64,000 nucleotides of DNA, taken from Bacilli bacterium (lineage in GTDB: Bacteria; Bacillota_I; Bacilli_A; RFN20; CAG-826). The notes beneath the pieces were generated by a model, which searched no databases, had not been told where the DNA came from, and worked only from the letters and a program-made list of their open reading frames with translations. Where the stretch lies: assembly GCA_044372565.1 (NCBI GenBank), contig JBILRP010000003.1, positions 5,471-69,470 on the forward strand, read 5' to 3'. Both the position numbers and the translations under genes were made by a program. Shown here one piece after another: positions 1 to 64,000 of this stretch; positions within the stretch are counted from its first letter, which is position 1; the number at the start of each line of letters is the position of its first letter.

Positions 1-346
1 AGGAGCGTATTTAGCTCGATACATCGCTTTGAATTTAGTGGCCGCTGGGGTCGCTAAAAAAGTTGAAGTCCAAATTGCTTATATTATTGGCCAGGCAAAA
101 CCCGTATCCGTGACTCTCTTTACTTTTGGTACATTAAAAAAAGGTTTAAAAGAAAATAAAATTCTTACTATTATTCAAGAAGTTTTCTTCTTTAAACCAG
201 GTGAAATCATTAAAAATTTCTCCTTAACAAAACCAAAATTTCGATATCGTGACTTAGCAATTTATGGTCATTTTGGTCGCCCTGATCTTGATGTTCCGTG
301 GGAAAAGGCTGACCGAGTGGATGCCATCAAGTCATTACTCAAATAA
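1..346 (+). CDS. metK: S-adenosylmethionine synthetase, C-terminal fragment (gene begins upstream of window)
   Basis: Frame 2 reads ...GAYLARYIALNLVAAGVAKKVEVQIAYIIGQAKPVSVTLFTFGT...DLAIYGHFGR, matching the conserved MetK C-terminus; stop at 344-346. Confidence 0.85.
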   Translation, partial: GAYLARYIALNLVAAGVAKKVEVQIAYIIGQAKPVSVTLFTFGTLKKGLKENKILTIIQEVFFFKPGEIIKNFSLTKPKFRYRDLAIYGHFGRPDLDVPWEKADRVDAIKSLLK

Positions 347-413
347 AATCACAAATAACCTACCTTAATGAAGCAAAAGTTGAGATAATGGAGTTAAGAA
401 AAGGGGTGGAAAT

Positions 414-962
414 ATGAAATATCAAATTGTCGGAAAAAATATTGAGGTTACCGCTGCCATTTCTAACAAGATTCAAACAAAACTAAAGAGACTAGATAAG
501 TTTTTTGTCATCACGGATGAAGTCACTTGTCGAGCTCTAGTTCGCTCCTATAAGGTTGGTGCAAAAGTTGAAATCACCATTTTTACTTCCATGATGGATT
601 TAAGAGCCGAAGTGAAACATGATGATTTATATGCAGCCGTTGATCTCGCTTTGGATAAATTAGAAAATCAACTGAGAAAATTAAAAACAAGAATTAAAGA
701 TTATAAGGCTCCAAGTTTGGGTGAATCGATTATTCTTGATGCTATTCAAGCCGAAGATAAAGTCAGCAAACTAGACCAAGTCATAAGAACAAAATCTTTA
801 TTTTTATCACCGATGACGGTTGAAGAAGCAATCACAAGAATGGACGCGTTAGGCCATAGTTTCTTTGTCTACCTCGATATTGAAGATAAACAAATAAGTG
901 TTCTCTACCATCGTCATGATGGCGGTCTTGGTTTAATCCAAGCAGAAAATAAACTTCAATAA
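414..962 (+). CDS. hpf: ribosome hibernation promoting factor, long form
   Basis: 182 aa; N-terminal MKYQIVGKNIEVTAAISNKIQTKLKRL resembles the sigma-54 modulation/ribosome-associated inhibitor fold; C-terminal dimerisation extension; GGGG-type RBS 8 nt upstream. Confidence 0.9.
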   Translation: MKYQIVGKNIEVTAAISNKIQTKLKRLDKFFVITDEVTCRALVRSYKVGAKVEITIFTSMMDLRAEVKHDDLYAAVDLALDKLENQLRKLKTRIKDYKAPSLGESIILDAIQAEDKVSKLDQVIRTKSLFLSPMTVEEAITRMDALGHSFFVYLDIEDKQISVLYHRHDGGLGLIQAENKLQ

Positions 963-965
963 ATC

Positions 966-1802
966 ATGTCTAAACTAATTGCGATTGATTTAGACGGAAC
1001 TTTGTTTTATCCAAAAAAACGGATAAAACTAGTATCAAAAGAAAACATTAGATTTTTAAAATGGGCAAAAGCCAATGGTCATGAAGTGGTTTTTGTCACG
1101 TCTAGAAATCGTCAATTTGTCGAGAAAGTTTTAAAAGAGATAGACCTAGATATAGACTTTGTCTGTCGAAATGGTTGCGTTGTGGTTCATGACCATCAAG
1201 TGATTCTCGATAAAGTGATGGCCAAAGAAGATGTTCAAAAAGTCACATCATTCATCCAACAACGGCATCAACGATATATGTTTTCAATAGATACCAAAGA
1301 ATCTTCCAATATTGTTTTTACGAGTGCTTACATTTGGTATTTAAATATCATGTATCGCATGTATTATTTTTTACAAGGTCGATATCGGGAAGATTTTGAT
1401 AAAAATAATTCTAGATTTGAAAAAGAAATGAAGCAATCATCCACCATCCAACGATTGCTGATTTACTTTGGTTTAGGTAAAAAAGCAAATAAGTTAGCAT
1501 TAGAAGAATCTCAAGTTCTCAAACATCAATTTCCAAAATTAGAAATTGCCTGGATCAATGGTTTAATTGAAGTGGCCTCATTGGGGACAAATAAAGGGCA
1601 ATCCCTTACTAAATTAGTCGAAGCAAAAAAGTGTAACAAAGATGATGTGATCGTCATCGGAGATTCTGGCAATGATGTATCGATGTTTCAAATGTTTGCC
1701 CATAGTTATTGCATGGATCACGCTCATCCTTCCATCAAAAAACATGCTCGAGATGTCATTAAACGAGTTCATCATCTGCAAAAAATCATCACCTCAAGAT
1801 AA
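966..1802 (+). CDS. Cof-type HAD-IIB family hydrolase (sugar phosphatase)
   Basis: Motif I IAIDLDGTL and motif IV IGDSGNDVSMF. Confidence 0.8.
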   Translation: MSKLIAIDLDGTLFYPKKRIKLVSKENIRFLKWAKANGHEVVFVTSRNRQFVEKVLKEIDLDIDFVCRNGCVVVHDHQVILDKVMAKEDVQKVTSFIQQRHQRYMFSIDTKESSNIVFTSAYIWYLNIMYRMYYFLQGRYREDFDKNNSRFEKEMKQSSTIQRLLIYFGLGKKANKLALEESQVLKHQFPKLEIAWINGLIEVASLGTNKGQSLTKLVEAKKCNKDDVIVIGDSGNDVSMFQMFAHSYCMDHAHPSIKKHARDVIKRVHHLQKIITSR

Positions 1803-1852
1803 TTCATTGATAAAGAACGAAAATATTGTTAAAATCAACCTAGGAAAAACAC

Positions 1853-2194
1853 ATGGCTAAAACAATTAAACAACCACTGACAATTGCCCAATGGATTTGG
1901 GGAATCTTATCGTTTGCTACAATCCTTGGGGGTTTAACCTTAGGTACGTTAGGATTTTTAAGAGATATGCTTGGTTTACCGTATGAGCAAAATTGGATTC
2001 GGATTGCGGAAAATGCAATGAACGAATTTCTTGTCACGAATTTACCTTGGCAAACATGGGGCACCATCCTGTTGGCATTTGGGGTGATTGTCTTTGCCTT
2101 ATTAATGAATCGCCTCGCCACAGAAGAAGAACGATTACTAGAAAAATCTAATCGCCGAGCCCAACGACTCCAAGATGCAAAAATTGCTGAATAA
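1853..2194 (+). CDS. small hypothetical membrane protein (2 predicted TM helices)
   Basis: 113-aa ORF with two hydrophobic stretches (WIWGILSFATILGGLTLGTL; ILLAFGVIVFALL); sits between flanking genes; weak RBS. Confidence 0.4.
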   Translation: MAKTIKQPLTIAQWIWGILSFATILGGLTLGTLGFLRDMLGLPYEQNWIRIAENAMNEFLVTNLPWQTWGTILLAFGVIVFALLMNRLATEEERLLEKSNRRAQRLQDAKIAE

Positions 2195-2209
2195 GCAATT
2201 TTTTAATCT

Positions 2210-3694
2210 ATGAAAACACGATACATCAATGGTATTTTTTATACACTCAATCCATTACAACCCAAAGTCAGTGAACTCTGGGTCGAAGACGGAAAGATTT
2301 CATTTTTAGGTTCCCATTCCGCTTGGCAAGCTGATCAAACCATTGATGCCCAAGGTTGGACATGTTTTCCAGGATTTGTTGATTCTCATCTTCATCTGAT
2401 TGGCTACGGAGAACATCTCTCGTTACTTCAACTTCATAAAAACCCAAATACTCAACTCGTGTTATCTCAGGTCAAGGCCCGCTTTCAAGGTCGACCTTTG
2501 TATGCACAAGGCCATGTTGAACAAGCGCTTACCAAGCTTGATTTAGATACTATTTCATCGTCAATACCAATCTTACTGAGGCACGCAGATTTTCATGGAG
2601 CAACCGTCAATTCAGCCATGCTTCATCAGATTGGATTAGACAATCATCCTACTGGCGTTCTCCACGAAGCAGATGCCTTAAAAGCGGTGCAAGCACTCCC
2701 TAAATATCATCAAGATGATCTAGTCAAGATGATCACCATTGCCATCAAAAAATTACATGAATTTGGCATCACGGGTGGTCACACCGATGATTTATATTAC
2801 TTCAATGGTTTTCATGAAGTTGTTTCTGCTTATCAAAAGGTGTTAACAACTCTGCCATTTCGAACCCATCTTCTCATTCACCACTTGGTATTGGATGCGT
2901 ATGAACCATGGATGAAAAACAATTCTTATCAACATCCTTTTCTTGAATTTGGCGCAGTTGGAGAAATATTCTACGATGGAACTTTATCAAGCAAGACTGC
3001 ATTGATGCACCATCCTTACCAAGGTGGTCAAGGGTTTGGAGTACGGCAATTTTCCAACCAAGAATGGCTCACCATCGTCAAACGTATTCGCCGATTAGGA
3101 TTACCAATCGCGGTTCACGCCATTGGTGATTTGGCACTTGATGAAGTTGTCGATACGCTTATTGCCAACCCTGTTAAGGCGGGGTTACATGACCGGATTA
3201 TCCATGCATCGTTTGCAAAAAAAACCACCCTGGATAAACTCACAACTATCCCAGTGATGCTTGACATCCAACCTCAATTTGTCACCAGTGATTTACCATG
3301 GGCCTTTCAGATTATTTCTAGCGAAACTGAATTAATTTATCCTTTTAAAACTTATGTAAATCACGAACTCATCTTATGTGGTGGTAGTGATGCGCCTGTT
3401 GAAGTCCCAGATCCATTGAAAGGCATTCAATCAGCGTATCAGCGGCATTTAACATCGTTGGCATCTTCGTTTCAACCGGAAGAACGACTATCAATGTTAG
3501 AATCAGTTCAGCTTTATACCACGGGTGCGAATGCCCCTTCTTATCAATCTCACCGCCAAGGTAAACTTGCAGTTGGTTCTGTTGCAGACTTGACGTTTGT
3601 CAGTGAAGACTTTATCGCCAATCCAACAAGATTAGCAACGGCAAAGGTGATGATGACCGTGGTCAATGATCACATCGTTTATCGCAAACATTAA
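2210..3694 (+). CDS. metal-dependent amidohydrolase (amidohydrolase-3/YtcJ-like)
   Basis: 494 aa; FPGFVDSHLHLIGYG metal-binding HxH motif near N-terminus; later HAIGD and HAS motifs typical of the amidohydrolase superfamily. Confidence 0.8.
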   Translation: MKTRYINGIFYTLNPLQPKVSELWVEDGKISFLGSHSAWQADQTIDAQGWTCFPGFVDSHLHLIGYGEHLSLLQLHKNPNTQLVLSQVKARFQGRPLYAQGHVEQALTKLDLDTISSSIPILLRHADFHGATVNSAMLHQIGLDNHPTGVLHEADALKAVQALPKYHQDDLVKMITIAIKKLHEFGITGGHTDDLYYFNGFHEVVSAYQKVLTTLPFRTHLLIHHLVLDAYEPWMKNNSYQHPFLEFGAVGEIFYDGTLSSKTALMHHPYQGGQGFGVRQFSNQEWLTIVKRIRRLGLPIAVHAIGDLALDEVVDTLIANPVKAGLHDRIIHASFAKKTTLDKLTTIPVMLDIQPQFVTSDLPWAFQIISSETELIYPFKTYVNHELILCGGSDAPVEVPDPLKGIQSAYQRHLTSLASSFQPEERLSMLESVQLYTTGANAPSYQSHRQGKLAVGSVADLTFVSEDFIANPTRLATAKVMMTVVNDHIVYRKH

Positions 3695-3858
3695 ACAATC
3701 CTAAGTCATCTCATCAACATCCATCAACAAACGAAAAGATAATTTCCACCATCGTTGTTATTAAAATTTATAAAGGCAGATGACCCATTGAAACCAGTCT
3801 CTATACCAGCAAAGCATGTTTGTAGGACTGCAAAAATAATGATTAGTTTTGTAATTTA

Positions 3859-3950
3859 TGGCGGAGAAAGAGGGATTTGAACCCTCGCGCCCGGTTAAGG
3901 ACCTACAAGCTTTCCAAGCCTGCCCCTTCAGCCTCTTGGGTATTTCTCCG
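3859..3950 (-). tRNA. tRNA-Ser (anticodon GGA)
   Basis: Reverse complement folds as a type II tRNA: acceptor GGAGAAA/TTTCTCC, anticodon loop TTGGAAA (GGA), long variable arm, TTCAAAT T-loop, encoded CCA. Confidence 0.85.
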
Positions 3951-3995
3951 TAAATTTGATTATAACAAAACTAACCTAAAGGAGTCATCAATAAG

Positions 3996-4977
3996 TGTTA
4001 AAATGGTCAAGATGAAACAAATCACCATCACTGCTCAAAACGCAAATCAACGAGCAGATAAATTTATAAGAAAATGGTTAAAGGAAGCTCCACTTAGTTT
4101 TATCTATCGGGTTTTTCGCAAGAAAGACGTCAAGGTCAATGGTAAACGGATCACCATTCAATATATTCTCCAACCTGGAGATATCATGGAAGTGTATGTC
4201 ACGGACAAACAGTTACTTGATTTTACCGTCCATCGTCGCTATCAAAAAAAGCCACTGAACCTTCCGATTTTATATGAAGACGACCATTGCATGCTGATTC
4301 ATAAGCCCAAAGGCTTATTGGTTCAAGGTGAAGATGACACAAGGCAACATACCTTAACCGAAATGGTCATTGAACATTTGTATTTCCACGATTTGTTTAA
4401 TCCAGATGCTCCAGGGTTTACCCCTGCCCCAGGACACCGATTGGATCGGAATACCAGTGGATTGGTTCTTTATGGCAAAACCATCGAAGGGTTACAATCC
4501 CTTCATCGCTTATTCAAGGAACGAGAAGATTTAAACAAACAGTATTTAGCCCTTGTGGTTGGAAAACTGACAGGTAAAGGAAAAATTGATTTACCTTTAA
4601 TTAAGGACGAAACCAATAAAATGGTCTACGTTGCTCATCCTCCAATTAAAGGTTTATCAGCAATCACCGAATATGAAGTCATCGCTCATTATGGAGATTT
4701 TACATTGGTTAAAATTCAGTTGATTACTGGAAGAACTCATCAAATTCGCGTGCATATGCAAGCCATCAATCATCCAGTGGCGGGCGATCGTAAATATGGA
4801 GATTTTCATGCCAATCGATGGCTAAAAGATCAATTTCGATATGAACACCAATTCCTTCATGCGAGTGAACTTTCCTTTAGTCAACTTGAAGGGGTTCTTT
4901 CAGGGTTATCAGGGAAAACATTTACTCTAAAATTAGATGCACAAGAAGAAGAATTATTGATAAAATTAAAAGCGTGA
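3996..4977 (+). CDS. RluA-family 23S rRNA pseudouridine synthase (RluC/RluD-like) with N-terminal S4 domain
   Basis: HRLDRNTSGLVLYGKT catalytic-Asp motif; S4-like N-terminus. Start is uncertain (GTG 3996, ATG 4004 or ATG 4013) because the six-frame ORF extends upstream into the tRNA-Ser gene; GGAG at 3981-3984. Confidence 0.85.
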
Positions 4978-6698
4978 AGTCAAACCCTAACAGTCGTTAT
5001 CAAACTTGGTTAAACCATCCATCGATGACAAAAGAGGATCGTTTGATTCTTGAACGTTATTCTCCTTCCGAAATTGATGATGCATTTTTCAAGGACATTG
5101 AATTTGGTACTGCAGGTATGCGTGGCATTATGGGTCCAGGATCAAATCGAATCAACCCCTATACCATTACGAAAGCAACCATTGCGTATGGGTTGATGTT
5201 AAAAGAGCAATATCCTCATCAACTTGAACGTGGGGTCATGATTGCCCACGACAATCGCCATGGTGCTATTGCTTTTACTGAATTGGTGTCTAACATTCTT
5301 AATTCAATGGGCATTGATACTTTTACCTTTAAAGAATTGATTCCTACACCCCTTCTTTCTTACGCTGTTCGACATCTTCGTGCATTAGGTGGCATCATGC
5401 TGACCGCTTCTCACAACCCTAAACAATACAACGGTGTAAAAGTTTATGATGATCAAGGTTGTCAATTGGTCCCACAAAAGATTCAACCGATGTTAAATCA
5501 TTTATCAACATTACCCGATGCTTTATCCTCATCTGTTCCAGAATCTACCATCAAAGGAAAGCATCGAATTGTTCATGATGACGTTGAACAAACGTATCTT
5601 GAAAAAGTAAAAAGTCTTCAACGACTTCCATCGTTAACGAAGAAAGATTTTCGAATTGTTTTTTCTCCACAGCATGGGGCCAGTTATCGTATCCTCCCTC
5701 AACTCTTTCATGAATTAGGCTACCAACTTTCTGTTGTGAAAAACCAAGCATTGCCTGATCCAAATTTTTCCGGAACTTTATCACCCAATCCAGAAGAAAA
5801 ACTTGCTTATCAAGAAGCAATTAAACTAGCTGAAAGACAAAAAGCTCATTTGATTATGGTGGCAGATCCAGATGCTGATCGGGTTGGACTAGCCTATCTT
5901 AATAGTCGAGGAAGTTATGTGTTACTCAATGGCAATGAATCTGCTGCTTTATTGATTCATTACTTATTATCGCAAAGAAAACTCAATCATGATTTACCTA
6001 TTCAGGGTGTTGTTTATGACACGATTGTGAGTTCTCCGTTAGCGAGAAAAATCGCTCAATCATTTGGTTTAAGAACCGAAACATTTTTAACTGGATTCAA
6101 ATTTATTGGCGATCGAATCGCTTTTTATGAAACGCATGCCGGACCTCAGTTTATCTTTGGATATGAAGAATCCTATGGCTGCCTGATTGGAGATTTTGTC
6201 CGCGATAAAGATGCCATTCAAGCCTTGTTATTGTATGCAGAAATGTCATTATTTTATTTTCATCAAGGAAAAGATTTAGGCCAAGCGTTGAGTGCGATTT
6301 TCAATGAGTTTGGCTACCATCTCGATCGGCAGTTTTCTCTCACACTTTCAGGGAAAGAAGGCGCTGATTTTCTTAATCAGTTGATGAAACAGCTTCGATT
6401 AACCCCTTTTAAACCCCTTTCTGGTCACAAAGTTTTGCTCGTTGAAGATTTTCAAACCCAAACGAAAAAAGATCTTGAGGGTCATCAATCCAATATTGCT
6501 TTGCCAATGTCCAATGTGATTAAATTTAGTTTTGAAGACGGGTCGACCATTGTGGTTAGACCAAGTGGAACTGAACCAAAATGTAAATTCTACTTCTCAA
6601 TCACGGATCAATCCATGCAAGCATGTGAAGCAAAACTTTCAGCCTATATTGACGCTTTTTCTAAGATTTATTTATCTGAAGATAAACGCTTGAAGTAG
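4974..6698 (+). CDS. pgcA: phosphoglucomutase/phosphomannomutase (alpha-D-phosphohexomutase family)
   Basis: 574 aa; active-site GIMLTASHNP with phosphoserine; N-terminus is PgcA-like; GTG start overlaps the preceding TGA. Confidence 0.85.
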   Translation: MKSNPNSRYQTWLNHPSMTKEDRLILERYSPSEIDDAFFKDIEFGTAGMRGIMGPGSNRINPYTITKATIAYGLMLKEQYPHQLERGVMIAHDNRHGAIAFTELVSNILNSMGIDTFTFKELIPTPLLSYAVRHLRALGGIMLTASHNPKQYNGVKVYDDQGCQLVPQKIQPMLNHLSTLPDALSSSVPESTIKGKHRIVHDDVEQTYLEKVKSLQRLPSLTKKDFRIVFSPQHGASYRILPQLFHELGYQLSVVKNQALPDPNFSGTLSPNPEEKLAYQEAIKLAERQKAHLIMVADPDADRVGLAYLNSRGSYVLLNGNESAALLIHYLLSQRKLNHDLPIQGVVYDTIVSSPLARKIAQSFGLRTETFLTGFKFIGDRIAFYETHAGPQFIFGYEESYGCLIGDFVRDKDAIQALLLYAEMSLFYFHQGKDLGQALSAIFNEFGYHLDRQFSLTLSGKEGADFLNQLMKQLRLTPFKPLSGHKVLLVEDFQTQTKKDLEGHQSNIALPMSNVIKFSFEDGSTIVVRPSGTEPKCKFYFSITDQSMQACEAKLSAYIDAFSKIYLSEDKRLK

Positions 6699-7495
6699 CG
6701 TTGTAGTTCATCAACAATACCATCATGGTGATGGTCTTTCTTTGTGATGTATGTTCCATACTTTTTAATTGGAGATTCGGCATTCTTCATCACAAACCCA
6801 TGGGTTGCTAACTTAAGCATTTCTTTATCGTTCTCAGCGTCGCCAAAGCTAATGAAATATTTTCGAGAAATATTATATATTTTTAGAATTTCTAGAAGTG
6901 CAGACCCTTTAGAAATATGCCCAAAGTAAATTTCACAGAAAAGCGATGTGCCCCAGAAGCGAACCTTTAATCCTTTGTGCTTTTTGACAGCCTTGAATAC
7001 GCGTTCATCTTCATGTTGATTTCTTTTTTTAACTTTGATGATCATGGTCATTGGATCTTCGTGAAGTGTTTCAATAAGAGGACCATAGATTATATTCATG
7101 TTGTCGTGCCAAAAAAAGGAAGCTAAGTTTTTTTCTTCTTTCAGTAACCATATATCCTTATTAGTCTCGCACATGACATTATCAATGGCTGCTAAACCAA
7201 TATCTTGATAAATAGTTTTGACAATCGCCTGAGGAAACGAAAATGATTTAGTCTGAAAAGTTGTATCCGTAGGGTTGGTGACATAGGCACCGTTATAGCA
7301 AACCATCGGTGTTTTTAATCCAAGTTGTTGGTAATACTTGATAAACGATCGATATGGGCGCCCTGTGGCAAGCACGATTGTATGGGAAGATTGAATGGAT
7401 TTTAAATATTTAAGGGTGGTTGGTGAGATTTTCTTTTGTTTATTCAATAAAGTTCCATCTAAATCCAAGGCAATTAAATGGCGAGGGGTTACCAT
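6668..7495 (-). CDS. Cof-type HAD-IIB family hydrolase
   Basis: LIALDLDGTLL motif I; FGDAENDKEML motif IV. Confidence 0.8.
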   Translation of the reverse strand: MVTPRHLIALDLDGTLLNKQKKISPTTLKYLKSIQSSHTIVLATGRPYRSFIKYYQQLGLKTPMVCYNGAYVTNPTDTTFQTKSFSFPQAIVKTIYQDIGLAAIDNVMCETNKDIWLLKEEKNLASFFWHDNMNIIYGPLIETLHEDPMTMIIKVKKRNQHEDERVFKAVKKHKGLKVRFWGTSLFCEIYFGHISKGSALLEILKIYNISRKYFISFGDAENDKEMLKLATHGFVMKNAESPIKKYGTYITKKDHHHDGIVDELQRYFKRLSSDK

Positions 7496-8469
7496 AAGCC
7501 AATCACCTTTTTAACTCTTTGTAAGGTAGCATTAGCAACCAATTGAGCACGCTTGGACCCTTCGAGAAGAACGCGTTCAACCATGCCGCTTTGCATCATG
7601 GTTTGATATCGTTGTTGTAACTTACCAAGATGATCAACGACCACATCAGCGACTTTGGTTTTAAAACCACCATAGGTTAGTGTCTTCACACTTTCAACCG
7701 TGTTAGCAATTGATTGATCGGTTAAACTCGCAAGGATGGTGAGTAAATTACTAATGCCGGGTTTGTTAACCTCATCAAATCGAATGGATGTTTCTGAATC
7801 TGTGACGGCGCTCATAATTTTTTTTCGAATGGACACTAAGTCTTCTTTGAGCTCAATATTTCCTTTAGGTTCGGATTTAGACATTTTTTTGCTTGGATCT
7901 GCTAGGGACATGATTCGAGTACCCACAGAACCTAACTGCGCTTTAGGCATGACCAACACATCACCAAATCGATTGTTAAATCGTTGAACGAGATCTCTGG
8001 TTAATTCTAAATGTTGCACTTGGTCTTCGCCAACGGGAACCATTTGTGCATCATAAAGAAGAATATCGCTTGCCATTAACACTGGATAAGCAAACAAACC
8101 AAGGCCGATGGCTGCTTCCTTCATTTGTTGTGATTTTTCTTTGAATTGAGTCATTCTCGACAACTCACCCATGTAGATAAAATTTTGAAGGATGGTGTTG
8201 AGTTCCGCGTGAGCAGATACTTGGGACTGAAGAAAAATAGTGCTTTGGTTTGGATCTAAACCTGCTGCTAAATAAAAAGCAGCAATATCCATGGTGTTAT
8301 CTTTTAATGTTTGTGGATCGATGGGTAAAGTAAGGGCATGTAAATCAGCGATAAATAAAAAAGTTTGATAGTCTTTTTGATAGGCTGGGAAACGTTTGAG
8401 TGCCCCCAAATAATTACCTAACGTAAGGCCGCCAGTAGGCTTAATACCACTAATCATTCTTGTCATCAT
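7489..8469 (-). CDS. trpS: tryptophanyl-tRNA synthetase
   Basis: 326 aa; SGIKPTGGLTLGNYLGA (HIGH-region equivalent) and KMSKS motifs. Confidence 0.95.
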   Translation of the reverse strand: MMTRMISGIKPTGGLTLGNYLGALKRFPAYQKDYQTFLFIADLHALTLPIDPQTLKDNTMDIAAFYLAAGLDPNQSTIFLQSQVSAHAELNTILQNFIYMGELSRMTQFKEKSQQMKEAAIGLGLFAYPVLMASDILLYDAQMVPVGEDQVQHLELTRDLVQRFNNRFGDVLVMPKAQLGSVGTRIMSLADPSKKMSKSEPKGNIELKEDLVSIRKKIMSAVTDSETSIRFDEVNKPGISNLLTILASLTDQSIANTVESVKTLTYGGFKTKVADVVVDHLGKLQQRYQTMMQSGMVERVLLEGSKRAQLVANATLQRVKKVIGLW

Positions 8470-8575
8470 TTTAGTTTTTATTGCTTTCTAAATCATTTTA
8501 ACAAATCTTTTGTAAAGATACGATAAACATTAGGTAAACCGTACCATAAGGGGTATACTAAATGTAGGTATTTTG

Positions 8576-9010
8576 ATGGTTACTATTTACACATCTCCGA
8601 GCTGCTCAAGTTGCCGGAAAGTTAAAAAATGGTTTGAATTACAAGGTATTGCATACGAAGAACGCAATATTTTTTCCGCTACGTTAAATGAAAATGAACT
8701 CAAAGAGATGTTGGCTAAGACTGAGAATGGGACCGAGGACATAATTTCAACACGAAGTAAAATCATCAAGGAACAAAACCTTGATGTAGAAAACATGAGT
8801 ATCTCTCAATTGGTTCAATTTATTAGAGAAAATCCATCGGTTCTTAAAAGACCGATTATGGTTGATAATCGCCGTATTCAAGTCGGCTATAACGAAGAAG
8901 AAATTCGTACCTTTATTCCAGTGGAAAAACGCCAAGCATCCTATAAGGATAAATCACCTGATTTAAACAAAGTTAAAAAAACAAGAAATCCAAATCGTTC
9001 TGAAGAGTAG
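8576..9010 (+). CDS. spx: Spx/MgsR-family transcriptional regulator (ArsC-like fold)
   Basis: N-terminal MVTIYTSPSCSSCRKVKKW with the CxxC redox switch; about 144 aa; first ATG taken at 8576 (six-frame ORF begins with a TTG 3 nt earlier). Confidence 0.85.
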   Translation: MVTIYTSPSCSSCRKVKKWFELQGIAYEERNIFSATLNENELKEMLAKTENGTEDIISTRSKIIKEQNLDVENMSISQLVQFIRENPSVLKRPIMVDNRRIQVGYNEEEIRTFIPVEKRQASYKDKSPDLNKVKKTRNPNRSEE

Positions 9011-9013
9011 TGA

Positions 9014-9589
9014 TTATTTCAACGTTTTAATCGCGCGCGCATATTTTGAGACGTGATTGGCTTTGTAATCAATATTGGCTTTTTCACATAATAATTTTAA
9101 TGTTTCTGCCGCGTGCTTGAGTGAAGATTCTTCACTTTCTACCTCGAAATCAATTAATCCATGGTATGAATTTTTATCCAGACAAACATGGCGATTTTCA
9201 AACGTGGTTTCATATCGTTCAGTCGTCAACTGAGTAATAATCTGAAGCTTTGTTGTATCAAAACCAAACATTTCTAAAAAGTTTTTAATTAAACCAAGTG
9301 GGAAAACTTTTTTTGTTTTATAGACTAAATAAGCTTGTTCGGTCAGGGTTTGATTTTTTTCCAAGGTTCCCTCTGCCATGGGTGATTTTAAAGTAAGCGT
9401 AAAGGTTTGGTTTAATTCACGGATTCTTAGAGCAAAACCATATTTTCTCAATGAACCCATCGGATCATCAATATAGTAGTTGGTTTGAACAACCTTTAAT
9501 TTTTCTTCAATTTTTAAAAGCGATTTTAGTAAGTTAAATTCTTTTTCATTAACAAGAATTTTAGCCTCAATTTCAATGTTTGTTGACAT
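9014..9589 (-). CDS. CYTH-domain protein (YjbK-like triphosphate tunnel metalloenzyme)
   Basis: N-terminal EIEAKILV motif typical of CYTH; same position relative to nadK as B. subtilis yjbK. Confidence 0.7.
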   Translation of the reverse strand: MSTNIEIEAKILVNEKEFNLLKSLLKIEEKLKVVQTNYYIDDPMGSLRKYGFALRIRELNQTFTLTLKSPMAEGTLEKNQTLTEQAYLVYKTKKVFPLGLIKNFLEMFGFDTTKLQIITQLTTERYETTFENRHVCLDKNSYHGLIDFEVESEESSLKHAAETLKLLCEKANIDYKANHVSKYARAIKTLK

Positions 9590-9658
9590 ATAGGTTTCCT
9601 CTTCGCAGGTCTTTCAATGAATATGATAAAATAATTTACAGCAATATACCAAATCTTT

Positions 9659-10450
9659 ATGAAATATGCATTCATGACACGTGATGATCAACAATCACGA
9701 TCAATCAAAACTAAACTTGAAACTAAGCTAAACTCAGCTGGTCATGTTTTGAATGCTGAAAAGCCCGAATTGTTAATTTTTGTTGGTGGAGATGGAACTT
9801 TTTTAAGATCGATTCAAACCTATCTTCATGCGCTTGATTCGATGATTTTCGTAGGCATTCATACTGGAACCTTAGGCTTTTTTTGTGAATTTCATGATAC
9901 CCAGATCAATGACCTTATCAAAGCCATTCCAACCATGAAACGAACGAGTGCCGAGTATGCTTTGGTGGAATTGACACTCATCGGTAACCAAAAACATTCA
10001 TTTTATGCAGTCAATGAAGTTCGAGTTGAGAATCCTTTTCATACGTTTGTAACCGATGTATTTATTGACAATCAAGCATTACAAACCTTTCGAGGGACTG
10101 GGTTGATTGTTGCTTCGACCCTAGGCAGTAGTGCATACAATAAAAGTTTAGGTGGGGCTTTGGTTGACGTGACCAATCCAACGTTGCAATTGACAGAAAT
10201 GGCCACCATTCAAAACAATGCGTATCGGTCCTTAGGAAGTTCTTTGGTTTTGGATGCAAAACGAATCATCAGCTTCAAAGGTGATTTCAAAAAAGCCATT
10301 TTTGGTTATGATTACTTACTAGCCAATGTAGATGAAAGTATTAACGAAGTGACGGTCCGCTTAAGTCAAAAGACGTTTAAACTTTATCACCAAAAACAAA
10401 CCGCATACTTTGATACCTTAAAGAAAACCTTTGTTAAAAATGTGAATTAA
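9659..10450 (+). CDS. nadK: NAD kinase
   Basis: GGDGTFL motif; NE/D short motif; 263 aa. Confidence 0.9.
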   Translation: MKYAFMTRDDQQSRSIKTKLETKLNSAGHVLNAEKPELLIFVGGDGTFLRSIQTYLHALDSMIFVGIHTGTLGFFCEFHDTQINDLIKAIPTMKRTSAEYALVELTLIGNQKHSFYAVNEVRVENPFHTFVTDVFIDNQALQTFRGTGLIVASTLGSSAYNKSLGGALVDVTNPTLQLTEMATIQNNAYRSLGSSLVLDAKRIISFKGDFKKAIFGYDYLLANVDESINEVTVRLSQKTFKLYHQKQTAYFDTLKKTFVKNVN

Positions 10451-12120
10451 CCGCGATTCATGATCACTGGGATGATCATGGGATTGCGTTGAGTCTTGAT
10501 AAATAAGTATTTTCCAACGACTTCTTTGATGGTATTTTTGAGTTCAGAAAACGAAATTCGGCTTTTCATCATTAATGATAAACGTTCTTCAAGTTTGCTT
10601 TCTGCGTTCTTAAGCATCTCATTGGAAGATTGAAAGACAAACCCTAGTGCAGTAATCGTGGGTTTGAGTAACAATTGATTATTTTTAGCATCAATGACAA
10701 CAGAAACAGAGACAACGCCATCGTCTGCCAATATCTTACGGTCGCGAATCACAGCGGTGGATAATCCATTGATATCTTTTCCATCAATATAGACGGCTTC
10801 TGCAGGGACTGAAGGTCCACGGGTCACTTGTCTATTTTTTAAAATAAGTGTGTCACCATTTCGGCAAATAAATGAGTTTTGTTTTGGGATGCCAAGGGTT
10901 TCAGCAATTTCTGTATGTAACTTTAACATCCGATATTCTCCATGCATTGGCATAAAGAAATTTGGTTTAAAGAGTTTAAGCATTAAGCGTAATTCTTGGC
11001 GAGCAGGGTGACCGGAAGAGTGGACGTTAAATAAAATTGAATTTGTTAAGACATTAGCACCGGCACGAGTTAATTGATTCACCACTCGATTAATGCTTAA
11101 GCCATTTCCAGGAATTGGGCTAGAAGAAAAGACAACTGTATCTCCTGGTACCACCTTCACTTGACGATGATCACCTTTTGCAATACGTGATAGCGCCGCC
11201 ATCGGTTCTCCTTGAGAACCAGTACAAATGATGACAGTTTCTTCTAAACGTAAGCTGCGAATATCTTCCGATGCAACAATCGAAGAATCTGGAATTTTAA
11301 TATAACCTAACTGTCTAGACATGCTGACAGCATTTTCCATGGATCGCCCAATGATGACGAGTTTCTTTTTGTGAGATACCGCCGCTTCAACAATTTGTTG
11401 AATTCGAGAAATATTACTTGAGAATGTAGAAACAATCAAACGTCCAGGAGCATTTTCAAAAATATCATTGATGGCAGAAATAACACTTCGTTCAGATGGC
11501 GTGTATCCTTCAATTTCGGCATTGGTTGAATCCGAAAGCAATAGATCAACACCTTCAGTTCCTAAACGGGCAATCTTGCCAAGGTTTATTTCAGCACCAA
11601 CGGGCGTTAAGTCAATTTTAAAATCACCGGTGGTGACCACTCGACCTTCGGGTGTGTCCACGCATAGACCAAAACAATCTGGAATCGAGTGTGTCATGCT
11701 AAAGAAAGAAATCTTAAATTCGTTAATGTTGATCACGGTATCTTCGTCATACTCAACAATTTTTACAGGTTCTTTAATTCTTTGATCTTGAAGTTTATGG
11801 CGAATAAAAGCCGCAGCCAATCTAGGTGCATAGATAACAGGAACAAGGACATGTTGAACTAAAAAAGGAATCCCACCAATATGATCTTCATGACCATGGG
11901 TGATGATCAGTGCTCGAAATTTTCGTTGGTTTGTTTTTAGATGGGTGTAATCAGGTATGACATAATCCACACCAGGTAAATCCTCTTCAGGAAAGCGAAC
12001 CCCAGCATCAATCACAATCAATGTTTTTTCAGATTCAACACAATAAGTGTTTTTACCTACTTCACCTAAACCACCGAGCGCAAAAACGGAAACACCACTT
12101 TGACCAGGATTAAACGCCAT
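10447..12120 (-). CDS. rnj: ribonuclease J
   Basis: 557 aa; metallo-beta-lactamase HGHEDHIGG motif, beta-CASP region and C-terminal domain. Confidence 0.9.
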   Translation of the reverse strand: MAFNPGQSGVSVFALGGLGEVGKNTYCVESEKTLIVIDAGVRFPEEDLPGVDYVIPDYTHLKTNQRKFRALIITHGHEDHIGGIPFLVQHVLVPVIYAPRLAAAFIRHKLQDQRIKEPVKIVEYDEDTVININEFKISFFSMTHSIPDCFGLCVDTPEGRVVTTGDFKIDLTPVGAEINLGKIARLGTEGVDLLLSDSTNAEIEGYTPSERSVISAINDIFENAPGRLIVSTFSSNISRIQQIVEAAVSHKKKLVIIGRSMENAVSMSRQLGYIKIPDSSIVASEDIRSLRLEETVIICTGSQGEPMAALSRIAKGDHRQVKVVPGDTVVFSSSPIPGNGLSINRVVNQLTRAGANVLTNSILFNVHSSGHPARQELRLMLKLFKPNFFMPMHGEYRMLKLHTEIAETLGIPKQNSFICRNGDTLILKNRQVTRGPSVPAEAVYIDGKDINGLSTAVIRDRKILADDGVVSVSVVIDAKNNQLLLKPTITALGFVFQSSNEMLKNAESKLEERLSLMMKSRISFSELKNTIKEVVGKYLFIKTQRNPMIIPVIMNRG

Positions 12121-12206
12121 AAAAGACTCCTTTAATTAAATACATGATTATATGCATAGTCTTAATTAAGTTAATTGTATATAAACGTTGTTAATAAGTA
12201 AAGAAA

Positions 12207-12761
12207 TTAAAGTAACTCTGCATTTTGTTTTTCTGTAAACGGATCGGTTTTGTTTAAGTGGTCGTAGAAGAGAACCCCATTCAAGTGGTCGATTTCATGT
12301 TGAAGCACAATGGCATCAAAACCTTCAGCTTCTATTAAAATCTCTTTTTTTTGCAATAGATCGTAAGCTTTGACGGTAATCTTATTTGCACGATAAACGT
12401 AACCAGGAAATTCTTTATCCACTGATAAACAACCTTCACCTGATTGCAGTGCTATTTGTTTTACCGATTGTTTGACAATGATAGGATTAACCAATGCATA
12501 TTCTACCTTTTTTTCTTCCCTTAAGTAACTAATTGCTGTCATCCTTTTGCTAATGCCAATTTGCGGAGCAGCAAGACCTATTCCTTCGCGTATCTTATGT
12601 TTTTCTGCATAAGATTTATCTTGGGATAAATGAACATATTTTAATAAAGATAGCAAAATACTTTCATCTTCATTGGATAAAGGAATGGCAACTGCCATCG
12701 CCCTTTTTCTTAAAGTAGGGTTTGGATCTTGGACAACTTGAAGGCGCTTCATGTTTTTCAC
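12207..12761 (-). CDS. def: peptide deformylase
   Basis: Motifs GIGLAAPQIG, EGCLS, HEIDHLNG. Confidence 0.9.
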   Translation of the reverse strand: MKNMKRLQVVQDPNPTLRKRAMAVAIPLSNEDESILLSLLKYVHLSQDKSYAEKHKIREGIGLAAPQIGISKRMTAISYLREEKKVEYALVNPIIVKQSVKQIALQSGEGCLSVDKEFPGYVYRANKITVKAYDLLQKKEILIEAEGFDAIVLQHEIDHLNGVLFYDHLNKTDPFTEKQNAELL

Positions 12762-12816
12762 TTTATCATAGTTTTAAACGGTTCGTCTAGACGATTGATT
12801 GTGGTAAAGTATCCCT

Positions 12817-13179
12817 ATGAGTTATGCAGAGATTATCACCCTTGCCCAAAACCTTAAGGATTATCTTGAGTCCGATGAACGTGTTTCGTTACTAAACCAA
12901 CTAGACCAAGCATTAAATCAGAATCAAACATTACTTTTGCTTACCGAAACTTACCAGCGAGCTCAAATCAACTATCAATCGATGTGGGAAAGTTTTGGCG
13001 ATGATAGTCCGCAATTGTTAAGAGCGAGAGCAGAACTACACCAAGTGAAGATTCAAGTGGACAGTCATCCGCTTGTCAGAGATTATTTAAAAGCTTATGG
13101 ACAAGTTAGAGAACTTTATTCAAAAATTCAACAAGAAGTGTTTGCTCCTTTTAAGTCTCACCCTCCAGGTTGTGATTAA
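12817..13179 (+). CDS. YlbF/YmcA-like (UPF0342) regulatory protein, putative
   Basis: 120-aa helical protein directly upstream of rsmD-coaD, as ylbF is in Bacillus; similarity judged by eye only. Confidence 0.4.
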   Translation: MSYAEIITLAQNLKDYLESDERVSLLNQLDQALNQNQTLLLLTETYQRAQINYQSMWESFGDDSPQLLRARAELHQVKIQVDSHPLVRDYLKAYGQVRELYSKIQQEVFAPFKSHPPGCD

Positions 13180-13727
13180 TGTTAAGAATTATCGCTGGTC
13201 AGTTTCGTTCTAGAAAACTTGAACAACCGCCTTTTACCATCACCCGAGCCACCAAAGATCGCGTCAGAGAAGGTGTGTTTTCTTCAATCAATCAAAAAAT
13301 AAATGGTGCAGTCGTGTTAGATTTATTTTCAGGATCTGGAGCCTATGCCATTGAGGCATATTCCCGTGGTGCATCAACAATAGTTTTAAATGATCAACAT
13401 CCGATGGCCCAAAGTACCATCAAGAAAAATCTTGATACATTAGGGATAAAAGATGCAACGCTTTTGGATTTGGAAGCGATGGTTTGTTTAGATTTTCTTA
13501 AGGAGAATAAGCAATCCTTTGACATGATATTTTTAGATCCACCTTATACCGATGAACGTTTACAACAAATCATTGTATCGATCATTGATAAGGGACTATT
13601 GAATAGTAAGGGTGTTATTATTACTGAACAAGAAAAGGAAACGGCTTTGTTTCCAAAAGACATTTTCATGGTGAAAGCATATAATTATGGTAGAACTCAT
13701 ATTCAAATTGGATGGAAACAAATATGA
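13179..13727 (+). CDS. rsmD: 16S rRNA (guanine966-N2)-methyltransferase
   Basis: VLDLFSGSGAYAIEAYSRGA SAM-binding motif; DPPY catalytic motif. Confidence 0.85.
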   Translation: MLRIIAGQFRSRKLEQPPFTITRATKDRVREGVFSSINQKINGAVVLDLFSGSGAYAIEAYSRGASTIVLNDQHPMAQSTIKKNLDTLGIKDATLLDLEAMVCLDFLKENKQSFDMIFLDPPYTDERLQQIIVSIIDKGLLNSKGVIITEQEKETALFPKDIFMVKAYNYGRTHIQIGWKQI

Positions 13728-14200
13728 AAATCGCAATTTATCCAGGAAGCTTTGATCCAATTACCAATGGTCATGTTGATATCTTACAAAGAGCATTAAC
13801 CATTTTTGATCATGTCATCCTCTTGTTGGCTGTCAACCCTAATAAACAATCGAGCTACCCAGTCAATGATCGTCTTGCCATGCTTCGAGCAGTAGCCAAT
13901 ACATTTCCCCCTGGAAAAGTTACCGTTGATCATACCAATGGTTTAACCGTTCGATACGCTGAATCCAAAGGGGCTATTGCATTAGTTCGTGGACTAAGAG
14001 CAGTGCCTGATTTCGAATATGAACATGAAATTTACGCTGGTAATCAAATCATCAATTCAAACATTGAAATGGTGTTCTTTATGGCAAAAAATAATCATGC
14101 AATGATTTCCTCTACATTAATTAAACAACTGCATCAAAGTGATGTTAATATATCGGCTCTTGTTCCTAAGGTTGTTTTACCCCTTCTTAAGAAAAAGTAA
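13724..14200 (+). CDS. coaD: phosphopantetheine adenylyltransferase
   Basis: MKIAIYPGSFDPITNGHVDI (T/HxGH nucleotidyltransferase motif); ATG at 13724 chosen over the upstream in-frame start. Confidence 0.9.
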   Translation: MKIAIYPGSFDPITNGHVDILQRALTIFDHVILLLAVNPNKQSSYPVNDRLAMLRAVANTFPPGKVTVDHTNGLTVRYAESKGAIALVRGLRAVPDFEYEHEIYAGNQIINSNIEMVFFMAKNNHAMISSTLIKQLHQSDVNISALVPKVVLPLLKKK

Positions 14201-14202
14201 CA

Positions 14203-14979
14203 TTACTTTAAGTAAATAAATGACACGTGCCTTCCTGTTTTTTGATCGCGATCAAATGAGAAGTAATCCGTTGGATTTGAAAATGTATCGAGATTACTAA
14301 CATGGATGTGATTAGGTTTCAATCCTGCATCTACAAGTTGCATATAATTTAATAGCGGAATATCTAGATAAGAAGTCCCACCTATTGTTTTGATGATTGC
14401 TCCATGATTTGGATTGGCTTTCAAGAGTTCAGCTTTTCGATATTCTGTAATCGGATGATGGGCAAAATCGATGGATGGTCCAAGGTGGGCAATCAATTGA
14501 CCTGGTTGAATGTTGGTTTCTTTGACCAATTGATCAATCGCAAGTTTAGTAATGCCTTTTAAACTTCCAATGGTTCCCGCATGAATAATTGCAATCAAGG
14601 GTAAGGTTGGATGGTATATAAATACTGGAACACAATCGGCATGAAAAACGCCAAGCATTAAATTAGATTGGGTAGTGTATAAAGCATCAGCAACCACACC
14701 TTCTTCATAAGCTTTGCTACCTTTTCCTGCATCCTTTGACGTGACTTTTTTAAGAACCGTTGAGTGGGATTGATTCGTCAAAATCATTTGATTTAGGTTA
14801 ACTTGAATATGTCTTGAGAAATTTTGCCTATTTTTGCGGACGGATTCTACATCATCGCCTGTATGAAAGGCCATATTTAAAGAATCAAAAGGTGGAATAG
14901 AGGTTCCGCCTTGGCGTTTGGTTGTTCCAGCAAGCAAGCGAGTATCGTTAACGGCGTACCATATAAGTTGATCATTCAT
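14203..14979 (-). CDS. pgeF: YfiH/PgeF (DUF152) laccase-domain purine nucleoside enzyme
   Basis: Conserved HADCVPV...HAG region; start uncertain (ATG at 14979 versus TTG at 14997). Confidence 0.8.
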   Translation of the reverse strand: MNDQLIWYAVNDTRLLAGTTKRQGGTSIPPFDSLNMAFHTGDDVESVRKNRQNFSRHIQVNLNQMILTNQSHSTVLKKVTSKDAGKGSKAYEEGVVADALYTTQSNLMLGVFHADCVPVFIYHPTLPLIAIIHAGTIGSLKGITKLAIDQLVKETNIQPGQLIAHLGPSIDFAHHPITEYRKAELLKANPNHGAIIKTIGGTSYLDIPLLNYMQLVDAGLKPNHIHVSNLDTFSNPTDYFSFDRDQKTGRHVSFIYLK

Positions 14980-14993
14980 GATAGGTTCATTAT

Positions 14994-15023
14994 ACAAAAA
15001 AACGCTTCCAGTGAGGAAGCGTT
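14994..15023 (-). terminator. rho-independent terminator downstream of the thioredoxin-like gene (minus strand)
   Basis: Inverted repeat AACGCTTCC-agtga-GGAAGCGTT followed on the minus strand by a T7 run. Confidence 0.55.
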
Positions 15024-15046
15024 TGCTGTTATTGAAAAATTTTAGA

Positions 15047-15835
15047 TTAACTTAGTTCAAATAAGTTACGGTGCATCCAAGCATCAGATAGTGTCACAGC
15101 TTTATCGTAAAAATTAGCACCTGGTACAGAAATAAGTAATTCTGAAATACCTTCTTCTGGACTGTTGCTCGATAAATCATACATGATCACGGTTGGGGTT
15201 GGAATGGAGTTTGATTCTGCACTTTCTAATGTATCAATTTGAACATCGGTTAGTTGATTGTTTACTTTGTAAGGTGAATTTCGAGCAACATCTGCAGTTC
15301 TTTCTAAGAAATCAGTATTTCTTTGTAAAAATCTTTCAAATGGTGTGGTGGTTGTGTCTTCTGGGAAATCGTAGCTTTCATCGGTGAAGATGGTATAAAA
15401 CTTAAAGGTTCCAAATTGTTCTTTAGTGACTTCGCTGATGCTGTCACTTTCCTGAGTGCCATAATAACGAGAGGTGTTTTCGACCAATTCTTTAAGAGCA
15501 GGTTGGGCATCTTTACAAAACTGACAATTAACTTGGACAAACACAACCATGAACTTTTCTCCAAATTCATCTGAGTTATCCATCATTGCGTCGATTAATT
15601 TTTGTGCATCAGAATCTTCTTCACCTTCAAGTTTCTTTTCAAAGTTACGGTAATAACTTTCAGGGCTATTGATGCTTTCAGCAATGCCATTCACCCATTC
15701 AGTGATGGTAGGGATAGAAAAGATGATTGCGAAAATGGAACCAACAATCAACAAAGGTTGTACCCATGCTGTTTCTTTAATCCAATTCCACAGACCACCA
15801 AATATTTTTCCGAAAAACAATCCAATTGGTTTCAT
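15047..15835 (-). CDS. membrane-anchored extracytoplasmic thioredoxin-fold protein (CxxC)
   Basis: N-terminal TM helix; VFVQVNCQFCKDAQPAL thioredoxin-like CxxC and a later PT-turn motif (TPTVIMYD); GGAGG RBS 9 nt before the ATG at 15835. Confidence 0.6.
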   Translation of the reverse strand: MKPIGLFFGKIFGGLWNWIKETAWVQPLLIVGSIFAIIFSIPTITEWVNGIAESINSPESYYRNFEKKLEGEEDSDAQKLIDAMMDNSDEFGEKFMVVFVQVNCQFCKDAQPALKELVENTSRYYGTQESDSISEVTKEQFGTFKFYTIFTDESYDFPEDTTTTPFERFLQRNTDFLERTADVARNSPYKVNNQLTDVQIDTLESAESNSIPTPTVIMYDLSSNSPEEGISELLISVPGANFYDKAVTLSDAWMHRNLFELS

Positions 15836-15972
15836 TTGAAAACCTCCAGCTAATCTCGTATAGCACGTTAAGTTTACCAAAGACTAATGACTACTTCAAT
15901 AAAAATTACTCCCTTAATCTAAAAGGTTTGAAATAAGGTATAATTCTATCGATTTAAAGGTGGATAATCCCA

Positions 15973-16953
15973 ATGCATCATTACTATACACAATTCCAAT
16001 CTTGGCTCTCAAACAAACCTCATTTAAAAAATGTTTTAGAAAATCTTGCCATCTTTCTTGTGTCTGCTCTTTCATCATTCCTTGCCGCGTATGTCTTTCG
16101 CTCGTTTATTGTTCCAGGTGGTGATCCTGTTCCAACCCCATTAATTACGGGTGGTGTCTCCGGTATTGCCCAAATTACCAATCGCTTATTCGATGTCTTA
16201 AATTTATTAAATCAAGTAGAAAACCGAAGTTTACAAGCAATCTTTTATTTAATTTTCAATATCCCAATTTTTATACTCGCCTACACGAAGATCGGTAAAC
16301 GATTTGCTATTTTCTCTTTTATTAATGTTATTACAACCTCATTTTTTATAGAAGTCATCCCTTATGAATGGACACAATTAGTCACCATTTCTGAAGATTT
16401 ATTATCAAGAGCAATCATTGCAGGATTTATTCAAGGTTTTGCTAGCTCTTTAGCATATCTAATGGATATTTCCAGTGGTGGCATGGATGTGATTACCGTA
16501 TATTTTGCTAACGTCAAATCTACATCGGTAGGCAAATATGCCTTTGCTATTAATGGTGTGATTTACTTTTTATTTACCATTCTTTATTTATTAAATACTG
16601 AGTCCATGACTGGGGCATTGAATGCGGTTATTTTCTCAGTGATCTATTCATTTACAACTTCTCAAGTGGTTGATGCCATTAACATTAGAAATAAGAAAAC
16701 CCAATTACAAATTGTCACATCAAGAACGGATTTACCTAAAATTTTGATGGAAAAGTTCTTCCATGGGTGCACCGTGGTGCAAGCAAAAGGCGGCTACACC
16801 AATTCAGTAAAATATATTGTTTACATGGTTGTATCTAGTAGAGAAGTGCCAAGCGTGGTTAAACATATTCGAACGGTTGATCCGGAATCTTTTATCGATG
16901 AATCGCCGTCCCATCAAGTCTATGGGAAGTTTTTCATCAAACCAATCAAGTAA
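15973..16953 (+). CDS. YitT-family membrane protein (DUF161/DUF2179)
   Basis: 326 aa polytopic protein with the glycine-rich GGxSG region typical of YitT and a C-terminal DUF2179-like soluble domain. Confidence 0.8.
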   Translation: MHHYYTQFQSWLSNKPHLKNVLENLAIFLVSALSSFLAAYVFRSFIVPGGDPVPTPLITGGVSGIAQITNRLFDVLNLLNQVENRSLQAIFYLIFNIPIFILAYTKIGKRFAIFSFINVITTSFFIEVIPYEWTQLVTISEDLLSRAIIAGFIQGFASSLAYLMDISSGGMDVITVYFANVKSTSVGKYAFAINGVIYFLFTILYLLNTESMTGALNAVIFSVIYSFTTSQVVDAINIRNKKTQLQIVTSRTDLPKILMEKFFHGCTVVQAKGGYTNSVKYIVYMVVSSREVPSVVKHIRTVDPESFIDESPSHQVYGKFFIKPIK

Positions 16954-17979
16954 TTATCGGTATTCGGAAAGAACGTTAGATAGCAAGGTGGGTCGATCGG
17001 TCATAATTCCATCAACTCCTTTTTCAATAAGACTTCGCATGGTTTCTTCGTCATTGATTGTCCAATAGTGGACAGCAATGTTGTGCATATGGGCTGTATT
17101 GATCAATAGATTGGTTGTCAAAGAAAGACCAAGTTGCTCTGTTGGAAGTTGAAAAACGGCAATAGGTTGACGATAAAAAACGCTCATAAGTGTTGTTTGT
17201 AAAATAAAAAAACTAAGAACCCCATTAAATTCTGGTGAGAACATGAGTTGCGGGTGTGAAGTTTTTTGTAATGATTCCATGGATTGGAAAACTTCTTCGT
17301 GAAAAGTAGCAAGAACGATACGTTGATAAGTTTGATGAGTTGTGTTCAATTCATCCATAATCTCAATCACTTTCTCTAATGCTAACAAACCGACCTCTCC
17401 AGTTTGTTTGATCTCGACGTTGATTAAATTATTGGGAAAAAGAGTAATTAACTCCTCTAAAGTAGTGACTAAAAACTTGGTTGGATGTCGTGGGCTAATC
17501 CCTTGTGGATAAGTCACATCTTCCGGAGTCACCTCTTCATTGGCATAGTTTTTATACTTAAAGAATTCGCCGCTTGTGTTGTAACCATTCGCTCCAGAGA
17601 TATTGTTTTGATAACCAAAGTCCACTTCATTGGCAACAAGGTCGGAATAATTCGTATTGATAACATCAGCATTGATGAGGTTAGTTTTTTGATCTAAACT
17701 ACGGTCGTGAGAAAGAATAACGACCCCATCTTGAGTAAGGTTAACATCAGTTTCTAACATGACATTTTCATCAATGCTAAAAGCATGATAATAAGCTTCT
17801 AAAGTGTTATCAGGAAACTCTAAATTACCACCACCGTGAGCAATGATCAGAGGTAAATCACCATTCTCAACCCGAAGTGGATTTGAACCCTGAAAATTTT
17901 GTGGTCTAGGGAAAAGTGCGATTAAACCATAAACAATAAGAATACTTAGGAAGATTTGTCTTTTTTTGATTTTTTTCAT
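16954..17979 (-). CDS. glycerophosphodiester phosphodiesterase family protein, secreted or membrane-anchored
   Basis: N-terminal signal/TM; IIAHGGG..EFPDNTLEAY and ILSHD GDPD motifs. Confidence 0.8.
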   Translation of the reverse strand: MKKIKKRQIFLSILIVYGLIALFPRPQNFQGSNPLRVENGDLPLIIAHGGGNLEFPDNTLEAYYHAFSIDENVMLETDVNLTQDGVVILSHDRSLDQKTNLINADVINTNYSDLVANEVDFGYQNNISGANGYNTSGEFFKYKNYANEEVTPEDVTYPQGISPRHPTKFLVTTLEELITLFPNNLINVEIKQTGEVGLLALEKVIEIMDELNTTHQTYQRIVLATFHEEVFQSMESLQKTSHPQLMFSPEFNGVLSFFILQTTLMSVFYRQPIAVFQLPTEQLGLSLTTNLLINTAHMHNIAVHYWTINDEETMRSLIEKGVDGIMTDRPTLLSNVLSEYR

Positions 17980-17989
17980 ATTTTTTTCT

Positions 17990-18080
17990 TGGCGGAGAAA
18001 GAGGGATTTGAACCCCCGCGAGACTTGCGCCTCCTATCAGTTTTCGAAACTGACCCCTTCAGCCACTTGGGTATTTCTCC
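17990..18080 (-). tRNA. tRNA-Ser (anticodon CGA)
   Basis: Type II tRNA: acceptor GGAGAAA/TTTCTCC, anticodon stem TCAGT/ACTGA with loop TTCGAAA, long variable arm, encoded CCA; ends 10 nt upstream of the GDPD start. Confidence 0.85.
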
Positions 18081-18129
18081 TTGTCAGCAATTATACACGA
18101 ATTAACTTGCGATTTCATCGTCGATTAGT

Positions 18130-19929
18130 ATGCATATATTGATATTGTTAGTGATGATTCTAAAAGGTATAATTTTAGAGATGCAATGGTTTGAATTTCC
18201 TTGGTTAACGACTCTTGAAAATCCATTATTGATTTTTATAATCGGTATTGTATTAATGGTTATTTTTTTAATCATTTTAATTACGTATTTAAGCTTTCTT
18301 GCCCAGCAAAGAAAGCACCAAGTTGCAATCAAACAACGCATTCATCATTACTTGGTTTATCGAATCAATCTTAAACTCGATGTAGTCTATGAATTTAACC
18401 CCAAATATCCTGGACATGATAAGTTAATTCCCGTCAGCCAATTTTTAAAAAAGTTCCAACCCTCTGATGCAGAAAAAATATATCAATGGTGGGAAAAATT
18501 ACTCCAGTCAAAACTTGATACGCCTTGGATCCTGACCACGAAGTCCATGAAGAAAAAGCAAGATAGCCACAGGCAATTAATTTTTGAAATTATCAAAATA
18601 GATGAAGCTAAACAAACGATTCATTTTCATCAATATGGTTTGAAATATTTAAAACCCAATCCTAAAAAATTAGCGACAAAACAACTTGTGATTAGTTCAC
18701 AGCAAGCATTTGATATTGTTAAAAAATTACCAGTTAAACAAGGAGCTTTTATTTCCATTTTTATGATGTTTCCGCGTGCTGGATTAGATGAGCAATTTAA
18801 GTATTTTTATTTGTCTCAATGTAAAGAAAAACTTATTCCTTATTTGTCATCTCAATTATTGTTAATTGATACTGCAAACGATATTTTAGTCTTGGCAACA
18901 AAGTCTCTTGAATCTCATGAGTATATGCAAATCGCTCAAAGTTTGTATCGCGTTATTTCTCAATATGTAGAGGTAAATGCATTAGAATCATTGATTAAAT
19001 TTAATTTAGCCATTATTGAACACAAACATTTCCCTAATGATCTAGGAACTTTACGTCGTAAAAGTAAGGAACTTAATCAACTTATGATGAAGAAAAAACT
19101 TAACGTGTTGGCTTATGAAAAACATCAACCTGTCGCTCAAACGTTAGAAAAAAATGAGACGCTATTTGCTGATGATTTTTATCGCCAACTCAAATTTAAC
19201 TTTCTTTACCGCCCTCTTGTTAATCAACCCGATATTGACGTCGTGGGGCAACAAATTATCATTCAACCCCAAACGCCCTCTACTTTAAATACATTTGAAT
19301 TACTGAAAGAAGTGCCCATCATGATGGAATATACGAAAGAATTCTATCGTCGATATTTCTCACTCATTCAACAATCATTGAACCTTCAACAAGGTATTTT
19401 ACTTACACCCTTTTCTTTAACCATGAAATTACAAGAGTTACTACCTGAAATAAAGAATCTTACCTCAGCTTCCCAGTTGGTGGTTTTACTTGATGAAAGT
19501 GAAATCAATGAAATTGCTACCACAGAAATATCCCTTAAAACTTGGGCTGACCCATTAAAAAGAATGGGCGTTCATTTTGCAATTACCATTGATAATATGA
19601 CCCCCAATATGGAAGATCCTATCTATCAGTTTTTTGACTACTTGGTCATCGACTATAAACGAATGATTAATATTGAAAACAATCAAAAGACATCCATTCA
19701 ACTTAAATCAATCTTTCAGAACTACAGTCGATTTGAAAAGCCTTTTGTTGTGGTTGATATGCTTTCAGAGGCAAGTCTAGAATTGTTACCATTAAAGCAT
19801 GTTAAAATTCTAAGTGCTGATTGGATCATGGGTTATCAAACCAAAGCTGATCAGTTAACAAAAAGGCAAGTTAGTAAAATCAAGAATCTTATTAACAAAC
19901 AGGAGCAGTATCATGGAAAAACAAATTAA
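18130..19929 (+). CDS. membrane protein with a C-terminal degenerate EAL-like domain
   Basis: Two N-terminal TM helices; C-terminal about 250 aa aligns by eye to EAL landmarks: LYRPLVN (YQPIV), QII in place of EAL, ITIDNM (DDFGTG), DYLVIDYKRMI (LKIDRSF), and a terminal ...KILSADWIMGY (QGYLF) segment. Confidence 0.55.
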   Translation: MHILILLVMILKGIILEMQWFEFPWLTTLENPLLIFIIGIVLMVIFLIILITYLSFLAQQRKHQVAIKQRIHHYLVYRINLKLDVVYEFNPKYPGHDKLIPVSQFLKKFQPSDAEKIYQWWEKLLQSKLDTPWILTTKSMKKKQDSHRQLIFEIIKIDEAKQTIHFHQYGLKYLKPNPKKLATKQLVISSQQAFDIVKKLPVKQGAFISIFMMFPRAGLDEQFKYFYLSQCKEKLIPYLSSQLLLIDTANDILVLATKSLESHEYMQIAQSLYRVISQYVEVNALESLIKFNLAIIEHKHFPNDLGTLRRKSKELNQLMMKKKLNVLAYEKHQPVAQTLEKNETLFADDFYRQLKFNFLYRPLVNQPDIDVVGQQIIIQPQTPSTLNTFELLKEVPIMMEYTKEFYRRYFSLIQQSLNLQQGILLTPFSLTMKLQELLPEIKNLTSASQLVVLLDESEINEIATTEISLKTWADPLKRMGVHFAITIDNMTPNMEDPIYQFFDYLVIDYKRMINIENNQKTSIQLKSIFQNYSRFEKPFVVVDMLSEASLELLPLKHVKILSADWIMGYQTKADQLTKRQVSKIKNLINKQEQYHGKTN

Positions 19930-21349
19930 AAACGAGGCCATCACATCACGTTCACAAGACTTTGCGCAGTGGTACACCGATGTATGTAAAAAAGCTGAAT
20001 TAATGGATTATTCATCCACCAAAGGATTTATTATCTATCGACCATATGGGTATGCAATTTGGGAACAAATTCAAAAGTATCTTGATTTAGAATTTAAAGA
20101 AACAGGCCATGAGAATGTTTACATGCCTATGGTGATTCCTCAAAGTCTTTTTAATAAAGAAAAAGAACACGTGGAAGGATTCGCCCCGGAAACCTTAGTT
20201 GCTACGCTTGGAGGAAAAGAAAAACTCGATGATCCCCTCATCATTCGACCCACCTCAGAAGTTTTATTCTGTGAACATTATGCAAAAATCGTCAATTCTT
20301 ATCGTGATTTACCTAAAAAATATAACCAATGGTGCTCGGTGGTGAGATGGGAAAAAACCACAAGACCATTTTTACGTGGTGCTGAATTTTTATGGCAAGA
20401 AGGTCATACAGTCCATGAAACAGAACAAGAAGCACGGTTTGAAACCTTACAAATGCTAAAAATTTATCAAGACATGGGTGAACAATTATTAGCGATCCCC
20501 TTCTTAACGGGTAAGAAAACTGATAAAGAAAAGTTTGCAGGGGCGATGGAAACCTATGCAATTGAAGCTTTGATGCATGACGGTAAATCGCTACAATCTG
20601 GAACAAGTCATTATTTCGGGACTGGATTTGCCAAAGCTTTTGGCATTCAATTTCAAGATCGGCTAAACACATTACAACCCGTTCATCAAACCTCTTGGGG
20701 AGTTTCAACTCGCTTAATCGGTAGTTTGATTATGGTTCATGGCGATGATAATGGTCTTGTTTTACCTCCTCAAGTAGCTCCAATTCAGGTGATCATTGTC
20801 CCTATCATGCAACAAAAACCAGGGGTATTGACGGCTGCAAAAGCACTTCTAGACACCTTAAAAGCTTCAGGAATAAGAGCAACCATGGACGCAACGGACA
20901 ATTCACCTGGTTGGAAATTTGCAGAAGCGGAAATGAAGGGCATTCCATTACGTGTTGAAATAGGACCTAGAGACTTAGAACAACAGCAAATTGTGATTGT
21001 GAAGCGTAATGATAAAGTTAAAAAAATCATTAAATTTGCTGATTTAGTATCTGAAGCAAAAGGATTAATGGTAAGCATCCAACAAGAAATGTTATTGAAG
21101 GCCAAAGAACATTTATCGATGAATATTCGAGAAGTATCATCCCTTGATCAGTTGATAGAAACGCTGAATCAATTTGGTGGATATGCCAAAGCATCCGTTG
21201 ATGACAGTGAAGACGTTGAACGCATCGTCAAGGAAAAAGCTCAGGCAACCGCGCGGGTTATTCCCTTTGATCAAGTTGGATTACAAGCAAGATGTGCCAT
21301 CACCGGCAAACCAGCCAAACGAATCGTTTATTTTGCACGAGCCTATTAA
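19913..21349 (+). CDS. proS: prolyl-tRNA synthetase, archaeal/eukaryote-like type lacking the bacterial editing insertion
   Basis: 478 aa; N-terminus ITSRSQDFAQWYTDVCKKAELMDYSSTKGFIIYRPYGYAIWE; class II motifs; C-terminal zinc-binding-type domain; AGGAG RBS; overlaps the upstream gene by 17 nt. Confidence 0.95.
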   Translation: MEKQIKNEAITSRSQDFAQWYTDVCKKAELMDYSSTKGFIIYRPYGYAIWEQIQKYLDLEFKETGHENVYMPMVIPQSLFNKEKEHVEGFAPETLVATLGGKEKLDDPLIIRPTSEVLFCEHYAKIVNSYRDLPKKYNQWCSVVRWEKTTRPFLRGAEFLWQEGHTVHETEQEARFETLQMLKIYQDMGEQLLAIPFLTGKKTDKEKFAGAMETYAIEALMHDGKSLQSGTSHYFGTGFAKAFGIQFQDRLNTLQPVHQTSWGVSTRLIGSLIMVHGDDNGLVLPPQVAPIQVIIVPIMQQKPGVLTAAKALLDTLKASGIRATMDATDNSPGWKFAEAEMKGIPLRVEIGPRDLEQQQIVIVKRNDKVKKIIKFADLVSEAKGLMVSIQQEMLLKAKEHLSMNIREVSSLDQLIETLNQFGGYAKASVDDSEDVERIVKEKAQATARVIPFDQVGLQARCAITGKPAKRIVYFARAY

Positions 21350-21396
21350 TTAACCTTGAATCGTCGTCAAAACCTATGCTACTATGTTTTAGCGTT

Positions 21397-21489
21397 GGAG
21401 TAGTACCCAAGAGGCTGAAGGGGACGGTTTGCTAAACCGTTAGATCGGAGTAATCCGGTGCGAGGGTTCAAATCCCTCCTACTCCGCCA
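21397..21489 (+). tRNA. tRNA-Ser (anticodon GCT)
   Basis: Acceptor GGAGTAG/CTACTCC, anticodon stem ACGGT/ACCGT with loop TTGCTAA, long variable arm, GGTTCAAATCC T-arm, encoded CCA. Confidence 0.85.
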
Positions 21490-21490
21490 T

Positions 21491-21522
21491 AACCCATATT
21501 CATTGATGGGTTTTTTTATTTT
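21491..21522 (+). terminator. rho-independent terminator after tRNA-Ser(GCT)
   Basis: AACCCAT-attcattg-ATGGGTT hairpin followed by TTTTTTTATTTT. Confidence 0.6.
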
Positions 21523-21565
21523 GAGAATAGGCGAAAAAGTTATAAAATTACAGATAACAACGATT

Positions 21566-22693
21566 ATGGTGATTATAGAAATTGTTAAGACTCGAAACGA
21601 ACTTAAAACATTTATTGATTTTCCATCCAATTTATATGAAGGGAATCCTTTTTTTACCCCTTATATCTATGAGGATGAATTAAGTAATCTTGATCCAAAA
21701 AAGAATCCAGCGAGTTCTTATTGTGATTTTAAGTTATTTCTAGCTAAAAAAGATGGCAAGGTTGTTGGTCGAGTTGCTGCCATCATCAATCGGTTTTCAA
21801 ATGAGAAGTATCATGAAAAACGAGTTCGTTTTAACCGAATTGATTTTATTGATAACCAAGAGGTCTTTGACGCCTTGATTGGTGCAGTTAGTCAGTATGG
21901 TAAAGAGCATGGCATGACCCAAATGGCAGGGCCATTAGGATATTCAGATCAAGACAAAGAAGGCTTACTTACCTTTGGTTTTGAAGAGAAAAATATGTTT
22001 GTTACTTTTTATACTGCTCCCTATTATGTTGACCATTTTCAACGGTATGGTTTTCAAATCGATGCTACTTGGAAGGAATATCAAATTAAAGTCCCTAAAG
22101 CGATACCCCCTATTTTAGATAAAATTTCCCAACGGGTGATGGAAAGAAATCATCTACACGTGGTTCGCATTAAGTCCAAAAAGTATCGATATTTAGCTCC
22201 ATATATCAAACAAATCTTTCAACTAATGAATAAGACGTATGATCATCTTTATGGATATGTTCCTGTCAAAGAAGATTTAATGGATATGTTGGTGAAGCAG
22301 TATATCCCGTTAGTTAATCTAGATTATATTCAACTGATCTGTGATGCGAACGATACCTTGGTTGCATTTGGATTGATGATTCCTTCACCCGTCGATGCTT
22401 TAAAACGTTCAAAGGGACATTTGTTTCCCTTTGGATTTATTAATTTTTTCAAGCAACTAAAGCATAGTAAAGTTTTGGATATGCTTTTAATTGCAGTTGA
22501 ACCTTCCTTAAAAAATTCCGGTGTTTTAGCCCTTGTCTTTACCGAAGCCATTCGTAATGCAATAAAAAACGGCATTGAGCATGCTGAAACAGGACCAGAA
22601 TTAGAAAACAATCAACACGTTCAATCGTTATGGAAAAACTTTGATTCTCGTCACCATAAAACAAGAAGTGCTTTTGTTAAAGATATTCAATAA
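21566..22693 (+). CDS. hypothetical protein (about 375 aa), possibly acyltransferase-fold; first gene of an operon with a PlsC-family acyltransferase
   Basis: Long ORF begins after the tRNA terminator (ATG 21566; the upstream in-frame portion overlaps the tRNA and is rejected); no firm motif recognised. Confidence 0.5.
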   Translation: MVIIEIVKTRNELKTFIDFPSNLYEGNPFFTPYIYEDELSNLDPKKNPASSYCDFKLFLAKKDGKVVGRVAAIINRFSNEKYHEKRVRFNRIDFIDNQEVFDALIGAVSQYGKEHGMTQMAGPLGYSDQDKEGLLTFGFEEKNMFVTFYTAPYYVDHFQRYGFQIDATWKEYQIKVPKAIPPILDKISQRVMERNHLHVVRIKSKKYRYLAPYIKQIFQLMNKTYDHLYGYVPVKEDLMDMLVKQYIPLVNLDYIQLICDANDTLVAFGLMIPSPVDALKRSKGHLFPFGFINFFKQLKHSKVLDMLLIAVEPSLKNSGVLALVFTEAIRNAIKNGIEHAETGPELENNQHVQSLWKNFDSRHHKTRSAFVKDIQ

Positions 22694-23920
22694 ATGGCAA
22701 CCAAGAAATATACGTTTTGGCAGCATGGAGTTTATGTCAAGATCATTCGTTTTTTTGTTGGACCTTTTTTTAAACTCTATTACCGTTTTAGGGCTCGTTC
22801 AATCAAAATTAAAAAGACCGGTCCTTATTTAATCCTTGCCAATCACACGGCAGAATTCGACATTATTTTCTTAGGGATGTTGTTTGATGCCCCTTTGTAC
22901 TTTGTGGCAAGTGATCAACTGTTAAACGCTGGAAAAGGTAGCTGGGTTTTAAGAACACTTTTTAATCCAATTCCAAAGAGTAAATCGGTGGCGGATTTGG
23001 CACTGGTGAAAAGAATGAAGTCAGTTTTACAAGAAGGTGGTAACGTTGCAATATTTCCAGAAGGTAATTCATCCATTCATGGTGGGCCTTCTAAGATTCC
23101 TGAAGGGATGGGTCGTTTAATAAAATTTTTAAATGTTCCCGTTAAGTTTATCTCTATTCAAGGATTATATTTATCGTCCCCTCGCTGGTCGTATCATCGA
23201 AAATTTGGGCCTTCAACCATGAAAGAGATAAAAACCATCACCCCTGATCAATTTCATTCCATGGCACCGGAATCATTAGAAACCTTAGTGAAAGAGACAC
23301 TCAATATCTCCGCCTATGATCACAACCACTTTTCCTATAAAGGTAAGCGGATGGCCGAAGGATTACATAAATTAATTTTTACCTGCCCTCAATGTCGTGG
23401 GTTGTTCACCACAGACAGTATGCATCATGAGTTATTTTGTCACCAATGTGACTTTAAAGGCACTTACGATCAACATGGCTATTTAAACATTCACGGTCAC
23501 AAAGATAATTTAATCAACCATGATGCGATGAATCTTCAGCGCTTCCACGAATACATGCTTGTTCATGGAAACAAGGTTTCTATTCACCGCCAATGTGAGG
23601 TTGCATTTTGGGAAGGTGGGAATCAACGACGAACTGCTTTTGAAGATACCAATTTTGAAATTTCAGAAAAAGGAGTAAAATTGTTAATTAAGGACAAGGA
23701 AATCCATTATTCCTTTGATGACATTTATTCTCAAGCGATTCAAGTTCGAACAAAACTTCTCATTTATCCTAACCAAGGTCAAATGATGTTGCTAAGGTTT
23801 GACAAAAAGGACTCCCCATACGCTTTGCTCAACGTGATCAAATGGTATAAAACTTATTTAATGGAGGGAAATAAACATGAATTTACTAAGCCCCTCGCCA
23901 CAACCTTTTTGGGCCTTTGA
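22694..23920 (+). CDS. PlsC-family (lysophospholipid) acyltransferase with a C-terminal Cys-rich zinc-ribbon domain
   Basis: HX4D motif in ILANHTAEFD; FPEGNSS (FPEGTR-like) motif; C-terminal CPQC...CHQC pair. Confidence 0.75.
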   Translation: MATKKYTFWQHGVYVKIIRFFVGPFFKLYYRFRARSIKIKKTGPYLILANHTAEFDIIFLGMLFDAPLYFVASDQLLNAGKGSWVLRTLFNPIPKSKSVADLALVKRMKSVLQEGGNVAIFPEGNSSIHGGPSKIPEGMGRLIKFLNVPVKFISIQGLYLSSPRWSYHRKFGPSTMKEIKTITPDQFHSMAPESLETLVKETLNISAYDHNHFSYKGKRMAEGLHKLIFTCPQCRGLFTTDSMHHELFCHQCDFKGTYDQHGYLNIHGHKDNLINHDAMNLQRFHEYMLVHGNKVSIHRQCEVAFWEGGNQRRTAFEDTNFEISEKGVKLLIKDKEIHYSFDDIYSQAIQVRTKLLIYPNQGQMMLLRFDKKDSPYALLNVIKWYKTYLMEGNKHEFTKPLATTFLGL

Positions 23921-25334
23921 TTTTTACTGGAGTCAGATCATCCAATTTTCGATTATTATGGCCATTTTGTTATTGGCCAATGTATTAAGAAGAAAAGTTC
24001 TTTGGTTAAAAGCTTCTTTATTGCCAGTGGCAGTCATTGGTGGTTTTTTAGGCTTATTGATCAAGTATCTCTTTAATGGTAGCCCAATCTCAATTGCTAA
24101 TCTAATGATAGAAGAGACGAGCTTATTTAATGTGGACACATTAAGTTCATTTACCTACCACGCGATTGCCATAGGTTTTGGTGCCTTAACCCTTAAAGGT
24201 ATCGATCAGATGAATCAAGGCCCAATGAGGAAAAAACCGCTCGCCGTGAAAAGTGGGATGGTCATTGTCAATTCTTATCTAATCCAGGGTATTTTTGGTC
24301 TAATTGTCACAAGTATTCTTACTTTCTTCTTTGTCAATATTCCTAATTATGCAGGGTTTTTATTACCGATGGGTTACGGTCAAGGACCTGGTCAAGCTCT
24401 GAATGTCGGTGATATCTTTCAACGTCTAGATTTTATCTATGGGCGTGATTTTGGTCTTTCTATTGCTTCAATTGGTTTTCTTGCAGCGTCATTAGGCGGC
24501 GTCATTTATCTACGAAAATTAAAAAACAAGGGCTTATTAAAGACAGTAGAAGAAACCTCGATGGAATCAAAACAAGAATCAACAATCCTTGAAGGCAATG
24601 GCCAGATCCCTCTTGTCGATGCCGTGGATAAGTTAACCATTCAAGTTGCCATTTTATTCTTTATTTATGGATTATCTTGGTTATTTATTTATGTTCTTGA
24701 ACAATTGATGCGACAAAGCGGTGTAGATTTTTTAATTAGGAATTTAATCCCACTTTTATATGGTTTTAACTTCATTATTGTTGTTTTTGCAGCATTATTA
24801 TATAAAGTGATCACCCGTAGACTCATTCAATCCAAGATCATGAAAAGAATTTACACGAATGACTTCCTTCTCAATCGAATTGCTGGATTAGCTTTTGATA
24901 TCATGATGATTGCCTCGATTATGGCTATTGACATTACCTTGGTTGGTGATTTAGGGTTCTTGGTGACGTTACTCGTTTTAGTGATTGGTGGGGGTTTGAT
25001 CACTTACTTCTATCTAGGTTATCTCACCAAAATCGTCTACCCTAACTATCCCCATGAAGCATTCTTGGTGTTTTATGGCACGATGACCGGTACCGCCTCC
25101 ACTGGGATTGCCTTATTAAGAGAAAAAGACCCTTATTTTCAAACTCCGGCTGCTAATGACATTGTCTATGGTTCATCGATGGCAATTCCTTTAGGGTTTC
25201 CCCTGCTCTTATTTGTTGGGGTGGTCAGTCAAGGCTGGGTATCTTTGTTGATTGTTTTGGTTATTTTTTCATTAATTTTTACGGTTTATCATCTAATTTT
25301 AAGCAAATCAAAGAAGAAACAAAATCTTCAGTAA
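23877..25334 (+). CDS. sodium/glutamate symporter family (GltS-like) membrane transporter
   Basis: 485 aa polytopic protein; N-terminal LANVLRRKVLWLKASLLPVAVIGGFLGLL and C-terminal YGTMTGTASTGIALLR resemble GltS landmarks; GGAGGG RBS; overlaps the previous gene by 44 nt. Confidence 0.65.
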   Translation: MNLLSPSPQPFWAFDFYWSQIIQFSIIMAILLLANVLRRKVLWLKASLLPVAVIGGFLGLLIKYLFNGSPISIANLMIEETSLFNVDTLSSFTYHAIAIGFGALTLKGIDQMNQGPMRKKPLAVKSGMVIVNSYLIQGIFGLIVTSILTFFFVNIPNYAGFLLPMGYGQGPGQALNVGDIFQRLDFIYGRDFGLSIASIGFLAASLGGVIYLRKLKNKGLLKTVEETSMESKQESTILEGNGQIPLVDAVDKLTIQVAILFFIYGLSWLFIYVLEQLMRQSGVDFLIRNLIPLLYGFNFIIVVFAALLYKVITRRLIQSKIMKRIYTNDFLLNRIAGLAFDIMMIASIMAIDITLVGDLGFLVTLLVLVIGGGLITYFYLGYLTKIVYPNYPHEAFLVFYGTMTGTASTGIALLREKDPYFQTPAANDIVYGSSMAIPLGFPLLLFVGVVSQGWVSLLIVLVIFSLIFTVYHLILSKSKKKQNLQ

Positions 25335-25338
25335 TCTT

Positions 25339-25369
25339 TTCACACTTTCATTGTTAAATCTTTTATAAT
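25339..25369 (+). promoter_or_regulatory. putative sigma-A promoter for eno
   Basis: TTCACA, 18-19 nt spacer, TATAAT, about 28 nt upstream of the AGGAGG RBS. Confidence 0.35.
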
Positions 25370-25384
25370 ACCTATGTTTAATAG

Positions 25385-26698
<1,314 letters not shown>

Positions 26699-26719
26699 AT
26701 CCCATATTGATCTATCTTT

Positions 26720-26754
26720 AAAAACCCACTCTTCATGGTGGGTTTTTCTTTTAA
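26720..26754. terminator. bidirectional rho-independent terminator between eno (+) and the convergent minus-strand operon
   Basis: AAACCCAC-tcttcatg-GTGGGTTT hairpin flanked by A-run and T-run. Confidence 0.6.
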
Positions 26755-27437
26755 ATGTGTAACCAGCGTTGTAAGTACTGCCAGAATTTTGGTCTTAAGT
26801 AAGTTAATAATGCCGTCAAGGAAATCAATGAAGTAATTAAGGCAATCAACGACGGAACAAAAACAGATGATGCAAATAACCAAACCATCACGGAAAATTG
26901 CACTAATCCTACGATGGAGCTTACCAACATTTGAAAGAGAATGACATCGGTTTTTCTCATGATGGTTGCAAGAATAAAAAAGAGTAAATTGCTCGTTGAT
27001 ATGAGAATAGGTACCACATATTGTAGGGGCCATGCATCGAAGGTTTGTTGGTTGACAAACGCCAATAAAGTCGTAATGATCGATAAGCCAAATAACTGCC
27101 ATAAGATCACATATCCGATGCCATTCCGGTTATAAATCGATTTGTAAATGAGAATCCACATATAAAAAACAATAAATGTCATCAGGAAAGTCGTTCCTAA
27201 TTCAGAGGCAATCAAGGCTAGATCAATGATCAATGTCAATAACAAGGCCAGTAACAAAGGAAAGGCAAAAAAAGCATGCATGATGGATGCGGTTTGTTTT
27301 TCGATTTGATTGTAATTCGGAGTTGGATAAAGGATTTGTTTATCATTTTCTGATACTTGATGGACAAAACCACCGCAAACAGGGCAGTGGGTCAAACTGC
27401 TGTCGACTTGAATATGACATCGTTGACATGTTTCCAC
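26751..27437 (-). CDS. polytopic membrane protein with an N-terminal zinc-ribbon (CxxC...CxxC)
   Basis: METCQRCHIQVDSSLTHCPVCGG followed by 5-6 hydrophobic helices; start abuts the stop of the upstream gene. Confidence 0.5.
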   Translation of the reverse strand: METCQRCHIQVDSSLTHCPVCGGFVHQVSENDKQILYPTPNYNQIEKQTASIMHAFFAFPLLLALLLTLIIDLALIASELGTTFLMTFIVFYMWILIYKSIYNRNGIGYVILWQLFGLSIITTLLAFVNQQTFDAWPLQYVVPILISTSNLLFFILATIMRKTDVILFQMLVSSIVGLVQFSVMVWLFASSVFVPSLIALITSLISLTALLTYLRPKFWQYLQRWLHI

Positions 27438-28721
27438 TTACTGACCCTCCTCCCATCGATTGCCGCTGGCTTTGACGTTCACGTTTAAATCCTTAACAAG
27501 CATGTTGACAAATGATTGGATAAAGGAGCGATCATCGATGATTCGAGAAAAGGTGATGACCAGTTGGTCTAAAAAAGTTGCCATCGCAACATTGATGGGT
27601 AAGATTGGGGTTGCACAGAGCGTAAAATCAAAATGATCAATAAATGATTGTGTGGATTGTGGCATCTCAATTTTACCTAAGTTAGACATGACAATACTTA
27701 ACGCGGTTTCACCAACACGATTAAACACAAATTTAATGACCCATCGCTTAATAAACAAGGGAATAAATCTTAATAAAAGCATTCGTTCAACCTTTAAATT
27801 TGCTCTGATTTGTGGGGCAAGAATCTCAAGTTGCTGACCCTTTTTTAGCTGTTGATTCACAACGTCTAAGACTTCTTGAAATGTAGAATCTGGTTTAAAA
27901 AAACCACCAATATTAATCGTCATCACAAAGTTTTTCATCGTTTTTGAGGGTATGTACTTACGCATATCCACCGGGATAGAAAGAATGATTTTCTTTCTCT
28001 TTTTAGGATGAAGTGCTTCTTGTTTTTGAATCAATATCAAAATTAACATCGTTGCAAATAAACCTGTGATTGTGGTTTGCTTTGCCTTAGCAACGGCAAT
28101 CAATTCTTTTGTGTTTAAGTGCAAATGGGTAAGGTAATGACCAGTATGCTCGAAATACGTTCCTTTTAAATGAAAAGCATTTTCTGTTGGCAAAAAAATG
28201 CCATTGCCTTTGGTCACTTTCGTTGCAAAACTATCTTCAAGTTCCGCATTCGTTACCTGATCATTGGCATCAAATATAATGCCTTCTGCATCCACGACAT
28301 GACCTTTTTCTCTTAAATAAGCTAAGGTTAAGGTTTTTAAAAACTCCATGCCACCCCGTCCATCGGTAATTGCATGAAATACTTCAATAGAAATTCGTTG
28401 GCGGTGATAATAAATTTCAATCAAATGTTTCAAACGGTCATTGGGTCTAGGGTTCGTACCAAACATGTTTGGATCAGGCTGGACTTTAAAAAGTTTAGAT
28501 TGGTTTTCTAAATAGTACCAAAACAATCCTTTTCGTAAACGCGTATTAAAATTTGGAAAACGAAACAATGTTTTTTCTGCAGCAAGTTGAAGAACAACCG
28601 GATCAATGGTTTCCTTGAGAACAATACTTAAGCGAAAATAAGAGGCTCTTAATTTTCCGGTAATGATAGGGAAAAGTTTACCGGCATTGTCGATTTTAAA
28701 CCACTGCGTTGTTCGATTCAT
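27438..28721 (-). CDS. condensation/CAT-fold acyltransferase (HxxxDG motif; WS/DGAT or alcohol-acyltransferase-like)
   Basis: 427 aa; VFHAITDGRGGMEF contains the HxxxDG catalytic signature of the condensation-domain / chloramphenicol-acetyltransferase-like superfamily. Confidence 0.55.
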   Translation of the reverse strand: MNRTTQWFKIDNAGKLFPIITGKLRASYFRLSIVLKETIDPVVLQLAAEKTLFRFPNFNTRLRKGLFWYYLENQSKLFKVQPDPNMFGTNPRPNDRLKHLIEIYYHRQRISIEVFHAITDGRGGMEFLKTLTLAYLREKGHVVDAEGIIFDANDQVTNAELEDSFATKVTKGNGIFLPTENAFHLKGTYFEHTGHYLTHLHLNTKELIAVAKAKQTTITGLFATMLILILIQKQEALHPKKRKKIILSIPVDMRKYIPSKTMKNFVMTINIGGFFKPDSTFQEVLDVVNQQLKKGQQLEILAPQIRANLKVERMLLLRFIPLFIKRWVIKFVFNRVGETALSIVMSNLGKIEMPQSTQSFIDHFDFTLCATPILPINVAMATFLDQLVITFSRIIDDRSFIQSFVNMLVKDLNVNVKASGNRWEEGQ

Positions 28722-29344
28722 GATCTGCGTTTAATCTTTGTAATTAATTTTTTATCAAGTAAACATTGAAGTAGTTTTTCTGAAGCTTTGCCACGATGGG
28801 ACACTGTATTTTTCTCTTCAATCGATGCCACCGAAAAATTCTTTCCAAGGTCATCACTATAGAATATTGGATCATAACCAAACCCTTCAGTACCATGTTG
28901 AATTTCTCTTGAGATTTTGCCAATGGTTGTCCCAATAAAAAATCGCATTTCTTTGTGAGGATAAAGAATGACAAAAGCAGATGTAAATTGAGCTTTTCTG
29001 TTTTTATGAGACGACATCAATCGAATAATTTCTTGGTTTTTTTCATCATAGCTTTTTTCATTCATCCATCGAGAAGAGTACACACCAGGAAAACCTTTCA
29101 AGGCATCAATTTGTAATCCTGAATCATCAGCAACCACAGTTTTATTGACATGTTTTGCAACCGCTTTAGCTTTGAGTAAAGCGTTTTCTAAAAAAGTATG
29201 GCCTGTTTCTTTTGGATTTAATTTAAGTTTTAAATCTTCCAACGTTAAAAACGTCACGGTGTAATCTTTAAAGAATGCTTTGATTTCATTAATTTTCGAT
29301 TGATTATTGGTTGCTAGGACTATTTCGTAGTTCATCAATCTCAT
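28718..29344 (-). CDS. rdgB: non-canonical purine NTP (dITP/XTP) pyrophosphatase
   Basis: LATNNQSKINEIK N-terminus; FGYDPIF motif; Ham1 family. Confidence 0.9.
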   Translation of the reverse strand: MRLMNYEIVLATNNQSKINEIKAFFKDYTVTFLTLEDLKLKLNPKETGHTFLENALLKAKAVAKHVNKTVVADDSGLQIDALKGFPGVYSSRWMNEKSYDEKNQEIIRLMSSHKNRKAQFTSAFVILYPHKEMRFFIGTTIGKISREIQHGTEGFGYDPIFYSDDLGKNFSVASIEEKNTVSHRGKASEKLLQCLLDKKLITKIKRRS

Positions 29345-29414
29345 CTTATCAAGTTTTTACTAAAATAAGAAATAATTTCACGATATAGTCTTACTTTCTT
29401 TGAGTAACCTATTA

Positions 29415-29464
29415 TATGGATAAGAAATAAAAAACCCTTATCTTTCATGAATTAATTCATCAAT
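29415..29464 (-). terminator. rho-independent terminator after tRNA-Gly (minus strand), with a nested perfect palindrome
   Basis: Minus-strand transcript: CCCTTAT-gattg-ATGAATTAATTCAT-gaaag-ATAAGGG then TTTTTTATTT. Confidence 0.55.
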
Positions 29465-29485
29465 CATAAGGGTAATTTTAAATTT

Positions 29486-29559
29486 TGGAGCAGGTGACGG
29501 GAATCGAACCCGCGTAATTAGCTTGGAAGGCTAATGTTCTACCACTGAACTACACCTGC
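29486..29559 (-). tRNA. tRNA-Gly (anticodon TCC)
   Basis: GCAGGTG/CACCTGC acceptor, D-arm GTTCAGTGGTAGAAC, anticodon stem TTAGC/GCTAA with loop CTTCCAA, GGGTTCGATTCCC T-arm, encoded CCA. Confidence 0.85.
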
Positions 29560-29619
29560 AAAAGGCAACGAAATTATCTTACCATAGTTGTGATTGTAAG
29601 AAAATCTCGTTTATTTAAA

Positions 29620-29931
29620 CTAGGATTTTAGTAAGTTTTCTAAAGCGGTTAAAGCATGAAATCCAGGCTTTTTATAAGTTTGTTTTCCTGCAGAAAAAAC
29701 CATCATGGTAGGGATAGACATAATCCCATGGGCTTCTGCTAAATCTACATTTTGGTCAACATTGACTTTTAAAATGATTGAATCCGGTTGTTTTTTAGAA
29801 AAATCATCAAGCACCGGTGCTTGCATTTTGCATGGCCCACACCAATCCGCATAAAAATCGACAATCACTTTTCCTTTTGAAGTTTGAATAAGATCATTAA
29901 ATTCCTTCACGTTGGTAATATTTTTGATCAT
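29620..29931 (-). CDS. trxA: thioredoxin
   Basis: 103 aa; WCGPCK active site. Confidence 0.9.
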   Translation of the reverse strand: MIKNITNVKEFNDLIQTSKGKVIVDFYADWCGPCKMQAPVLDDFSKKQPDSIILKVNVDQNVDLAEAHGIMSIPTMMVFSAGKQTYKKPGFHALTALENLLKS

Positions 29932-29953
29932 CTTGTTTCCTCCCTTGATGACA

Positions 29954-30799
29954 TTATTGAATCCATGTGGTCAATAAGTAAATTCCATATAATCCAATGA
30001 AATGAAGTGGATAGTAAGCATAACTAAATAATTGAAACCAGCTAGGTGGGTTGCCCTTGTCACCTCGATAATAATAAATGAAGTAACTGGCAAACAGCGC
30101 ATAGGTTTGAGCTCCGACAAAGCGGGTTAGATAGTTTGCTAATAAATCACCACTTGGCATTCCTTGACTTACTAGTAACTCCATTATATACCAAACCACA
30201 TGCATCATTATTAATGCAACACTGGTTAAAACATAGTTATGTTCAGCACCATGATTCAACCGTAAGAGCGTCGTCAATTTTTGCTGAATTCCTTTTGAAT
30301 AAGTAAAGAAGAAGACCAACATCATGATTAGTCCATAAAGACCATAATCTGCTCTTAAAAAGTTAGGTACGCTTGACTCAAAACTTGTCCATATGACATA
30401 GGAAATGGGTAAGAATCCAAGCGGCTTGATTAACCATGATTTTTCTTTCAATAAAATCATCGCCAAGGCGGCCAAGGATAAGTCGACAAATATGTTTCCT
30501 GCCAAAGCATTGATGTTTATTTGTTCTAAGACAAACATCGATAGACCAATCAACAATGCCATCGCAAAAAGTTTTGAAAAGTAACGGTAACGATGTTTGG
30601 TTCGATAAATTCCTTCAGCAATCATAAACGCAAACAAAGGAAATGCAAGTCTACCAATTAATCTAGAAATAATATATAACGTATCCATCGTGTTGTTATT
30701 CGTGTAAGGATTAAGAACCAGCACGCCAAAATGATCGATGGTCATCGTGATTAAAGCAATCCATTTTAATTGATAAGCAGTGAAATTTCTTCTCATCAT
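29954..30799 (-). CDS. TraX-family polytopic membrane protein
   Basis: LKWIALITMTIDHFG resembles the conserved TraX N-terminal motif (..IAM.ID HIG); 281 aa with about 8 TM helices. Confidence 0.6.
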   Translation of the reverse strand: MMRRNFTAYQLKWIALITMTIDHFGVLVLNPYTNNNTMDTLYIISRLIGRLAFPLFAFMIAEGIYRTKHRYRYFSKLFAMALLIGLSMFVLEQININALAGNIFVDLSLAALAMILLKEKSWLIKPLGFLPISYVIWTSFESSVPNFLRADYGLYGLIMMLVFFFTYSKGIQQKLTTLLRLNHGAEHNYVLTSVALIMMHVVWYIMELLVSQGMPSGDLLANYLTRFVGAQTYALFASYFIYYYRGDKGNPPSWFQLFSYAYYPLHFIGLYGIYLLTTWIQ

Positions 30800-30801
30800 G
30801 G

Positions 30802-31560
30802 TTAAAGACTGGAACTCAATTCAGGGGATATTAGAATACTCATGACAGACAAAAGGTTATTAAAGATATGCGTTGCCATGGCCACCTGAAGTCCGAAGCG
30901 ATCGTAGAGAAAACAAAACCAAGCTCCCGCGACTAAATAGATAGGTAAATTGAATAACTCATTGGTTAAATTCGTCGCGGTAAAATCAAAATGGATGAAT
31001 CCAAAAATAGTCAATGTCGCAAGATAGGCAACCCATTTGTTTCGTCCTTTTAAATACTGAAACAATCCTAAGCGATAAGTCCATTCTTCCACGATGGGGC
31101 CAAGAAACCCAAACGTAATTAATGAAATGATGGGAGAATCTTTGACGAGCCTCACGATGGCGGCTTGATTTTGGTTATCTTCCAGTTGAATGCCTAAGGC
31201 ATCATAAAGAGTTACCAAACCAAATGATGTGAAAAGGATTGCAAAGGTAAAAGGCAAACCTAACCACCATTGTCCTGAAAATAACGCAGGAATGAAGGTG
31301 GTTCGTAAATAAGGCCAAATTAAGATAATACCGATCATGAACAAGGTTACATAGGTCAGTGAATTTATATAACTAAAAAATAGATCACTATTTAAGAAAA
31401 TGTCAGTTTCTTCAAGGGGTAGAATAAAAGGGACGATGAATCCAAAAAGAGCACTAAAAAAAATAGCGAAAACAATTAGCCCAATCCAACCCAAAAAAAA
31501 CAACAATAATTGCTTGTTTTTATCGATTTGAAAGGGTTGTCGTTGTATATCCAAATTCAT
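30802..31560 (-). CDS. CPBP-family intramembrane glutamic endopeptidase (CAAX protease/Abi-like)
   Basis: Motifs EEWTYRLG (EExxxR), FGFIHF (FxxxH), HIFNN (HxxxN); start set at the ATG of MNLDIQ... (the longer ORF to 31668 would overlap the divergent giant gene). Confidence 0.7.
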   Translation of the reverse strand: MNLDIQRQPFQIDKNKQLLLFFLGWIGLIVFAIFFSALFGFIVPFILPLEETDIFLNSDLFFSYINSLTYVTLFMIGIILIWPYLRTTFIPALFSGQWWLGLPFTFAILFTSFGLVTLYDALGIQLEDNQNQAAIVRLVKDSPIISLITFGFLGPIVEEWTYRLGLFQYLKGRNKWVAYLATLTIFGFIHFDFTATNLTNELFNLPIYLVAGAWFCFLYDRFGLQVAMATHIFNNLLSVMSILISPELSSSL

Positions 31561-31580
31561 GTATAAATATATGTTTTTAT

Positions 31581-31603
31581 TATGATAGCATATCAATATC
31601 ATA
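31581..31603. promoter_or_regulatory. inverted repeat TATGATA-n9-TATCATA in the divergent intergenic region (candidate operator)
   Basis: Seen directly between the CPBP protease start and the giant gene's RBS. Confidence 0.3.
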
Positions 31604-31639
31604 TAAAATGATAGATGAAACCCCATTAGGAGGTTATCA

Positions 31640-34600
31640 ATGTTAACAACGTTAGGTTTTGGAATCAATCCAACACAAATTGCCCAATATTTAGATTACG
31701 CATTGTATGGCATTTTCGGCATGGTCGCTTTAGGGTTTGTTTTTGGTTTCATTCGTGGGGTTTGGAGAGAAGGATTTCGCTTAATATTTGTTGGTGGATT
31801 GGTGGTCTTTTCTGTCTTATTCACCCGTCAGTTGGTCGATCTCTTCATGGATTTTGATGTTTCCTCGCTAGCTGCAAGCGCAGGATTTGCTTCCATTTCC
31901 TTAAACATAAATGCATCCCCAATCATTGTCTCGGTGACGACCCCATACGAAACAATTTATAATTTACTTGAACAATCCTTACTCGCTTTTGGCTTCTTTA
32001 TTACCCCCGCGATTTCTGACTTGGTCATTGGATTAACCCTAGTCATCTTAAGATATGTGCTCTTTATCGTCTTAGCAATCATCATCTTTTTATTGGGTGA
32101 ATCCGTCGCTGCGATTTTATACTTTCTCCCTTTTCGGTTTTTTATTCCCCGTCATTTTCGGAAAAAAGTTAAGTTGCGATTACTTGGTGGCGCTGCTGGG
32201 GCCTTGAAAATGGTGCTTGTCTTAACGATGTTTTTATCACCCTTTACATCCTTAATCAATTCTGTAACAACATCGTTTAGAGACTTCGATGAGCAATATG
32301 GTGACCAAATTGATGCCGAGCTTTATGACGAAATCATGTCGTTTGTTGACACATATAATGATTCAACGTTTGCCCAAACACTTTTTTCTTGGTCATTAAC
32401 TGATGATGGGTTGAGTATTGATTCTGCGTTGATGGATTTTGTTTCCGGTGAGGATTTAGATGCCTATCGATTGACGCTAGCAAATGAATTGGGATCGGTG
32501 GTTGATATTGCTGCGACCTTGTTAGGAAGTGGTGCTATAGACAGTACCTTTACCACCATTGACACATCGTTATTACTTTCAGAAGATTTAGTGACCAATC
32601 TAATCACCTCATTAACTGGGTCGGTTTTAATCATGAAGATTTTACCCATTGCCGTAACAATAGGATTAAATCTTGATGAAGTCTCCAGTTACTTAGATCC
32701 TTCATTAATTGATCTTGATGATTTAGTTTGGGAAGATGAACTTGGCTATCTAGGTGATATTTTTAATGGAGTGATTCGCTCTGGCATATTAACGCCGATT
32801 CTAAATGGTAATACCGATACTGCGTTTTTAATTGATACGATTTTCTCACCAACATCACAACCAGAAATCAATCAAATTTTAGAAACGATTGACGAGTCGC
32901 CTTTTCTATCTCAAGTAATTCCTGCTGTATTGTTCAAGCTTGTAGAAGATGAACTTGCTGCCGGTGGTCCAGTCGGTGGCGTTGGGCTATCTACATTCTT
33001 ACCAACGGAATGGGAAGAATACGAAACCATTCAGTTTGGATCAGAATTAAGTTTAATTTATGACTTGGTGTATGAATTAACATCGGAAGTGGATGGACTA
33101 TTTGACCTCCTTCTTCCAGCTCAAGATTCTCCACAGCCTCTGGGTCGTAAACAAGTGGATGAACCAGCAACCCCATCCATTATTGATTTATTAAGTGAGC
33201 ATTTAGATTTGTTTGTTGAAGTTTTAATCGGTGAAGTCAATACTGTTGGTGAACCAATCAATAACAATCCAACCACAGGTAAATCCATCAATCGCCAATC
33301 GTTGTTAGATTCTGATTTGATCATGAATGCGCTTCCTGCAATTGTGGAAAATTTATTATTACCAACTTTAACCAGTGTTGCCGGAGAAAGCTTTGATGAT
33401 ACGAGTTTAAATCAATTAATTGAAGATTTTAACAGCGGAAATTTAGGAGATGTTCGACTTGATTATAAAGGTGAATTCGGTGGGATTTTTAGTATTCTCG
33501 ACGCTGTCATTAGCAATGAAACGTTGATTGGTTTGCTTGAACCTGAACCAGGTGAGACGCTAGACATTTTAGGCTTAATCGAAGATGGTGAATTTCGCAA
33601 AGGATTAAAAACTGATTTGATTCCTGCGCTTGATCGATCCCAAATCATTTTTGCTGTCGTTCCAGGCATTTTAGAATCAACACTCACGGGTGCAGGATTA
33701 GATGATTTCCTCGGATTACTTTCCCTTACCAGTGCCGATTTGAATTTTGAATTTACAAGCTTATCTAGAGAGTTGATTATTGTCATCGATATGTTAGGTT
33801 ATGCCTTTAATGTGATTGACGCAAGTAGTGATTTATTGAATCAATTCCCGACCATCGCGTATGACCTTATTGGCTTATTGGACAACATTTACTTGTCTGA
33901 TATCATCAACAAAAATCCAATCACGAATAACAAAACCACGAATTATAATCAAATGATCAAAGGGATTTTCACCCTTGTTGAAGGTATCGGCATTGATGAA
34001 GACGACATCGATGTTGGCTTTAATCAGATTGTTCCAGTTGGGCAAGAAAATGGATGGACAACAACCTTTGTTGACACCAACAACAATGACAAACTTGATG
34101 CGCTTGACACGGTATCCTATGCCGGGGAAAATTATCACCTAGTCAACTTTTTAAAGACCGCTTTAGAATCTGGATTATTGGATATTTCTGGGGATATCTT
34201 TGCCGCCCTTGATGACTTAACTACGGGCAGTGAAGATATTGATGATCCTAACGTGGCAACCCTATATAAAATATTTGCCTATGCCGATCGCTCTGAGATT
34301 ATTGCCGCTTCCTTTGGGGGTATTCTTGATAGTTTGTTTGGGGCAACAGGTGGATTGCTGGATGCAGATTTAGGAACCTCATTTAGAAATGTGACGTCTT
34401 GGACAGAAGAAGGCTCTAATTTGATGTACTTAGTCAAACAGTTGACTAATTTTGCTGATGGTTTAGAGAACATTGATTTCCTCAATTCAGATGTATCGAT
34501 GATTGAAGAACTTTTACAAGGATTAGCTGCATCACAAATCTTTATCAAACCTAACGGAGACTATGTTTTTCCAGATTTCTTGTTAGACCAACTTACCGGT

Positions 34601-37600
34601 ATTGCCGATCTTGCAACCTATTTTGAAGATCCTTCTCCTTATCAATCGACTTGGGATGACAATCCTGCAGATAATTTTAATATTGTTACTGAAGATTTTT
34701 ACGCCATCAGTAATCAAGTGTCAACCCGAGCCAATTGGTATGGTGTGAAAACGATGATGACCGATGGAGATGGTGATCCGATTCTTAATGTGAATGGAGA
34801 TTTCCAATATGAATTTGTTGGTGGTGAATTAGAAAATATTGTTGGATTTATCTCAGAATTACAATCCGTTTCGATTGCTGATCTGACTTCTGGTATTGGA
34901 TTAAGCGGTGAAACAATTTCTGATGTCTTGCTCGCACTTAATAATGCATCCTCATTACGGGTGCTTGTGTATAACGTCTATGATTCAATCTTTGGTGGTT
35001 CGAATTTCGATATAGGTTCATTGTCTTTATCAGATACAAATACCTTTGTATTCTTAGAATTAAATCAAGCTGGTCGAGCCCAACAAATTCAAGCAACCGC
35101 AGATTTGTTAGATACGATTAGCGACATGGGACTTGATGGCGGTGGTTCATTTGACATTGCTGGTTTTGATGAATCTACCATTCTTGTCGTGGGTGACTTA
35201 TTGACCATTCTTCATGATGCAGCTTTATTTAACTCGTTCAAATTAGGTCGTTCTCGTCTTAATGGTGACTTAACCGTCTTTGAACAAGCCTATCAATTTT
35301 TATTGACGACGGCAACGTTGGATACCTTTATTTATGACGGACTGAATGAGGCGCAAAGAGAGGTCGCACTATATCAGGATATGACATCTCTCGATAATAG
35401 TTTTGGAACCAATACACCCGACGATTGGGATGGACTCGATGGCGAAATTCAACGCTTTGTGGATATCATGGTGTCGTTTGTTAACACTGGTATCGACTTC
35501 ACGAACTTTGGTGGCGATGCGATTGGTGATTTATTGAATACAGAAGTTGGTTTGGGTAAAGTGGAAGATCTATTGCTTTCCATGAATGAATCGATAATTA
35601 TTTCACCGGCCATTGGCAACTTGTTTGGCAATGTATTTGGCTCAGATGCCTTTGATATCGGCGGCCTAACCATGAGTGATGCCAACACCAATTACTTCAA
35701 CCAACAACCACTCAAATCAGTGCGAGCAACAGAAATTAGTTTAATTCTCGATATTTATTGGGATATTAACAATATCGGTATCACCGGTGGTGCTGCTTTT
35801 TCCGCCGATCTTATTGACCCAGTGTTGTTTGATGCCTTGCTCAACAAAATGCATGATTCCAAAGTCTTTAATTCATTTAAAACTGGAAATAGTTATGTAT
35901 TGGATGATTTAACCATCTTTGAACAAACCGTGAGAATGATCTTAAATTCATCTACCCTTGATACGTTTATCTATGATGAACCGATTAGTGCGAATCGACT
36001 GCTTTTACTTCAAGATGACATTGCTGCCTTAAATAATAATTTTGGGATTGGATTAGTCGATGATGATTGGACTGGTGTCAATGGTGAAATCAATAACATT
36101 ATTGGGATTCTTGAGTCCTTTAAAGAAACCGATATCGATTTCACGAACTTTGGTGGGGATGCGATTGGCGACTTATTGAATACAGAAGTTGGTTTGAATA
36201 AAGTTGAAAATTTATTATTATCGATGAATGATTCAACGTTAGTTGCTCCTTCCATTGGTAACCTTTTTGGTAACATCTTTGATTCTGACTCATTCAACAT
36301 CAATGGCTTAACGATGAGTGATGCTAATACGCCTTTCTTTAACGAAGAAGCCAATCGTGAAACACGAGGAGTGGAAATTAGTTTAATCTTAGATATTTAC
36401 ACGGACATCAATTCAATTGGCTTGTCTGGTGGCGCTGCTTTTTCATCCGATTTAATCAATCCGATTCTCTTTGATGATCTTCTGACGAAAATGCATTCAT
36501 CGAATGTCTTTAATTCCTTTAAACAAGGAAACAGTTATGTCAGTGAAGATTTAACCATCTTTGAACAAACCGTGAGAATGATTTTAAATACATCCACCAT
36601 TGACACCTTTGTATACGACGGCGAAATTAATTCTGCTCGATTAGGCTTTCTACAAGAGGACATGAGTGTAATGGTCAACAACTTTGGAAATCTCAGTATC
36701 ACCGATGATTGGGCTGGTGAAACAGGCGAAATTTCTAAGATTGTTGCAATCTTATCAGCGTTTAAAAATCTCGATCTTGATTTTAGTTCATTCTCTGGAC
36801 CGGGGTCTTCAGAAAGTTTAGCAAGTTTAATTGATACCCCTGCTGGTTTAACAAAAATTGAAAACTTGCTTTTGGCGATGAACGATTCGCTCATCGTTTA
36901 TCCCGCCATTCCTAATTTATTTTCTAACATGTTAGCCGGTGGGGATTTTTCTTCGATTGGTGTGAATTTCGCGATGGCAAACTTTCGTTATCGTGGGAAT
37001 AGAAATAATCCGATTAGTCCAGTAGTTGATGACATTTATCTTCCTTATGAACCGACAGAAATATCGGCAATTTTATCGATTTTCTCAGACGTGAAAATAG
37101 TGGGTAATCGAAGTTACGGATCGATTAAGGATTTATCTGATGAAGGCATTGATGACATGGCCAACTTGGTCACGGATTTATATGAGTCTCAAGTGTTTCA
37201 CCAAACTGGACCAGCGACGGCATTGGGCACAGATTTAACCATCTTTGAACAAATGATGGCGAAGATGTTTAAAGACACCGGAATGGCTGCGCTTGCTTAT
37301 GATGCCAATCGTTTGGCGGATGCGCCGTTTGGTAATGCCAATGCCAAAGCGAACCACTTGGTGTTAAACTTCTCCACATTATTCCCTGTCAACAACACCA
37401 CGCATTTAACCGATGGGTGGTTGAATGATGGGGCTCAAGTTGGGGAAATAACAGCCTTCTTTAGAATTTTTAAAGAATTTAAAGTTGCTTTGCCAAATCT
37501 AGAAAGCGCATCCTCGATTGATCCAGGCGCATTATCACCCACGTCAATTGGGCGAATCATGGCGGCCTTAAATTATTCATCCTTAACCTCCGATGCCGTT

Positions 37601-38857
37601 AAAAAGATGGTTCAAGACGCCTTTGAAAGTATTGAGTTTGGTACCTACACAGAAGATAACGAAACCTATGAATTGACCCCAGTTGAGTTTTTACTTGAAG
37701 ATATCGATGTGATGGATTATAACGTCCTCCCTGGAACTGCCACCCGAGTTGGGTTGATTCGCGGTTTATTGGTTGGTTTTTACGATGAAGGGGATGAAGC
37801 ATACATTTCCATTAGTGGCGGCTTTAATGTCACAAGTTTCTTAAATGATGGAGGATCTCTCTTCCCCTTGGTTAATTTGCTCTCAAAATCAAACATATTT
37901 GGTAATCATGCAACCAATATTCTTAACCCATCTGCAAGTCAAACAGGACTGACTCCTTTTAATGTCACGACCCCAGGTAGTTTTAAAACCCGGGCCCTCA
38001 CATTCTATAATTTTTTAAATACAGCGAATGTTGGAAAGTATTTTAATTATCTAACCACCTTACCAACTGATAAAGAAGCCAAAGTGATTCGGGTTGAAAA
38101 TATTTTTGCTGGCGATTTTGATGAACCATTTGAAGCCAATCGATTAGACTCATTTATTGCGACGATTTCTGGATTTACTAATGTTTCTAATGCAGCCAAC
38201 CTCGATGAATTTAGCGCGGAAATGCGTGCGTTAATTGAATTAACGTATACGGCAACCGGTCACACGATTACCGATCGCGCCTTCATGGTTTCTGAGTTAT
38301 CGGCAGGATTCTTTACTGATATTTTTAAGAATGAATATGTTTTGGTTGAAGATACTGAAGCTCCATACTTTGGTGACGCCAGTAATCCTTTAAAACAATT
38401 AAATTTCTATGATGCTAATTTTGATTTAACCAATGATTTCCAACTCTTAAATCCAATTGAGGCAGATGGCTTTGAAGGGGCTTTGGAATTTTTATCAGCG
38501 ATTAAAGGAATTTCAAACCCACCAAGTTCAACCGATGTGACTGCCATGGAATCAGCCTTGATAAAGATGGGTTCACGAGCCAACCTCCTTGTTCCTGGAG
38601 GGCCTTACCCTACTGCGACTGACTTCACGACTTGGTCTGATGCAAAAATTAGTCAAATTGCTCAGTTATTTTACGGTGCTAGAATTGTGACTAATACAGG
38701 TTTTGACGGTTTGTCGGCGTTGATTGTCACCGTGACGACCCCAAACCCATTTACCAATCCAAGCGGCATTCTAACTATTCTAAGTCAACAACCATATGAA
38801 GATGATTTTGTCTTTGAAATTGAGGCGGAAAAAATCTCTTACGCTTTTGGTGCCTAA
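31640..38857 (+). CDS. giant (2405 aa) membrane-anchored acidic repeat protein: N-terminal CvpA-like 5-TM domain plus a very long Cys-free, D/E/L/T-rich body with tandem ~214-aa repeats
   Basis: Uninterrupted 7.2-kb ORF with a strong AGGAGG RBS 7 nt upstream. N-terminus FGFIRGVWREGFRLIFVGGL resembles the CvpA (colicin V production) family. No cysteine found in the translation. All antisense ORFs inside are short. Confidence 0.8.
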   Translation: MLTTLGFGINPTQIAQYLDYALYGIFGMVALGFVFGFIRGVWREGFRLIFVGGLVVFSVLFTRQLVDLFMDFDVSSLAASAGFASISLNINASPIIVSVTTPYETIYNLLEQSLLAFGFFITPAISDLVIGLTLVILRYVLFIVLAIIIFLLGESVAAILYFLPFRFFIPRHFRKKVKLRLLGGAAGALKMVLVLTMFLSPFTSLINSVTTSFRDFDEQYGDQIDAELYDEIMSFVDTYNDSTFAQTLFSWSLTDDGLSIDSALMDFVSGEDLDAYRLTLANELGSVVDIAATLLGSGAIDSTFTTIDTSLLLSEDLVTNLITSLTGSVLIMKILPIAVTIGLNLDEVSSYLDPSLIDLDDLVWEDELGYLGDIFNGVIRSGILTPILNGNTDTAFLIDTIFSPTSQPEINQILETIDESPFLSQVIPAVLFKLVEDELAAGGPVGGVGLSTFLPTEWEEYETIQFGSELSLIYDLVYELTSEVDGLFDLLLPAQDSPQPLGRKQVDEPATPSIIDLLSEHLDLFVEVLIGEVNTVGEPINNNPTTGKSINRQSLLDSDLIMNALPAIVENLLLPTLTSVAGESFDDTSLNQLIEDFNSGNLGDVRLDYKGEFGGIFSILDAVISNETLIGLLEPEPGETLDILGLIEDGEFRKGLKTDLIPALDRSQIIFAVVPGILESTLTGAGLDDFLGLLSLTSADLNFEFTSLSRELIIVIDMLGYAFNVIDASSDLLNQFPTIAYDLIGLLDNIYLSDIINKNPITNNKTTNYNQMIKGIFTLVEGIGIDEDDIDVGFNQIVPVGQENGWTTTFVDTNNNDKLDALDTVSYAGENYHLVNFLKTALESGLLDISGDIFAALDDLTTGSEDIDDPNVATLYKIFAYADRSEIIAASFGGILDSLFGATGGLLDADLGTSFRNVTSWTEEGSNLMYLVKQLTNFADGLENIDFLNSDVSMIEELLQGLAASQIFIKPNGDYVFPDFLLDQLTGIADLATYFEDPSPYQSTWDDNPADNFNIVTEDFYAISNQVSTRANWYGVKTMMTDGDGDPILNVNGDFQYEFVGGELENIVGFISELQSVSIADLTSGIGLSGETISDVLLALNNASSLRVLVYNVYDSIFGGSNFDIGSLSLSDTNTFVFLELNQAGRAQQIQATADLLDTISDMGLDGGGSFDIAGFDESTILVVGDLLTILHDAALFNSFKLGRSRLNGDLTVFEQAYQFLLTTATLDTFIYDGLNEAQREVALYQDMTSLDNSFGTNTPDDWDGLDGEIQRFVDIMVSFVNTGIDFTNFGGDAIGDLLNTEVGLGKVEDLLLSMNESIIISPAIGNLFGNVFGSDAFDIGGLTMSDANTNYFNQQPLKSVRATEISLILDIYWDINNIGITGGAAFSADLIDPVLFDALLNKMHDSKVFNSFKTGNSYVLDDLTIFEQTVRMILNSSTLDTFIYDEPISANRLLLLQDDIAALNNNFGIGLVDDDWTGVNGEINNIIGILESFKETDIDFTNFGGDAIGDLLNTEVGLNKVENLLLSMNDSTLVAPSIGNLFGNIFDSDSFNINGLTMSDANTPFFNEEANRETRGVEISLILDIYTDINSIGLSGGAAFSSDLINPILFDDLLTKMHSSNVFNSFKQGNSYVSEDLTIFEQTVRMILNTSTIDTFVYDGEINSARLGFLQEDMSVMVNNFGNLSITDDWAGETGEISKIVAILSAFKNLDLDFSSFSGPGSSESLASLIDTPAGLTKIENLLLAMNDSLIVYPAIPNLFSNMLAGGDFSSIGVNFAMANFRYRGNRNNPISPVVDDIYLPYEPTEISAILSIFSDVKIVGNRSYGSIKDLSDEGIDDMANLVTDLYESQVFHQTGPATALGTDLTIFEQMMAKMFKDTGMAALAYDANRLADAPFGNANAKANHLVLNFSTLFPVNNTTHLTDGWLNDGAQVGEITAFFRIFKEFKVALPNLESASSIDPGALSPTSIGRIMAALNYSSLTSDAVKKMVQDAFESIEFGTYTEDNETYELTPVEFLLEDIDVMDYNVLPGTATRVGLIRGLLVGFYDEGDEAYISISGGFNVTSFLNDGGSLFPLVNLLSKSNIFGNHATNILNPSASQTGLTPFNVTTPGSFKTRALTFYNFLNTANVGKYFNYLTTLPTDKEAKVIRVENIFAGDFDEPFEANRLDSFIATISGFTNVSNAANLDEFSAEMRALIELTYTATGHTITDRAFMVSELSAGFFTDIFKNEYVLVEDTEAPYFGDASNPLKQLNFYDANFDLTNDFQLLNPIEADGFEGALEFLSAIKGISNPPSSTDVTAMESALIKMGSRANLLVPGGPYPTATDFTTWSDAKISQIAQLFYGARIVTNTGFDGLSALIVTVTTPNPFTNPSGILTILSQQPYEDDFVFEIEAEKISYAFGA
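34980..37510 (+). repeat. in-frame tandem repeat array (about 4 units of ~642 nt / 214 aa) inside the giant gene
   Basis: Recurring protein blocks: FTNFGGDAIGDLLNTEVGL, GLTMSDANT, EISLILDIY, NSFK.GNSYV, DLTIFEQTVRMILN.ST.DTF.YD. Unit phase is 642 nt (35495 vs 36137). Units 2 and 3 share DNA stretches identical over 30 nt (35911-35942 vs 36551-36582) and a nearly identical ~60-nt stretch (35495- vs 36137-). Confidence 0.75.
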
Positions 38858-38862
38858 AGGCG

Positions 38863-39618
38863 ATGAAAACCTTTGAAGTTAATCCGCGCTCAACCTTGAA
38901 AAAAACGATTGCGATCATGTCTAGTAAAGGTGGAGTTGGCAAAAGCACAGTCACTGCTTTAATTGCAATCCATTTGACTCGACTAGGAAAAAGAGTTGGC
39001 ATTTTAGATGCCGATATCATTGGCCCAACCATCTCAAAGTTATTTGCCATCACAGATAAAATCGTTGGCCAAGATGGTTTGATCTTACCGGTGGTCACCT
39101 CATTAGGGATTAAGTTAATCTCTTCACAGCTTTTATTATCAACACAAGATGAACCAATTGTTTGGCGTTCTCCACTCGTCCTTGATTTGATTCGGCAATT
39201 TTATGTCGATGTGATTTGGGGAGAACTCGACTATTTATTGATTGATTTACCACCTGGAACAGGGGATGTCGCAATGACGGTGTTAGAAAGTCTTCATGTC
39301 GATGAAATCATCATGGTGACCACCCCACAAGAAATTGTTCAAAGTATTGTCAGTAAAGGCATCCAAATGGCCGATATTGTCAAAAAACCAATCAAAGGCA
39401 TCATCGAAAACTACAGTTATTTTGTCTGTGATCAATGTGATAAGAAGCATTCATTTTTTCAAACATCATCACACATGCCAATCTGGGAAAAATATAAGAT
39501 TCCTCTGTTGGCAACATTACCCCTGCAATCAGATTTACCTAGTTTGATTGATAATGGTAAAATTGAACAAGTATCAATGATTGACATTGAAGCAATGCTT
39601 CAACATTGGAAGGATTGA
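38863..39618 (+). CDS. Mrp/ApbC/NBP35-family P-loop ATPase (Fe-S cluster carrier-like)
   Basis: IAIMSSKGGVGKST deviant Walker A; conserved CxxC (CDQC); begins 6 nt after the giant gene's stop. Confidence 0.85.
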   Translation: MKTFEVNPRSTLKKTIAIMSSKGGVGKSTVTALIAIHLTRLGKRVGILDADIIGPTISKLFAITDKIVGQDGLILPVVTSLGIKLISSQLLLSTQDEPIVWRSPLVLDLIRQFYVDVIWGELDYLLIDLPPGTGDVAMTVLESLHVDEIIMVTTPQEIVQSIVSKGIQMADIVKKPIKGIIENYSYFVCDQCDKKHSFFQTSSHMPIWEKYKIPLLATLPLQSDLPSLIDNGKIEQVSMIDIEAMLQHWKD

Positions 39619-39620
39619 TT

Positions 39621-40865
39621 ATGGATTCAAAAGAATACATCACAAGAAGAGAAAAATTATTTCAGCACATCATGGAGCAATCCATTGTTATTTTATATTC
39701 AGGTGGGCTTATCAAATCAAGTGCGGATGCTACGTTCCCATTTGTTGTCAATAAAAACTTCTTTTACTTAACAGGTATTGAGCAAGAAAATAGTATTTTG
39801 GTGATGTTAAAAACACCAACCACCGTCAAAACGTATTTGTTTATTGATGAAATTGATGAAGCGAAAACGCGATGGGTTGGTAAGAAACTTGATGTTGAAA
39901 CTGCCACCAAGACCAGTGGCGTTCATGATATTTTCATGATGTCCATGGTTGATACGAGACTTAAAGAAATGTTATTGGATACCAATGGATACGGCAAAGT
40001 GACTCACGCCTACCTCGACTTGGAAAAGAATAACGTGATTGATGGTCATTTAAAAACAACGGAACGTGTTGCTGAAGACTTAAAGAAACAATACCCAGCA
40101 TTAACGATTGAAAATGCATATCCAATCTTAACGAAACTCCGCATGATTAAATCGCCAAAAGAAGTTGAGGCCATTCGTGTTGCCATCAAAGGAACTGCAT
40201 ATGGGTTACAAAGTATTCGTAAACACTTAAAGCCTGGATTGTTCGAACATCAAATCGAAGGTTTATTCCAATACGCGATTAAAGAGTATGGGAATATGGG
40301 TTTGGCGTTTGAAACCATTATTGCCAGTGGTAAAAATGCCATCATTCTTCACTACCCAAACCCCAAAGATAAAATCGCAGATGGTGCATTGGTCCTTTGT
40401 GACCTTGGCGCGACCAATGGTCAGTACCGAGGTGATATTACCAGGACGTATCCAGCGAACCGAAAATTTAATCCGTTACAAAAACAAATCTATGAAACCG
40501 TCTTAAAAGCTAATCAATTGATTATTCAAATGGCAAAACCAGGATTAAAAATTGTTGATTTACAACAAGCGTGCTTAAAGTTTTTGGCAGATGCTGCTGT
40601 CAAAGAGGGTTGGATTAAAACCCCAGAAGACATAGGTAAAATTTACTATCACAACGTCGGTCACCATTTAGGATTAGATACCCACGATCCAATCGGGCGT
40701 GATATTCCTTTAGAACCAGGATGTGTCATCACGGTTGAACCAGGCTTATACATCAAAGAATTAGGGATTGGTATTCGCATTGAAGATAACATTTTAATCA
40801 CGGAAAAAGGTTGTGAAAATCTCTCCGCTGACATTCCTAAAACCATCGAAGAAATCGAAAATTAA
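39621..40865 (+). CDS. pepP: Xaa-Pro aminopeptidase (M24B)
   Basis: HNVGHHLGLDTHD and ExGxY...E metal-ligand motifs of M24B; GGAAGGA RBS before the ATG at 39621. Confidence 0.85.
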   Translation: MDSKEYITRREKLFQHIMEQSIVILYSGGLIKSSADATFPFVVNKNFFYLTGIEQENSILVMLKTPTTVKTYLFIDEIDEAKTRWVGKKLDVETATKTSGVHDIFMMSMVDTRLKEMLLDTNGYGKVTHAYLDLEKNNVIDGHLKTTERVAEDLKKQYPALTIENAYPILTKLRMIKSPKEVEAIRVAIKGTAYGLQSIRKHLKPGLFEHQIEGLFQYAIKEYGNMGLAFETIIASGKNAIILHYPNPKDKIADGALVLCDLGATNGQYRGDITRTYPANRKFNPLQKQIYETVLKANQLIIQMAKPGLKIVDLQQACLKFLADAAVKEGWIKTPEDIGKIYYHNVGHHLGLDTHDPIGRDIPLEPGCVITVEPGLYIKELGIGIRIEDNILITEKGCENLSADIPKTIEEIEN

Positions 40866-42502
40866 CCTTCGACTTCTCGGAAACAAGAACCGCCAATAAA
40901 TTCGCGAATCAATGAGTTAGATGGAATCCATTTTTCATCAATATCAACAAAGTATTTAAGCATTCTGATTAATCGTTCTGCCGTTGGAAAATAGATCGAC
41001 TCTTTATCAATGGAACTTAAGACTGGAATCGCATAACGTTTCATCACGCATAATTCATAAGGCAAAAAAGAGTTATAAACATAATCAGCTTCTTCTTGGG
41101 TTTTATAAATCCAAGTAAATTCTCCACGTCGTACAGAAGGCCACATGTCAATGGTTTGCTCTGCTGGAGATCCGCGATATTTTTTATCTCTGACCATGCG
41201 CCTTAATAATCGTAAATCGGTTAAACTCATAGGATTATGATCATCATAATTTATTTGAGATTGTGGAGAAATATATATTTTATATTTTTGAGTTTTTGGC
41301 ACCACAGAGGTTAAGGCATCATTGAGCGCGTGGATGCCTTCAATAATGATTAATGTATCTTCTTGGATTTTTAACTTTTTAGGTTTTTCCAATGCTGAAT
41401 CAAATTTGCTATTCGGTAATTGGACTTCTTCCCCATTGATTAATTGGGCAAGGTGCTCATTGAATAATGAAAGATTTAATGCATGAATGCTTTCAAGGTC
41501 TGGTTTTCCATCGCTATCTTTTGGTGCTTGATCTTTTGGTAAATAATAATCGTCGATTGAAATCCGAATCGGTTGAAAGCCGCGAGACATGAGTTCAATT
41601 CTTAACCGATTGGCAAACGTGGTTTTACCCGAAGAGGACGGCCCTGCAATACAAATGAGGCGTAGGTTATCTCGTCGATGTTCAATGGCTTCACCTAATT
41701 CCACTAACATTCGGGAATGCTTCGCCTCACATAAGTTGATGAAATCAACCACCCGGTCTTCCGTCACAAATTTATTGATACGAGCAACCGAGTCTGCTTG
41801 GGTAATCGCCGACCATGCATGAGCTTCCTTTAATGTTTGGCCGAAAATCGGGGCATCTTCAAAGGGGGGAATTTGTCCTTTTGTCTCAGAACGAGGGTAC
41901 TGAATGATGATGCCAGGAGGGTAATAAATTAATTTCCAATCTTTAATAAAACCACTAGAAAGTGCCATCATTCCGTGCATGTAATTGATGTAATCACCGC
42001 TACGATAAAAATGAACAGTTTTTTCAGGTCGATATTGAAGAATCTCTAATTTATCCTTAAAATCAAGTTTTTGATAGTTTGCAATTGCCTCATCTTTATT
42101 GACGATGGTTCTTTCAAAAGGTAAATTCAATTGAACTAAACTCTTTAATTGAGCTTCTAGCTTTTGAACAAAAGAAGGATCAATTTTTTTCGGATTGATA
42201 AATTCCATGAATATTGAACGTGAAATGTGATAGGAAAAACGAAAACGATATAAAGGATTGAGTTGATGAACTGCCATGGCAACAAGGTAACGTAATGTTG
42301 TTTCGTAGGTCCTAACCGCATCTTGTTGAAGAATGGTTAAAAATTCAATGGTCGCGTCAAAATAAACTTCATAATTTAAGTCACGAATTCGATGATTTAC
42401 TTTCGCACATAAAAATTGATGGTTCTTGGAAAGCAATGACTTTAAAGAAACCTTTTCTTCAAAGGTTTTTTCTTTATTCAGATAGTGAAGTTTGAATGCC
42501 AT
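40862..42502 (-). CDS. uridine kinase/phosphoribulokinase-family P-loop nucleoside kinase with a ~270-aa N-terminal extension
   Basis: CIAGPSSSGKTTFANRL Walker A and DDYY in the C-terminal half; the N-terminal domain was not identified. Confidence 0.65.
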   Translation of the reverse strand: MAFKLHYLNKEKTFEEKVSLKSLLSKNHQFLCAKVNHRIRDLNYEVYFDATIEFLTILQQDAVRTYETTLRYLVAMAVHQLNPLYRFRFSYHISRSIFMEFINPKKIDPSFVQKLEAQLKSLVQLNLPFERTIVNKDEAIANYQKLDFKDKLEILQYRPEKTVHFYRSGDYINYMHGMMALSSGFIKDWKLIYYPPGIIIQYPRSETKGQIPPFEDAPIFGQTLKEAHAWSAITQADSVARINKFVTEDRVVDFINLCEAKHSRMLVELGEAIEHRRDNLRLICIAGPSSSGKTTFANRLRIELMSRGFQPIRISIDDYYLPKDQAPKDSDGKPDLESIHALNLSLFNEHLAQLINGEEVQLPNSKFDSALEKPKKLKIQEDTLIIIEGIHALNDALTSVVPKTQKYKIYISPQSQINYDDHNPMSLTDLRLLRRMVRDKKYRGSPAEQTIDMWPSVRRGEFTWIYKTQEEADYVYNSFLPYELCVMKRYAIPVLSSIDKESIYFPTAERLIRMLKYFVDIDEKWIPSNSLIREFIGGSCFREVEG

Positions 42503-42607
42503 GATGACCCCTTGTTTACCTTATGAGGTAAACATTAAATTATAAACGATTATGATTAAAAAACGACGAATAGGTTTTTAACTTTAAGGTACCTTCATCA
42601 ATTTAAG

Positions 42608-43114
42608 TTAATTGACATCGGATGAGACGGAAACATAATCGACCATCAAGGCTCGGAAACGTTGAATATTATAAAAAGCTTGATGAGAGGGAATCCGATG
42701 AATTCTTTCCTCACCATTCAAAATAAACAGCGTTGGAGTTGAAAAACCTTCAGGAAAATAATTTGGAAATTCCTCTTGAAACATCGATAAATGATGCAAA
42801 TGCTCAAGGGTATCTAAATAGTAAACCATCGCTTTTGATGTTGCAATCCAATCTAAGAATACTGGTTGAAATTGTAAGCAACTTGAACAAGTCGGATTTC
42901 CTACGTATAACAAATAAGGATCATTGTCATTAGATAATTCAATCAAATCATCCAAATCAATACGGCTGGTCAATGCCTCCATTGAAATAGTGGTTGGTGG
43001 GGATGTGAGCAGAAGTGGATTCATCGCAATAATGGTTGCATTAGCATTGATTTGGCAACCAACAAGGACAGTGGATAAGACCAGTAAAATAGTTCTTCGT
43101 AATGGTAAATTCAT
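42608..43114 (-). CDS. thioredoxin-fold lipoprotein (CxxC), paralog of the 15047-15835 protein
   Basis: Lipobox LVGC after a signal peptide; YVGNPTCSSCLQFQP CxxC and TPTLFILNG PT-turn motif. Confidence 0.55.
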   Translation of the reverse strand: MNLPLRRTILLVLSTVLVGCQINANATIIAMNPLLLTSPPTTISMEALTSRIDLDDLIELSNDNDPYLLYVGNPTCSSCLQFQPVFLDWIATSKAMVYYLDTLEHLHHLSMFQEEFPNYFPEGFSTPTLFILNGEERIHRIPSHQAFYNIQRFRALMVDYVSVSSDVN

Positions 43115-43136
43115 AACAAAATTATATCATTGGCGA

Positions 43137-43164
43137 TTGGATTTATACGTTATATGTTTATAAT
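43137..43164 (+). promoter_or_regulatory. putative sigma-A promoter for ppa
   Basis: TTGGAT, 16-nt spacer, TATAAT, then AAAGAGG RBS and the ATG at 43185. Confidence 0.4.
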
Positions 43165-43184
43165 GGAAAAGAGGTACTTATCAA

Positions 43185-43715
43185 ATGAATGTATGGCATG
43201 ATGTATCAAAAAAAAGAATTAATCCTGAAAAATTCTTAGCTTGTATTGAAATTTCCAAAGGTTCAAAAAACAAGTATGAGATGGACAAAGAAACCGGAGC
43301 CCTTATCCTTGATCGCGTGTTATTCACCTCAACTCATTACCCACAAAATTATGGGTTTATCCCTAAGACCTATGCTGGTGATTTAGATCCTTTGGATGTC
43401 CTGGTCTTATGCTCAGAATCTATTCAACCACTTGCGTTGGTTGAGTGCTATCCCATTGGCGTGTTTAAGATGATCGATAATGGCACTGTGGATGAAAAAA
43501 TCATTGCCATCTCAGTTTCTGATCCAGTGTTTAGCTCGTATAAAGATCTCAAAGATATTCCTGACCATGTTTTTAATGAAATGAGACATTTTTTTCAAGT
43601 GTATAAAATGCTTGAAGGTAAGGATACTTTTGTCTCTCAAGTTGAAGGCAAAGATGTTGCGATTGATATCATTAAAAGTAGCATCAAATCTTATGAGGAA
43701 CATTTCGAAGGTTAA
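43185..43715 (+). CDS. ppa: inorganic pyrophosphatase, family I
   Basis: 176 aa; DxDPxDV-type motif (GDLDPLDVLVL). Confidence 0.9.
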   Translation: MNVWHDVSKKRINPEKFLACIEISKGSKNKYEMDKETGALILDRVLFTSTHYPQNYGFIPKTYAGDLDPLDVLVLCSESIQPLALVECYPIGVFKMIDNGTVDEKIIAISVSDPVFSSYKDLKDIPDHVFNEMRHFFQVYKMLEGKDTFVSQVEGKDVAIDIIKSSIKSYEEHFEG

Positions 43716-43720
43716 TTCGG

Positions 43721-44242
43721 ATGAATCATATCGTCTTATTCCATCCTGAAATTCCTCAAAACACTGGAAACATCATGCGGACAGCGATGGCCACGGAATC
43801 CAAACTTCATATCATTGGGCCCTTACCATTCACCTTGAATGATGAAACCATTAAACGTACCGGCCTTGATTACCGAGAACACGTCCATTATCACTATTAT
43901 GATTCTTACCAAGATTTTATGGATAAAAATCATCACCCCGTGCTTCATTGCTTGACTCGTTATGGGGATAAAATATATACAGACATCACTGTAAAAAATA
44001 AAGTAGAAGATATCTATCTTATGTTTGGTTCAGAGACAAGTGGTTTAACCCCAGAAATCATGAAACAACATCAACATCATTTATACCGGATTCCGATGAG
44101 CATCCTAGCAAGAAGTTTAAACGTATCCAATACTGTCGCCTTGGTGATCTACGAAATTCTACGTCAGCAACAATTTTCAGGATTAGCCACCAAAGAAGTT
44201 TTAAAAGGTGAACACTTCCTTAAAGACAAATTAAATCAGTAG
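43721..44242 (+). CDS. trmL: tRNA (cytidine/uridine-2'-O)-methyltransferase, SpoU/TrmL family
   Basis: 173 aa; LFHPEIPQNTGNIMRTA N-terminus and a C-terminal SPOUT knot region. Confidence 0.85.
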   Translation: MNHIVLFHPEIPQNTGNIMRTAMATESKLHIIGPLPFTLNDETIKRTGLDYREHVHYHYYDSYQDFMDKNHHPVLHCLTRYGDKIYTDITVKNKVEDIYLMFGSETSGLTPEIMKQHQHHLYRIPMSILARSLNVSNTVALVIYEILRQQQFSGLATKEVLKGEHFLKDKLNQ

Positions 44243-45537
44243 CGCTTTACCATGGTTAGCAGTTGATTTGCCCAATCTGGATTGGCATGAACCTTAATTT
44301 TTTTAGCGTCTTTGACAATCACTTGTCCTAACTGAGTGGTTCGTTTTAATGATCCTACTTTTGCATACGTCACTTCACCTGATATTTTTTTAGCTAAGGC
44401 AAGGACAAGCTGAGCCCCTTTGATGATGGCGTCGTGATCAAAAGTTGCCTGATGAACGATTAAATGGCTTCCAGGTTCCCCATATATATGCATAAAAATA
44501 TCACTTTTCTTGGCAATGGAAAAAGTTAGAAAGTCATTTTGCTTTGAATTTTTTCCAAAGGAGAACTTTACGTTTTGATCGATGATAAAGTAGGGAGATT
44601 GATGACTAATTTGAATTGGTTTTGGTTTGATGCCACTAATGACATGTTCTTGAATTAAAAACGATTGGACCAATTCAAGGTCATTCCAGGTTGGTTTGCT
44701 CACCAAGTTAAGATGATATAAATATGCTTCAATATTCTCTTGGTTTTGTTTTAGTTGGTGGTTAACTTCTTTCACGCCTTGTTTGGCTTTTTTGACCAAA
44801 CGGTAGAGATGATTGACCCCATCATAATTGCATTTAAACGTTAGGTTAGGTTTAGCAAGACGAAAAGGATTAGGATAATCCGACCAAGGTAAATTTGGTT
44901 CTGTCTGGATTGCTTCAGCGATGTCTTGATAATGAAGATTTTCTTGATGGTTTTTCATGTCTTTTTCTAACGCAGCATGACGCTTAACTATTTTTTGATA
45001 ATGTGACTTCATCATGGAATGATATTGTTTTGCCAAGACATTTAAATGAAGCGTAGCGATATCTAACGAGTCATCTAACTTAAATCTAGACGCCTTAGGA
45101 TGAATTGCCTCTTTTGGTTGCCATCCAAGGATAGAATCAAAGATAGGGATATCATGTTTCAATAACGTCAGTCTTGGTGCATAAGGTGCCAATTGAATAC
45201 GTAAGATTAGAGGTTCTTTCAGTGACGCTTCTTGTGAGTTGGATAATCGTATATTCAATCGAGCATAATCATCTACATTCGCTTCCATAATGATTAAATC
45301 GTGAAGATGTTGATCCAATCCATGGGGGACAATATTTTTGAATGAATTATTTTTTTCTAAAAGCGTCTGAATGTGCATACGAGGATTGACATTATCAAGA
45401 CTAATCACCCAACCCAGTTCTGGTTTATGATTCAATAAAAGAATCCAATCATGATTAGGAAATAAGTAGATGTGGTGAATTTTCTTTCCGATCAATGTGG
45501 CGGTAAAGTTTGCTGGTAAAATCGTGGATAAATCCAT
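44236..45537 (-). CDS. NFACT-family protein (RqcH/FbpA-like), shorter than canonical RqcH
   Basis: N-terminal NFACT-N-like region (KIHHIYLF...NPRMHIQ) and a C-terminal DUF814/NFACT-R block with GEPGSHLIVH; start uncertain (ATG 45537 versus TTG 45603). Confidence 0.6.
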   Translation of the reverse strand: MDLSTILPANFTATLIGKKIHHIYLFPNHDWILLLNHKPELGWVISLDNVNPRMHIQTLLEKNNSFKNIVPHGLDQHLHDLIIMEANVDDYARLNIRLSNSQEASLKEPLILRIQLAPYAPRLTLLKHDIPIFDSILGWQPKEAIHPKASRFKLDDSLDIATLHLNVLAKQYHSMMKSHYQKIVKRHAALEKDMKNHQENLHYQDIAEAIQTEPNLPWSDYPNPFRLAKPNLTFKCNYDGVNHLYRLVKKAKQGVKEVNHQLKQNQENIEAYLYHLNLVSKPTWNDLELVQSFLIQEHVISGIKPKPIQISHQSPYFIIDQNVKFSFGKNSKQNDFLTFSIAKKSDIFMHIYGEPGSHLIVHQATFDHDAIIKGAQLVLALAKKISGEVTYAKVGSLKRTTQLGQVIVKDAKKIKVHANPDWANQLLTMVKRY

Positions 45538-45608
45538 AAAAAAAGTATAGCATAAACGATGCTTTGATTGACTTTTAGCTCGATTCATATGATAATTTTT
45601 CAAAGCTT

Positions 45609-46190
45609 ATGAAGCCAGGATTATTAATTATATTAAGTGGTCCCTCCGGCGTTGGAAAAGGAACCATTCGAAAACGCATCATGGAAGACGAAAGTCTTCA
45701 ACTTTCATATTCCGTTTCGATGACGACTCGATCAAAACGAACAGGGGAAATCAATGGCAAAGATTATTTTTTTGTGGATCAACCAACTTTTCAGTCTGCC
45801 ATTGACCAAAACAATTTATTGGAGTGGGCTGAATTTGTAGGTAATCGTTATGGGACGCCTAAAGCTGAAGTTCAACAATTACGTAGTTTAGGCAAAAACG
45901 TCTTATTAGAAATAGAAATCAACGGGGCCAAACAAGTCATTGCTAAAACCATGGGTCCAGGTTTGGTGACGATCTTTTTAATGCCTCCTTCCTTTGAGGC
46001 TCTTGAAGCAAGAATTAGAAAACGAAAAACTGAATCAGAATCAATCATTCAAGAACGATTAGAAAAAGCTAAAAGAGAAATGAATCTGCATCATGATTAT
46101 CAATATCTTGTGATCAATGATAATCTTGAACGCGCTGCAGATCAGATTAAACAAATCATTAAAGAAAGAATGCAATCCATGCACCCATGA
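45609..46190 (+). CDS. gmk: guanylate kinase
   Basis: LSGPSGVGKGTI P-loop; 193 aa. Confidence 0.95.
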   Translation: MKPGLLIILSGPSGVGKGTIRKRIMEDESLQLSYSVSMTTRSKRTGEINGKDYFFVDQPTFQSAIDQNNLLEWAEFVGNRYGTPKAEVQQLRSLGKNVLLEIEINGAKQVIAKTMGPGLVTIFLMPPSFEALEARIRKRKTESESIIQERLEKAKREMNLHHDYQYLVINDNLERAADQIKQIIKERMQSMHP

Positions 46191-48388
46191 AGACCTACAT
46201 TTTAGAGGTCTATATCGAACATCAGTTACAACAACTTAATCGCCCATTTACATATCTTTATCATGGTGTATCTATTCCACAACGAGGCATACGTGTTCGC
46301 GTTCCCTTTCATCAACAATCCTTAATTGGATATGTGACCAAAGTCACTGAAACCAACGATGTTGAAAGTTTAAAAGCTAACAGTCCTTTTCCAATTTCAG
46401 ATATTGACTCATTACTCGATGAGACCCCAATTTTATCCGAAGAGCTATTGTTATTGGTCGATCACCAAGCAACCCAATATTTTTCCTCAAAAATTGCCAT
46501 GCTACAAGCGATGCTTCCACCTTCTTTATTTCCATCCAAACGAGGGTTAAAAGGGCCTAAAATCGCCTATGAATCTTGGTTGAAGATCCATCCCACTAGC
46601 CCACTACCTTCGATGAACGGAAGACAACTTGGTTGGTGGCAAATGGTTGAAAATCAAACTCGGATTCGCTTGCACGACATCAAAAGTAAAGCGGCGATTA
46701 GGTATTTAACTGAATCAGGTTTGGCGTCGATTGAAAAAGAAGAAAAGAGAAGATTCGTTTTCAATTCCCTCACGGTTGAAAATAGACCGACTTTGACAGG
46801 ACAACAAAAACAAGTCATTGATGAATTTAATCAATCAAAAGCCCTGGTATATTTACTCGAAGGCGTGACTGGCAGTGGCAAGACGGAAGTTTATCTCAAC
46901 CTTTCTGAAACCATGATTTCTTCTAACCAATCTGTATTAATGATTGTTCCAGAGATTGCCTTAACACCCGTGATGATGAGTTACTATCGTCAACGATTTG
47001 GAGAAAAAGTTGCTATCCTTCATTCTGGGTTAACGCCTGCAGAAAAATTTGATGAGTATCGGCGGATTTTAAATGGACAAGCGGTGGTGGTGGTTGGCGC
47101 AAGATCAGCAGTTTTTGCCCCCTTACAACATCTTGGTTTAATTATTCTTGATGAAGAACATTCGGAAACCTATAAGCAAGACAATGCTCCTCACTACCAC
47201 GCTCGGGAGATAGCCCTTTGGAGAAGTCAGTATCACCAATGTAAGCTTCTGATGGGAACGGCAACACCCTCTTTAGAATCAAAAGCTCGGGCTCAAAAAG
47301 GTCTATATCAACTCCTTAGCTTGCCTCATCGAATTCACGATCAACATATTCCTAAGACAACGATTATTGACATGACAGATACTAAGCAATTATCTCGAGA
47401 CAACTCTTTGTTTTCTCACGCATTGTTAAAAGGAATAGCCGATCGCTTATCTAAAAAACAACAAGTCATCCTGCTTGTGAATCGCCGAGGTTATGCCCAA
47501 AGTGTTATTTGTCGGTCATGTCAACATTTATTCATTTGCCCAGACTGCCAAGTTCCACTTGCATATCACTCAAAAATCGATAGTTTAAAATGCCACTATT
47601 GCGATGTCATTGAAACCCTTCCTAAACAATGCCCATCATGCCAATCTCATCAATTGATGAAACAAGGTTTTGGAACCGAACAAGTGGTGAGTATTTTAGA
47701 AAAACTATTTCCGCAAGCAAACGTGGGTCGACTTGATGCAGACATGACTGGATTAAGAAGTTCAATCACAGAAACCTTAAAAAAAGTCCAAGATGGTTTC
47801 ATTGATATTTTGGTTGGAACACAAATGGTTGCCAAAGGTCATGATTTTCCTAATGTTACCCTTGTTGGGGTGATGCTTGCAGATTTAGGCTTACATGTAC
47901 CGCATTATCGAGCCTCAGAAAGAACCTTCCAATTGATTGCCCAAGTGGTTGGAAGAACGGGGAGAGGTCCTCAGTCTGGAGAGGCCATCATTCAAACCAC
48001 GATGCCTGAACATTACTCAATCGTCTTAGGTAGTCAACAAAACTATCAACAATTTTATCTTCGAGAAATGAAAGAACGAAAGATCCTTCAATACCCTCCC
48101 TACACGTATCTAGCAAGATTTGAATTATCATCTCGCGATCAGGAGATGGTTGATGAAGTTGCTTTAGAATTACACCAATTACTTGTTGATCAATTAGAGT
48201 CGATTGCTACGGTGATAGGGCCGAATATACCTTACCCAGAATATTTTGCAGGTCTTTTCCGCAGAAGGGTTCTTATCAAGTACAAAGACTATGCACAGTT
48301 ATATGCTCGATTAAATTCAATTTATGAACTCCTCGTATTAAAAAAACAAGTGAAAATAAATTTTAATTTAGACCCTTATGACCATTAG
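46187..48388 (+). CDS. priA: primosomal protein N' (replication restart helicase)
   Basis: 733 aa; Walker A GVTGSGKTE; DEEH box; Cys-rich zinc-binding region CRSCQHLFICPDCQ...CHYC...CPSC. Confidence 0.95.
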   Translation: MKTYILEVYIEHQLQQLNRPFTYLYHGVSIPQRGIRVRVPFHQQSLIGYVTKVTETNDVESLKANSPFPISDIDSLLDETPILSEELLLLVDHQATQYFSSKIAMLQAMLPPSLFPSKRGLKGPKIAYESWLKIHPTSPLPSMNGRQLGWWQMVENQTRIRLHDIKSKAAIRYLTESGLASIEKEEKRRFVFNSLTVENRPTLTGQQKQVIDEFNQSKALVYLLEGVTGSGKTEVYLNLSETMISSNQSVLMIVPEIALTPVMMSYYRQRFGEKVAILHSGLTPAEKFDEYRRILNGQAVVVVGARSAVFAPLQHLGLIILDEEHSETYKQDNAPHYHAREIALWRSQYHQCKLLMGTATPSLESKARAQKGLYQLLSLPHRIHDQHIPKTTIIDMTDTKQLSRDNSLFSHALLKGIADRLSKKQQVILLVNRRGYAQSVICRSCQHLFICPDCQVPLAYHSKIDSLKCHYCDVIETLPKQCPSCQSHQLMKQGFGTEQVVSILEKLFPQANVGRLDADMTGLRSSITETLKKVQDGFIDILVGTQMVAKGHDFPNVTLVGVMLADLGLHVPHYRASERTFQLIAQVVGRTGRGPQSGEAIIQTTMPEHYSIVLGSQQNYQQFYLREMKERKILQYPPYTYLARFELSSRDQEMVDEVALELHQLLVDQLESIATVIGPNIPYPEYFAGLFRRRVLIKYKDYAQLYARLNSIYELLVLKKQVKINFNLDPYDH

Positions 48389-48448
48389 GTCTTTTCGTAT
48401 CATTTTTAACCTATTTAGTTTAAAATAAAACAAGTATGAGGTTGACGG

Positions 48449-48919
48449 ATGCACATTGAAATTTTTGGACTAGATAAATATGTGGTTGCTACGCTTAGTG
48501 AACAACTCCATTTACCACTGATCAAGTTAACAAAAGTTAACGAAAAAGATCTCTTCTTTTCTGTCTTTGAAAGCATGATTTTTCATCGAGGTGTTGATCA
48601 AAACGCTTGGCACACAGTCATTCGAATTTTTCTTGTTGAGACTGACATGAAATATCAAGAAGAATTGAAAGCTTTATTTGTTGAGGCATTAAAAGATCAA
48701 ACCATTCATCTTCACTTTGAATTTTATCCTCAGTTAAAACAAAATATTCATCATGTGATTAGAGAAGACTATCCATTATTTGTCTCTGAATCTAACGCTG
48801 TCAACATTGAAGAAGTAGAACCAACACCTCAAGAAATTTTTCACGGCAATGTTTTTGAAGGTAAAGAAAAAGAATTGGATTCAATAATTCAACCTACCAA
48901 AAAGAAAAAACCATCGTAA
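48449..48919 (+). CDS. hypothetical protein (156 aa), in the position def/fmt occupy in Bacillus priA operons
   Basis: ORF with plausible spacing; no motif recognised. Confidence 0.4.
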   Translation: MHIEIFGLDKYVVATLSEQLHLPLIKLTKVNEKDLFFSVFESMIFHRGVDQNAWHTVIRIFLVETDMKYQEELKALFVEALKDQTIHLHFEFYPQLKQNIHHVIREDYPLFVSESNAVNIEEVEPTPQEIFHGNVFEGKEKELDSIIQPTKKKKPS

Positions 48920-48937
48920 TGAGTACCATCCATCCCC

Positions 48938-50194
48938 ATGAATGAATTACTTATTGTAGGCAATGTTTTAACAAAGATTATAGATCAGCACCAAAATTTT
49001 TCTGATGCACTCAAAGAAGGTGTCCAAGAAGCGAATGCGACCACATCTCAAGGACTGATTCGCTCATTAACAAGCTGTGAGCTCCATCACCATCGTTTAT
49101 TGGAACATGTGGTGAATCGTTTTGTGAATCACTTAGACCCTAAGGATAAATTAATTCTACAAGCTGCCATTGGTAATAATGTATTTGTCAAAAGATTACC
49201 TCATGATCAAGTCATGGTTTTTATCCATCAATTTTTAGCAGAAAGAAATGTTGTAAAAACATCCATGGATGAATTGCTTTCGCTTGCTTCCCCTGGAAAA
49301 AATTTAATTGATTCTCTCATCAAAGAAAATTCAATTACTTACCTAGGCATTAAATTCAACACTCCTGAATGGTTGGTATTGATGTGGATCAAACACTTTG
49401 GATTAACCATTACGTTAAAAATATTATCCACGAACAACAAACCGGTTTTACAAGCATGCCGAGTGAATACGCTAAAAACCACCACACATAAATTATTAAA
49501 GCAGTTTTCAGACCTCACGGAAACCCCGGTTGAAGATACGGTCATTTATCAAGGGAAAGCCCCTTTAAAAAATCACCCAGCTTATATGCAAAATTTAATT
49601 TTTCAACAACGACTGGCAGTGACAGACATTGTTAAACAATTTAGTTTCGATAATGTCAAAGGTGAAATGCTACTGGTTGAAACACGTCCACAAGCTTTGT
49701 ATTTAGAACTTCCTGTTTATACCGAACAAAACATTAGAATTAATATTGTCACCAATGCGATTGAAAGAAAACTTGCGATGCAAAAGTCTCTCCATTCATT
49801 TCAACTCTCTAACATTGCCTTGTATGAATCTGAACCTAAAGGTTTAATCACCTATCTTTCGAAAAAACAAGACGTGGTTTTCGTGGTCCCCCAATGCTCA
49901 AAATTTGATTTAATCAGATCTTTACCTGATTTTTTCATTCACTTTAAACAAGAAGATCTTGATAATTTAATTGTTTCTGAGAAACAAGCCCTTTTTGAAT
50001 CAAGTCAGTTTGTTGAAGAACGTGGCTTATTATTCTATGGGGTTAACACGATGAATCAAAAAGAAGGTAAATTGTTGATTGAAGAATTTTTACTGCAACA
50101 ACCTCAGTTCAAACTGATTCAAGAATTTCAATACTTCCCGTTTGATAAATTCAATACAGCGCTGTATGTTGCAGCGATGAGAAAGAGTAAATAG
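48938..50194 (+). CDS. RsmB/Sun-like protein with NusB-like N-terminal domain and a degenerate methyltransferase domain
   Basis: Position equals sun/rsmB. The C-terminal half aligns loosely to RsmB but lacks the DLCAAPGGKT SAM motif (LLVETRPQALY instead), and the TC catalytic Cys is replaced (YGVNTMN versus YSTCS); only VPQCS remains. Confidence 0.5.
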   Translation: MNELLIVGNVLTKIIDQHQNFSDALKEGVQEANATTSQGLIRSLTSCELHHHRLLEHVVNRFVNHLDPKDKLILQAAIGNNVFVKRLPHDQVMVFIHQFLAERNVVKTSMDELLSLASPGKNLIDSLIKENSITYLGIKFNTPEWLVLMWIKHFGLTITLKILSTNNKPVLQACRVNTLKTTTHKLLKQFSDLTETPVEDTVIYQGKAPLKNHPAYMQNLIFQQRLAVTDIVKQFSFDNVKGEMLLVETRPQALYLELPVYTEQNIRINIVTNAIERKLAMQKSLHSFQLSNIALYESEPKGLITYLSKKQDVVFVVPQCSKFDLIRSLPDFFIHFKQEDLDNLIVSEKQALFESSQFVEERGLLFYGVNTMNQKEGKLLIEEFLLQQPQFKLIQEFQYFPFDKFNTALYVAAMRKSK

Positions 50195-50196
50195 TT

Positions 50197-51246
50197 ATGG
50201 AAAGCATCTTTGGTCAAACCCTTTCACAATTAGAAAACACCCTTGAATCTTGGAATCAAAAATCTTTTTACGCCAGTGTCATTTATGATTGGATTTATGA
50301 AAAGAAGATTCGTTCATTTCAAGCGATGACAAATATTAGTTTAACCTTACGTGAACAACTAGAAAAAAACTTTCATTTCCAATTACCCTCGATTCATGTT
50401 CGCCGAGACTCAGTTGATAAAACCGTCAAACTACTTTTAAAGTTGGAAGATGGATTCTTAATCGAAGCTGTTTTAATGCGCTATAACTACGGTAATGTCA
50501 TCTGTGTGACCACGCAAGTTGGTTGTAACATCGGATGTTCTTTCTGTGCTTCCGGGTTGCTCAAACGCCAACGGAATTTAACGGCTGGTGAAATGATTAG
50601 TCAAATTGTTGTTATGAATGATTTATTAGATGCAGAAGGTAAAAAGCAACGCGTCAGTCATATAGTTGCCATGGGAACAGGCGAACCATTTGATAACTAT
50701 GAACATGTGATGAACTTCATTCGGATAGCCAATCACAACAAAGCATTGTCCATTGGTGCTCGTCATATTACCGTTTCCACATCAGGCTTTCCTGAAAAAA
50801 TTAAGGAATATGGCCGTGAACCGTTACAAATTAACCTTGCGGTTTCCTTGCATGCTCCTACGAATGAAATTCGAACAAGGCTCATGAAAATCAATCAAGC
50901 GTTCCCTTTGGAAAAGTTAATGCCAGCGATCAAAGATTATCAAGCGAACTCAGGAAGAAGAATCACTTTTGAATATATTCTCATTGAAGGGATTAACGAC
51001 CAACTTGAACAAGCAGATCAACTTGCTGAACTCGTGAAGGATATTTTCTGTTATATCAATTTGATTCCTTATAACGCTGTCATGGAAAATGAATATCGCC
51101 GTCCCCATCCTCAAGCAGTGAATGCATTCATGAGCCGGTTAATTGAATTGGGTGTCAATGCCACTGTCCGTAAAGAATTCGGTCATGATATCGAGGCAGC
51201 CTGTGGTCAATTAAGAGCTAAACACAAAAATGAAGAAACGCGGTAG
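50197..51246 (+). CDS. rlmN: 23S rRNA m2A2503 / tRNA m2A37 methyltransferase (radical SAM)
   Basis: CNIGCSFCASG CxxxCxxC cluster; 349 aa. Confidence 0.9.
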   Translation: MESIFGQTLSQLENTLESWNQKSFYASVIYDWIYEKKIRSFQAMTNISLTLREQLEKNFHFQLPSIHVRRDSVDKTVKLLLKLEDGFLIEAVLMRYNYGNVICVTTQVGCNIGCSFCASGLLKRQRNLTAGEMISQIVVMNDLLDAEGKKQRVSHIVAMGTGEPFDNYEHVMNFIRIANHNKALSIGARHITVSTSGFPEKIKEYGREPLQINLAVSLHAPTNEIRTRLMKINQAFPLEKLMPAIKDYQANSGRRITFEYILIEGINDQLEQADQLAELVKDIFCYINLIPYNAVMENEYRRPHPQAVNAFMSRLIELGVNATVRKEFGHDIEAACGQLRAKHKNEETR

Positions 51247-51973
51247 TTTTGCATTTAATTCAGATATTGGAAAGGTGAGAACCACCAACGAAGATCAAGT
51301 GGTGGCTCTGATTAACCGCCACCAAGATATTTTGCTTGCAGTCGCCGATGGAATGGGTGGTCATGCCCGGGGCGACCTTGCTTCAAGACTAGCCATGCAA
51401 TCGTTAACCAAAGGTTTTAAAAATACGTTTGGTTTATTAACGTCAAAAACGGCAACCTTATGGTTAAGGCAACAAGTGGTTCAAGCCAATCGTAGCATCC
51501 ATCAAGAAGCGCAAAAGAGCTCTTCTTTAAAAGAAATGGGCACGACGCTGGTGATTGCTTTGATTGTCAATAAGGACCTGATTATTCTTAACATCGGTGA
51601 TTCTCGAGTTTATTTATTTGATGAAGGAAAACTTACACAAGCTACTGAAGACCAAACGTATGTTGAATATTTATTTCGCCAAGGAAAAATCACAGAAGAA
51701 CAAAAACTTAATCACCCCCAAAAACACGTTTTACTAAACGCGTTAGGGCTTAATAACGCTGTTTCTTATGATGTGAAAATTGTCCCTTATCAACAACAAA
51801 CCATCCTTGTTTGTAGTGATGGGTTATATAACAATTTAACCGAAGGTGAGCTAACCACGATCATACGGTCCTCGGATACACCTCAACAAAAGGTTGACTC
51901 TTTAATCCATTTAGCCAATGCCAATGGCGGCACTGATAACATTGCCGTGGCCATTTGGGAACCGGAAAGATGA
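51230..51973 (+). CDS. prpC: PP2C-family Ser/Thr protein phosphatase
   Basis: FNSDIGKVRTTNEDQ, ADGMGGH, DGLYN motifs. Confidence 0.9.
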   Translation: MKKRGSFAFNSDIGKVRTTNEDQVVALINRHQDILLAVADGMGGHARGDLASRLAMQSLTKGFKNTFGLLTSKTATLWLRQQVVQANRSIHQEAQKSSSLKEMGTTLVIALIVNKDLIILNIGDSRVYLFDEGKLTQATEDQTYVEYLFRQGKITEEQKLNHPQKHVLLNALGLNNAVSYDVKIVPYQQQTILVCSDGLYNNLTEGELTTIIRSSDTPQQKVDSLIHLANANGGTDNIAVAIWEPER

Positions 51974-52860
51974 TTTTAGAAAACGACATTATTGATGAAC
52001 GTTATCGGATCATCAAAGAATTAGGTGAAGGTGGTTTTGCCTACGTTTATCAAGCAGAAGATCTCATCACAGGAAAAGAAATTGCCTTAAAAATCATTAA
52101 GGAAAATGCAATAAAGTCAAAAGATAACATCACACGATTTGAACGAGAAGCTCGTGCATCTGCGGCCTTAAATCATCCTAATATTGTCCGGGTTATCAAT
52201 ATTGGATATCACCAAAATCTTCCTTATATGGCTTCGGAATTAATCAAAGGCAAAACCTTACGTGGTCAATTGGATGATCAAAAGCGGTATGGATTCAAAC
52301 AAGCTTGTGAGATCATGTATCAACTTTGTGACGCGGTTGCCTTTGCTCACCAAGCCCTTGTCATCCATCGTGACATCAAACCCGATAACGTGTTTATGAC
52401 CCCAGATGAAACCATCAAACTTGGTGACTTTGGGATTGCCTTCTTCGAAAATTCCCGTCGGGTCACCAAGAGTCAAGTCATCATTGGATCCGTTCATTAT
52501 TTGCCTCCAGAAGTCACCAATGGCCAATCACCCACGTTTAAAAGTGATATTTATTCTTTAGGCATTACTTTCTTTGAACTCGTGACTGGAAAAGTTCCTT
52601 TTGAAGGTAATAACCAAATTACAGTCGCGATGAGACATATCAAAGAAAAATTTCCTTCGCCTCGTCAATGGATTCCCTCGACGCCAAGAGCGATTGAACG
52701 AATTATTCTCAAGGCTTGTCGGAAAAATCCTCTTGATCGTTATCGAACGGTCTTAGAATTTCAAAAAGAAATAAAAGAATGTTTAGACAATCCAACATTA
52801 ATTACACCAAAACGGTCTTTCTGGGCAAAATTGTTAGGTTTAAAAGTTGACGAAGCATGA
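51955..52860 (+). CDS. prkC: Hanks-type Ser/Thr protein kinase, kinase domain only (no TM or PASTA repeats)
   Basis: GEGGFAYVY glycine loop, ALK lysine, HRDIKPDN, DFGIA, APE-like; protein ends about 30 aa after the kinase domain. Confidence 0.9.
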   Translation: MGTGKMILENDIIDERYRIIKELGEGGFAYVYQAEDLITGKEIALKIIKENAIKSKDNITRFEREARASAALNHPNIVRVINIGYHQNLPYMASELIKGKTLRGQLDDQKRYGFKQACEIMYQLCDAVAFAHQALVIHRDIKPDNVFMTPDETIKLGDFGIAFFENSRRVTKSQVIIGSVHYLPPEVTNGQSPTFKSDIYSLGITFFELVTGKVPFEGNNQITVAMRHIKEKFPSPRQWIPSTPRAIERIILKACRKNPLDRYRTVLEFQKEIKECLDNPTLITPKRSFWAKLLGLKVDEA

Positions 52861-53711
52861 TCGCAACGATTGTAAGTCTTAACTTTGGTTCTTACCTCGT
52901 TCATGAACATAATCAATTTTATTTATGCCATTTACCAAAATCCGATAAAAATTTAATTAAACCTGTGGTCGGAGATCACGTTCAACTTGATGAAAAAAAG
53001 GAACAAATTGTCGATCTATTGCCTAGGAAATCGTTTATCAAAAGACCACGAGTCGCTAATCTTACAGACCTTGTCATTGTCAGTAGTTTGGTTGAACCAA
53101 GTTTCTCTTTCTACTTATTGGCGTTATTCATTACCTTTGCTCGATACTATAATTTGCACGTCACCATCATGATTACCAAGACTGACCAAATGGCTATGAC
53201 TCAGTATCAATCTTCATGGAACTATTTGTCTGCCCAGGGATTTTCGATTTTATCTTTTCAAAAGGATTTGCCTGATATTCACATGCTTTCAAGTTTAGTG
53301 TCACCAGGTAAAGTCGTCGCCTTTGCCGGACAAACAGGGGTTGGTAAATCAACCCTCATCAATGCATTAAACCCAGACTTTGATCGTCAAATCGGTAGTT
53401 ATTCTCAAGCTTTAGGCAGAGGGAAACACCAAACCAAAGAAGTGATTCTGCTTCCTTTTCAACAAGGTTACATCGTCGACACACCAGGGTTTTCTTCACT
53501 GACGTTACCGATGCTTAAACACGACGCTGCAAAAGTATTTCCCGGATTTGAAGCCCATGTGGGCCAATGTAAGTTTTTTAATTGTACTCATCAACAGGAA
53601 CCACATTGCTACATTCAAGATCTTGTGCAACATGGTAAAATTCCCTTAGAGATCTATCAAGACTACCTCAAGTTAATTGCAAAACTACCAGAACAAAAGG
53701 AGTTTCAATAA
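52857..53711 (+). CDS. rsgA: ribosome small-subunit biogenesis GTPase
   Basis: GQTGVGKSTLINAL G1 motif after an OB domain; CKFFNCTHQQEPHC zinc finger. Confidence 0.9.
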   Translation: MIATIVSLNFGSYLVHEHNQFYLCHLPKSDKNLIKPVVGDHVQLDEKKEQIVDLLPRKSFIKRPRVANLTDLVIVSSLVEPSFSFYLLALFITFARYYNLHVTIMITKTDQMAMTQYQSSWNYLSAQGFSILSFQKDLPDIHMLSSLVSPGKVVAFAGQTGVGKSTLINALNPDFDRQIGSYSQALGRGKHQTKEVILLPFQQGYIVDTPGFSSLTLPMLKHDAAKVFPGFEAHVGQCKFFNCTHQQEPHCYIQDLVQHGKIPLEIYQDYLKLIAKLPEQKEFQ

Positions 53712-54374
53712 ATGAGACCCATACAGATTGCCCCTTCGTTACTCGCTGCTAATTTTGCATCATTAGAAAATGATGTGAAACGGATGATGAAGCATCAAGT
53801 CGAATACCTGCATTACGACATCATGGACGGTCATTTTGTTCCTAATCTATCCTTTGGGGTCCCCGTGGTTGCTAGCATCAGCAAATTATTTAAGGTTACT
53901 CATGATGTGCATTTAATGATTGAAAAACCTCGTGATTTTTTTGATGCCTTCATCCAAGCTGGAGCAACGATCATCACCTTTCATTATGAAGTTGGAAATG
54001 ATGTGAAAACGATGCTTTCTTGGATTGATTATTTACATCAACACAAGGTGAAAGCTGGCATCAGCATCAAACCCAAAACAAAGGTTGAAGTTCTTAAACC
54101 ATTGATTGGTCATGTGGATGTATGTTTGGTGATGTCAGTAGAACCTGGGTTTGGAGGTCAAACTTTTCTATCCAGTGCTATCGATAAAGTTAGTTGGTTA
54201 AGAAAACAAATCGATGTACAAAAATCAAGAACCTTGATCGAGGTGGATGGTGGCATCAATGCAGAAACCGGCAAACAATGCCGAATTGCTGGTGCAGATA
54301 TTCTTGTCGCTGGTTCCTATTTATTTAATCATCCTCAATTAAAAGATGCCTTCCAATCTCTTCGCGATGAATGA
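53712..54374 (+). CDS. rpe: ribulose-phosphate 3-epimerase
   Basis: IAPSLLAANF...LHYDIMDGHFVPN N-terminus; 220 aa. Confidence 0.95.
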   Translation: MRPIQIAPSLLAANFASLENDVKRMMKHQVEYLHYDIMDGHFVPNLSFGVPVVASISKLFKVTHDVHLMIEKPRDFFDAFIQAGATIITFHYEVGNDVKTMLSWIDYLHQHKVKAGISIKPKTKVEVLKPLIGHVDVCLVMSVEPGFGGQTFLSSAIDKVSWLRKQIDVQKSRTLIEVDGGINAETGKQCRIAGADILVAGSYLFNHPQLKDAFQSLRDE

Positions 54375-55029
54375 TGCCATTCTTTGGATGCTATGGGTGC
54401 TTATTTGGATAAGTTTTTCAGGTTATTTATATTTTTCAATCCAAAGCTATCAACAATTTAAAAAAGTTCCCTTTCGCTTTCAAGAACATCTTCCATTTGA
54501 ATTACATGATATCTATGTTGAATCTGGTCAACGCTTGCCAAGCTTAAGGTGGCTCTTGCTCGTCACCATCGTCAGTCTCTTTGCGTATTGGGAAGCTTTT
54601 TTTGTCATTCCCACGATGCCATTAACCTATGGATTGTTAATCTTGATGACATTTTTCTTATTATCCTTATTAGGCGTATTTATCATAAGAACAAAAAGAA
54701 TTGAACCATATTTATTATTGGTGACGACTTATTTTGTTTCAACCTCAGCGATGTTCTTTCTGGCAAGTTATATTATTTTGATCACACCCATTAATCCGTG
54801 GCATGCATTATTTCCTTGGACCACCCTCATTCAAGGGATTATTCAACTAGGATTACTCTTGAATCCACGATTGAAAGATTGGTCAAAATTAGAAAAAGTT
54901 GAAGGCACAAATGAAAAACCACTGTATCGTCGGCCAACTCATTTTGTGATGGCCTACACCCAGTGGTTTACGTTATTGAATGTGATGATTTGGGTTTTAT
55001 TAACCCAAATTGCTTTTCTTATCGGGTAG
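54346..55029 (+). CDS. hypothetical polytopic membrane protein
   Basis: 227 aa with about 6 hydrophobic helices; start uncertain; 3' end overlaps convergent rpmB by 11 nt. Confidence 0.45.
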   Translation: MPSNLFAMNDAILWMLWVLIWISFSGYLYFSIQSYQQFKKVPFRFQEHLPFELHDIYVESGQRLPSLRWLLLVTIVSLFAYWEAFFVIPTMPLTYGLLILMTFFLLSLLGVFIIRTKRIEPYLLLVTTYFVSTSAMFFLASYIILITPINPWHALFPWTTLIQGIIQLGLLLNPRLKDWSKLEKVEGTNEKPLYRRPTHFVMAYTQWFTLLNVMIWVLLTQIAFLIG

Positions 55030-55213
55030 CTTGATTTTTCATCAAGGTACGATAAGCGCGAGCAGACATCTTGATGGACTTGGTAATGCCATTTTCAGTA
55101 ATTTGATATTTTTGTAAATTTAAATTCCAAGTTCTACGGGTTGCACGTAAACTGTGTGAACGGGCATTGCCACTCATTGGTCCTCGACCAGAAACAGTAC
55201 ATACTCTTGCCAT
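55019..55213 (-). CDS. rpmB: 50S ribosomal protein L28
   Basis: MARVCTVSGRGPMSGNARSHSLRATRRTWNLNLQK matches the L28 consensus. Confidence 0.9.
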   Translation of the reverse strand: MARVCTVSGRGPMSGNARSHSLRATRRTWNLNLQKYQITENGITKSIKMSARAYRTLMKNQATR

Positions 55214-55289
55214 GTTTATATCCTCCAGACAACGTTGTTATCTTATCATTGCCATGGCAATAAAGCAACGATTTCTATCTTGAATGTGT

Positions 55290-55460
55290 TAAAATAATGG
55301 CATTGAAGGATAGACTAACGAAAGCATCCGCTTTCCTCTCACCTATCAACGCTTCATTCGTCGCTTCGCGTTAAGAAGACCAAGCGTGCATCAAGATGAT
55401 GCAAAGTAAGGTGGTACCACGCGTTTGCGTCCTTCATAGGACGTTTTTCTTTTTTTAGGA
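55290..55460 (+). promoter_or_regulatory. T-box riboswitch leader of leuS (Leu specifier, terminator/antiterminator)
   Basis: Conserved T-box sequence AAGTAAGGTGGTACCACGCG at 55404-55423, overlapping an intrinsic terminator CGTCCT-tcat-AGGACG + TTTTTCTTTTTTT (55427-55457); CTC codon in the upstream specifier region (..TTCCTCTCACC..); AGGAGG RBS follows. Confidence 0.75.
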
Positions 55461-55469
55461 GGCCTAACC

Positions 55470-57875
55470 ATGGCATTTGATCACAAAATCATTGAACCAA
55501 AATGGCAACATTTTTGGGATGAAAAGAAAGTCTTTTATACCAATGTGTATGATTTTTCTAAACCAAAATACTATATTTTAGATATGTTCCCATACCCTTC
55601 TGCCCAGGGTCTACATGTTGGTCATCCGGAAGGCTATACGGCGACCGATATTGTTGCAAGAATGAAACGTATGCAAGGATTCAATGTCCTTCATCCGATG
55701 GGTTGGGATTCCTTCGGTTTACCAGCAGAACAATATGCCTTAAAAACCAACAATCACCCCAAGGGTTTTACGGAAAAAAATATTGCCAACATCAAAAAAC
55801 AAATCAAAGCCCTTGGCTTTAGTTATGACTGGTCAAAAGAAATTGCCACCACCGATCCTCAATATTATAAGTGGACGCAGTGGATCTTTATTAAACTATT
55901 AGAAAAAGGCTTAGCTTATATTGATGAAAAACCCGTTAATTTTTGTCCGGCACTTGGGACGGTTTTAGCCAATGAAGAAGTGATTGACGGTAAATCAGAA
56001 GTCGGTGGCTTTCCAGTGGAACGACGAATGATGCGGCAATGGGTGTTAAAAATTACCGCCTATGCAGAAAAACTATTGCAAGGACTCGATACCTTGGATT
56101 GGCCTAATTCAACCAGGGATATGCAAAAAAATTGGATTGGTAAGTCAACGGGTACAGAAATTATATTCCAAGTTAAACAAGCAAAAGACTCGATTCAAGT
56201 GTATACCACCAGAGCGGATACTTTATATGGGGCAACCTATGTTGTCTTGGCACCAGAACATCCTTTGATTCAAACCATGGTCACCCCCCAACAACGAGCA
56301 TTGGTTGAAGCTTATGTGACAGCGACTGCGTCAAAATCTGATTTAGACCGTACGGAATTAAATAAAGATAAAACCGGTGTTTTTTCAGGTTCATACGCAG
56401 TGAATCCTATCAATGGTGAATCATTACCTATCTGGATTGCAGACTATGTCTTGTATGGATATGGGACCGGTGCAGTCATGGCCGTTCCTGCCCACGACCA
56501 ACGAGACTTTGAATTTGCAAAAAAATACAAGTTACCCATTCGTGACGTGATTGCCGGATATCAAGGGGATGCCGCCATGGTTGAAGATGGTCCACACATC
56601 AACTCAGCGTTGATTAATGGTTTAGGCATTGAAGAAGGAAAAAAGAGAATCACAGAAACTCTTATTCAACGTCAACAAGGAAAATTTAAAACCAATTATA
56701 AATTAAGAGATTGGTTGTTTTCTCGGCAACGATATTGGGGTGAACCGATTCCGGTTCTCTTAAGCAAAAAAGACGGATCAATTACACCTTTAAAGATTCA
56801 TGATTTGCCATTACTACTTCCAGACTTAAAAGAATTTAAGCCCTCTGGTACTGGAGAGTCTCCACTGGCAAACGCTGGTAAATGGCTTGATGTGGTGATG
56901 GATGGGAAAGCGTATGTTCGCGAAACCAACACCATGCCTCAATGGGCTGGAAGTTGCTGGTATTATATTCGCTACTTAGATCCTCAAAATGAAAAAGTCA
57001 TCGCCGATGAAAAATTATTAAAACATTGGTTGCCAGTAGATTTATACATTGGTGGGGCAGAACATGCAGTGTTGCATTTGTTATATGCTCGTTTTTACCA
57101 TAAGTTTTTATATGATATTGGTGTTGTTCATACGGAAGAACCATTTAAAAAATTATTTCATCAAGGGATGATTCTTGGCGAAAATGGTGAAAAAATGTCT
57201 AAGTCTCGCGGCAATGTTGTTAATCCTGATGAGATCATTGAACAATATGGTGCGGATACACTCCGCTTATATGAAATGTTTATGGGTCCATTAGAAGCGG
57301 CGTTGCCTTGGTCTAACCAAGGGTTAGAAGGGGCTAGACGATTTCTTGATCGCATCTACCGCTTATTTACGGAAACAGAATATAAAGAAAAATGGGTACC
57401 ACAAAGCGACGGTCAATTAGACTATAGCTACCATTATTTAGTGAAAAAAGTAACTGCGGATTTTGAAAATCTTCAACTCAATACGGCGATTTCGCAAATG
57501 ATGATATTTATCAATGATGTGTATAAAGCGTCGAGTATTCCGGTTCCATTTTTAAAAGGCTTTGTGCAAATGCTTTCTTGTGTTGCCCCGCATTTAGGAG
57601 AAGAACTTTGGTTCATGCTTCAAGAAAAAGCATCGCTATCCTATACGCCTTGGCCAGTGGTGGATGAATCTAAACTTAAAAAATCTACCTTTGAATTACC
57701 AATTGCTGTGAATGGAAAATTAAGAGCGACCTTAACGTTCCCAATCGATATGTCTGAAAAGGAAATAGAAACGAAAGCAAAAGAGGATGACAATGTGAAG
57801 AAGCATCTTGTCGGACTTTCGATACGAAAAGTCATCTATGTCAAAGGCAAGATGATGAACTTTGTAGTAGGATAA
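55470..57875 (+). CDS. leuS: leucyl-tRNA synthetase
   Basis: 801 aa; [12 protein letters not shown] motif, KMSKS, CP1 editing domain. Confidence 0.97.
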
Positions 57876-57879
57876 GGGT

Positions 57880-58617
57880 ATGTTCTTAGCAATAGACTTA
57901 GGTAACACCTCCATTAAATACGGTATTTTTGATGAGGGAAAATTGGTGAGTAACCATTATTTAGATCATCCTGCGATTCCCACGATCTTGGTTTATCAAC
58001 AATGGTTAAAACCGATGTTTGATAAATATAAATTTGACCGGATTGCGATTGGTTCTGTCAAACCTCAACTCAGGCATTTAATTGTCAAAGCCCTCGCCCA
58101 ATTGTCAACGATTCAACCACAAATTCTCACCCATGAATCTTATCCTAAATTCCAACTTCGCATTGATCAACCCGAAGAACTAGGCATTGATTTATTGGTG
58201 GATGCGATTGCCACCAATCAACTTTATGCCTCGGAGGCAATCATCATTGATGTGGGCACGGCAACCAAAGTGATGGCGATTCGCCAACAAGGGTTTGAAG
58301 GCGTTGCCATTGCTCCAGGCATCTCTACCTCATTCAAAGCCTTGAATCAACATACCTCATTGATCAAAACTTTGAAAATGGTGTCGCCGCAACACGTCTT
58401 TGGTAAAAATACAACCGCGGCATTATCGAGTGGGATTATTCTTGGTCACGTGCATATGTTGGAGGGACTAGTACGCCAAGGGATTACTAGCTTAGGCTGG
58501 AAATTTGCCCCGATTATTTTAACGGGTGGATATGCCCATTTATTATTACCTCATTTTTCAATGAAGGTAACCCATGATGCGAATTTGTCATTAAAGGGAA
58601 TCCAGTTATGCCAATGA
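57880..58617 (+). CDS. coaX: type III pantothenate kinase
   Basis: LAIDLGNTSIKYGIF N-terminus (ASKHA fold); 245 aa. Confidence 0.9.
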   Translation: MFLAIDLGNTSIKYGIFDEGKLVSNHYLDHPAIPTILVYQQWLKPMFDKYKFDRIAIGSVKPQLRHLIVKALAQLSTIQPQILTHESYPKFQLRIDQPEELGIDLLVDAIATNQLYASEAIIIDVGTATKVMAIRQQGFEGVAIAPGISTSFKALNQHTSLIKTLKMVSPQHVFGKNTTAALSSGIILGHVHMLEGLVRQGITSLGWKFAPIILTGGYAHLLLPHFSMKVTHDANLSLKGIQLCQ

Positions 58618-59210
58618 CGACTCGAACAAGAATTCAAAACTTGACTGTCAACGCCATGCTTATTGCCCTTATCGCATTGATGGGGTTTGTTCCCTTTTTA
58701 GGATTTATACCCTTAGGAGCTTCGGTATCCATTACCATCATTCACTTACCAGTATTATTAGGTGCTGCGTTATTATCGACTCGATCGGCTACCTTACTTG
58801 GTTTAAGTTTTGGGCTTGTGTCTTTGCTCGTCGTGGTAACGAATCCTACCCCGCAACCTATAGATTTATTTTTTGTGAATCCACTGATTTCTGTTTTACC
58901 GCGAATTCTTTTTGGTTTGTTTGCAGGGATTTTATTTTCTTTTACTCGACGGTTTGCGAACTTACAACAATATGGTTTATTAAGTCTATTTGCCTTCTTA
59001 GCCACCGTCTTTCACACAGTCCTCGTCTTGAGTATGCTTTGGTTATTTGCTAGCGCAGAACTTAGTGGCCTCTTTGGTAATCTTGTGCAATTTATTTGGT
59101 ATATCTTATCACTTAATGGTTTGATCGAGGCAATGTTATCAGCTCTATTAATCCCCATTTTAACCCTTGCCCTTCGGCGTATTCGGTTTGTCCAACAATT
59201 ACAACTATAA
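58608..59210 (+). CDS. ECF-transporter substrate-specific (S) component, likely pantothenate (PanT-like)
   Basis: 200 aa, about 6 TM; N-terminal LTVNAMLIALIALMGFVPFLGFIP...ITIIHLPVLLGAALL pattern typical of ECF S components; translationally overlaps coaX. Confidence 0.55.
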   Translation: MPMTTRTRIQNLTVNAMLIALIALMGFVPFLGFIPLGASVSITIIHLPVLLGAALLSTRSATLLGLSFGLVSLLVVVTNPTPQPIDLFFVNPLISVLPRILFGLFAGILFSFTRRFANLQQYGLLSLFAFLATVFHTVLVLSMLWLFASAELSGLFGNLVQFIWYILSLNGLIEAMLSALLIPILTLALRRIRFVQQLQL

Positions 59211-59224
59211 AGGAGGATGCAACC

Positions 59225-60598
59225 ATGGCATCTCAATTTTCTAATTACTTAAGTCCTTATTTCAAAGAGGCGACTGCGCAACTGCAAAAGTGGATTCAAA
59301 TCCCGTCGGTTCATGATGAACGAACCATTGCGAATAAAAAGCCTTATGGAGAATCGGTCTTTCAAGCGCTTCAATTTATTGGAAAGCTTGCTGAGAAAGA
59401 CGGTTTTTCCGTGGATTATTGTGATGGGCATGTGACAGAAATTTCCTATGGCCAAGGCCCACAAATCGCTGTGTATGCCCATACGGATGTTGTCCCTGTT
59501 GCTGAAGGTTGGAAACACAAACCCTTTGGTGGTGAGATTGATGGTCCGCGGATGTATGGTCGTGGGACCAGTGATGATAAAGGTCCTGCGCTTGCGTCCT
59601 ATTACGCCATCAAGATGTTAAAAGATAAAAACCTTATTCAAGGTTTTCAAGTCAAACTCGTCATTGGTGGTAACGAAGAAAAAGGAAGTGGCTGCTTAAA
59701 ATATTATTTTGATAAGTTACATAAACCTTATGCGGTGGCTGGGTTTACACCTGACGGCAACTTCCCATTAATTTACGGGGAAAAAGGCATTAGTAATTTT
59801 GAAATTTATGGCCATGTCCATTTTAAAGGTATTCATCGGATTCAAGCTGGGATTGTTGCGAATTCGGTCATTGATAAAGCCACTGCCGAAGTCGATTCTT
59901 TGTTCTCTTTAGAACGAGCGTTGGTTGGATTTGGCTTGCCATATGACCTCAAAGTCAATGGGGCAAGAACAACCATTACCATCCATGGGAAAGCAGCCCA
60001 TGGGTCAACCCCTCAATTAGGAAAAAATGCTGGTACGGCCTTATTATCCTTTTTAGCTAAGGCTTATCCACAAGAACCTTTAACCACGATTGCAAAACAG
60101 TATGAAGATATTGAAGGAAAAAATCTTGGTATTTATTCGGAAGCGCCTTTGTTAAAAAAGACCACCAACAATATTGGATTAATCAACTATGACGGGCACC
60201 AATTTTCTTTAATTGCAAACTTCCGATTTCCAGAAAATGTGACTTACGCCAATGTCGCAAAACACGTTGCATCCATCACCCCAAAACCACTAGCATTTAG
60301 GACCTTAGGAGAATCTCGACTTCTGATCTTCGATCCAAAAGATAAGATGATTCAAACCTTACTTCAAGCTTATCAAGATGAAAGTGGCGATAAGGTCACC
60401 CCGATCATGACGATTGGTGGCGGAACCTATGCCAAAGAAGCCAAAAATACGGTTGCATTTGGTAGTAAGTTTCCAAACAAAGAAGATTTCATTCATGAAA
60501 ATGATGAAAAAATTGATCTAGAAGATTTCACGTCTTCCATGGCGATCTACGCGCGAGCGATTGTTGATTTAGGCAAATTGCATGCGGTTAAAAAGTAA
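59225..60598 (+). CDS. M20-family dipeptidase (PepV-like Xaa-His dipeptidase)
   Basis: HTDVVP, GRGTSDDKGP and the E/EE motifs of M20 metallopeptidases; 457 aa. Confidence 0.8.
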   Translation: MASQFSNYLSPYFKEATAQLQKWIQIPSVHDERTIANKKPYGESVFQALQFIGKLAEKDGFSVDYCDGHVTEISYGQGPQIAVYAHTDVVPVAEGWKHKPFGGEIDGPRMYGRGTSDDKGPALASYYAIKMLKDKNLIQGFQVKLVIGGNEEKGSGCLKYYFDKLHKPYAVAGFTPDGNFPLIYGEKGISNFEIYGHVHFKGIHRIQAGIVANSVIDKATAEVDSLFSLERALVGFGLPYDLKVNGARTTITIHGKAAHGSTPQLGKNAGTALLSFLAKAYPQEPLTTIAKQYEDIEGKNLGIYSEAPLLKKTTNNIGLINYDGHQFSLIANFRFPENVTYANVAKHVASITPKPLAFRTLGESRLLIFDPKDKMIQTLLQAYQDESGDKVTPIMTIGGGTYAKEAKNTVAFGSKFPNKEDFIHENDEKIDLEDFTSSMAIYARAIVDLGKLHAVKK

Positions 60599-61220
60599 GT
60601 CTTGGGCAAAACCATTAATTGCAGAACATCCTGAATATGTCTCCCCGGATACAATGCCAACCACAGCTCAAGGTGGATTTAAACGTCATGCGTTAGAAAT
60701 AGGTACGGGTAAAGGTGATTTCATTGTTGGCAAAAGTGAATTGTTTAAGGATACCTTTTTTTATGGTATCGAACGTGTCACCACGGTCATTGCTTTTGCT
60801 TTAAAAAAGGTACTTATTTCTAAACCTAGCAATGTCAAACTGATCCTCGGAGATTTTGCTAAAGCATCCTTTCAAATGCCAGATCATCTTTTTGACGAAA
60901 TATACTTAAATTTTTCCGACCCTTGGCCAAAGGTTCGCCATCATAAAAGAAGATTAACCGCCATTGGTAATTTAGAAAAAATTCATCGAATTTTAAAACC
61001 AAAAGGGATTATTTATTTAAAGACTGACAACTTGGAATTGTTTGAATTCTCCTTATTAAACCTTCAAAAAATGTCTTATACTATAAGAGCAATTCATCGA
61101 CCATATGTCGAGATTGATCAACATGATGTGATGACTGAATATGAAGCTTTTTTTAGACAGCAAGGCCAACCCATTTATCGATGTGTTGCCCAAAGGAGCG
61201 AAGATGTTAAATCCATTTGA
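60582..61220 (+). CDS. trmB: tRNA (guanine46-N7)-methyltransferase
   Basis: MRLKSKSWAKPLIAEHPEYV N-terminus; LEIGTGKGDFI SAM motif; FSDPWPK motif. Confidence 0.9.
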   Translation: MRLKSKSWAKPLIAEHPEYVSPDTMPTTAQGGFKRHALEIGTGKGDFIVGKSELFKDTFFYGIERVTTVIAFALKKVLISKPSNVKLILGDFAKASFQMPDHLFDEIYLNFSDPWPKVRHHKRRLTAIGNLEKIHRILKPKGIIYLKTDNLELFEFSLLNLQKMSYTIRAIHRPYVEIDQHDVMTEYEAFFRQQGQPIYRCVAQRSEDVKSI

Positions 61221-62292
61221 AACCAAATTGTTTAAGACCTTATCTGAGCTGAATGCCATTTCTGGTCAAGAGAATCAAGTTGCTTCATTTCTTTTGAATG
61301 CATATCAGCAAGCAGATTATCCTACCCTGACAGACCATTTAGGAAGTGTCTTTGCCGTCAAAAAAAGTGGATTACCCAATGCAAAAAAAGTGCTCATCCT
61401 TGGTCACATGGATGAAATTGGGTTTATGGTGAGTCATATTCAATCCAATGGGATGATTCAACTCATTGCCATTGGTGGCGTCAATCCGTTAACTTTAACC
61501 TCGCAAAGAATGCATCTAACCACCCGTCAAGGAAAAGTTTTTTTAGGGGCCGTGGATGCTACACCGCCTCATCTTCTCAAAGATACAAGCCAAGGCGTTC
61601 CTACCGTTGAAAGTGTCTTTGTTGATTTTGGATTTGAATCCAAAACCACGGCGGAAAAACATGGTGTCCGACCTGGAGATATGGTGACGTTTGCTGCACC
61701 TTTTGCAGTCCTTGAAGGTGGAAAAAGAATCTTAGGAAAAGCCTTTGATAATCGATATAGCTTGGTCATGGGCTTGAGCATTTTAAAAGCATTAAAAAAC
61801 AAAGCATTACCATACGACTTATATGTGGGTGCTTCCGTCCAAGAAGAAGTAGGGTTGCGCGGAGCGACGACAAGTTCAATGATGATTCAACCTGATTTGG
61901 CGATTGTGCTTGATTGTTCTCCAGCCAGAGATTCAAGTGGGGATAGCAAAGAACAAGGTCAACTTGGTGGTGGTTTATTACTTCGTTATATCGATGCTTC
62001 CATGATTGCTAGACCCACACTTTTAGCGTATCAAGAAACGATGGCAAAAAAAGCGAAAGTTCCTTTTCAATACTATTCCTCTCCTGGAGGAACCGATGCA
62101 GGTGCGGTTCATAAAAATCTCTCCGGCATCATGACCCTGACTCATTGCATTGTTGCCCGCAGCATTCATTCCCCGAGCACCATTCTAGATACAAGCGATT
62201 TTTTAAGCAGTAAAAAAACATTATTAAAAATCCTTAATCATCTTGATCAAGATGTCATTGAACGTTTAGCCAAGGTAGATCATCATGGTTAA
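61204..62292 (+). CDS. M42-family aminopeptidase (glutamyl aminopeptidase/endoglucanase-like)
   Basis: LGHMDEIGFMV and other metal-ligand motifs of M42; AAAGGAG RBS before the ATG at 61204 (the longer ORF from 61141 overlaps trmB and is rejected). Confidence 0.8.
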   Translation: MLNPFETKLFKTLSELNAISGQENQVASFLLNAYQQADYPTLTDHLGSVFAVKKSGLPNAKKVLILGHMDEIGFMVSHIQSNGMIQLIAIGGVNPLTLTSQRMHLTTRQGKVFLGAVDATPPHLLKDTSQGVPTVESVFVDFGFESKTTAEKHGVRPGDMVTFAAPFAVLEGGKRILGKAFDNRYSLVMGLSILKALKNKALPYDLYVGASVQEEVGLRGATTSSMMIQPDLAIVLDCSPARDSSGDSKEQGQLGGGLLLRYIDASMIARPTLLAYQETMAKKAKVPFQYYSSPGGTDAGAVHKNLSGIMTLTHCIVARSIHSPSTILDTSDFLSSKKTLLKILNHLDQDVIERLAKVDHHG

Positions 62293-62884
62293 TTATGTTT
62301 ATCAACCCTCGACGATGGGGGACATGTTAGCCATTTATCTAGAACAAACCCTGCCAGCAACTCGCCACAGCAAAAAGGACAACGTTGTTTTTATTTATCA
62401 TCACGATCAACTCATTGGTGTGAATATCTTTCAACCCAAGACACTCATCAAAGATTTAGAACAGGGCATTATTCGTCGGATGAAACCTTCTTCGATTGAG
62501 GTCTTCAATCATCGATTTCAGCAACTAGGCATGAAGGTTGATTTACCTTTGTTTCAATCTGGGTTCGTTGTCGCTGAAGTTCAACAAGTTGAACCTCACC
62601 CTGATGCGGATGCCTTGTTTGTTTGCCAAGTGAACATCGGTGCCAAGGTCGTTCAAATTGTCACCAATTCACAAAAAGTAAAACCAAGTCATCGCCTGGT
62701 GGTTGCTTTACCAGGAGCGATGTTACTCGATGGCCAAGTTTTACATGAAGGCATGATGCTCAAAGTGCTTTCTCAAGGGATGTTTTGTTCGGAAAAAATA
62801 TTGGGCATCACCCCAGAAACGCAAGTAGGGGTATATCTATTGGATCCTCAACGTCCAATAGGAAAGGACTTTTATGGTTCCTGA
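62285..62884 (+). CDS. YtpR-like tRNA-binding-domain protein
   Basis: C-terminal VVAEVQQVEPHPDADALFVCQVNIG matches the Myf/EMAP-type tRNA-binding domain; 199 aa. Confidence 0.7.
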   Translation: MVNYVYQPSTMGDMLAIYLEQTLPATRHSKKDNVVFIYHHDQLIGVNIFQPKTLIKDLEQGIIRRMKPSSIEVFNHRFQQLGMKVDLPLFQSGFVVAEVQQVEPHPDADALFVCQVNIGAKVVQIVTNSQKVKPSHRLVVALPGAMLLDGQVLHEGMMLKVLSQGMFCSEKILGITPETQVGVYLLDPQRPIGKDFYGS

Positions 62885-63971
62885 AATTCAATTAAAAAAA
62901 CAAGGTAAAATCACGAGATTAACCAATCAAACCTTTCAATTTCCTGATGCGATTAGGACTGGTTTTTATACCGCCAATTACTTTTTAAAAACCCGATCGA
63001 TCATTGAACGGTTTATGCCAAAACAAATAGTCACCATGCAATTTTTTCAATGGCAACATTCCTTGGTTGTCTGTGGCGTGGACGAAGCGGTTGCCTTGCT
63101 ACACACCTTTGGAAAAAACCCAGAAAAGCTTTTGATTGAAGCTGTCCATGACGGCGATCTTGTGAATGCAAAAGAACCTGTTTTACGAGTGACAGGCGCT
63201 TATGAAGACTTTGGCTTTTTGGAGTCTACCATTGACGGAATTCTTTCAAGACGCTCATCGGTTGCCACCAATACCAAAGAAGTCTTAGTTGCAGCCAACG
63301 GTAAACCCGTCTTTTCGATGGCGGACCGACAAGATGATTACCATACCCAAAGTGGAGATGGTTACGCCAGTTACATCATGGGCATTGATAAAGTAAGCAC
63401 CGATGCTCAAGCTGCGTGGTGGGGTGGTAAAGGCATGGGGACGATGCCACATGCGTTGATTCAAATGTGCCAAGGTGACATCGTCAAGGCTTGTGAGTTT
63501 TATGGTCAACAATTTCCCGAAGAAAAAATCACCGCCCTTGTGGATTATCGTAATGATGTGATCATGGATAGTTTAAAGGTTGCCAGAAGGTTTAAAGAAC
63601 GTTTAAAAGCTGTAAGAGTGGATACTTCTCAAAGTTTAATCGATGAACACTTTGTTCGTCATCCTTTAGCCCAAGGTGATCCACATGGGGTGAATCCTTG
63701 GCTGATTCACGCCTTACGGCAAGCCCTTGATCAAGAAGGGTTTACGCATGTTCAAATTATTGTTTCATCAGGATTTAATCCAGAAAAAATCAAATGGTTT
63801 GAAAAAGAAAAAGCACCGGTTAACTTATATGGCGTAGGTTTATTCCTTATCACGATTCGCACTAATTTTACCGGCGACTTGGTGATGCTCAACGGTCAAC
63901 CTCAAGCAAAAGTGGGACGATTTTTGTTACCTTCAGACCAACTACAACGCGTCATCTATCCTCTTCGTTAA
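62874..63971 (+). CDS. nicotinate (or nicotinamide) phosphoribosyltransferase-family protein, short archaeal-type
   Basis: 365 aa; central GMGTMPHALIQ and DGDL motifs consistent with type II PRTases of the NAPRTase family. Confidence 0.6.
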   Translation: MVPEIQLKKQGKITRLTNQTFQFPDAIRTGFYTANYFLKTRSIIERFMPKQIVTMQFFQWQHSLVVCGVDEAVALLHTFGKNPEKLLIEAVHDGDLVNAKEPVLRVTGAYEDFGFLESTIDGILSRRSSVATNTKEVLVAANGKPVFSMADRQDDYHTQSGDGYASYIMGIDKVSTDAQAAWWGGKGMGTMPHALIQMCQGDIVKACEFYGQQFPEEKITALVDYRNDVIMDSLKVARRFKERLKAVRVDTSQSLIDEHFVRHPLAQGDPHGVNPWLIHALRQALDQEGFTHVQIIVSSGFNPEKIKWFEKEKAPVNLYGVGLFLITIRTNFTGDLVMLNGQPQAKVGRFLLPSDQLQRVIYPLR

Positions 63972-64000
63972 ATGTAAATATTTTCATTTAGAGTTTGAGA

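Follow-up and report, generated by a model that had tools for sequence, protein, structure and literature searches.

LapD is a membrane-anchored protein in which a tandem degenerate GGDEF-EAL module lies behind a signalling helix and the glutamate of the EAL motif is replaced. It has two transmembrane (TM) helices, a periplasmic LapG-binding domain and a HAMP domain, and it keeps the Arg of the ExLxR motif (PMC3032553). This Arg follows the EAL motif and forms the centre of the c-di-GMP site of LapD, which binds the nucleotide although a Lys stands for the EAL glutamate (KVL motif) (PMC3032553). FimX of Pseudomonas and Xanthomonas is a soluble protein with REC, PAS, degenerate GGDEF (dGGDEF) and degenerate EAL (dEAL) domains in that order; its ExLxR is preserved, and it binds c-di-GMP (PMC10333796). 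Whether an inactive EAL domain binds c-di-GMP is described as being decided by the ExLxR motif, and neither YdiV/STM1697 nor Escherichia coli CsrD binds it (PMC10333796). These latter proteins are catalytically dead, have a damaged ExLxR and act via macromolecular partners rather than via the nucleotide (PMC10333796). Their partners are proteobacterial, namely the CsrB/C RNAs with RNase E for CsrD and FlhD4C2 for YdiV/STM1697. CsrD is also a membrane-anchored dGGDEF-dEAL protein, with a GAPES4-HAMP N-terminus of its own, and YdiV consists of an EAL domain only. RbdA (PA0861), PA0575, MorA and DosP are active PAS-GGDEF-EAL enzymes; their EAL sites are functional, as are the GGDEF sites of some of them.

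We analyzed a gene within a window of 64 kb (the whole stretch of DNA under study) whose product is a divergent member of this known kind of protein, the degenerate GGDEF-EAL proteins, and does not represent a new system. The gene belongs to an old family, specific to its lineage, in small-genome Bacilli and Erysipelotrichaceae, and is the ortholog at this locus. A preliminary description of the locus had seen a lone EAL-like protein with no GGDEF partner in view. No other GGDEF, EAL or PilZ gene lies within the 64-kb window, but the description overlooked a degenerate GGDEF domain and a PAS-like domain in the protein itself. The architecture is therefore TM / PAS-like / dGGDEF / dEAL rather than a lone EAL. 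The gene and its domains are as follows.

18181..19929, plus strand: likely coding sequence of the TM / PAS-like / dGGDEF / dEAL protein, 582 aa plus stop (homolog starts, dN/dS)
18223..18303, plus strand: single N-terminal transmembrane helix, aa 32-58 in 599-aa numbering (hydropathy up to 3.7)
18340..18675, plus strand: predicted PAS-like alpha/beta domain, aa ~71-182 (AF2 strand/helix order and Foldseek)
18688..19116, plus strand: degenerate GGDEF domain, aa ~187-329 (family profile, hhalign mapping, PF00990 matches in relatives)
19186..19860, plus strand: degenerate EAL domain, aa ~353-577 (hhalign mapping, site table, Foldseek, PF00563 in relatives)

The maximal ORF, 18130..19929 on the plus strand, encodes 599 aa. 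The start of the gene is most likely ATG 18181, giving 582 aa, because most homologs begin at the Met equivalent to M18 and because the 17 extra codons cross a conserved -35/-10 promoter. The start at 18130 was rejected on these two grounds. In the locus alignment, the 51 nt upstream of 18181 correspond to the conserved promoter and show no coding-sequence conservation. Selection on the gene is strongly purifying: dN/dS is 0.05-0.12 overall, and among the cytoplasmic domains omega ranges from 0.02 (about the value of the PAS-like and dGGDEF domains) to 0.065 (the EAL pocket region). Every complete locus carries the intact, full-length ORF. Within its neighbourhood the gene evolves fastest, with a protein identity of 62-69% compared with 75-86% for its neighbours.

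Direct profile searches did not reveal what kind of protein this is. The Pfam scan of the window protein returned no family at E<=10, and thus no EAL match; the NCBIfam scan gave no relevant match; and a profile of the close clade (A1) found no EAL chain among the PDB sequences, where AmiA at E 0.22 was a chance match. Homology to bona fide EAL domains was reached transitively and by profile-profile comparison. A profile search revealed 224 full-length relatives of about 580 aa, and among 75 aligned relatives 38 matched PF00563 (best E 5.5e-16) and three matched PF00990. The family profile (A2) also matched canonical GGDEF-EAL proteins. When it was compared by hhalign with four such proteins, which had themselves been retrieved with this profile in a search that otherwise yielded mostly close homologs, the result was 99.65% with an E of 4e-24 over 426 columns. 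A profile of distant members only (A3) found at least 401 metagenomic relatives, none of them from a cultured organism.

Members of the family occur widely among uncultured small-genome Bacilli and Erysipelotrichaceae, and strong selection maintains them in genomes of about 1.5 Mb. This weakens an earlier remark that such a protein is unusual for a reduced, low-GC genome. The reduced-genome mollicute Acholeplasma laidlawii, cited here with no claim of kinship to the source organism, has 14 GGDEF/EAL proteins (PMC2408644), which bears on the same remark. Orthologs from metagenome-assembled genomes that are annotated as 'EAL domain-containing protein' (e.g. MBE6133066.1 and HOH68115.1) align over their full length (about 575-590 aa), repeat the TM / PAS-like / dGGDEF / dEAL order and, as in the window, have YitT upstream and proS downstream. 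They share 17-23% identity with the window protein and, unlike the window's freshwater clade, lie above the Pfam EAL threshold. In the clade itself the records are labelled 'hypothetical protein', and some JGI records are wrongly labelled 'cell division protein FtsL'. In the literature that we searched, we found nothing specific on this family in Erysipelotrichaceae or Acholeplasma, and no experimental study of any Bacilli/Erysipelotrichaceae ortholog.

The single strong hydrophobic helix at aa ~32-58 agrees with the earlier reading of the ORF as a real membrane protein, and in the AF2 model residues 15-53 (582-aa numbering) form one unbroken helix with a pLDDT of about 95. Only about 14 aa stand outside the membrane. 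As a basic stretch (QQRKHQVAIKQRIHH) comes after the helix, the positive-inside rule suggests an N-out/C-in single-pass protein with its bulk in the cytoplasm. The segment at aa ~71-182 appears PAS-like from its predicted fold, and two of its residues, F105 and W120, hardly vary among family members; Pfam gave no PAS match for the window protein or for the relatives scanned. Over the full length, Foldseek aligned the AF2 model with the PAS-GGDEF-EAL protein PA0861 (~583 columns, TM 0.47-0.49).

The next domain has both the fold and the ancestry of a GGDEF domain. The top Foldseek matches were tandem GGDEF-EAL structures, and among PDB sequences the family profile picked out the GGDEF portions of PA0575, FimX and DosP (E 7.6e-8 to 1.4e-3, with 7.6e-8 for PA0575). 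By hhalign mapping, the GG(D/E)EF site is T248-A-N-D-I252 (nt 18871-18885), so that GGDEF has become TANDI, and the family site table shows both glycines gone in most relatives. We found no RxxD I-site five residues upstream of the GGDEF site in the window protein or the 75 relatives. Lacking both the GG(D/E)EF site and RxxD, the window protein has the marks of neither an active diguanylate cyclase nor an I-site receptor.

The AF2 model as a whole has a pLDDT of 87.3 and a pTM of 0.68, and an earlier first model gave the same fold picture. Most of the EAL region is modelled at a pLDDT of 85-96, which falls to 66-73 around aa 508-527. The fold is an EAL-type (beta/alpha) barrel, matched by Foldseek to the EAL domains of LapD, FimX, BifA, MorA, YkuI and TBD1265 (E 1e-9 to 1e-10, TMt 0.66-0.73). 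Those of LapD and FimX lie at TMt 0.69-0.73, with 0.73 for the EAL domain of LapD (3pjt) and 0.69-0.71 for FimX. Among the LapD structures (P. fluorescens / V. cholerae), 3pjw was matched at E 2e-15, and the FimX structure 4j40 was found by the family profile at E 4.8e-6. The best fold matches to the whole cytoplasmic part were the active enzymes RbdA, PA0575, MorA and DosP (5xge and 5m3c; E 5e-17 for PA0575, 5m3c), whose functional sites are replaced in the window protein.

Nearly all the hallmark residues of the EAL domain are replaced. The ExLxR position is Q375-I-I-I-Q379 (nt 19252-19266, in the context 'GQQIIIQ'), with Q375 in place of the EAL glutamate. The Asn is replaced by F428/P427, the DD pair by D488-N489, the Lys by V506, the Glu of EGVE by V542 and the Q-G pair by S562-A563. 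The exceptions are one Asp and the acids of the ExxE region, and the same pattern was seen across the family. An active EAL phosphodiesterase needs E, N, ExxE, DD, K, the E of EGVE and Q, and the window protein does not have this set. In the 75 relatives, the E and R of ExLxR never occur together; the loss of catalysis and of ExLxR is thus old and family-wide, and it appears to have preceded the diversification of the family. LapD and FimX have ExLxR with its central Arg, a Lys being tolerated for the Glu, and Q375-I-I-I-Q379 does not fit this pattern. The window protein probably lacks c-di-GMP binding, judging from the loss of the motif, although the Lys of LapD makes such a loss suggestive rather than a proof. 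Five acidic residues are kept, E456, E458, D503, D508 and D543. Four of these positions are conserved in most of the family (E456 in 60 of 75, D/E458 in 72, D503 in 68 and D/N543 in 55), and the conserved acids on the barrel face could form a metal or ligand site.

These results bear out much of what the preliminary description had said of the C-terminal part. It had proposed a degenerate, catalytically dead EAL-like domain with the EAL landmarks in order and the glutamate replaced (QII), and this stands: the hhalign comparison and the fold matches support the order, and the PF00563 matches in relatives and the LapD/FimX folds support the domain. Of the checks that it had suggested, the Pfam search gave no direct EAL match, but the predicted fold is clearly EAL, so the proposal survives. 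It had also called the DDFGTG loop degenerate, which is true for the DD pair (D488-N489), but it placed the loop at ITIDNM, three residues out of register with the actual D488-N-M-T-P-N493. The retained QGYLF-like segment has to be given up. The Q-G pair aligns to S562-A563 (S-S in the family consensus), and the GY at 568-569 sits six residues past the Q-G position and is not conserved in the wider family. Finally, the protein had been likened to dead EAL receptors and scaffolds. That it is dead is correct, but its likeness to the binding receptors is weak, given QIIIQ and the absence of ExLxR from the 75 relatives.

Upstream of the gene, the following features were found.

17990-18080 (17990..18118 with its promoter), minus strand: tRNA-Ser(cga), divergent (ARAGORN, Rfam)
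18118-18090, minus strand: conserved promoter-like site of tRNA-Ser(cga) (promoter scan; AATTATAC...TTTCAT kept in the upstream alignment)
18145..18173, plus strand: putative sigma-70-type promoter, TTGTTA / 17-nt spacer / TATAAT (consensus scan and cross-locus conservation)

The promoter scan, taken as a whole, found 12 sites against 13.4 expected from shuffles and hence no enrichment, so it is the conservation across loci that suggests that the site at 18145..18173 acts as a promoter. The pattern TTGT(T/G)A-N17-TATAAT-N7-ATG is present in the window and in 10 of 10 clade loci (L001-L010), and TATAAT-N7/8-ATG also occurs in the distant orthologs L012 and L018. As the -10 box ends 7 nt ahead of ATG 18181, the mRNA may be leaderless or nearly so, with transcription probably starting at about 18181. 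Promoter-like and terminator-like sites inside the region were no more frequent than in shuffles and were left uninterpreted.

At its 3′ end, the gene runs into proS.

19901..19905, plus strand: AGGAG Shine-Dalgarno of proS, within the 3′ end of the upstream gene, 7 nt from ATG 19913
19913..19929, plus strand: overlap of the dGGDEF-dEAL 3′ end with the proS start, 17 nt
19913..21349, plus strand: proS, prolyl-tRNA synthetase (ProRS) with a ProRS-C_1 C-terminal domain (Pfam tRNA-synt_2b, HGTP_anticodon, ProRS-C_1)

The 17-nt overlap and the AGGAG inside the coding end had both been described before and are confirmed. All nine clade loci that cover the proS start (L001-L010 set) have the 17-nt overlap, L011 being left out of the count because it stops short of the junction. 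In distant orthologs, gaps of 6-17 nt to proS stand in its place. The C-terminal motif KQE.Y.GKTN is invariant in close homologs, which is consistent with a dual constraint on the stretch that carries the AGGAG. proS lies directly downstream in every close-clade locus that reaches the junction and also in four of six distant members at about 17-20% identity; two family members do not adjoin it. The rsmD-coaD-...-YitT-X-proS block is conserved as a whole. Rfam revealed no T-box, riboswitch or other element upstream of proS, and its only matches in the window were four tRNAs. As the two genes overlap, there is no room for a terminator between them. The co-expression with proS suggested in the preliminary description thus gains support from the overlap and the gene order, with co-transcription itself read from the sequence alone and regarded here as likely.

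Taken as a whole, we think it fairly probable that the protein is a membrane-tethered, non-enzymatic sensor or scaffold, expressed from a leaderless bicistronic transcript with proS and probably not binding c-di-GMP. The TM anchor would hold a PAS-like, then a GGDEF-fold and then an EAL-fold domain in the cytoplasm, with both nucleotide active sites destroyed. Signalling by the conserved dGGDEF-dEAL module would then depend on contacts with other proteins or on a non-canonical ligand, as in YdiV/STM1697 or CsrD and unlike LapD or FimX. The conserved promoter would give a leaderless bicistronic mRNA, on which translation of proS would begin separately, with the AGGAG in the upstream gene's 3′ end as its ribosome-binding site. 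By analogy, CsrD and YdiV/STM1697 would be the closest functional counterparts: the window protein shares with them the loss of catalysis and of the ExLxR-type determinants, but has no specific sequence relationship to them. YitT upstream and ProRS downstream are candidate macromolecular partners.

A receptor of the LapD/FimX type, in which the dead EAL domain binds c-di-GMP from cyclases encoded elsewhere and relays the signal at the membrane, seems rather unlikely. It would fit the shared layout of a TM helix with dGGDEF-dEAL, the place of LapD and FimX among the closest structural matches and the strong constraint on the EAL pocket region (omega 0.065). LapD binds in spite of its KVL motif (PMC3032553), and many GGDEF/EAL proteins occur in the mollicute A. 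laidlawii (PMC2408644), whose kinship to the source organism is not implied. However, LapD has two TM helices, a HAMP domain and KVLxR where the window protein has one TM helix, a PAS-like domain and QIIIQ. About 14 aa outside the membrane leave no periplasmic output domain, and the ExLxR of FimX is lost as well. With the central Arg missing, and E and R together in no relative, the N, K, E of EGVE and Q-G of the canonical site have also become hydrophobic or small residues family-wide, and the 64 kb contain no GGDEF, PilZ or second EAL gene. It is quite unlikely, in our view, that a remodelled EAL barrel binds or hydrolyses another nucleotide, such as c-di-AMP or pGpG, via E456, D/E458, D503, D508 and D543. 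In its favour are the family-wide conservation of the acids on the C-terminal face of the barrel, the strong selection that maintains the family in ~1.5 Mb genomes, and a domain order, TM / PAS-like / dGGDEF / PDE-fold, that resembles the one of GdpP (TM / PAS / dGGDEF / phosphodiesterase). But the general base Lys and most EAL metal ligands are gone, and Pfam, NCBIfam, PDB profile and Foldseek searches gave no link in sequence or fold to other hydrolases. The idea is speculative.

The persistence of the proS adjacency at about 17-20% identity, the 17-nt overlap in every clade locus reaching the junction and the absence of a T-box upstream of proS might point to a specific link with ProRS or translation, either by tethering or regulating ProRS or by sensing proline or tRNA charging. 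We regard this as very unlikely, since neighbours kept together in small genomes that rearrange slowly need not interact and the whole block is conserved, two family members lie away from proS, and we found no precedent. As for a decaying or spurious ORF, a functionless GGDEF-EAL remnant, the lack of a direct Pfam/NCBIfam match and the position as fastest-evolving gene of the neighbourhood might be read that way. The intact ORF in all complete loci, the dN/dS of 0.05-0.12, the confident AF2 model and the hundreds of full-length orthologs effectively refute this reading, to which we give almost no weight. The membrane-tethered sensor or scaffold remains our preferred explanation.

For the clade, the result upgrades the annotation to degenerate GGDEF-EAL membrane protein. 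It also shows that at such divergence direct profile searches fail, and that an iterated family profile and structure prediction recover the homology. Most known examples of dead GGDEF-EAL proteins come from Proteobacteria. In small-genome Bacilli we now have a conserved, strongly constrained and proS-syntenic family in which even the c-di-GMP-binding motif is missing, and it would serve as a sensible model for studying functions of GGDEF/EAL folds that do not depend on c-di-GMP. A bolder and, to us, doubtful possibility is that an anciently inactivated protein took on a c-di-GMP-independent housekeeping role in the proS operon, as a membrane-tethered translation or proline regulator or as a remodelled EAL barrel whose conserved acid cluster binds a different ligand. 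If true, the family would add a new functional class to the EAL-fold proteins known from Gram-positive lineages.

The gene directly upstream of proS encodes a membrane-anchored protein with degenerate GGDEF and EAL domains (dGGDEF-dEAL). The features of this junction are listed below.

18130-19929, +, maximal ORF of the dGGDEF-dEAL gene (599 aa)
19901-19905, +, AGGAG of proS, 7 nt ahead of its ATG
19913-21349, +, proS, directly after the dGGDEF-dEAL gene

The two genes share 17 nt; this overlap and the AGGAG inside the upstream gene had both been reported in the preliminary description and were found. Most homologs are 581-582 aa long and begin with the Met that corresponds to M18 (nt 18181). 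When the upstream DNA of the window was aligned with that of ten related loci (L001-L010), TTGT(T/G)A-N17-TATAAT-N7-ATG was common to the window (18145-18181) and all ten. The TATAAT-N7/8-ATG layout also occurred in two distant orthologs (L012, ~5960-6003; L018, ~3975-4003). Because most homologs start at M18 and the conserved promoter lies just ahead of this ATG, the CDS is likely 18181-19929. The string KGIIL, seemingly conserved in N-terminally extended homologs, is on this alignment the TATAAT (-10) box translated as codons. The layout suggests that the dGGDEF-dEAL/proS mRNA is leaderless or near-leaderless, from a transcription start that we infer. The minus-strand tRNA-Ser(cga) has a divergent promoter, also conserved in the upstream alignment. 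No T-box or other Rfam element was found upstream of proS.

The window protein had no Pfam match at E<=10, its NCBIfam search returned noise only, and a PDB search with the close-clade profile retrieved no EAL chain. An exhaustive profile search revealed 224 relatives (cluster representatives), nearly all of 560-610 aa and aligned end to end. Among the 75 of them aligned in profile A2, 38 matched Pfam EAL (best E 5.5e-16) and three matched GGDEF (best E 4.7e-7). Against the PDB, A2 found GGDEF-EAL chains, those of PA0575 (E 7.6e-8), FimX (E 4.8e-6) and DosP, and it also retrieved four canonical GGDEF-EAL proteins from a large protein database. With hhalign, A2 aligned to these four over 426 columns covering both domains (99.65% probability, E 4e-24). 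Such sequence comparisons argue strongly, if indirectly, for EAL identity of the window protein.

A first AF2 model (20 sequences) was confident in the C-terminal domain only and already resembled PAS-GGDEF-EAL proteins. The second (75 sequences; mean pLDDT 87.3, pTM 0.68) gave these Foldseek matches.

PA0575 GGDEF-EAL: E 5e-17
PA0861/RbdA PAS-GGDEF-EAL: TM 0.47-0.49, ~583 columns
LapD, MorA and DosP (multi-domain): E 1e-13 to 1e-16
Isolated EAL domains of LapD, FimX, BifA and YkuI: TMt 0.66-0.73

From these matches, the predicted architecture is a TM helix and stalk, then PAS-like, dGGDEF and dEAL domains, the PAS-like label of the N-terminal cytoplasmic domain being one of predicted fold only. 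Residues 32-58 form one strongly hydrophobic segment followed by a basic stretch, which by the positive-inside rule points to a single-pass protein with a short N-terminus outside and a cytoplasmic body. The EAL call of the preliminary description survives the refutation proposed there, which asked for a missing profile hit together with a non-EAL fold: the protein is unmatched in Pfam, but its predicted fold is EAL. The strings quoted for it (QII at 375, ITIDNM at 485, ILSADWIMGY at 560) all exist.

Active-site residues of the window protein (599-aa numbering) and their state in the 75 aligned relatives
GG(D/E)EF: T248-A-N-D-I252; glycines gone in most relatives
RxxD I-site: absent; absent in all 75
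YQPI: Y-R361-P362-L; R in 55/75, P in 69/75
ExLxR: Q375-I-I-I-Q379; E mainly replaced by F/L/Q/I, both E and R in 0/75
N of NlS: F428 (or P427); V/I/L
ExTE: E458..E461, register ambiguous with D455/E456; E456 in 60/75, D/E458 in 72/75
DDFGTG: D488-N-M-T-P-N493; variable
K of lKiD: V506; I/V/L
E of AEGVE: V542, with D543 next; S/T/I
Q-G: S562-A563; S-S

Judged by these replacements across the 75 relatives, catalysis had already been lost in the ancestor of the family, and its loss is not peculiar to the window genome. The "retained QGY" described earlier is a chance GY six residues past the true position (S562-A563), and ITIDNM, taken as the DDFGTG loop, is present with its register off by three residues.

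In the neighborhood, the close clade (freshwater-lake MAGs labelled "Bacilli bacterium") has a fully conserved gene order of YitT/DUF2179, GDPD (-), tRNA-Ser (-), the dGGDEF-dEAL gene and proS. The 17-nt overlap is identical in every close-clade locus reaching the junction (L011 ends before it). Two MAG records with the gene are titled Staphylococcus epidermidis, the rest of the clade being "Bacilli bacterium" or "Bacillota bacterium"; the Staphylococcus titles are mislabelled. The distant members examined share 17-23% identity with the window protein. In four of these (P0083, from an Erysipelotrichaceae MAG, P0058, P0064 and P0158), proS lies directly downstream after a gap of 6-17 nt with its own Shine-Dalgarno, and YitT is upstream in three; proS does not adjoin P0103 and P0133. 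Distant loci also share a wider housekeeping block (upstream RNase J, def, ylbF, rsmD and coaD; downstream Ham1 and TraX). In the freshwater clade, the GDPD (glycerophosphodiester phosphodiesterase) gene and tRNA-Ser(cga) (16954-18080, -) separate YitT from the dGGDEF-dEAL gene. They are missing at the equivalent position in L012, L014 and L018, and on this comparison are an insertion specific to that clade, the block being conserved otherwise. A 277-aa ORF upstream of YitT encodes a CxxC motif (CQFC); at the equivalent position, the same three loci have an unannotated ORF of about that size. NCBI labels relatives "EAL domain-containing protein" or "hypothetical protein". The JGI names on close homologs P0004, P0008, P0013, P0014 and P0050 ("cell division protein FtsL", "bisphosphoglycerate-dependent phosphoglycerate mutase") have no domain evidence behind them and are spurious. 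A second profile search added at least 401 relatives, all metagenomic and none from a cultured organism.

Across some 63 ORFs in the 64-kb window, no other GGDEF, EAL or PilZ domain occurred. The preliminary description considered such a protein unusual for a low-GC, reduced genome, a view that is weakened: since Acholeplasma laidlawii, one mollicute with a reduced genome, has 14 proteins of the GGDEF/EAL kind (PMC2408644), these domains would not by analogy be surprising in a small low-GC genome as such.

Other features were observed in the window and in one relative's locus (L015).

9014-9589, -, CYTH-domain protein, another signalling-type gene
31640-38857, +, 2405-aa ORF, very large and uncharacterised for a small genome, with no Pfam match at E<=1e-3
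51230-52860, +, PP2C phosphatase/Ser-Thr kinase pair of the usual PrpC-PrkC-RsgA block, another signalling-type locus; its kinase has only 301 aa, with Pfam matches returned only within the kinase domain (aa 17-264)
15047-15880 (-), 21458-22693 (+), 23877-25334 (+), 42608-43114 (-) and 54346-55029 (+), conserved ORFs lacking a Pfam family
L015, 1-1048, -, Guanylate_cyc-domain gene adjoining a PycTM gene near transposase fragments, just upstream of the orthologous gene; together they resemble a Pycsar-type anti-phage pair

ORF 21458 is annotated from a GTG that overlaps tRNA-Ser(gct) (21397-21489), so its true start is probably ~15-37 codons downstream, where tblastn alignments begin.

The dN/dS of the dGGDEF-dEAL gene against close orthologs was 0.05-0.12, similar to neighboring housekeeping genes; by region, the PAS-like and the dGGDEF domain each had an omega of ~0.02, against 0.065 for dEAL and 0.19 for the TM segment. 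On these values the gene is not a pseudogene, and a decaying ORF is effectively refuted. A c-di-GMP receptor of the LapD/FimX type is unlikely. ExLxR is described as the determinative motif where inactive EAL domains bind c-di-GMP, and neither YdiV/STM1697 nor E. coli CsrD (ExMxR) binds the ligand (PMC10333796); in LapD, the Arg after the EAL motif lies at the centre of the binding site (PMC3032553). Given these published roles, canonical binding is unlikely in the window protein because ExLxR and its Arg are lost. A barrel remodelled to bind a new ligand, or to take on a new activity, through the conserved acids seems a long shot, and a specific functional tie to ProRS is more doubtful still.

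The best-supported reading, which we consider probable without being firm, is a non-enzymatic, membrane-tethered PAS-like/dGGDEF/dEAL sensor or scaffold. It would probably act independently of c-di-GMP, in a mode likened to that of YdiV and CsrD, and the conserved promoter would drive a leaderless bicistronic mRNA of its gene and proS. The preliminary description was therefore largely right as an observation and partly right in its interpretation. The window protein is a highly divergent member of the degenerate GGDEF-EAL proteins, a known kind, and its orthologous family is uncharacterised but widespread. The finding is of modest interest; what deserves attention is that ExLxR has been lost throughout the family, that synteny with proS runs deep and that small genomes have kept the gene.

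Follow-up and report, generated by a model that had tools for sequence, protein, structure and literature searches.

A conserved operon of low-GC Bacilli places a tandem-GNAT gene ahead of an acyltransferase-permease pair and resembles transport-coupled lipid acylation

Three genes within a 64,000-nucleotide stretch of DNA from a Bacilli bacterium (the window), here called A, B and C, constitute one real, conserved operon, in which B and C form the conserved core. Gene A probably encodes a CoA-dependent acyl- or acetyltransferase, gene B encodes an acyltransferase of the PlsC/Aas type, and gene C encodes a polytopic and very divergent permease. The arrangement looks more like transport-coupled lipid acylation than an ornithine-lipid-type pathway. 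Our preferred reading, which we hold only tentatively, is the acylation of a (lyso)lipid-like acceptor coupled to its transport, by analogy with the Aas-LplT system; A would then be an additional enzyme that modifies an amine. The features of the locus are as follows.

21397-21489, + strand: tRNA-Ser(GCT), called by ARAGORN as tRNA-Ser(gct)
21491-21512, + strand: terminator-like hairpin with a T-run, a pattern match only, from sequence inspection
21521-21548, + strand: promoter-like TTGAGA-16-TAAAAT ahead of gene A, a pattern match only, from a consensus scan
21566-22693, + strand: gene A, 375 amino acids, soluble tandem-GNAT protein (open reading frame; Pfam, AF2, Foldseek)
22694-23920, + strand: gene B, 408 amino acids, peripheral PlsC/Aas-type acyltransferase (Pfam, NCBIfam, AF2, Foldseek, hhalign)
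23863-23879, + strand: Shine-Dalgarno GGAGG (23863-23867) and ATG of gene C (23877), both within the 3' end of gene B, from the sequence
23877-25334, + strand: gene C, 485 amino acids, polytopic, divergent member of the GltS/ESS (PF03616) superfamily (hydropathy, Pfam matches of relatives, hhalign)

The tRNA gene and genes A, B and C follow one another in the same orientation (open reading frame list, ARAGORN). Gene A begins at the ATG at 21566, where its homologues begin; the start in the open reading frame list is an upstream GTG that lies inside the tRNA. The TAA of A (22691-22693) directly abuts the ATG of B, and B and C overlap by 44 nucleotides, with GGAGG 9 nucleotides before the ATG of C, an arrangement that suggests that B and C are translationally coupled. 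The first-pass annotation had described three tightly packed genes with this overlap, and both the coordinates and the overlap are confirmed. Each of the three has many conserved homologues, and they are therefore real genes rather than chance open reading frames. Hydropathy predicts no transmembrane segments in A or B, and a polytopic protein for C. The genes had also been placed immediately after the terminator of the tRNA-Ser(GCT) gene; ARAGORN and the hairpin bear out this placement, but it does not reflect a linkage. In two relatives (L029 and L066) the tRNA-Ser remains beside proS although A sits 2-3 kb off, and other A-B-C triads come after a tRNA-Val or without any tRNA. The tRNA is thus linked to proS and not to A-B-C, and its adjacency to the operon is incidental.

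Conservation of the triad in related genomes, a point raised by the first-pass annotation, was observed: of 80 species representatives with gene A, 26 have A, B and C side by side; at least five different flanking contexts are represented, and contiguity holds down to 53%, 30% and 37% identity, respectively. In the other 54 loci A occurs without B-C, beside unrelated neighbors, so the role of A may be independent of the pair; in one of them (L084) A stands between proS and eno and B-C is absent, evidence that A can be separated from B-C. The reverse is also found, since Paenibacillus, Acholeplasma and many metagenomic Firmicutes possess B-C without A. In a C-centered metagenome sample B lies directly upstream of C in 43 of 66 loci, with dozens of different flanks, and A is present in only 7 of 34 of these B-C loci. 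All of the look-ups anchored on C or B (Acholeplasma granularum, two metagenomic Bacilli lineages and Paenibacillus rubinfantis) returned B immediately upstream of C, and this order is also kept in a lineage whose B is only 21-22% identical. Overlaps of B and C of 23-38 nucleotides are called in four loci (L090, L091, L093 and L097). The linkage has exceptions: B is missing from about a third of C-family loci, and some B subfamilies occur on their own. The A-linked pairs sit together in a single region of the C tree, and A has been added to B-C in one group of low-GC Bacilli, comprising freshwater and gut 'Bacilli' and Acholeplasma-like metagenome-assembled genomes and including the window. 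A literature search returned no publication on the B-C pair, which is a widespread, uncharacterized acyltransferase-permease pair. In several unrelated contexts B-C recurs beside PadR-HAAS or two-component regulators, neighbors that hint at regulation by envelope stress.

The assignment of gene B as a PlsC-type enzyme with HX4D, FPEG and CxxC...CxxC motifs, made in the first-pass annotation, is upheld by profile, conservation and structure. The protein scores 46.7 bits (E 3.5e-12) against PF01553 in Pfam, where the gathering threshold is 23, and has both the HX4D and (F)PEG motifs that, together with this match, define PlsC/LPLAT enzymes. Its N-terminal amphipathic helices (residues 10-29) are followed by a catalytic domain (about residues 38-205) containing NHTAEFD with H51x4D56 (nucleotides 22841-22861), FPEGN at residues 121-125 (nucleotides 23054-23068) and P163-R-W. 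Beyond these lie a Cys4 zinc ribbon, CPQC...CHQC (C231/C234/C249/C252, nucleotides 23384-23449), a long helix (residues 273-294) and a PH-like beta-sandwich plus helix (residues 297-390, nucleotides 23582-23863). Among 27 homologues H51, D56, P122, E123, G124 and N125 are invariant, and the acyltransferase-motif and zinc-ribbon cysteine residues are invariant or nearly so. The AF2 model of B (pLDDT 88.8, pTM 0.86) matches Thermotoga maritima PlsC in Foldseek (5KYM; TMt 0.65, rmsd 3.0 Å, 23% identity), including the N-terminal two-helix element, the two proteins sharing N-terminal membrane-interface helices, and also matches the PH domains of ARAP2, Sin1 and FERM F3. B differs from PlsC in being about 170 residues longer, the extra length being the zinc-ribbon and PH-like module, in being paired with a permease, and in its motif III, which reads FPEGN where lysophosphatidic acid (LPA) acyltransferases usually have FPEGTR. 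The modeled PH-like domain is plausibly a membrane- or partner-binding module. Some relatives of B are fused to a polytopic membrane domain of roughly 200 residues, and these fusions indicate that the B family acts at the membrane.

The best NCBIfam match to B is PRK08633, an acyl-[ACP]-phospholipid O-acyltransferase of the Aas type (E 3.5e-14), at 51.5 bits for the domain only, against a full-length cut-off of 1221. In hhalign comparisons the B profile aligns with the transferase domain of Escherichia coli Aas at E 2.8e-8 and 25% identity, and with E. coli PlsC at E 1.3e-5 and 16% identity; by these alignments the catalytic domain of B is nearer to Aas than to PlsC. The transferase domain of Aas docks on LplT, and in the resulting complex flipping is coupled to acylation (PMC11416262). 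The aas gene overlaps lplT by 8 nucleotides, and the two loci share their order, an acyltransferase gene directly upstream of, and overlapping, the gene for a polytopic transporter. The likeness has limits. C belongs to the GltS superfamily (PF03616), whereas LplT is a member of the MFS, and C is not homologous to it. B has no match to the AMP-binding (acyl-ACP synthetase) domain of Aas, and has the zinc ribbon and PH-like domain instead. The hosts of B-C are Firmicutes and Mollicutes-like bacteria, whereas Aas-LplT belongs to E. coli and other Gram-negatives. Finally, a tandem-GNAT partner is found in one B-C clade.

The product of gene C in the window has no sequence match in Pfam, NCBIfam or PDB even at E<=10, and its GltS-like character, proposed earlier, is therefore traced through its relatives. 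Three of 24 members of the C family, relatives at about 45% identity, exceed the PF03616 gathering score of 26 across the whole model (30.7-41.8 bits, model positions 6-363 of 368). E. coli GltS itself scores 548 bits against this model, compared with only 30-42 bits for the relatives of C, and hhalign pairs the C family with E. coli GltS at E 0.005 over the N-terminal half. The invariant motifs of C are GYGQGPGQA (residues 166-174), a glycine-rich loop whose counterpart in the E. coli GltS alignment is GGHGTGAA, and GTASTGIALLRE.DP.F (residues 405-421). On the evidence of these relatives, C is a very divergent member of the GltS superfamily; it is about 85 residues longer than GltS, and its gene is coupled to that of an acyltransferase. 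C is very far from GltS, and the Na+/amino-acid symport suggested in the first-pass annotation is a putative activity.

The first-pass annotation had considered the product of gene A to be N-acyltransferase-like, or alternatively a Fem/MprF-C-like protein. A confident assignment outside the acyltransferases did not emerge; instead, the protein falls in the GNAT superfamily. PF00583 is its sole Pfam match at E<=10 by hmmscan, at 19.9 bits, just below the gathering threshold of 20.7, and many homologues at 55-60% identity have a precomputed match to this family. NCBIfam has no match for A or its homologues. The AF2 model (pLDDT 84) contains two consecutive GNAT alpha/beta folds, and a Foldseek comparison with PDB gave 181 matches at E<=1e-3, of which the top 50 listed are almost all GNAT-fold and many are tandem. 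The best among those listed are CoA-dependent tandem GNATs, namely GlmA (5KF1/4ZM6), the clavulanate-pathway enzyme (2WPW), MAB_4324 (7Q3A) and MshD (1OZP), and the TM scores to such enzymes are 0.52-0.57 (E 1e-12 to 1e-6) at only 9-14% identity. Compared with motif A (the CoA pyrophosphate loop, consensus Q/R-x-x-G-x-G/A), the C-terminal GNAT half has a CoA-loop-like motif, K316-N-S-G-V-L-A322 (nucleotides 22511-22531). G319 is invariant, homologues have RAKGAGA, RRKGVAA or QSSGVMA at this position, and residues 292-336 align weakly (E 0.057) with motif A of RimI. Motif A is absent from the N-terminal GNAT half, as in enzymes with a catalytic C-terminal GNAT domain. The loops GPLGYSDQDKEGLL (residues 122-135) and AETGPELENN (residues 340-349) are invariant in the family and specific to it. 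From the modeled fold and this motif, A is probably a CoA-dependent tandem-GNAT acyl- or acetyltransferase.

The Fem/MprF-C-like proposal holds for the tandem-GNAT fold, which A has in common with FemX and MprF-C. It finds no support for an aminoacyl-tRNA-dependent FemABX/MprF-C transferase; neither FemAB nor DUF2156 (MprF-C) matches A at E<=10, and FemX, FemA, L-PGS, Sbb17 and MprF-C, with TM 0.36-0.45, superimpose less well than the CoA-dependent tandem GNATs. An outward-directed system resembling MprF, in which B, with or without A, would build or modify a lipid of the cytoplasmic leaflet and C would act as a flippase or exporter to the outer leaflet or the outside, is improbable in our judgment. 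MprF too joins a tandem-GNAT lipid-modifying module to a membrane flippase, its C-terminal structures 4v36 and 5vrv are among the fold matches of A (E about 5e-7), and the tight B-C coupling and nearby envelope-stress-type regulators would suit such a role. The lower TM scores, the CoA-loop-like motif of A and the occurrence of the core pair without A argue against it, and characterized members of the GltS family are importers. MprF is a single fused protein that depends on aminoacyl-tRNA; the fold of its flippase is a different one, and it lacks a PlsC-type partner.

As to an N-acyltransferase, membership of the GNAT superfamily stands, whereas a relationship to the OlsB/GlsB type (Acetyltransf_5, PF13444) is not supported, as this profile gave no match to A at E<=10. 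The aminolipid pathway, an idea of the first-pass annotation, now appears rather unlikely. Here an amino acid imported by C would receive a (3-hydroxy)acyl chain on its nitrogen from A and a second acyl chain, ester-linked, from B, and the result would be a lipid of ornithine, glycine or another amino acid in the manner of OlsB/OlsA or GlsB/GlsA. The GNAT fold of A, placed directly ahead of a PlsC-type gene with stop and start abutting, the persistence of the triad in several contexts, the glutamate-symporter superfamily of C, and a faint match of B to the OlsA model (E 0.0057) all speak for it. B, however, reaches only 15.8 bits against the OlsA equivalog NF052553, for which the cut-off is 300, and is nearer to Aas; A is a tandem rather than a single-domain GNAT; and OlsBA and GlsBA have no permease counterpart and are not known to need an importer. 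The conserved pair is B-C and not A-B, with most lineages keeping B-C without A and A mostly occurring by itself, a distribution that an obligatory N-acylation followed by O-acylation does not predict.

A further explanation, which we regard as a doubtful though more credible one, is that a small soluble precursor is taken up and acylated, or that the genes only share their regulation. C would import a polar compound, be it glutamate-like, glycerol-3-phosphate, a glycerophosphodiester or an amino alcohol; B would be an alternative PlsC-type enzyme that esterifies the import, or would be only co-regulated; and A would be an unrelated N-acetyltransferase co-transcribed by chance. The only characterized relatives of C carry a small amino acid, the nearest solved folds to A acetylate small amines (glucosamine and the mycothiol precursor), and A has many unrelated neighbors elsewhere, as in the proS-A-eno locus. 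The overlapping B-C arrangement is nevertheless kept in dozens of flanks and where B has diverged to about 22% identity, a persistence not easily explained unless the two are directly coupled in function, and the contiguity of the triad in at least five contexts likewise speaks against this explanation.

For transport-coupled acylation, the reading that we prefer, the main support comes from the linkage of B and C across lineages and flanks, with its start/stop overlaps and internal Shine-Dalgarno sequence, from the similarity of the B catalytic domain to lysophospholipid acyltransferases (PRK08633, Aas and the PlsC fold), and from a gene order that mirrors E. coli aas-lplT. It is further favored by the topology of the three proteins and the plausible binding module of B, by the contiguity of the triad and the clustering of A-linked pairs in the C tree, by the resemblance of A to CoA-dependent tandem GNATs with a motif-A-like loop, and by the regulators beside B-C. 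Against it stand the known relatives of C, which carry glutamate, so that lipid handling by C is putative and drawn by analogy, the missing synthetase domain of B, the incomplete B-C linkage, and the finding that none of the best 150 relatives of B is a B-C or A-B fusion.

B would be a soluble O-acyltransferase, a peripheral membrane protein of the PlsC/Aas (LPLAT) superfamily, with its two N-terminal amphipathic helices and its zinc-ribbon/PH-like module probably keeping it on the cytoplasmic side of the membrane. The most likely mechanism is substrate channeling of the Aas-LplT type, for which we infer a physical coupling of B and C and inward transport. C would deliver an amphiphilic or polar acyl acceptor, our favored guess being a lysolipid, to the cytoplasmic face, and B would acylate it from acyl-ACP or acyl-CoA. 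In the group of low-GC Bacilli that includes the window, A would have been recruited ahead of B-C, where it probably transfers an acetyl or acyl group, putatively from a CoA-linked donor, to an amino group of that substrate or product. The B-C pair would contribute to membrane lipid salvage or remodeling in the bacteria that carry it.

In the window, three co-oriented genes, A, B, and C, are flanked by proS upstream and the enolase gene (eno) downstream, and follow a tRNA-Ser gene that is one of three within 18 kb:

3859-3949: tRNA-Ser (gga)
17990-18080: tRNA-Ser (cga)
21397-21489, forward strand: tRNA-Ser (gct), called by ARAGORN
21491-21512: hairpin with a T-run, after tRNA-Ser (gct)
21521-21548: promoter-like TTGAGA-16-TAAAAT, after the hairpin and ahead of A
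21566-22693, forward strand: gene A, 375 aa
22694-23920, forward strand: gene B, 408 aa
23877-25334, forward strand: gene C, 485 aa

The ATG start of A matches the N-termini of its homologues, the ATG of B directly abuts the TAA of A, and C overlaps 44 nt of B from its own ATG, which is preceded by GGAGG at a spacing of 9 nt. B terminates at TGA, which shows that the standard bacterial code is in use. The G+C content of the window is 37.8%, and A, B, and C do not differ in this respect from neighbouring genes. A 98% identical locus occurs in a MAG from Lake Mendota, and freshwater MAGs named 'Bacilli bacterium' are the nearest relatives. In public databases, the closest records (98% identity across A) are lake MAGs labelled 'Staphylococcus epidermidis' or 'Staphylococcaceae' (L007, CAMCVC010000005.1; L018, L009, L020, and others); both their gene content and the named relatives closest to them ('Bacilli bacterium', Erysipelotrichales, Acholeplasma-like) suggest that these labels are wrong.

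The first-pass annotation had treated A, B, and C as one operon, and the triad is indeed syntenic in relatives. In 80 loci anchored on A, one per species, A and B occur together in 26 and the complete triad in 25, the remaining A-B locus being cut by the end of its contig. Gene order is constant, down to identities of 53% (A), 30% (B), and 37% (C), in at least five flanking contexts, including proS-ABC-eno, proS-ABC followed by a CoA-disulfide-reductase-like gene, a PRPP-synthetase-like gene followed by ABC, and ferritin-ABC-P-type ATPase. A stands alone in 54 of the 80 loci, and in one locus, L084, the arrangement is proS-A-eno with B-C precisely missing. B-C pairs lacking A were found with C or B as the anchor in Acholeplasma granularum, Paenibacillus rubinfantis, two other Bacilli lineages, and one far-diverged lineage. 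The P. rubinfantis C protein is 35% identical to that of the window (E 1e-70); in the far-diverged lineage B is only ~21-22% identical to window B, and its partner matches the C profile with an E-value of 2e-87. Overlaps of 23-38 nt between B and C were called in the loci of four of these A-less lineages.

A metagenome sample centred on C, comprising 66 loci with enough upstream sequence, places B directly upstream of C in 43 and downstream in one; only 7 of 34 B-C pairs in this sample have A in front, and their flanks vary in dozens of ways. About one-third of C genes are unpaired, as are some B subfamilies. In the C tree, A-linked pairs are confined to one part, suggesting a single recruitment of A. 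We considered whether B-less C genes form a separate clade, and this holds only partly: one large clade is uniformly B-linked, and elsewhere B-linked and B-less genes are interleaved. The B architecture is usually paired with a GltS-superfamily permease. PadR and HAAS sensor pairs or OmpR-type two-component systems lie directly beside B-C in several unrelated genomes:

L089, 8660-10022: regulators beside B-C
L093, 7580-8568: regulators beside B-C
L106/L107, 6107-7112: regulators beside B-C
L132 and L163: regulators upstream of B-C

The recurrence of these adjoining regulators hints that B-C is regulated by a membrane-associated signal; as weak evidence, it is also compatible with a role in envelope stress.

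The tRNA-Ser (gct) gene stays beside proS even where kilobases separate it from A, and elsewhere the triad comes after tRNA-Val or has no tRNA before it; this tRNA gene belongs with proS and not with the operon. Its adjacency as a sign that A is aminoacyl-tRNA-dependent was ruled out, since the tRNA co-travels with proS. The start of proS is overlapped by 17 nt by a gene for a 599-aa protein (18130-19929, forward strand) that has no Pfam or NCBIfam match. Of the fetched loci, 17 contain proS, and every one of them has this gene ahead of it; it is carried by 19 loci overall, with identities down to 22-35%. When 20 related loci were scanned for tRNAs, 10 had the cga and gct tRNA-Ser genes flanking the 599-aa/proS unit as they do in the window. 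A few kilobases upstream, the closest relatives share a conserved gene for a glycerophosphodiester phosphodiesterase (GDPD), at 3380-4405 on the reverse strand of the homologous locus L001; in the window, its equivalent is upstream of the 599-aa gene. This gene may have a bearing on lipid head-group metabolism, but other lineages show no linkage between it and B-C. Just past enolase (26751-28721, reverse strand) is a second conserved gene pair, encoding a protein of 427 aa, whose PapA_C (condensation/acyltransferase-like) match is sub-threshold, and a DUF6320 membrane protein that starts with a CxxC...CxxC zinc ribbon. The two stay together in relatives, the B-C-less L084 among them, and may constitute another lipid- or ester-forming acyltransferase system.

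The assignment of B as a PlsC-type acyltransferase with a zinc ribbon is borne out. B passes PF01553, and the motifs H51x4D56 and P122-E-G-N125 are invariant in 27 homologues down to ~20% identity. In NCBIfam it best matches Aas-type acyl-[ACP]-phospholipid O-acyltransferases, in their acyltransferase region, and aligning the family profile to E. coli Aas gives an E-value of 2.8e-8 (25% identity), versus 1.3e-5 (16% identity) for E. coli PlsC. A confident AF2 model (pLDDT 88.8, pTM 0.86) comprises, from the N-terminus, two helices, a PlsC-fold domain matching 5kym (TMt 0.65), a Cys4 zinc ribbon, a long helix, and a helix-capped seven-stranded sandwich that Foldseek matched to PH and FERM-F3 domains. 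An exhaustive profile search recovered this full-length architecture in at least 1,727 clusters at 50% identity (E<=1e-30), nearly all of 385-430 aa. The top 150 relatives include no fusion to A or C, the sole extension being an N-terminal polytopic membrane domain of ~200 aa in a few. In three such proteins (P0362, P0370, and P0478) this extension has 5-6 hydrophobic segments, describing a membrane-anchored variant of the B-type acyltransferase, and gave no Pfam match and just a faint match to the NCBIfam MAGa3780 family. Two B homologues, that of A. granularum (L090, 4806-6029) and P0299, have other residues in place of all four zinc-ribbon cysteines but are otherwise preserved and still paired with C, so that some lineages can do without the zinc site. 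The B profile found no second PlsC in the 64-kb window; an ORF of ~740 aa (46163-48385, forward strand) matches it weakly (E 5e-5).

C is polytopic. The earlier description of this protein as GltS-like stands at the level of superfamily membership, which comes through its relatives, but not at that of the window protein, which matched no Pfam, NCBIfam, or PDB entry in single-sequence and profile searches. Relatives at ~45% identity score 30-42 bits across the full length of PF03616 (Glt_symporter), above its threshold, E. coli GltS scoring 548 bits, and between the family profile and E. coli GltS there is a weak alignment (E 0.005). Because of these low-scoring matches and this weak alignment, C is, as judged from sequence, a distant branch of the GltS superfamily.

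The family of A is large and strongly conserved (4,787 word-indexed matches; 55-60% identity across distant Bacilli), and A has no hydrophobic segment. Single-sequence and profile searches of Pfam, NCBIfam, and PDB yielded only a GNAT match narrowly below threshold (19.9 bits against 20.7) and a weak alignment to RimI motif A, with no NCBIfam or PDB match by sequence. The AF2 model (pLDDT 84) is a tandem GNAT, in agreement with the N-acyltransferase-like protein first suspected, and a motif-A-like CoA loop occurs only in the C-terminal half (K316-NSG-VLA; RAKGAGA or RRKGVAA in homologues). The best solved folds are CoA-dependent tandem GNATs at TM 0.52-0.57 by Foldseek, among them GlmA glucosamine N-acetyltransferase, a clavulanate-pathway protein, MAB_4324, and MshD. 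The aminoacyl-tRNA-dependent FemX, FemA, MprF-C, and Sbb17, a class to which the first-pass annotation had thought that A might alternatively belong, also match, at a lower TM of 0.36-0.45; that the genes form an MprF-like outward system seems improbable to us. No other conserved partner of A was found in the 54 A-only loci, where its neighbours are unrelated (ArsP_2 permease, P-type ATPase, transketolase, BrnQ, DUF1538 with PII, bPH_2, alpha/beta hydrolase, and trigger factor).

The first-pass annotation had speculatively combined an N-acyltransferase-like protein, an O-acyltransferase, and an amino-acid importer into an OlsB/OlsA-like aminolipid pathway. A GNAT-fold protein and a PlsC-type protein are present, but A resembles no OlsB/GlsB profile, B falls short of the OlsA equivalog, and A and B-C are largely independent of one another; we consider such a pathway improbable as well.

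The conserved, probably translationally coupled unit is a peripheral Aas/PlsC-like acyltransferase with a polytopic permease. To our knowledge, aas-lplT is the sole well-studied system with this logic, and we therefore favour, tentatively, an analogous transport-coupled acylation, in which C would present a lysolipid-like acceptor and B would acylate it, the zinc-ribbon and PH-like module of B perhaps binding the membrane or a partner, and A serving as an accessory CoA-dependent amine acyl- or acetyltransferase in one clade. LplT-Aas retrieves lysophospholipids in Gram-negative bacteria, and docking of the Aas transferase domain on LplT synchronises lysophospholipid flipping and re-acylation (PMC11416262). 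As in B-C, the E. coli acyltransferase gene precedes and overlaps the transporter gene; C, however, is not an MFS protein, and B lacks an acyl-ACP synthetase domain, so that B-C would resemble Aas-LplT by analogy and not as a member. It is somewhat less probable that a small soluble compound is taken up and acylated, or that B and C are merely co-regulated.

A, B, and C each belong to known superfamilies. We found no description in the open-access literature of the B architecture, its systematic pairing with a GltS-superfamily permease, or the triad, and nothing relevant there on GltS with an acyltransferase or on lysophospholipid reacylation in Firmicutes, for which we know of no LplT-Aas equivalent. 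A bolder and rather unlikely extension of the transport-coupled acylation that we favour is that B-C serves Gram-positive and Mollicutes-like bacteria as a machine, so far unrecognised, for salvaging or remodelling lipids, one in which a GltS-fold (elevator-type) permease has turned into a lysolipid or amphiphile translocator feeding a docked Aas-like acyltransferase, with A, in the clade that has the triad, adding an N-acyl or N-acetyl group to give an undescribed amine-modified membrane lipid. B-C would then be a non-homologous functional equivalent of LplT-Aas.

B-C is widespread, and its mechanism is one that we infer. The idea is testable in cultivable carriers (Paenibacillus macerans, P. 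rubinfantis, and Acholeplasma granularum). If C is an ordinary amino-acid carrier, A-B-C is merely an uncharacterised, ordinary operon. If B-C handles lysolipids, it would explain membrane-lipid repair or scavenging in wall-less or reduced-genome Bacilli and in many gut and anaerobic-digester Firmicutes, and the ESS transporter family would gain a second, non-amino-acid function.

What the first reader, a model, noticed from the sequence alone, without database searches (positions are those of the whole stretch)
29954..39618. Giant CvpA-anchored acidic repeat protein locus with linked Mrp-ATPase, CPBP protease and TraX-like genes
A single 7.2-kb gene encodes a 2405-aa protein. Its first ~200 aa look like a CvpA-family 5-TM membrane module (FGFIRGVWREGFRL...). 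The remaining ~2200 aa are cysteine-free, very poor in Lys/Arg, rich in Asp/Glu/Leu/Thr/Phe, and contain about four tandem 214-aa repeats. I cannot place this body architecture in any family I know. An Mrp/ApbC-type P-loop ATPase gene starts 6 nt after its stop, suggesting co-transcription. The gene is divergently paired (80-nt intergenic with an inverted repeat) with a CPBP intramembrane protease and a TraX-like membrane protein. CvpA, CPBP proteases and TraX are all associated with secretion, processing or immunity of surface and bacteriocin-like proteins. The cluster could therefore be an envelope, surface-layer or adhesion module specific to this lineage.
Basis: partly seen in the sequence, partly recalled or inferred. 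Interest (0 to 1): 0.8.

Follow-up and report, generated by a model that had tools for sequence, protein, structure and literature searches.

The report
Giant acidic membrane-anchored repeat protein
A real 2405-residue gene in an uncultured freshwater Bacilli genome belongs to a large unnamed family of giant, very acidic, all-helical repeat proteins. They are probably displayed on the cell surface from a CvpA-like membrane anchor. The gene always sits back-to-back with a membrane protease, a TraX-like protein and a thioredoxin.

Summary
Window 31640-38857 (+) is an intact 2405-aa ORF. It has no Cys, 4.3% K+R and a body net charge of -236. Its N-terminal region is multi-pass and it carries four clear tandem ~214-aa modules.

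Profile comparison adds a fifth, degenerate module at aa 875-1091. Module number varies from 0 to 6 among relatives.

The family is large: 704 clusters at 50% identity, nearly all of the listed hits 1500-3000 aa. All those with a source name come from uncultured Bacilli MAGs.

The CvpA assignment is only weakly supported. Colicin_V is the one recurring Pfam hit, but it stays below threshold (best 24.4 bits against a cut-off of 29.3).

Charge distribution, CvpA-type topology and composition all point to an extracytoplasmic body.

In every relative checked where upstream flank is available, Trx<-TraX<-CPBP lies divergently next to the giant gene. This holds even where everything downstream differs. 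Mrp linkage is not conserved, and Mrp looks like an ordinary Fe-S carrier.

Verdict: a new, uncharacterised family of giant surface or envelope proteins, probably functionally coupled to CPBP and TraX. Function is inferred, not shown.

The parts
29620..29931 (-). Thioredoxin (103 aa, WCGPC), last gene of the divergent CPBP-TraX-Trx operon
   Evidence: Pfam Thioredoxin E = 4.6e-25; sequence. Present in this position in all relatives with enough flank.
29954..30799 (-). TraX-family polytopic membrane protein (281 aa)
   Evidence: Pfam TraX E = 2e-24, 87 bits against a cut-off of 25; PHROG transfer protein E = 1.7e-10. Conserved neighbour.
30802..31560 (-). CPBP (Rce1-like) glutamic intramembrane protease, 252 aa from ATG 31560 (the ORF extends to TTG 31668)
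   Evidence: Pfam Rce1-like E = 5.4e-15. Catalytic motifs EEWTYR, FGFIH and HIFNN are present. Directly divergent from the giant gene in every relative with upstream flank.
31561..31639 (.). 79-nt divergent intergenic region. It contains the conserved block TATGATAGCAyAyCAAwATCATATAAAAT (palindromic arms about 31576-31587 / 31597-31608) and the AGGAGG RBS of the giant gene.
   Evidence: The arms and the TATAAAAT are conserved while the spacer varies in L006, L007, L010 and L015. Probably a promoter and/or operator; function not tested.
31640..38857 (+). Giant gene, 2405 aa
   Evidence: Full-length homologues at 98% to 24% identity. 704 representative clusters.
31640..32266 (+). aa 1-209: membrane anchor. 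TM1 (~20-39), cytoplasmic RGVWREGFR loop, TM2 (~41-60), acidic ~60-aa insert with a beta-hairpin, long helix 123-168, KR-rich loop RHFRKKVKLR, TM 181-207. CvpA-like.
   Evidence: Hydropathy; AF2 pLDDT 76; alignment A3. Colicin_V is recurrent but sub-threshold. hhalign to E. coli CvpA covers TM1-loop-TM2 only.
32267..34261 (+). aa 210-874: non-repetitive (or too diverged) acidic body region, conserved across the whole family
   Evidence: Profile A4 matches this region full-length in most of the 150 listed hits. No significant relation to the modules.
34262..34912 (+). aa 875-1091: degenerate fifth copy of the module
   Evidence: hhalign against modules B and C: probability 88% and 93%, E = 3e-6 and 3e-7, colinear over 163-169 columns. 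Iterated HMM hit 806-1041.
34913..37546 (+). aa 1092-1969: four tandem ~214-aa all-alpha modules A, B, C and D (boundaries 1092, 1304, 1518, 1736, 1970)
   Evidence: probability 97-100%. AF2 of B+C gives pLDDT 86, pTM 0.83, about 8 helices per module. Copy number is 0-6 in relatives.
37547..38854 (+). aa 1970-2405: C-terminal region. There is no C-terminal TM segment and no LPXTG motif. It ends in the conserved ...FVFEIEAEKISYAFGA.
   Evidence: Weak colinear similarity of 1970-2207 to module C (E = 3e-3; iterated HMM 5e-8). No PDB relatives.
38863..39618 (+). Mrp/ApbC-type Fe-S carrier ATPase (251 aa, CDQC motif). Probably co-transcribed with the giant gene but not a conserved partner.
   Evidence: Pfam PF10609 E = 8e-78; NCBIfam MrpORP/ApbC below the equivalog cut-offs; sequence. 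Absent from this position in L029, L031-L033, L035, L036 and L038.
39606..40865 (+). Xaa-Pro aminopeptidase (M24), overlaps the Mrp stop. A common but not universal downstream neighbour.
   Evidence: Pfam Peptidase_M24 E = 6.5e-53 and AMP_N. Synteny. Absent in L035, L037 and L038.

Best explanation
The gene encodes a giant envelope protein. A four-helix, CvpA-like N-terminal domain holds it in the cytoplasmic membrane. The last helix is preceded by the strongly basic loop RHFRKKVKLR and acts as a signal-anchor. As a result, the ~2200-residue body lies outside the cell.

The body is a polyanionic (pI about 4), all-alpha chain of helical-bundle modules. At least five are ~215-aa units, and their number is gained and lost between relatives. 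It would therefore form a long, length-variable, negatively charged rod or coat on the surface.

The gene is a single conserved locus kept across a whole lineage of uncultured small-genome Bacilli. That suggests a core envelope function, such as a protective, spacing or cation-binding layer, possibly also adhesion, rather than an accessory adhesin.

The divergently transcribed CPBP protease, TraX-like membrane protein and thioredoxin share its control region. CPBP and TraX are its most likely maturation or maintenance partners, for example by membrane-proximal cleavage and/or acyl modification. Mrp and PepP are housekeeping passengers in the same transcript.

Shown: the gene is real and conserved; its composition; the module architecture; the confident all-alpha model; the absence of known relatives; the invariant CPBP-TraX-Trx pairing.
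Inferred: the topology; surface display; any functional coupling; the physiological role.
For: - Intact ORF, with full-length homologues down to 24% identity. There are 704 representative clusters, nearly all of the listed hits 1500-3000 aa.
- Topology. The loops RGVWREGFR (+2) and FRFFIPRHFRKKVKLR (+7) are basic. The 61-122 insert is acidic (net -4), as is the stretch after the last TM. AF2 gives one continuous helix for 123-168, which yields 4 passes with N-out and C-out. CvpA is predicted to be 4-pass with a periplasmic C-terminus of variable length (bioRxiv 10.1101/2020.09.25.314492).
- CvpA link. Colicin_V is the only recurring Pfam family on the anchor: E = 3.2e-5, 1e-3 and 9.9e-4 in three members, always colinear.
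- Composition. There are 0 Cys where about 16 are expected (P about 1.6e-7). K, R and His are depleted. The three other predicted exported or membrane-anchored proteins in the window are also K/R-poor and acidic. The named gut and rumen relatives carry 8-16 Cys. A Cys-free, K/R-poor subgroup makes up 54 of 173 members. Body pI is 4.05-4.65 in all 173 members.
- Modules. hhalign gives 97-100% among A-D and 88-93% for the fifth copy. Copy number is 0-6. AF2 gives pLDDT 86 and pTM 0.83, all-alpha.
- Partners. Trx<-TraX<-CPBP lies divergent to the giant gene in all loci with upstream flank. This includes L035, where the whole downstream context is different. The CPBP catalytic motifs are intact. 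The palindromic block in the shared spacer is conserved.
Against: - There is no experimental or proteomic evidence of expression or location.
- No topology predictor was available. The 46-residue hydrophobic helix 123-168 could instead be two TM helices. A further hydrophobic stretch at aa 321-345 (hydropathy 1.94) could be a TM. Either would reverse the side on which the body lies.
- The CvpA relation never reaches Pfam's threshold. Profile-profile probability is only 15-22%, over 33-36 columns.
- Conserved gene order could partly be inheritance within one lineage. trxA and the downstream genes are housekeeping genes.
- Translocating a 2200-residue domain through Sec from an internal signal-anchor is demanding.
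- The cell-wall status of the organism is unknown.
Confidence: 0.5

Rival explanations
1. The body is cytoplasmic. On this reading the protein is a membrane-tethered, acidic helical scaffold on the inner face of the membrane, for example a cytoskeletal, division or nucleoid-organising element of a small-genome Bacilli lineage.
For: - The gene is embedded among cytoplasmic housekeeping genes and is co-transcribed with Mrp and PepP.
- The helix 123-168 could be two TM helices, and aa 321-345 is hydrophobic. Either would flip the topology.
Against: - With 123-168 as two passes, the strongly basic loop (+7) would face outward and the acidic insert inward. That contradicts the positive-inside rule.
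- Zero Cys in 2405 residues (P about 1.6e-7), with His, Lys and Arg depleted, matches the other exported proteins of this genome rather than its cytoplasmic ones.
- The hydrophobic stretch 318-336 aligns, weakly (E = 0.048), with the first helix pair of module B. AF2 models that pair as soluble, with pLDDT about 90.
Confidence: 0.15
2. The protein is essentially a CvpA-type envelope-stress or transport protein whose variable periplasmic tail has become enormous. The anchor is the functional part and the body is a sensor or partner-binding ectodomain. The CPBP/TraX linkage reflects only shared regulation.
For: - CvpA homologues are reported to vary most in the length of their periplasmic C-terminus, which seems to be needed for function.
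- The anchor and the first ~200 aa of the body are the best-conserved parts at long range.
- The most divergent members share only the first 350-490 aa.
Against: - CvpA homology itself is unproven.
- Conservation is nearly uniform along all 2405 residues within the clade. The acidic modular body is kept in 173 of 173 members. That argues the body carries the function.
Confidence: 0.15
3. The protein is an ordinary giant adhesin. Its neighbours are linked to it only by inherited gene order in one lineage, with no functional module.
For: - Copy-number variation of the repeats is typical of adhesins.
- The neighbours include obvious housekeeping genes: trxA, Mrp, PepP, GlpK and Ham1.
- All hits with a source name come from one class, uncultured Bacilli.
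Against: - The flanks beyond Trx and beyond the giant gene are repeatedly reshuffled, yet the CPBP-TraX-Trx/giant junction is never broken.
- The gene keeps one fixed locus, from freshwater to gut members at 20-25% identity. That is unlike accessory adhesins.
- No known adhesin, wall-anchor or S-layer domain is present.
Confidence: 0.15

Closest known systems
CvpA / Colicin V production protein family (Pfam PF02674), including fusion proteins such as mycobacterial MarP (Rv3671c)
   Same: - Short N-tail with Asp just before TM1.
- An RG(F/V)xRE-type cytoplasmic loop between TM1 and TM2.
- Four passes, with the C-terminal part outside. CvpA is predicted to be 4-pass with a variable periplasmic C-terminus.
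- MarP has 4 N-terminal TM helices followed by a periplasmic domain (PMC4992679). That the MarP anchor is CvpA-family is my own recollection and was not tested here.
- Colicin_V is the only recurring Pfam hit on the anchor.
   Different: - Scores stay below Pfam's gathering threshold. The window protein scores 9.5 bits and the best family member 24.4, against 29.3.
- hhalign to E. coli and enterobacterial CvpA aligns only TM1-loop-TM2.
- There is a ~60-aa extracytoplasmic insert between TM2 and TM3.
- The tail is about 2200 aa, compared with about 40 aa in E. coli CvpA.
Giant helical-bundle surface proteins of staphylococci (Ebh / Embp)
   Same: - Very large, acidic proteins of Bacilli.
- Built from many tandem all-alpha bundle repeats. 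Embp's repeat units each contain two alpha-helical bundles (PMC7587433 abstract).
- Membrane-anchored and displayed on the cell surface.
- The rod-like overall shape of Ebh/Embp and variable repeat number are from my own knowledge, not from a paper read here.
   Different: - No sequence or Pfam relation; there are no FIVAR, GA or DUF1542 hits.
- The module here is about 214 aa, with about 8 helices.
- The anchor is N-terminal and polytopic rather than an N-terminal YSIRK signal plus a C-terminal TM (own knowledge).
- The gene is a conserved single locus across a lineage, not a pathogen adhesin.
CPBP/Abi intramembrane proteases acting on surface or exported proteins (e.g. S. aureus SpdA/B/C, MroQ; CTERM-sorting proteases such as MrtJ)
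   Same: - The neighbour is a bona fide CPBP protease with an intact catalytic triad of motifs.
- It is genetically paired with a large exported substrate candidate.
- There is a weak NCBIfam hit to MrtJ (E = 0.005).
   Different: - The giant protein has no C-terminal sorting signal.
- No substrate relationship has been shown.
- The roles listed for the staphylococcal proteins are from my own knowledge.
TraX, the F-pilin N-acetylase
   Same: Clear Pfam TraX family member (87 bits). In the F system, TraX modifies a membrane-inserted structural protein after proteolytic processing (own knowledge). This suggests a cleave-and-acylate analogy with the adjacent protease.
   Different: There is no conjugation system here. 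This is a chromosomal housekeeping context. Activity and substrate are unknown.

Membership tests
CvpA / Colicin_V (PF02674) | Score at or above Pfam's gathering threshold (29.3 bits) | tested here: not met
   The window protein scores 9.5 bits, E = 1.3. The best family members score 24.4 bits (E = 3.2e-5), 19.5 bits (E = 1e-3) and E = 9.9e-4. It is the only recurring family, hit at E < 1 in 6 of 10 members and at E < 0.01 in 1 of 31 further members.
CvpA / Colicin_V (PF02674) | Profile-profile similarity to authentic CvpA across all four TM helices | tested here: inconclusive
   hhalign of A3 against E. coli CvpA: P = 9.5e-4, probability 22%, 33 columns (the sequence was later checked against MG1655). 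A 179-member anchor profile against an enterobacterial CvpA profile: P = 1.7e-3, 36 columns, TM1-loop-TM2 only. The CvpA alignment lacked diversity, with all members at 79% identity or more.
CvpA / Colicin_V (PF02674) | Four-pass topology with an extracytoplasmic C-terminus and a basic RGxxRE loop after TM1 | tested here: met
   Sequence and alignment A3 and the AF2 helices. The positive-inside pattern is compatible with the published prediction for CvpA. The topology is inferred, not measured.
CPBP / Rce1-like glutamic protease (PF02517), for the neighbour gene | Pfam threshold reached, plus motifs EExxxR, FxxxH and HxxxN | tested here: met
   55.9 bits against 22.4. EEWTYR, FGFIH and HIFNN are present.
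TraX (PF05857), for the neighbour gene | Pfam threshold | tested here: met
   87.2 bits against 25.
Mrp/ApbC/NUBPL Fe-S carrier (PF10609), for the neighbour gene | Pfam threshold, deviant Walker A and CxxC motif | tested here: met
   261.7 bits. SSKGGVGKST and CDQC are present. The NCBIfam equivalog cut-offs for MrpORP and ApbC are not reached (269 against 450; 182 against 348), so it is filed at family level only.
Ebh/Embp-type giant adhesins | FIVAR / GA / DUF1542-type repeat domains | tested here: not met
   No Pfam or NCBIfam hit anywhere on the 2405 aa.
Wall-anchored or S-layer proteins of Firmicutes | SLH, CWB2 or LysM domains, or a C-terminal LPXTG sorting signal | tested here: not met
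   No such Pfam hits. The C-terminus ...FVFEIEAEKISYAFGA has no LPXTG motif and no hydrophobic tail.
Anti-phage defence systems / phage proteins | Match to PADLOC or PHROGs models | tested here: not met
   No hit for the giant protein or CPBP.

The most novel reading that the evidence does not exclude
The giant protein is the principal envelope scaffold of a wall-less or wall-reduced lineage of uncultured Bacilli. It would be a genome-core, polyanionic proteinaceous coat that takes over roles normally played by wall polymers such as teichoic acids: surface charge, cation buffering and spacing. It would be matured by a dedicated CPBP protease and TraX acyltransferase pair, analogous to cleave-and-acetylate maturation of F-pilin. 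Its length would be tuned by gain and loss of modules.
Probability: 0.15. Interest if true: 0.8.

Novelty: new variant of a known kind. Interest (0 to 1): 0.5.

Why it matters
If the inference is right, hundreds of uncultured freshwater and gut Bacilli lineages all devote their largest gene to one unnamed surface structure. That gene has a new helical module and an unusual polytopic anchor. It also has a fixed genetic partnership with a CPBP protease and a TraX-like protein, two very widespread membrane-protein families whose functions in Gram-positive bacteria are mostly unknown.

The locus therefore offers a concrete candidate substrate for both enzymes. It also gives a handle on the envelope biology of a lineage known only from metagenomes. 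In addition, it defines a family and module that current domain databases lack.

Tried and rejected
- TRF on the gene found no DNA-level tandem repeat. The repeats are visible only at protein level.
- A self-BLAST of the whole protein returned only the identity hit. Fragment BLAST was needed.
- The search for related loci with the 15-member alignment failed because it had no conserved stretch. It worked with 8 closer sequences.
- The search for homologous proteins with the anchor alignment returned only 5 fragments, probably because hydrophobic words swamped the index.
- The E. coli CvpA search returned only sequences at 79% identity or more among those listed. The CvpA profile was therefore shallow and the hhalign result weak.
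It was redone with permitted rows.
- 'The whole body is one array of about 10 modules' was seen by eye, as a recurring (L/M)NxSxxxxPAxxNLF-like motif every 215-245 aa. hhalign supports it only for aa 875-1969. It is suggestive for 1970-2207 and not significant for 210-874 or 2208-2405. The iterated HMM extension may be profile drift.
- Bacteriocin or immunity reading: rejected. There is no bacteriocin-like or toxin domain and no PADLOC hit.
- C-terminal sorting by the CPBP protease (MrtJ-like): rejected, because there is no C-terminal signal.
- Mrp as a dedicated partner: rejected on synteny and because it is a canonical Fe-S carrier.
- No small stand-alone CvpA paralogue was found in the window or in the loci fetched up to that point.
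- Literature searches found no description of this family.
Full report
**1. What is in the sequence**

Window 31640-38857 (+) is one uninterrupted ORF of 2405 codons. It has an ATG start nine bases after AGGAGG.

- no Cys
- K 2.2%, R 2.1%, H 0.5%
- D 8.6%, E 5.3%
- L, I and F abundant
- net charge of residues 211-2405 is -236

The other 57 ORFs of the window contain 0.65% Cys, 7.2% K and 2.9% H. Finding no Cys in 2405 residues therefore has a probability of about 1.6e-7 under the local background.

Fragment-against-whole BLASTP shows a tandem repeat with a period of about 214 aa between roughly aa 1060 and 2000. The central copies are 60-69% identical. An HMM built from the two central copies finds four units. 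At DNA level the copies are too diverged for Tandem Repeats Finder.

The neighbours are as stated:
- TraX family, 29954-30799 (-), 87 bits
- CPBP/Rce1-like protease, 30802-31560 (-), 56 bits
- Mrp/ApbC ATPase, 38863-39618 (+), 262 bits, with its ATG five bases after the giant gene's TAA and no terminator between
- an M24 Xaa-Pro aminopeptidase overlapping the Mrp stop

If CPBP starts at ATG 31560, the divergent spacer is 79 nt.

**2. The anchor**

Hydropathy and a family alignment, together with an AlphaFold2 model of aa 1-260 (pLDDT 76, pTM 0.63), give this order:
- a short uncharged N-tail ending in YLDY
- helix 11-39
- a tight basic turn, RGVWREGFR
- helix 41-60
- an acidic ~60-residue insert with short helices and a beta-hairpin (61-122)
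- one continuous 46-residue hydrophobic helix (123-168)
- the very basic loop FRFFIPRHFRKKVKLR
- helix 180-220, whose first ~25 residues are hydrophobic

By the positive-inside rule, the two basic loops are cytoplasmic. This gives four passes, with the N-terminus outside and the C-terminus outside. The last pass, a basic n-region followed by a hydrophobic h-region, looks like an uncleaved signal-anchor that would direct export of everything downstream. This topology is inferred; no topology predictor was available.

Is the anchor CvpA?
- The window protein scores only 9.5 bits on Pfam Colicin_V (E = 1.3).
- Colicin_V is nevertheless the one family that keeps reappearing on the same region in other family members. 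It was hit at E < 1 in 6 of 10 members, with best values E = 3.2e-5 (24.4 bits, residues 24-204 against model positions 4-124 of 144) and E = 1e-3. One of 31 further members reached E = 9.9e-4.
- All of these are below the gathering score of 29.3.
- Profile-profile comparison with E. coli CvpA aligns only TM1-loop-TM2. The sequence was verified from MG1655. Results were P about 1e-3 and probability 15-22%. The CvpA profile I could assemble was shallow.
- MarP shows that a four-TM N-terminal anchor can carry a periplasmic domain (PMC4992679).

I therefore treat the anchor as CvpA-like, with roughly 0.7 probability of true remote homology. Family membership is not demonstrated.

**3. The body**

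No Pfam, NCBIfam, PADLOC or PHROGs model matches it. Profile searches of PDB sequences also find nothing.

Profile-profile comparison of segments cut from a 13-sequence alignment shows:
- Modules A-D (aa 1092-1969) are mutually homologous, at 97-100% probability.
- aa 875-1091 is a fifth, degenerate copy: 88-93% probability, E = 3e-6 to 3e-7, colinear.
- aa 1970-2207 is only suggestive (E = 3e-3).
- aa 210-874 and 2208-2405 show nothing significant.

AlphaFold2 on modules B+C, with a 24-row alignment of module pairs, gave a confident model (pLDDT 86, pTM 0.83). It is all-alpha, with about eight helices per module and two conserved long loops. These carry the family-wide motifs DLT(V/I)FEQ and W...GEI. 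The high pTM for two modules suggests a fixed inter-module geometry, that is, a rod rather than beads on a string.

**4. The family**

A word-indexed search found 47 clusters at 90% identity (98% to 24% identity to the query). All were unnamed or 'hypothetical protein', from 'Bacilli/Bacillota bacterium' MAGs.

A profile of the first 1080 residues, read against 1.84 billion representatives, found 704 proteins at E <= 1e-3 and 231 at <= 1e-30. Nearly all of the 150 listed were 1500-3000 aa. Most matched from the anchor through about 1000 residues of body.

GTDB representative genomes carrying it are freshwater MAGs (Lake Mendota, La Plata, Lac Pavin, rivers). A few are evidently mislabelled gut bins. 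Other members come from rumen or gut MAGs.

The module HMM finds 0-6 copies per protein. Protein lengths step by about 214 aa, for example 1963, 2192, 2405 and about 2640.

The body is acidic in every member: pI 4.05-4.65 in 173 of 173. The Cys-free, K/R-poor state is confined to a subgroup of 54 of 173. The remaining members have a median of 11 Cys. Of the members with a source name, the freshwater ones are Cys-free and the rumen or gut ones carry 8-16 Cys.

Exclusion of Cys in the freshwater members and tolerance of it in the gut and rumen ones is what one would expect of an extracytoplasmic protein in oxic versus anoxic habitats. This is an inference. Sample origin is known for only a few members.

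Within the clade, conservation is nearly uniform along the whole length.

**5. Gene neighbourhood**

I compared 30 loci with the window's neighbour proteins by tblastn. I also read called-gene tables for thirteen members of decreasing similarity and scanned L029's neighbour ORFs against Pfam.

In every locus with upstream flank, the order is Trx <- TraX <- CPBP, divergent from the giant gene. L031, which is cut about 1.4 kb upstream, shows CPBP and a truncated gene that matches TraX but not Trx.

The flanks outside this block differ. On the Trx side they include tRNA-Gly/Ham1, ABC transporters, an endonuclease, aminoacyl-tRNA synthetase genes and MMPL/CmpB.

Downstream, the commonest neighbour is a YigZ/IMPACT-family gene, followed by PepP and GlpK. 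YigZ is missing in the window's own clade. Mrp is present in some lineages, before or after YigZ. It is absent from this position in L029, L031-L033, L035, L036 and L038.

In L035 the giant protein shares only its first ~480 residues with the query profile, and nothing downstream is shared. The downstream genes there are a polysaccharide deacetylase, an ABC transporter, MgtE and FeoB. Yet Trx-TraX-CPBP is still in place.

The durable unit is therefore [Trx-TraX-CPBP]<->[giant], not giant-Mrp. Mrp carries the deviant Walker A and CxxC motifs of a normal cytosolic Fe-S carrier.

The CPBP protease has all three catalytic motifs. In the shared spacer, the palindromic arms ATATGAT...ATCATAT and the adjacent TATAAAAT are conserved in relatives at 72-98% protein identity, while the bases between the arms vary. 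That fits a promoter with or without an operator. It was not tested further.

**6. Interpretation**

The best-supported reading is a membrane-anchored, exported, polyanionic helical rod of variable length. It is encoded at a fixed locus across a whole lineage, with a CPBP protease and a TraX-like protein as probable partners.

By analogy, and from my own knowledge, CPBP/Abi proteins affect surface-protein display in staphylococci. TraX acetylates F-pilin after its proteolytic processing. A cleave-and/or-acylate maturation step is therefore a reasonable but untested mechanism.

The closest functional analogues are the giant helical-bundle surface proteins Ebh and Embp (PMC7587433). No sequence or domain relation exists.

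The organism looks like a small-genome Bacilli lineage. The window is dense with housekeeping genes, and its PrkC-like kinase has no PASTA or TM region. Whether it has a wall is unknown. That matters for deciding between 'coat' and 'adhesin'.

**7. Rivals and limits**

A cytoplasmic scaffold remains possible if 123-168 is really two TM helices, or if 321-345 is a TM helix. The charge pattern, the composition and a weak alignment of 318-336 to a soluble module helix pair argue against this.

A second rival is a CvpA-type stress or transport protein with an overgrown tail. A third is an ordinary adhesin with merely inherited neighbours. Both are listed with what would refute them.

Nothing here shows expression, localisation, cleavage or binding.

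**8. Verdict**

This is an undescribed, widespread family. It is a new variant of the known kind 'giant modular helical surface protein', with a new module, an unusual polytopic anchor and a conserved enzyme partnership. Interest is moderate, at 0.5.

Noticed in passing
window 31576-31612 (and L006, L007, L010, L015 at about 9935-9975): The divergent spacer carries a conserved block TATGATAGCAyAyCAAwATCATATAAAAT. The palindromic arms and the -10-like TATAAAAT are conserved, while the bases between the arms vary. This looks like a shared promoter and possibly an operator for both the giant gene and the CPBP-TraX-Trx operon.
   Followed up: partly
L001, L003-L005, L029, L031-L033, L036-L038 (gene directly after the giant gene): A YigZ/IMPACT_N (UPF0029) gene follows the giant gene in most lineages. 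It often overlaps the giant gene's stop or lies within a few bases of it. It is missing from this position in the window's clade and in L035. Its relation to the giant protein is unexplained.
   Followed up: partly
window 51955-52860 (+): The PrkC-type Ser/Thr kinase in the prpC-prkC-rsgA-rpe cluster is only 301 aa. It has a kinase domain with no TM segment or PASTA repeats. This hints that the organism may lack a conventional peptidoglycan-sensing system or a wall.
   Followed up: no
P0001-P0192 (family members): The Cys-free and K/R-poor traits co-occur. The low-K/R group of 54 proteins has a median of 0 Cys, against a median of 11 Cys in the other 119. Among the few members with a known source, the Cys-free ones are freshwater and the Cys-containing ones are gut or rumen. 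This may be an oxic/anoxic signature of an extracellular protein.
   Followed up: partly
window 42608-43114 (-), 15047-15880 (-), 16954-17979 (-): Three other predicted exported or membrane-anchored proteins are also acidic and K/R-poor: a lipoprotein-like CxxC thioredoxin-fold protein with an LVGC lipobox, a TM-anchored CxxC protein, and a GDPD phosphodiesterase. This suggests a secretome-wide compositional bias in this organism.
   Followed up: no
window 26751-27437 (-) and 27438-28721 (-): Two adjacent ORFs (228 and 427 aa) lie between enolase and Ham1. They have no significant Pfam, NCBIfam, PADLOC or PHROGs hit. They are conserved only in the closest freshwater relatives (L006-L016, L023).
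   Followed up: no
window 18130-19929 (+), 21458-22693 (+), 23877-25334 (+), 44236-45603 (-): Four further sizeable ORFs (599, 411, 485 and 455 aa) had no Pfam hit at E <= 1e-5 in the concatenated scans. The 485-aa one is a polytopic membrane protein.
   Followed up: no
L006, L016, L017, L029, L030 (record titles): Several public MAG records that carry this locus are labelled Staphylococcus epidermidis, Staphylococcus sp., Alistipes shahii or Oscillospiraceae. The gene content and synteny instead match the uncultured Bacilli lineage. These are probably taxonomic mislabels or bin contamination.
   Followed up: no
window 29486-29559 (-): A tRNA-Gly(UCC) sits between Ham1 and the thioredoxin gene. 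It marks the outer edge of the conserved Trx-TraX-CPBP block in this genome. Three tRNA-Ser genes are scattered elsewhere in the window (3859, 17990, 21397).
   Followed up: no

What the first reader, a model, noticed from the sequence alone, without database searches (positions are those of the whole stretch)
34980..37510. Near-identical 642-nt in-frame tandem repeats inside the giant gene, a likely hotspot for copy-number variation
Repeat units 2 and 3 share stretches that are identical at the nucleotide level (ttaaccatctttgaacaaaccgtgagaatgat at 35911 and 36551; gatttcacgaactttggtgg...ttattgaatacagaagttggttt at about 35495 and 36137). Units 1 and 4 are diverged. Such recently homogenised units allow RecA-mediated expansion or contraction, and hence length variation of the exposed protein. 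They also commonly collapse in short-read assemblies, so the true copy number may differ.
Basis: seen in the sequence. Interest (0 to 1): 0.55.

Follow-up and report, generated by a model that had tools for sequence, protein, structure and literature searches.

The report
Diverged tandem modules in giant gene
A 7.2-kb gene for an uncharacterised giant membrane-anchored protein holds four in-frame copies of a 214-residue helical module; the two middle copies are only about 68% identical in DNA, so this is an old, now stable domain array whose copy number has changed between species, not a present-day hotspot.

Summary
The periodicity is real. ORF 31640-38857 (+, 2405 aa) holds four tandem in-frame modules (U1 34829-35446, U2 35447-36088, U3 36089-36730, U4 36731-37429), and U2 to U3 is exactly 642 nt. 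"Near-identical" is wrong. U2 and U3 are 68% identical in DNA and 66% in protein, with synonymous sites saturated. U1 and U4 match them only at protein level (24-37%).

The quoted identical blocks exist (35, 24 and 17 nt). They exceed codon-usage expectation and mark two short U2/U3 gene-conversion patches specific to this species.

Copy number does change in evolution. Orthologs carry 2, 3 or 4 clear modules, the wider family 1-8, and shorter relatives have chimeric junction modules (U2 head on U4 or U3 body), as in-register unequal recombination would leave. Within this species, nine independent contigs (eight protein-cluster members plus MAG locus L001) all have four modules. I found no sign of assembly collapse. 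With 32% divergence and exact matches of at most 35-42 nt, RecA-driven slippage should now be rare.

The protein is acidic and Cys-free, with an N-terminal multi-pass anchor and a confidently predicted all-helical module. It has no Pfam, NCBIfam or PDB match. The gene is syntenic in all 22 related MAG loci from uncultured Bacilli. The repeat phenomenon is ordinary; the family is undescribed.

The parts
31640..38857 (+). Giant gene: 2405 aa, 262 kDa, pI 4.05, no Cys. GGAGG Shine-Dalgarno at 31629-31633, 6 nt before the ATG.
   Evidence: ORF list; translation; composition; upstream sequence; 47 homologs, none named and none with Pfam domains.
31640..32248 (+). N-terminal membrane anchor (aa 1-203) with 4-5 hydrophobic segments. 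The positively charged loops (RGVWREGFR, RHFRKKVKLR) place the rest of the protein outside the cell (inference).
   Evidence: Hydropathy scan. Consistent but sub-threshold Pfam Colicin_V/CvpA hits in 7 of 15 diverse family members, best E 0.0048. An HMM of this domain hits 118 of 123 full-length family representatives.
34130..34828 (+). Degenerate extra copy of the module (about aa 835-1063), directly upstream of U1. Boundaries are approximate.
   Evidence: hhalign of the module profile against the N-terminal region: probability 95%, E 4.7e-8. hmmsearch finds 6 matched stretches in P0001.
34829..35446 (+). Module U1 (aa 1064-1269), the diverged first unit.
   Evidence: HMM hit of 265 bits. 36-37% aa identity to U2/U3. 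50% nt identity to U2.
35447..36088 (+). Module U2 (aa 1270-1483), 642 nt.
   Evidence: The most conserved unit among orthologs (91-92% aa identity to sister species).
36089..36730 (+). Module U3 (aa 1484-1697), 642 nt. 68% nt and 66% aa identical to U2.
   Evidence: Groups with the orthologous U3 of other species, not with U2.
36731..37429 (+). Module U4 (aa 1698-1930), the diverged last unit, with a 19-aa insertion.
37448..38089 (+). Degenerate extra copy of the module (about aa 1937-2150), downstream of U4. Boundaries are approximate.
   Evidence: hhalign probability 92%, E 5e-7.
35498..35554 (+). Gene-conversion patch A in U2 (peptide FTNFGGDAIGDLLNTEVGL). Its partner in U3 is 36140-36196. 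Contains exact blocks of 17, 11 and 24 nt.
   Evidence: Exact runs. Sliding-window paralog-versus-ortholog comparison. Patch length is polymorphic among strains.
35906..35940 (+). Gene-conversion patch B in U2 (peptide DLTIFEQTVRMI), 35 nt exact. Its partner in U3 is 36548-36582. The exact run is 42 nt in the conspecific locus L001.
   Evidence: P about 5e-4 for a run of 35 nt or more, given the proteins and codon usage. Sister species encode the same peptide with runs of 17 nt or less.
38863..39618 (+). Mrp/ApbC-like P-loop ATPase, 5 nt after the giant gene's stop. Probably co-transcribed.
   Evidence: Pfam ParA/NUBPL 8e-78; NCBIfam MrpORP/ApbC hits, both below the curated cutoff; syntenic in 19 of the 22 MAG loci.
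39606..40865 (+). Xaa-Pro aminopeptidase (M24). Overlaps the previous gene by 13 nt.
   Evidence: Pfam Peptidase_M24 6.5e-53 and AMP_N; syntenic.

Best explanation
The region is an old tandem array of a roughly 214-residue all-helical module, inside a giant, acidic, membrane-anchored protein. The protein is probably extracytoplasmic. It is a conserved, syntenic gene in a clade of uncultured Bacilli.

The array arose by in-frame duplication of whole modules. The U2/U3 duplication predates the split of species that are now only 64-80% identical, and each copy has since evolved under purifying selection (dN/dS about 0.2).

Two recombination processes act on the array. First, rare in-register unequal crossovers between modules delete or add whole modules. 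This gives orthologs with 2, 3 or 4 clear modules and chimeric junction modules. In this species it is recent enough that the patch length is polymorphic.

In the genome sampled here the modules are too diverged to be an active RecA hotspot, and the four-copy state is fixed in the species.

Shown: periodicity, divergence, orthology of units, copy-number classes, chimeric units, conversion patches, species-level constancy. Inferred: the recombination mechanism, the outside location of the domain, and any role of module number in setting the length of the protein.
For: Periodicity and divergence.

Unit orthology: in the NJ tree of 113 units, WIN_U2 and WIN_U3 sit in separate clades with the orthologous units of P0002-8 (and, for U3, P0011/13).

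Copy number: 4, 3 or 2 modules match the protein length classes. These states are interleaved on the N-terminal tree; for example P0014, the sister of the window protein, has 2. Family-wide, 123 full-length representatives have 1-8 clear modules, and median length rises from 1687 to 2996 aa with module count.

Chimeric junction units: in the 2-module proteins the last unit has a U2-type head (60-78% to U2 against 34-46% to U3/U4) and a U4-type body. The switch point lies at about column 25 in P0014, P0028 and P0030, and at about column 50-75 in P0012 and P0017. The single internal units of the 3-module proteins run from U2-like to U3-like.

Gene conversion: exact runs of 35 and 24 nt have P about 5e-4 and 0.018 under codon-usage resampling. 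In those patches the paralogs are closer than the orthologs. Strain P0048 has a private KVEE in both units, and P0054/56-58 have a longer identical patch.

Stability: all full-length or array-spanning members of the 90% cluster, plus MAG locus L001, have four modules. No family member has modules more than 81% identical; the median best pair is 30%.

Structure: AF2 model of the four units, pLDDT 86.4 and pTM 0.71; single unit, pLDDT 86.7 and pTM 0.85; both all helical.

Synteny.
Against: The direction of some copy-number changes (loss versus gain) rests on neighbour-joining trees without support values. The C-terminal half of the gene is mosaic between lineages, which can blur unit orthology.

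The within-species sample comes from short-read metagenome assemblies. A rare length variant would be missed, and clustering at 90% identity could exclude it.

The conversion tracts are inferred from two DNA sequences of the species plus protein data; no formal GENECONV-type test was run.

The function and outside location of the protein are not shown.
Confidence: 0.8

Rival explanations
1. One reading: U2 and U3 are recently homogenised, near-identical repeats that act today as a RecA-mediated expansion and contraction hotspot, giving length variation of the exposed protein within populations.
For: Short identical blocks exist and reflect recent U2/U3 gene conversion. Copy number differs between related species.
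Against: Overall identity is 68% in DNA, with saturated synonymous sites. The units are orthologous across species. The longest exact match is 35-42 nt, against a minimal efficient processing segment above 40 bp and a drop of about 45,000-fold by 21% divergence in B. subtilis (PMC4824099). Nine independent contigs of the species all carry four modules.
Confidence: 0.08
2. Assembly artefact: the true array has more (or fewer) copies, and identical copies were collapsed or chimerically joined by the short-read assembler.
For: Tandem repeats are a known cause of assembly error (PMC6868369, listed). The window is a metagenome-type contig.
Against: Copies differ at about one base in three, so k-mers do not collapse them. 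The same 2405-aa, four-module structure was recovered in independent ENA, JGI and NCBI assemblies and in a MAG at 98% identity. Contig breaks in the fragmentary cluster members are not enriched in the array: 4 of 10 fall in it, and it makes up 36% of the gene. The ORF is intact and in frame.
Confidence: 0.03
3. The identical blocks are not gene conversion. They arise from strong purifying selection on the most conserved peptide motifs, combined with AT-biased codon usage.
For: The blocks coincide with the best conserved motifs (DLTIFEQ, FGGDAI). Expected codon identity at same-residue sites is already 47%.
Against: Resampling codons for the actual peptides gives a run of 35 nt or more in 0.05% of trials. 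Sister species encode DLTIFEQTVRMI in both units with exact runs of 17 nt or less. In patch A their U3 has a different peptide (STGPGL, not NTEVGL). A strain-specific substitution is present in both units of P0048.
Confidence: 0.09

Closest known systems
Intragenic tandem domain arrays of bacterial giant or surface proteins, whose repeat number changes by unequal recombination (for example staphylococcal SD-repeat proteins, PMC3324548, and Legionella intragenic repeats, PMC2639597; both only listed, not read)
   Same: In-frame tandem units inside a large, probably surface-exposed protein. The unit number differs between relatives and sets protein length. There are footprints of unequal crossover and gene conversion.
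   Different: The units are long (642 nt) and old (68% DNA identity at best, against typically above 90% in variable-number repeats). No within-species variation is seen. The module is a folded roughly 10-helix domain, not a low-complexity or Ig-like repeat.
Alpha-solenoid repeat proteins (HEAT/ARM/PUF-like)
   Same: All-helical repeated architecture. The only Foldseek neighbours of the four-module model are solenoids (SF3B1, CRM1, beta-catenin, Puf4).
   Different: No significant match: best E 0.058 and TM 0.13 for the array, best E 1.4 and TM 0.26 or less for one module. The repeat period is about 214 residues, not 40-50. No sequence similarity.
CvpA / Colicin V production protein family (Pfam PF02674), for the membrane anchor only
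   Same: A small multi-pass N-terminal membrane domain with a G-x3-R-G motif after the first helix. Colicin_V is the most frequent weak Pfam hit across diverse family members (7 of 15).
   Different: All hits are below the gathering score (best E 0.0048; 10 bits for the window protein against a 29.3-bit cutoff). CvpA proteins are about 160-200 aa and have no giant ectodomain (my own knowledge).

Membership tests
Variable-number tandem repeat (contingency-type) locus in a surface protein gene | Adjacent units nearly identical in DNA (roughly 90% or more), giving long tracts of perfect homology | tested here: not met
   U2-U3 identity is 68% in DNA and the longest exact run is 35 nt. TRF finds no array.
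Variable-number tandem repeat (contingency-type) locus in a surface protein gene | Copy number polymorphic among strains of one species | tested here: not met
   Five full-length and three array-spanning members of the 90% cluster, plus MAG locus L001, all have four modules. The sample is limited to short-read assemblies.
Evolutionary tandem domain array shaped by unequal recombination | In-frame head-to-tail units homologous at protein level | tested here: met
   Four units with BLASTP E from 1e-19 to 3e-91 for U2/U3 against each neighbouring unit; U1 vs U4 is weak (E 0.004). Period 214 aa. Two further degenerate copies.
Evolutionary tandem domain array shaped by unequal recombination | Orthologs differ by whole units, with chimeric units at the junctions | tested here: met
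   Length classes differ by about 214 aa. U2-head/U4-body and U2/U3 chimeras.
Evolutionary tandem domain array shaped by unequal recombination | Gene-conversion tracts between paralogous units | tested here: met
   Paralogs are closer than orthologs in two patches. Run-length test. Strain polymorphism.
Any curated protein family (Pfam-A, NCBIfam) or solved structure | Significant profile or structure match for the module or the whole protein | tested here: not met
CvpA (Colicin_V, PF02674) membrane domain | Score above the Pfam gathering threshold | tested here: not met
   10 bits against a 29.3-bit cutoff for the window protein. 7 of 15 family members hit at E 1 or below, best 0.0048.

The most novel reading that the evidence does not exclude
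The gene encodes a so far undescribed class of giant envelope protein: a CvpA-like membrane anchor carrying a rigid, acidic rod built from a new ~214-residue helical module. It is a core, operon-linked gene (with an Mrp-like ATPase and an aminopeptidase) of a whole clade of uncultured Bacilli. Under this reading the number of modules acts as a length ruler for a surface or envelope structure and is tuned between species by whole-module recombination.
Probability: 0.2. Interest if true: 0.6.

Novelty: new member of a known kind. Interest (0 to 1): 0.3.

Why it matters
For the scan, this corrects an over-reading. The repeats are not a live copy-number hotspot or an assembly hazard, so the gene model can be trusted as it stands.

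Biologically, it is a clean example of how a giant protein changes length in whole-domain steps. Orthologous units, chimeric deletion junctions and polymorphic micro-conversion tracts are all visible in public metagenome data.

It also flags an unannotated family. Only 177 clusters (at 50% identity) among 1.84 billion representative proteins match the module, and almost all are 1500-3000 aa. The module is predicted with confidence, has no known relative, and could be registered as a new domain. The gene's core, syntenic status in an uncultured freshwater and gut Bacilli clade makes it a candidate envelope component worth experimental study.

Tried and rejected
- Tandem Repeats Finder on 30-45 kb found nothing, because the copies are too diverged.
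- blastp of the protein against itself returned only the identity HSP, so I queried unit by unit instead.
- Pfam on the whole protein, on five pieces at E up to 10, and on four distant family members gave no real hit. The Xre_MbcA_ParS_C hit (E 0.0035, below cutoff, 26 residues) was rejected as spurious.
- NCBIfam: none.
- PDB sequence profile search: a single hit, AUGMIN subunit 3, E 0.025, rejected.
- Foldseek against PDB with the four-module and the one-module models gave only generic helical proteins.
- A literature search for this family found nothing relevant.
- I asked whether contig breaks in fragmentary cluster members pile up in the array, as a sign of assembly trouble. They do not.
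- I asked whether the gene is an accessory or mobile surface gene. This is rejected by strict synteny across 22 MAG loci and by housekeeping neighbours.

Full report
**Observation.** The window's longest ORF (31640-38857, + strand, 2405 aa) has a GGAGG ribosome-binding site 6 nt upstream of its ATG. I compared the gene with itself at every in-frame offset from 30 to 3000 nt. One offset stands out: 642 nt, with 69.8% identity over the best 600-nt window starting at 35420. No other offset exceeds 39%. The repeat finder reports the same pair as two 288-299-nt segments at 71-72% identity, spaced 642 nt. Tandem Repeats Finder reports nothing.

At protein level there are four consecutive units of about 214 residues:
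- U2 (aa 1270-1483) and U3 (1484-1697) are 66% identical (E 3e-91).
- U1 (1064-1269) is 36-37% identical to U2 and U3 (E 1e-31).
- U4 (1698-1930) is 31-34% identical to U2 and U3 (E 1e-19 to 1e-24).

The exception is the 20-mer GATTTCACGAACTTTGGTGG, which occurs once; only 17 nt of it are shared. So the periodicity, the frame and the number of units are right, and "near-identical" is not.

**How diverged are the middle units?** Codon-aligned, U2 and U3 are 68.2% identical in DNA. The proportion of synonymous differences is 0.65 (dS about 1.5, effectively saturated) and dN is 0.27. That is the signature of an old duplication kept under purifying selection. The longest exact matches at offset 642 are 35, 24, 17 and 14 nt.

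**Relatives.** A search of 5.8 billion protein clusters found 47 homologs. All are unnamed or "hypothetical", none has Pfam domains, and all come from metagenomes or MAGs labelled Bacillota or Bacilli. Their lengths fall into classes of 2403-2430, 2188-2216 and 1962-2029 aa. An HMM built from the four window units finds 4, 3 and 2 modules in these classes respectively.

A scan of GTDB species genomes gave 22 loci (L001-L022) in MAGs from lakes, rivers, gut and rumen. The gene sits in the same neighbourhood in the loci that extend far enough: enolase, DUF6320, an unknown gene, Ham1, TraX and a CPBP/Rce1-like protease upstream; an Mrp/ApbC-like ATPase, a PepP M24 peptidase and Udk downstream. 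The core of this neighbourhood (TraX upstream, the ATPase and PepP downstream) holds even where the giant protein is only 25% identical. The rest of the window is housekeeping: ProRS, LeuRS, PriA, RNase J, RlmN. This is therefore a core, vertically inherited gene, not a mobile or accessory surface gene.

**History of the units.** In a neighbour-joining tree of 113 units, first units, last units and internal units form separate groups. The window's U2 groups with the U2 of P0001-P0008. Its U3 groups with the U3 of the same proteins and of P0011/P0013. So the U2/U3 duplication is older than the divergence of species that are now 64-80% identical. The units have not been homogenised as wholes. 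P0031 appears to have its own duplication, and P0016/P0018 possibly so.

On a tree of the non-repeat N-terminal 1060 residues, the 4-, 3- and 2-module states are interleaved. P0014, the closest sister of the window protein, has 2. P0006/15 have 3, P0012/17 have 2, P0002-8 have 4, P0009/10 have 3, P0028 has 2 and P0011/13 have 4. Because U2 and U3 orthologs are shared by the 4-module lineages that bracket these, the shorter proteins are most simply explained as independent losses.

The junctions fit this. In every 2-module protein the last unit begins like U2 (60-78% identity to U2 references against 34-46% to U3/U4) and continues like U4. The switch lies near alignment column 25 in P0014, P0028 and P0030, and near column 50-75 in P0012 and P0017. 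In the 3-module proteins the single internal unit runs from U2-like to U3-like. These are the products expected from in-register unequal crossover between modules, at several different points.

**The identical blocks.** I resampled codons for the actual U2 and U3 peptides from the gene's own codon usage. An exact run of 35 nt or more appeared in 0.05% of trials, and a run of 24 nt or more in 1.8%. Observed codon identity at same-residue sites is 58%, against 47% expected. The conspecific locus L001 has the same blocks (42 and 24 nt). Four sister-species loci never exceed 17 nt, although they encode the same DLTIFEQTVRMI motif.

In sliding windows along the unit, offsets of about 60-120 nt and 420-500 nt behave differently from the rest. 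There the window's U3 is 83-90% identical to the window's U2 but only 67-72% to the orthologous U3. Over most of the rest of the unit either the orthologs are the closer pair (notably offsets 0-60 and 120-240) or the two comparisons are about equal. In patch A the window's U3 even carries the U2 peptide NTEVGL, where sister species have STGPGL.

Within the species the patch is polymorphic. It is 21 identical residues in the window, P0051, P0060 and P0001, and 32 in P0054/56/57/58/50. In P0048 a private KVEE is present in both units. These are short-tract gene conversions between U2 and U3, some of them recent.

**Is it a hotspot now?** Three results say no.
- All five full-length members of the 90%-identity cluster (P0001, P0048, P0051, P0054, P0060), three C-terminal fragments that span the array (P0056-58) and the MAG locus L001 have four modules. 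They come from independent assemblies. No hit above 90% identity has another length.
- Across 172 family members with two or more modules, the best intra-protein module identity is 81%. The window's 66% ranks about seventh, and the median is 30%. Duplications are rare and their products are long-lived.
- Published work on Bacillus subtilis gives a minimal efficient processing segment above 40 bp, a drop in RecA-dependent integration of about 45,000-fold by 20.8% divergence, and integrated tracts that shrink to a few nucleotides (PMC4824099). At 32% divergence, short conversion patches are what one expects, not frequent whole-unit crossovers.

The same divergence makes k-mer collapse in assembly implausible. 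Contig ends of fragmentary cluster members are not enriched in the array.

**What the protein is.** It is 262 kDa, has pI 4.05 (335 D+E against 103 K+R) and no cysteine. Hydrophobic segments are confined to the first 203 residues, apart from two weaker stretches. The two strongly positive loops (RGVWREGFR, RHFRKKVKLR) would lie inside the cell and the acidic bulk outside; this follows the positive-inside rule and is an inference.

A profile of the module also detects degenerate copies just upstream of U1 (about aa 835-1063; probability 95%) and just downstream of U4 (about aa 1937-2150; probability 92%). At least six modules therefore make up more than half of the ectodomain.

Searching the module profile against 1.84 billion representative proteins gives only 177 hits. 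Nearly all are 1500-3000 aa with 2-10 matched stretches. Among 123 full-length representatives the number of clear modules runs from 1 to 8, median length rises with it, and 118 share the N-terminal anchor.

AlphaFold2 models are confident and all-helical. The four-module segment has pLDDT 86.4 and pTM 0.71. One module has pLDDT 86.7 and pTM 0.85, with about ten helices. Foldseek against the PDB finds nothing significant: only generic alpha-solenoids for the array (best E 0.058, TM 0.13) and noise for the single module (best E 1.4). Pfam, NCBIfam and PDB sequence searches are negative.

The anchor gives consistent but sub-threshold Colicin_V/CvpA hits in 7 of 15 members. That is a lead, not a membership. 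The function remains unknown. My working guess is a surface or envelope rod whose length is set by module number, at low confidence.

**Verdict.** This is a real in-frame tandem array whose copy number has changed repeatedly between species by whole-module recombination, with recent micro-conversion between the two middle units. The units are old and diverged, the array is fixed at four in this species, and there is no sign of assembly artefact. The phenomenon is a known kind. The protein family and its module are undescribed, which gives the locus modest independent interest.

Noticed in passing
window 36700-38857 (C-terminal half of the giant gene); proteins P0002, P0005, P0007, P0008, P0013-15, P0018: Trees of the N-terminal and C-terminal parts of the protein disagree. 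P0005 equals P0002 for about 1500 aa and then switches to the P0007/8-type C-terminal half. Two C-terminal 'types' circulate among close relatives, which implies homologous recombination between lineages inside the gene (sequences).
   Followed up: partly
window 38785-38854 (last ~23 codons of the giant gene): The extreme C-terminus (PY-x3-FVFEIEGEKI-x-Y-x-F) is conserved across the family, including 25%-identical members (invariant Y2386, F2390, F2392). Its role is unknown. A CPBP/Rce1-like intramembrane protease is encoded divergently just upstream in most of the 22 loci (14 with a direct match).
   Followed up: no
window 38863-40865: An Mrp/ApbC-like P-loop ATPase starts 5 nt after the giant gene's stop, and a PepP M24 aminopeptidase overlaps it by 13 nt. 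No terminator-like site lies between the giant gene's stop and the ATPase start, and the trio is syntenic in most of the 22 related MAG loci, so it looks like one operon.
   Followed up: partly
window 30802-31668 (- strand): The listed TTG-start ORF for the CPBP/Rce1-like protease overlaps the giant gene's start by 29 nt. Matches in several orthologous loci (for example L002 and L003) end earlier, so its true start is probably further downstream on the minus strand.
   Followed up: no
loci L001, L011, L013, L017, L020: Public MAG records carrying this locus are titled Staphylococcus epidermidis, Staphylococcus sp. or Staphylococcaceae. The gene content and sources (lakes, rivers) point to an uncultured Bacilli lineage, so these are likely taxonomic mislabels.
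   Followed up: no
window 18130-19929, 21458-22693, 23877-25334, 27438-28721: Four sizeable ORFs (599, 411, 485 and 427 aa) near the giant gene have no Pfam match at E 1e-5 or below. The 427-aa one is syntenic with the giant gene in 11 of the 22 MAG loci.
   Followed up: no
window 32588-32680 (aa 317-346 of the giant protein): A further hydrophobic stretch (LITSLTGSVLIMKILPIAVTIGL) lies well outside the N-terminal anchor. It could be an extra membrane-spanning or buried helix, which would change the predicted topology.
   Followed up: no
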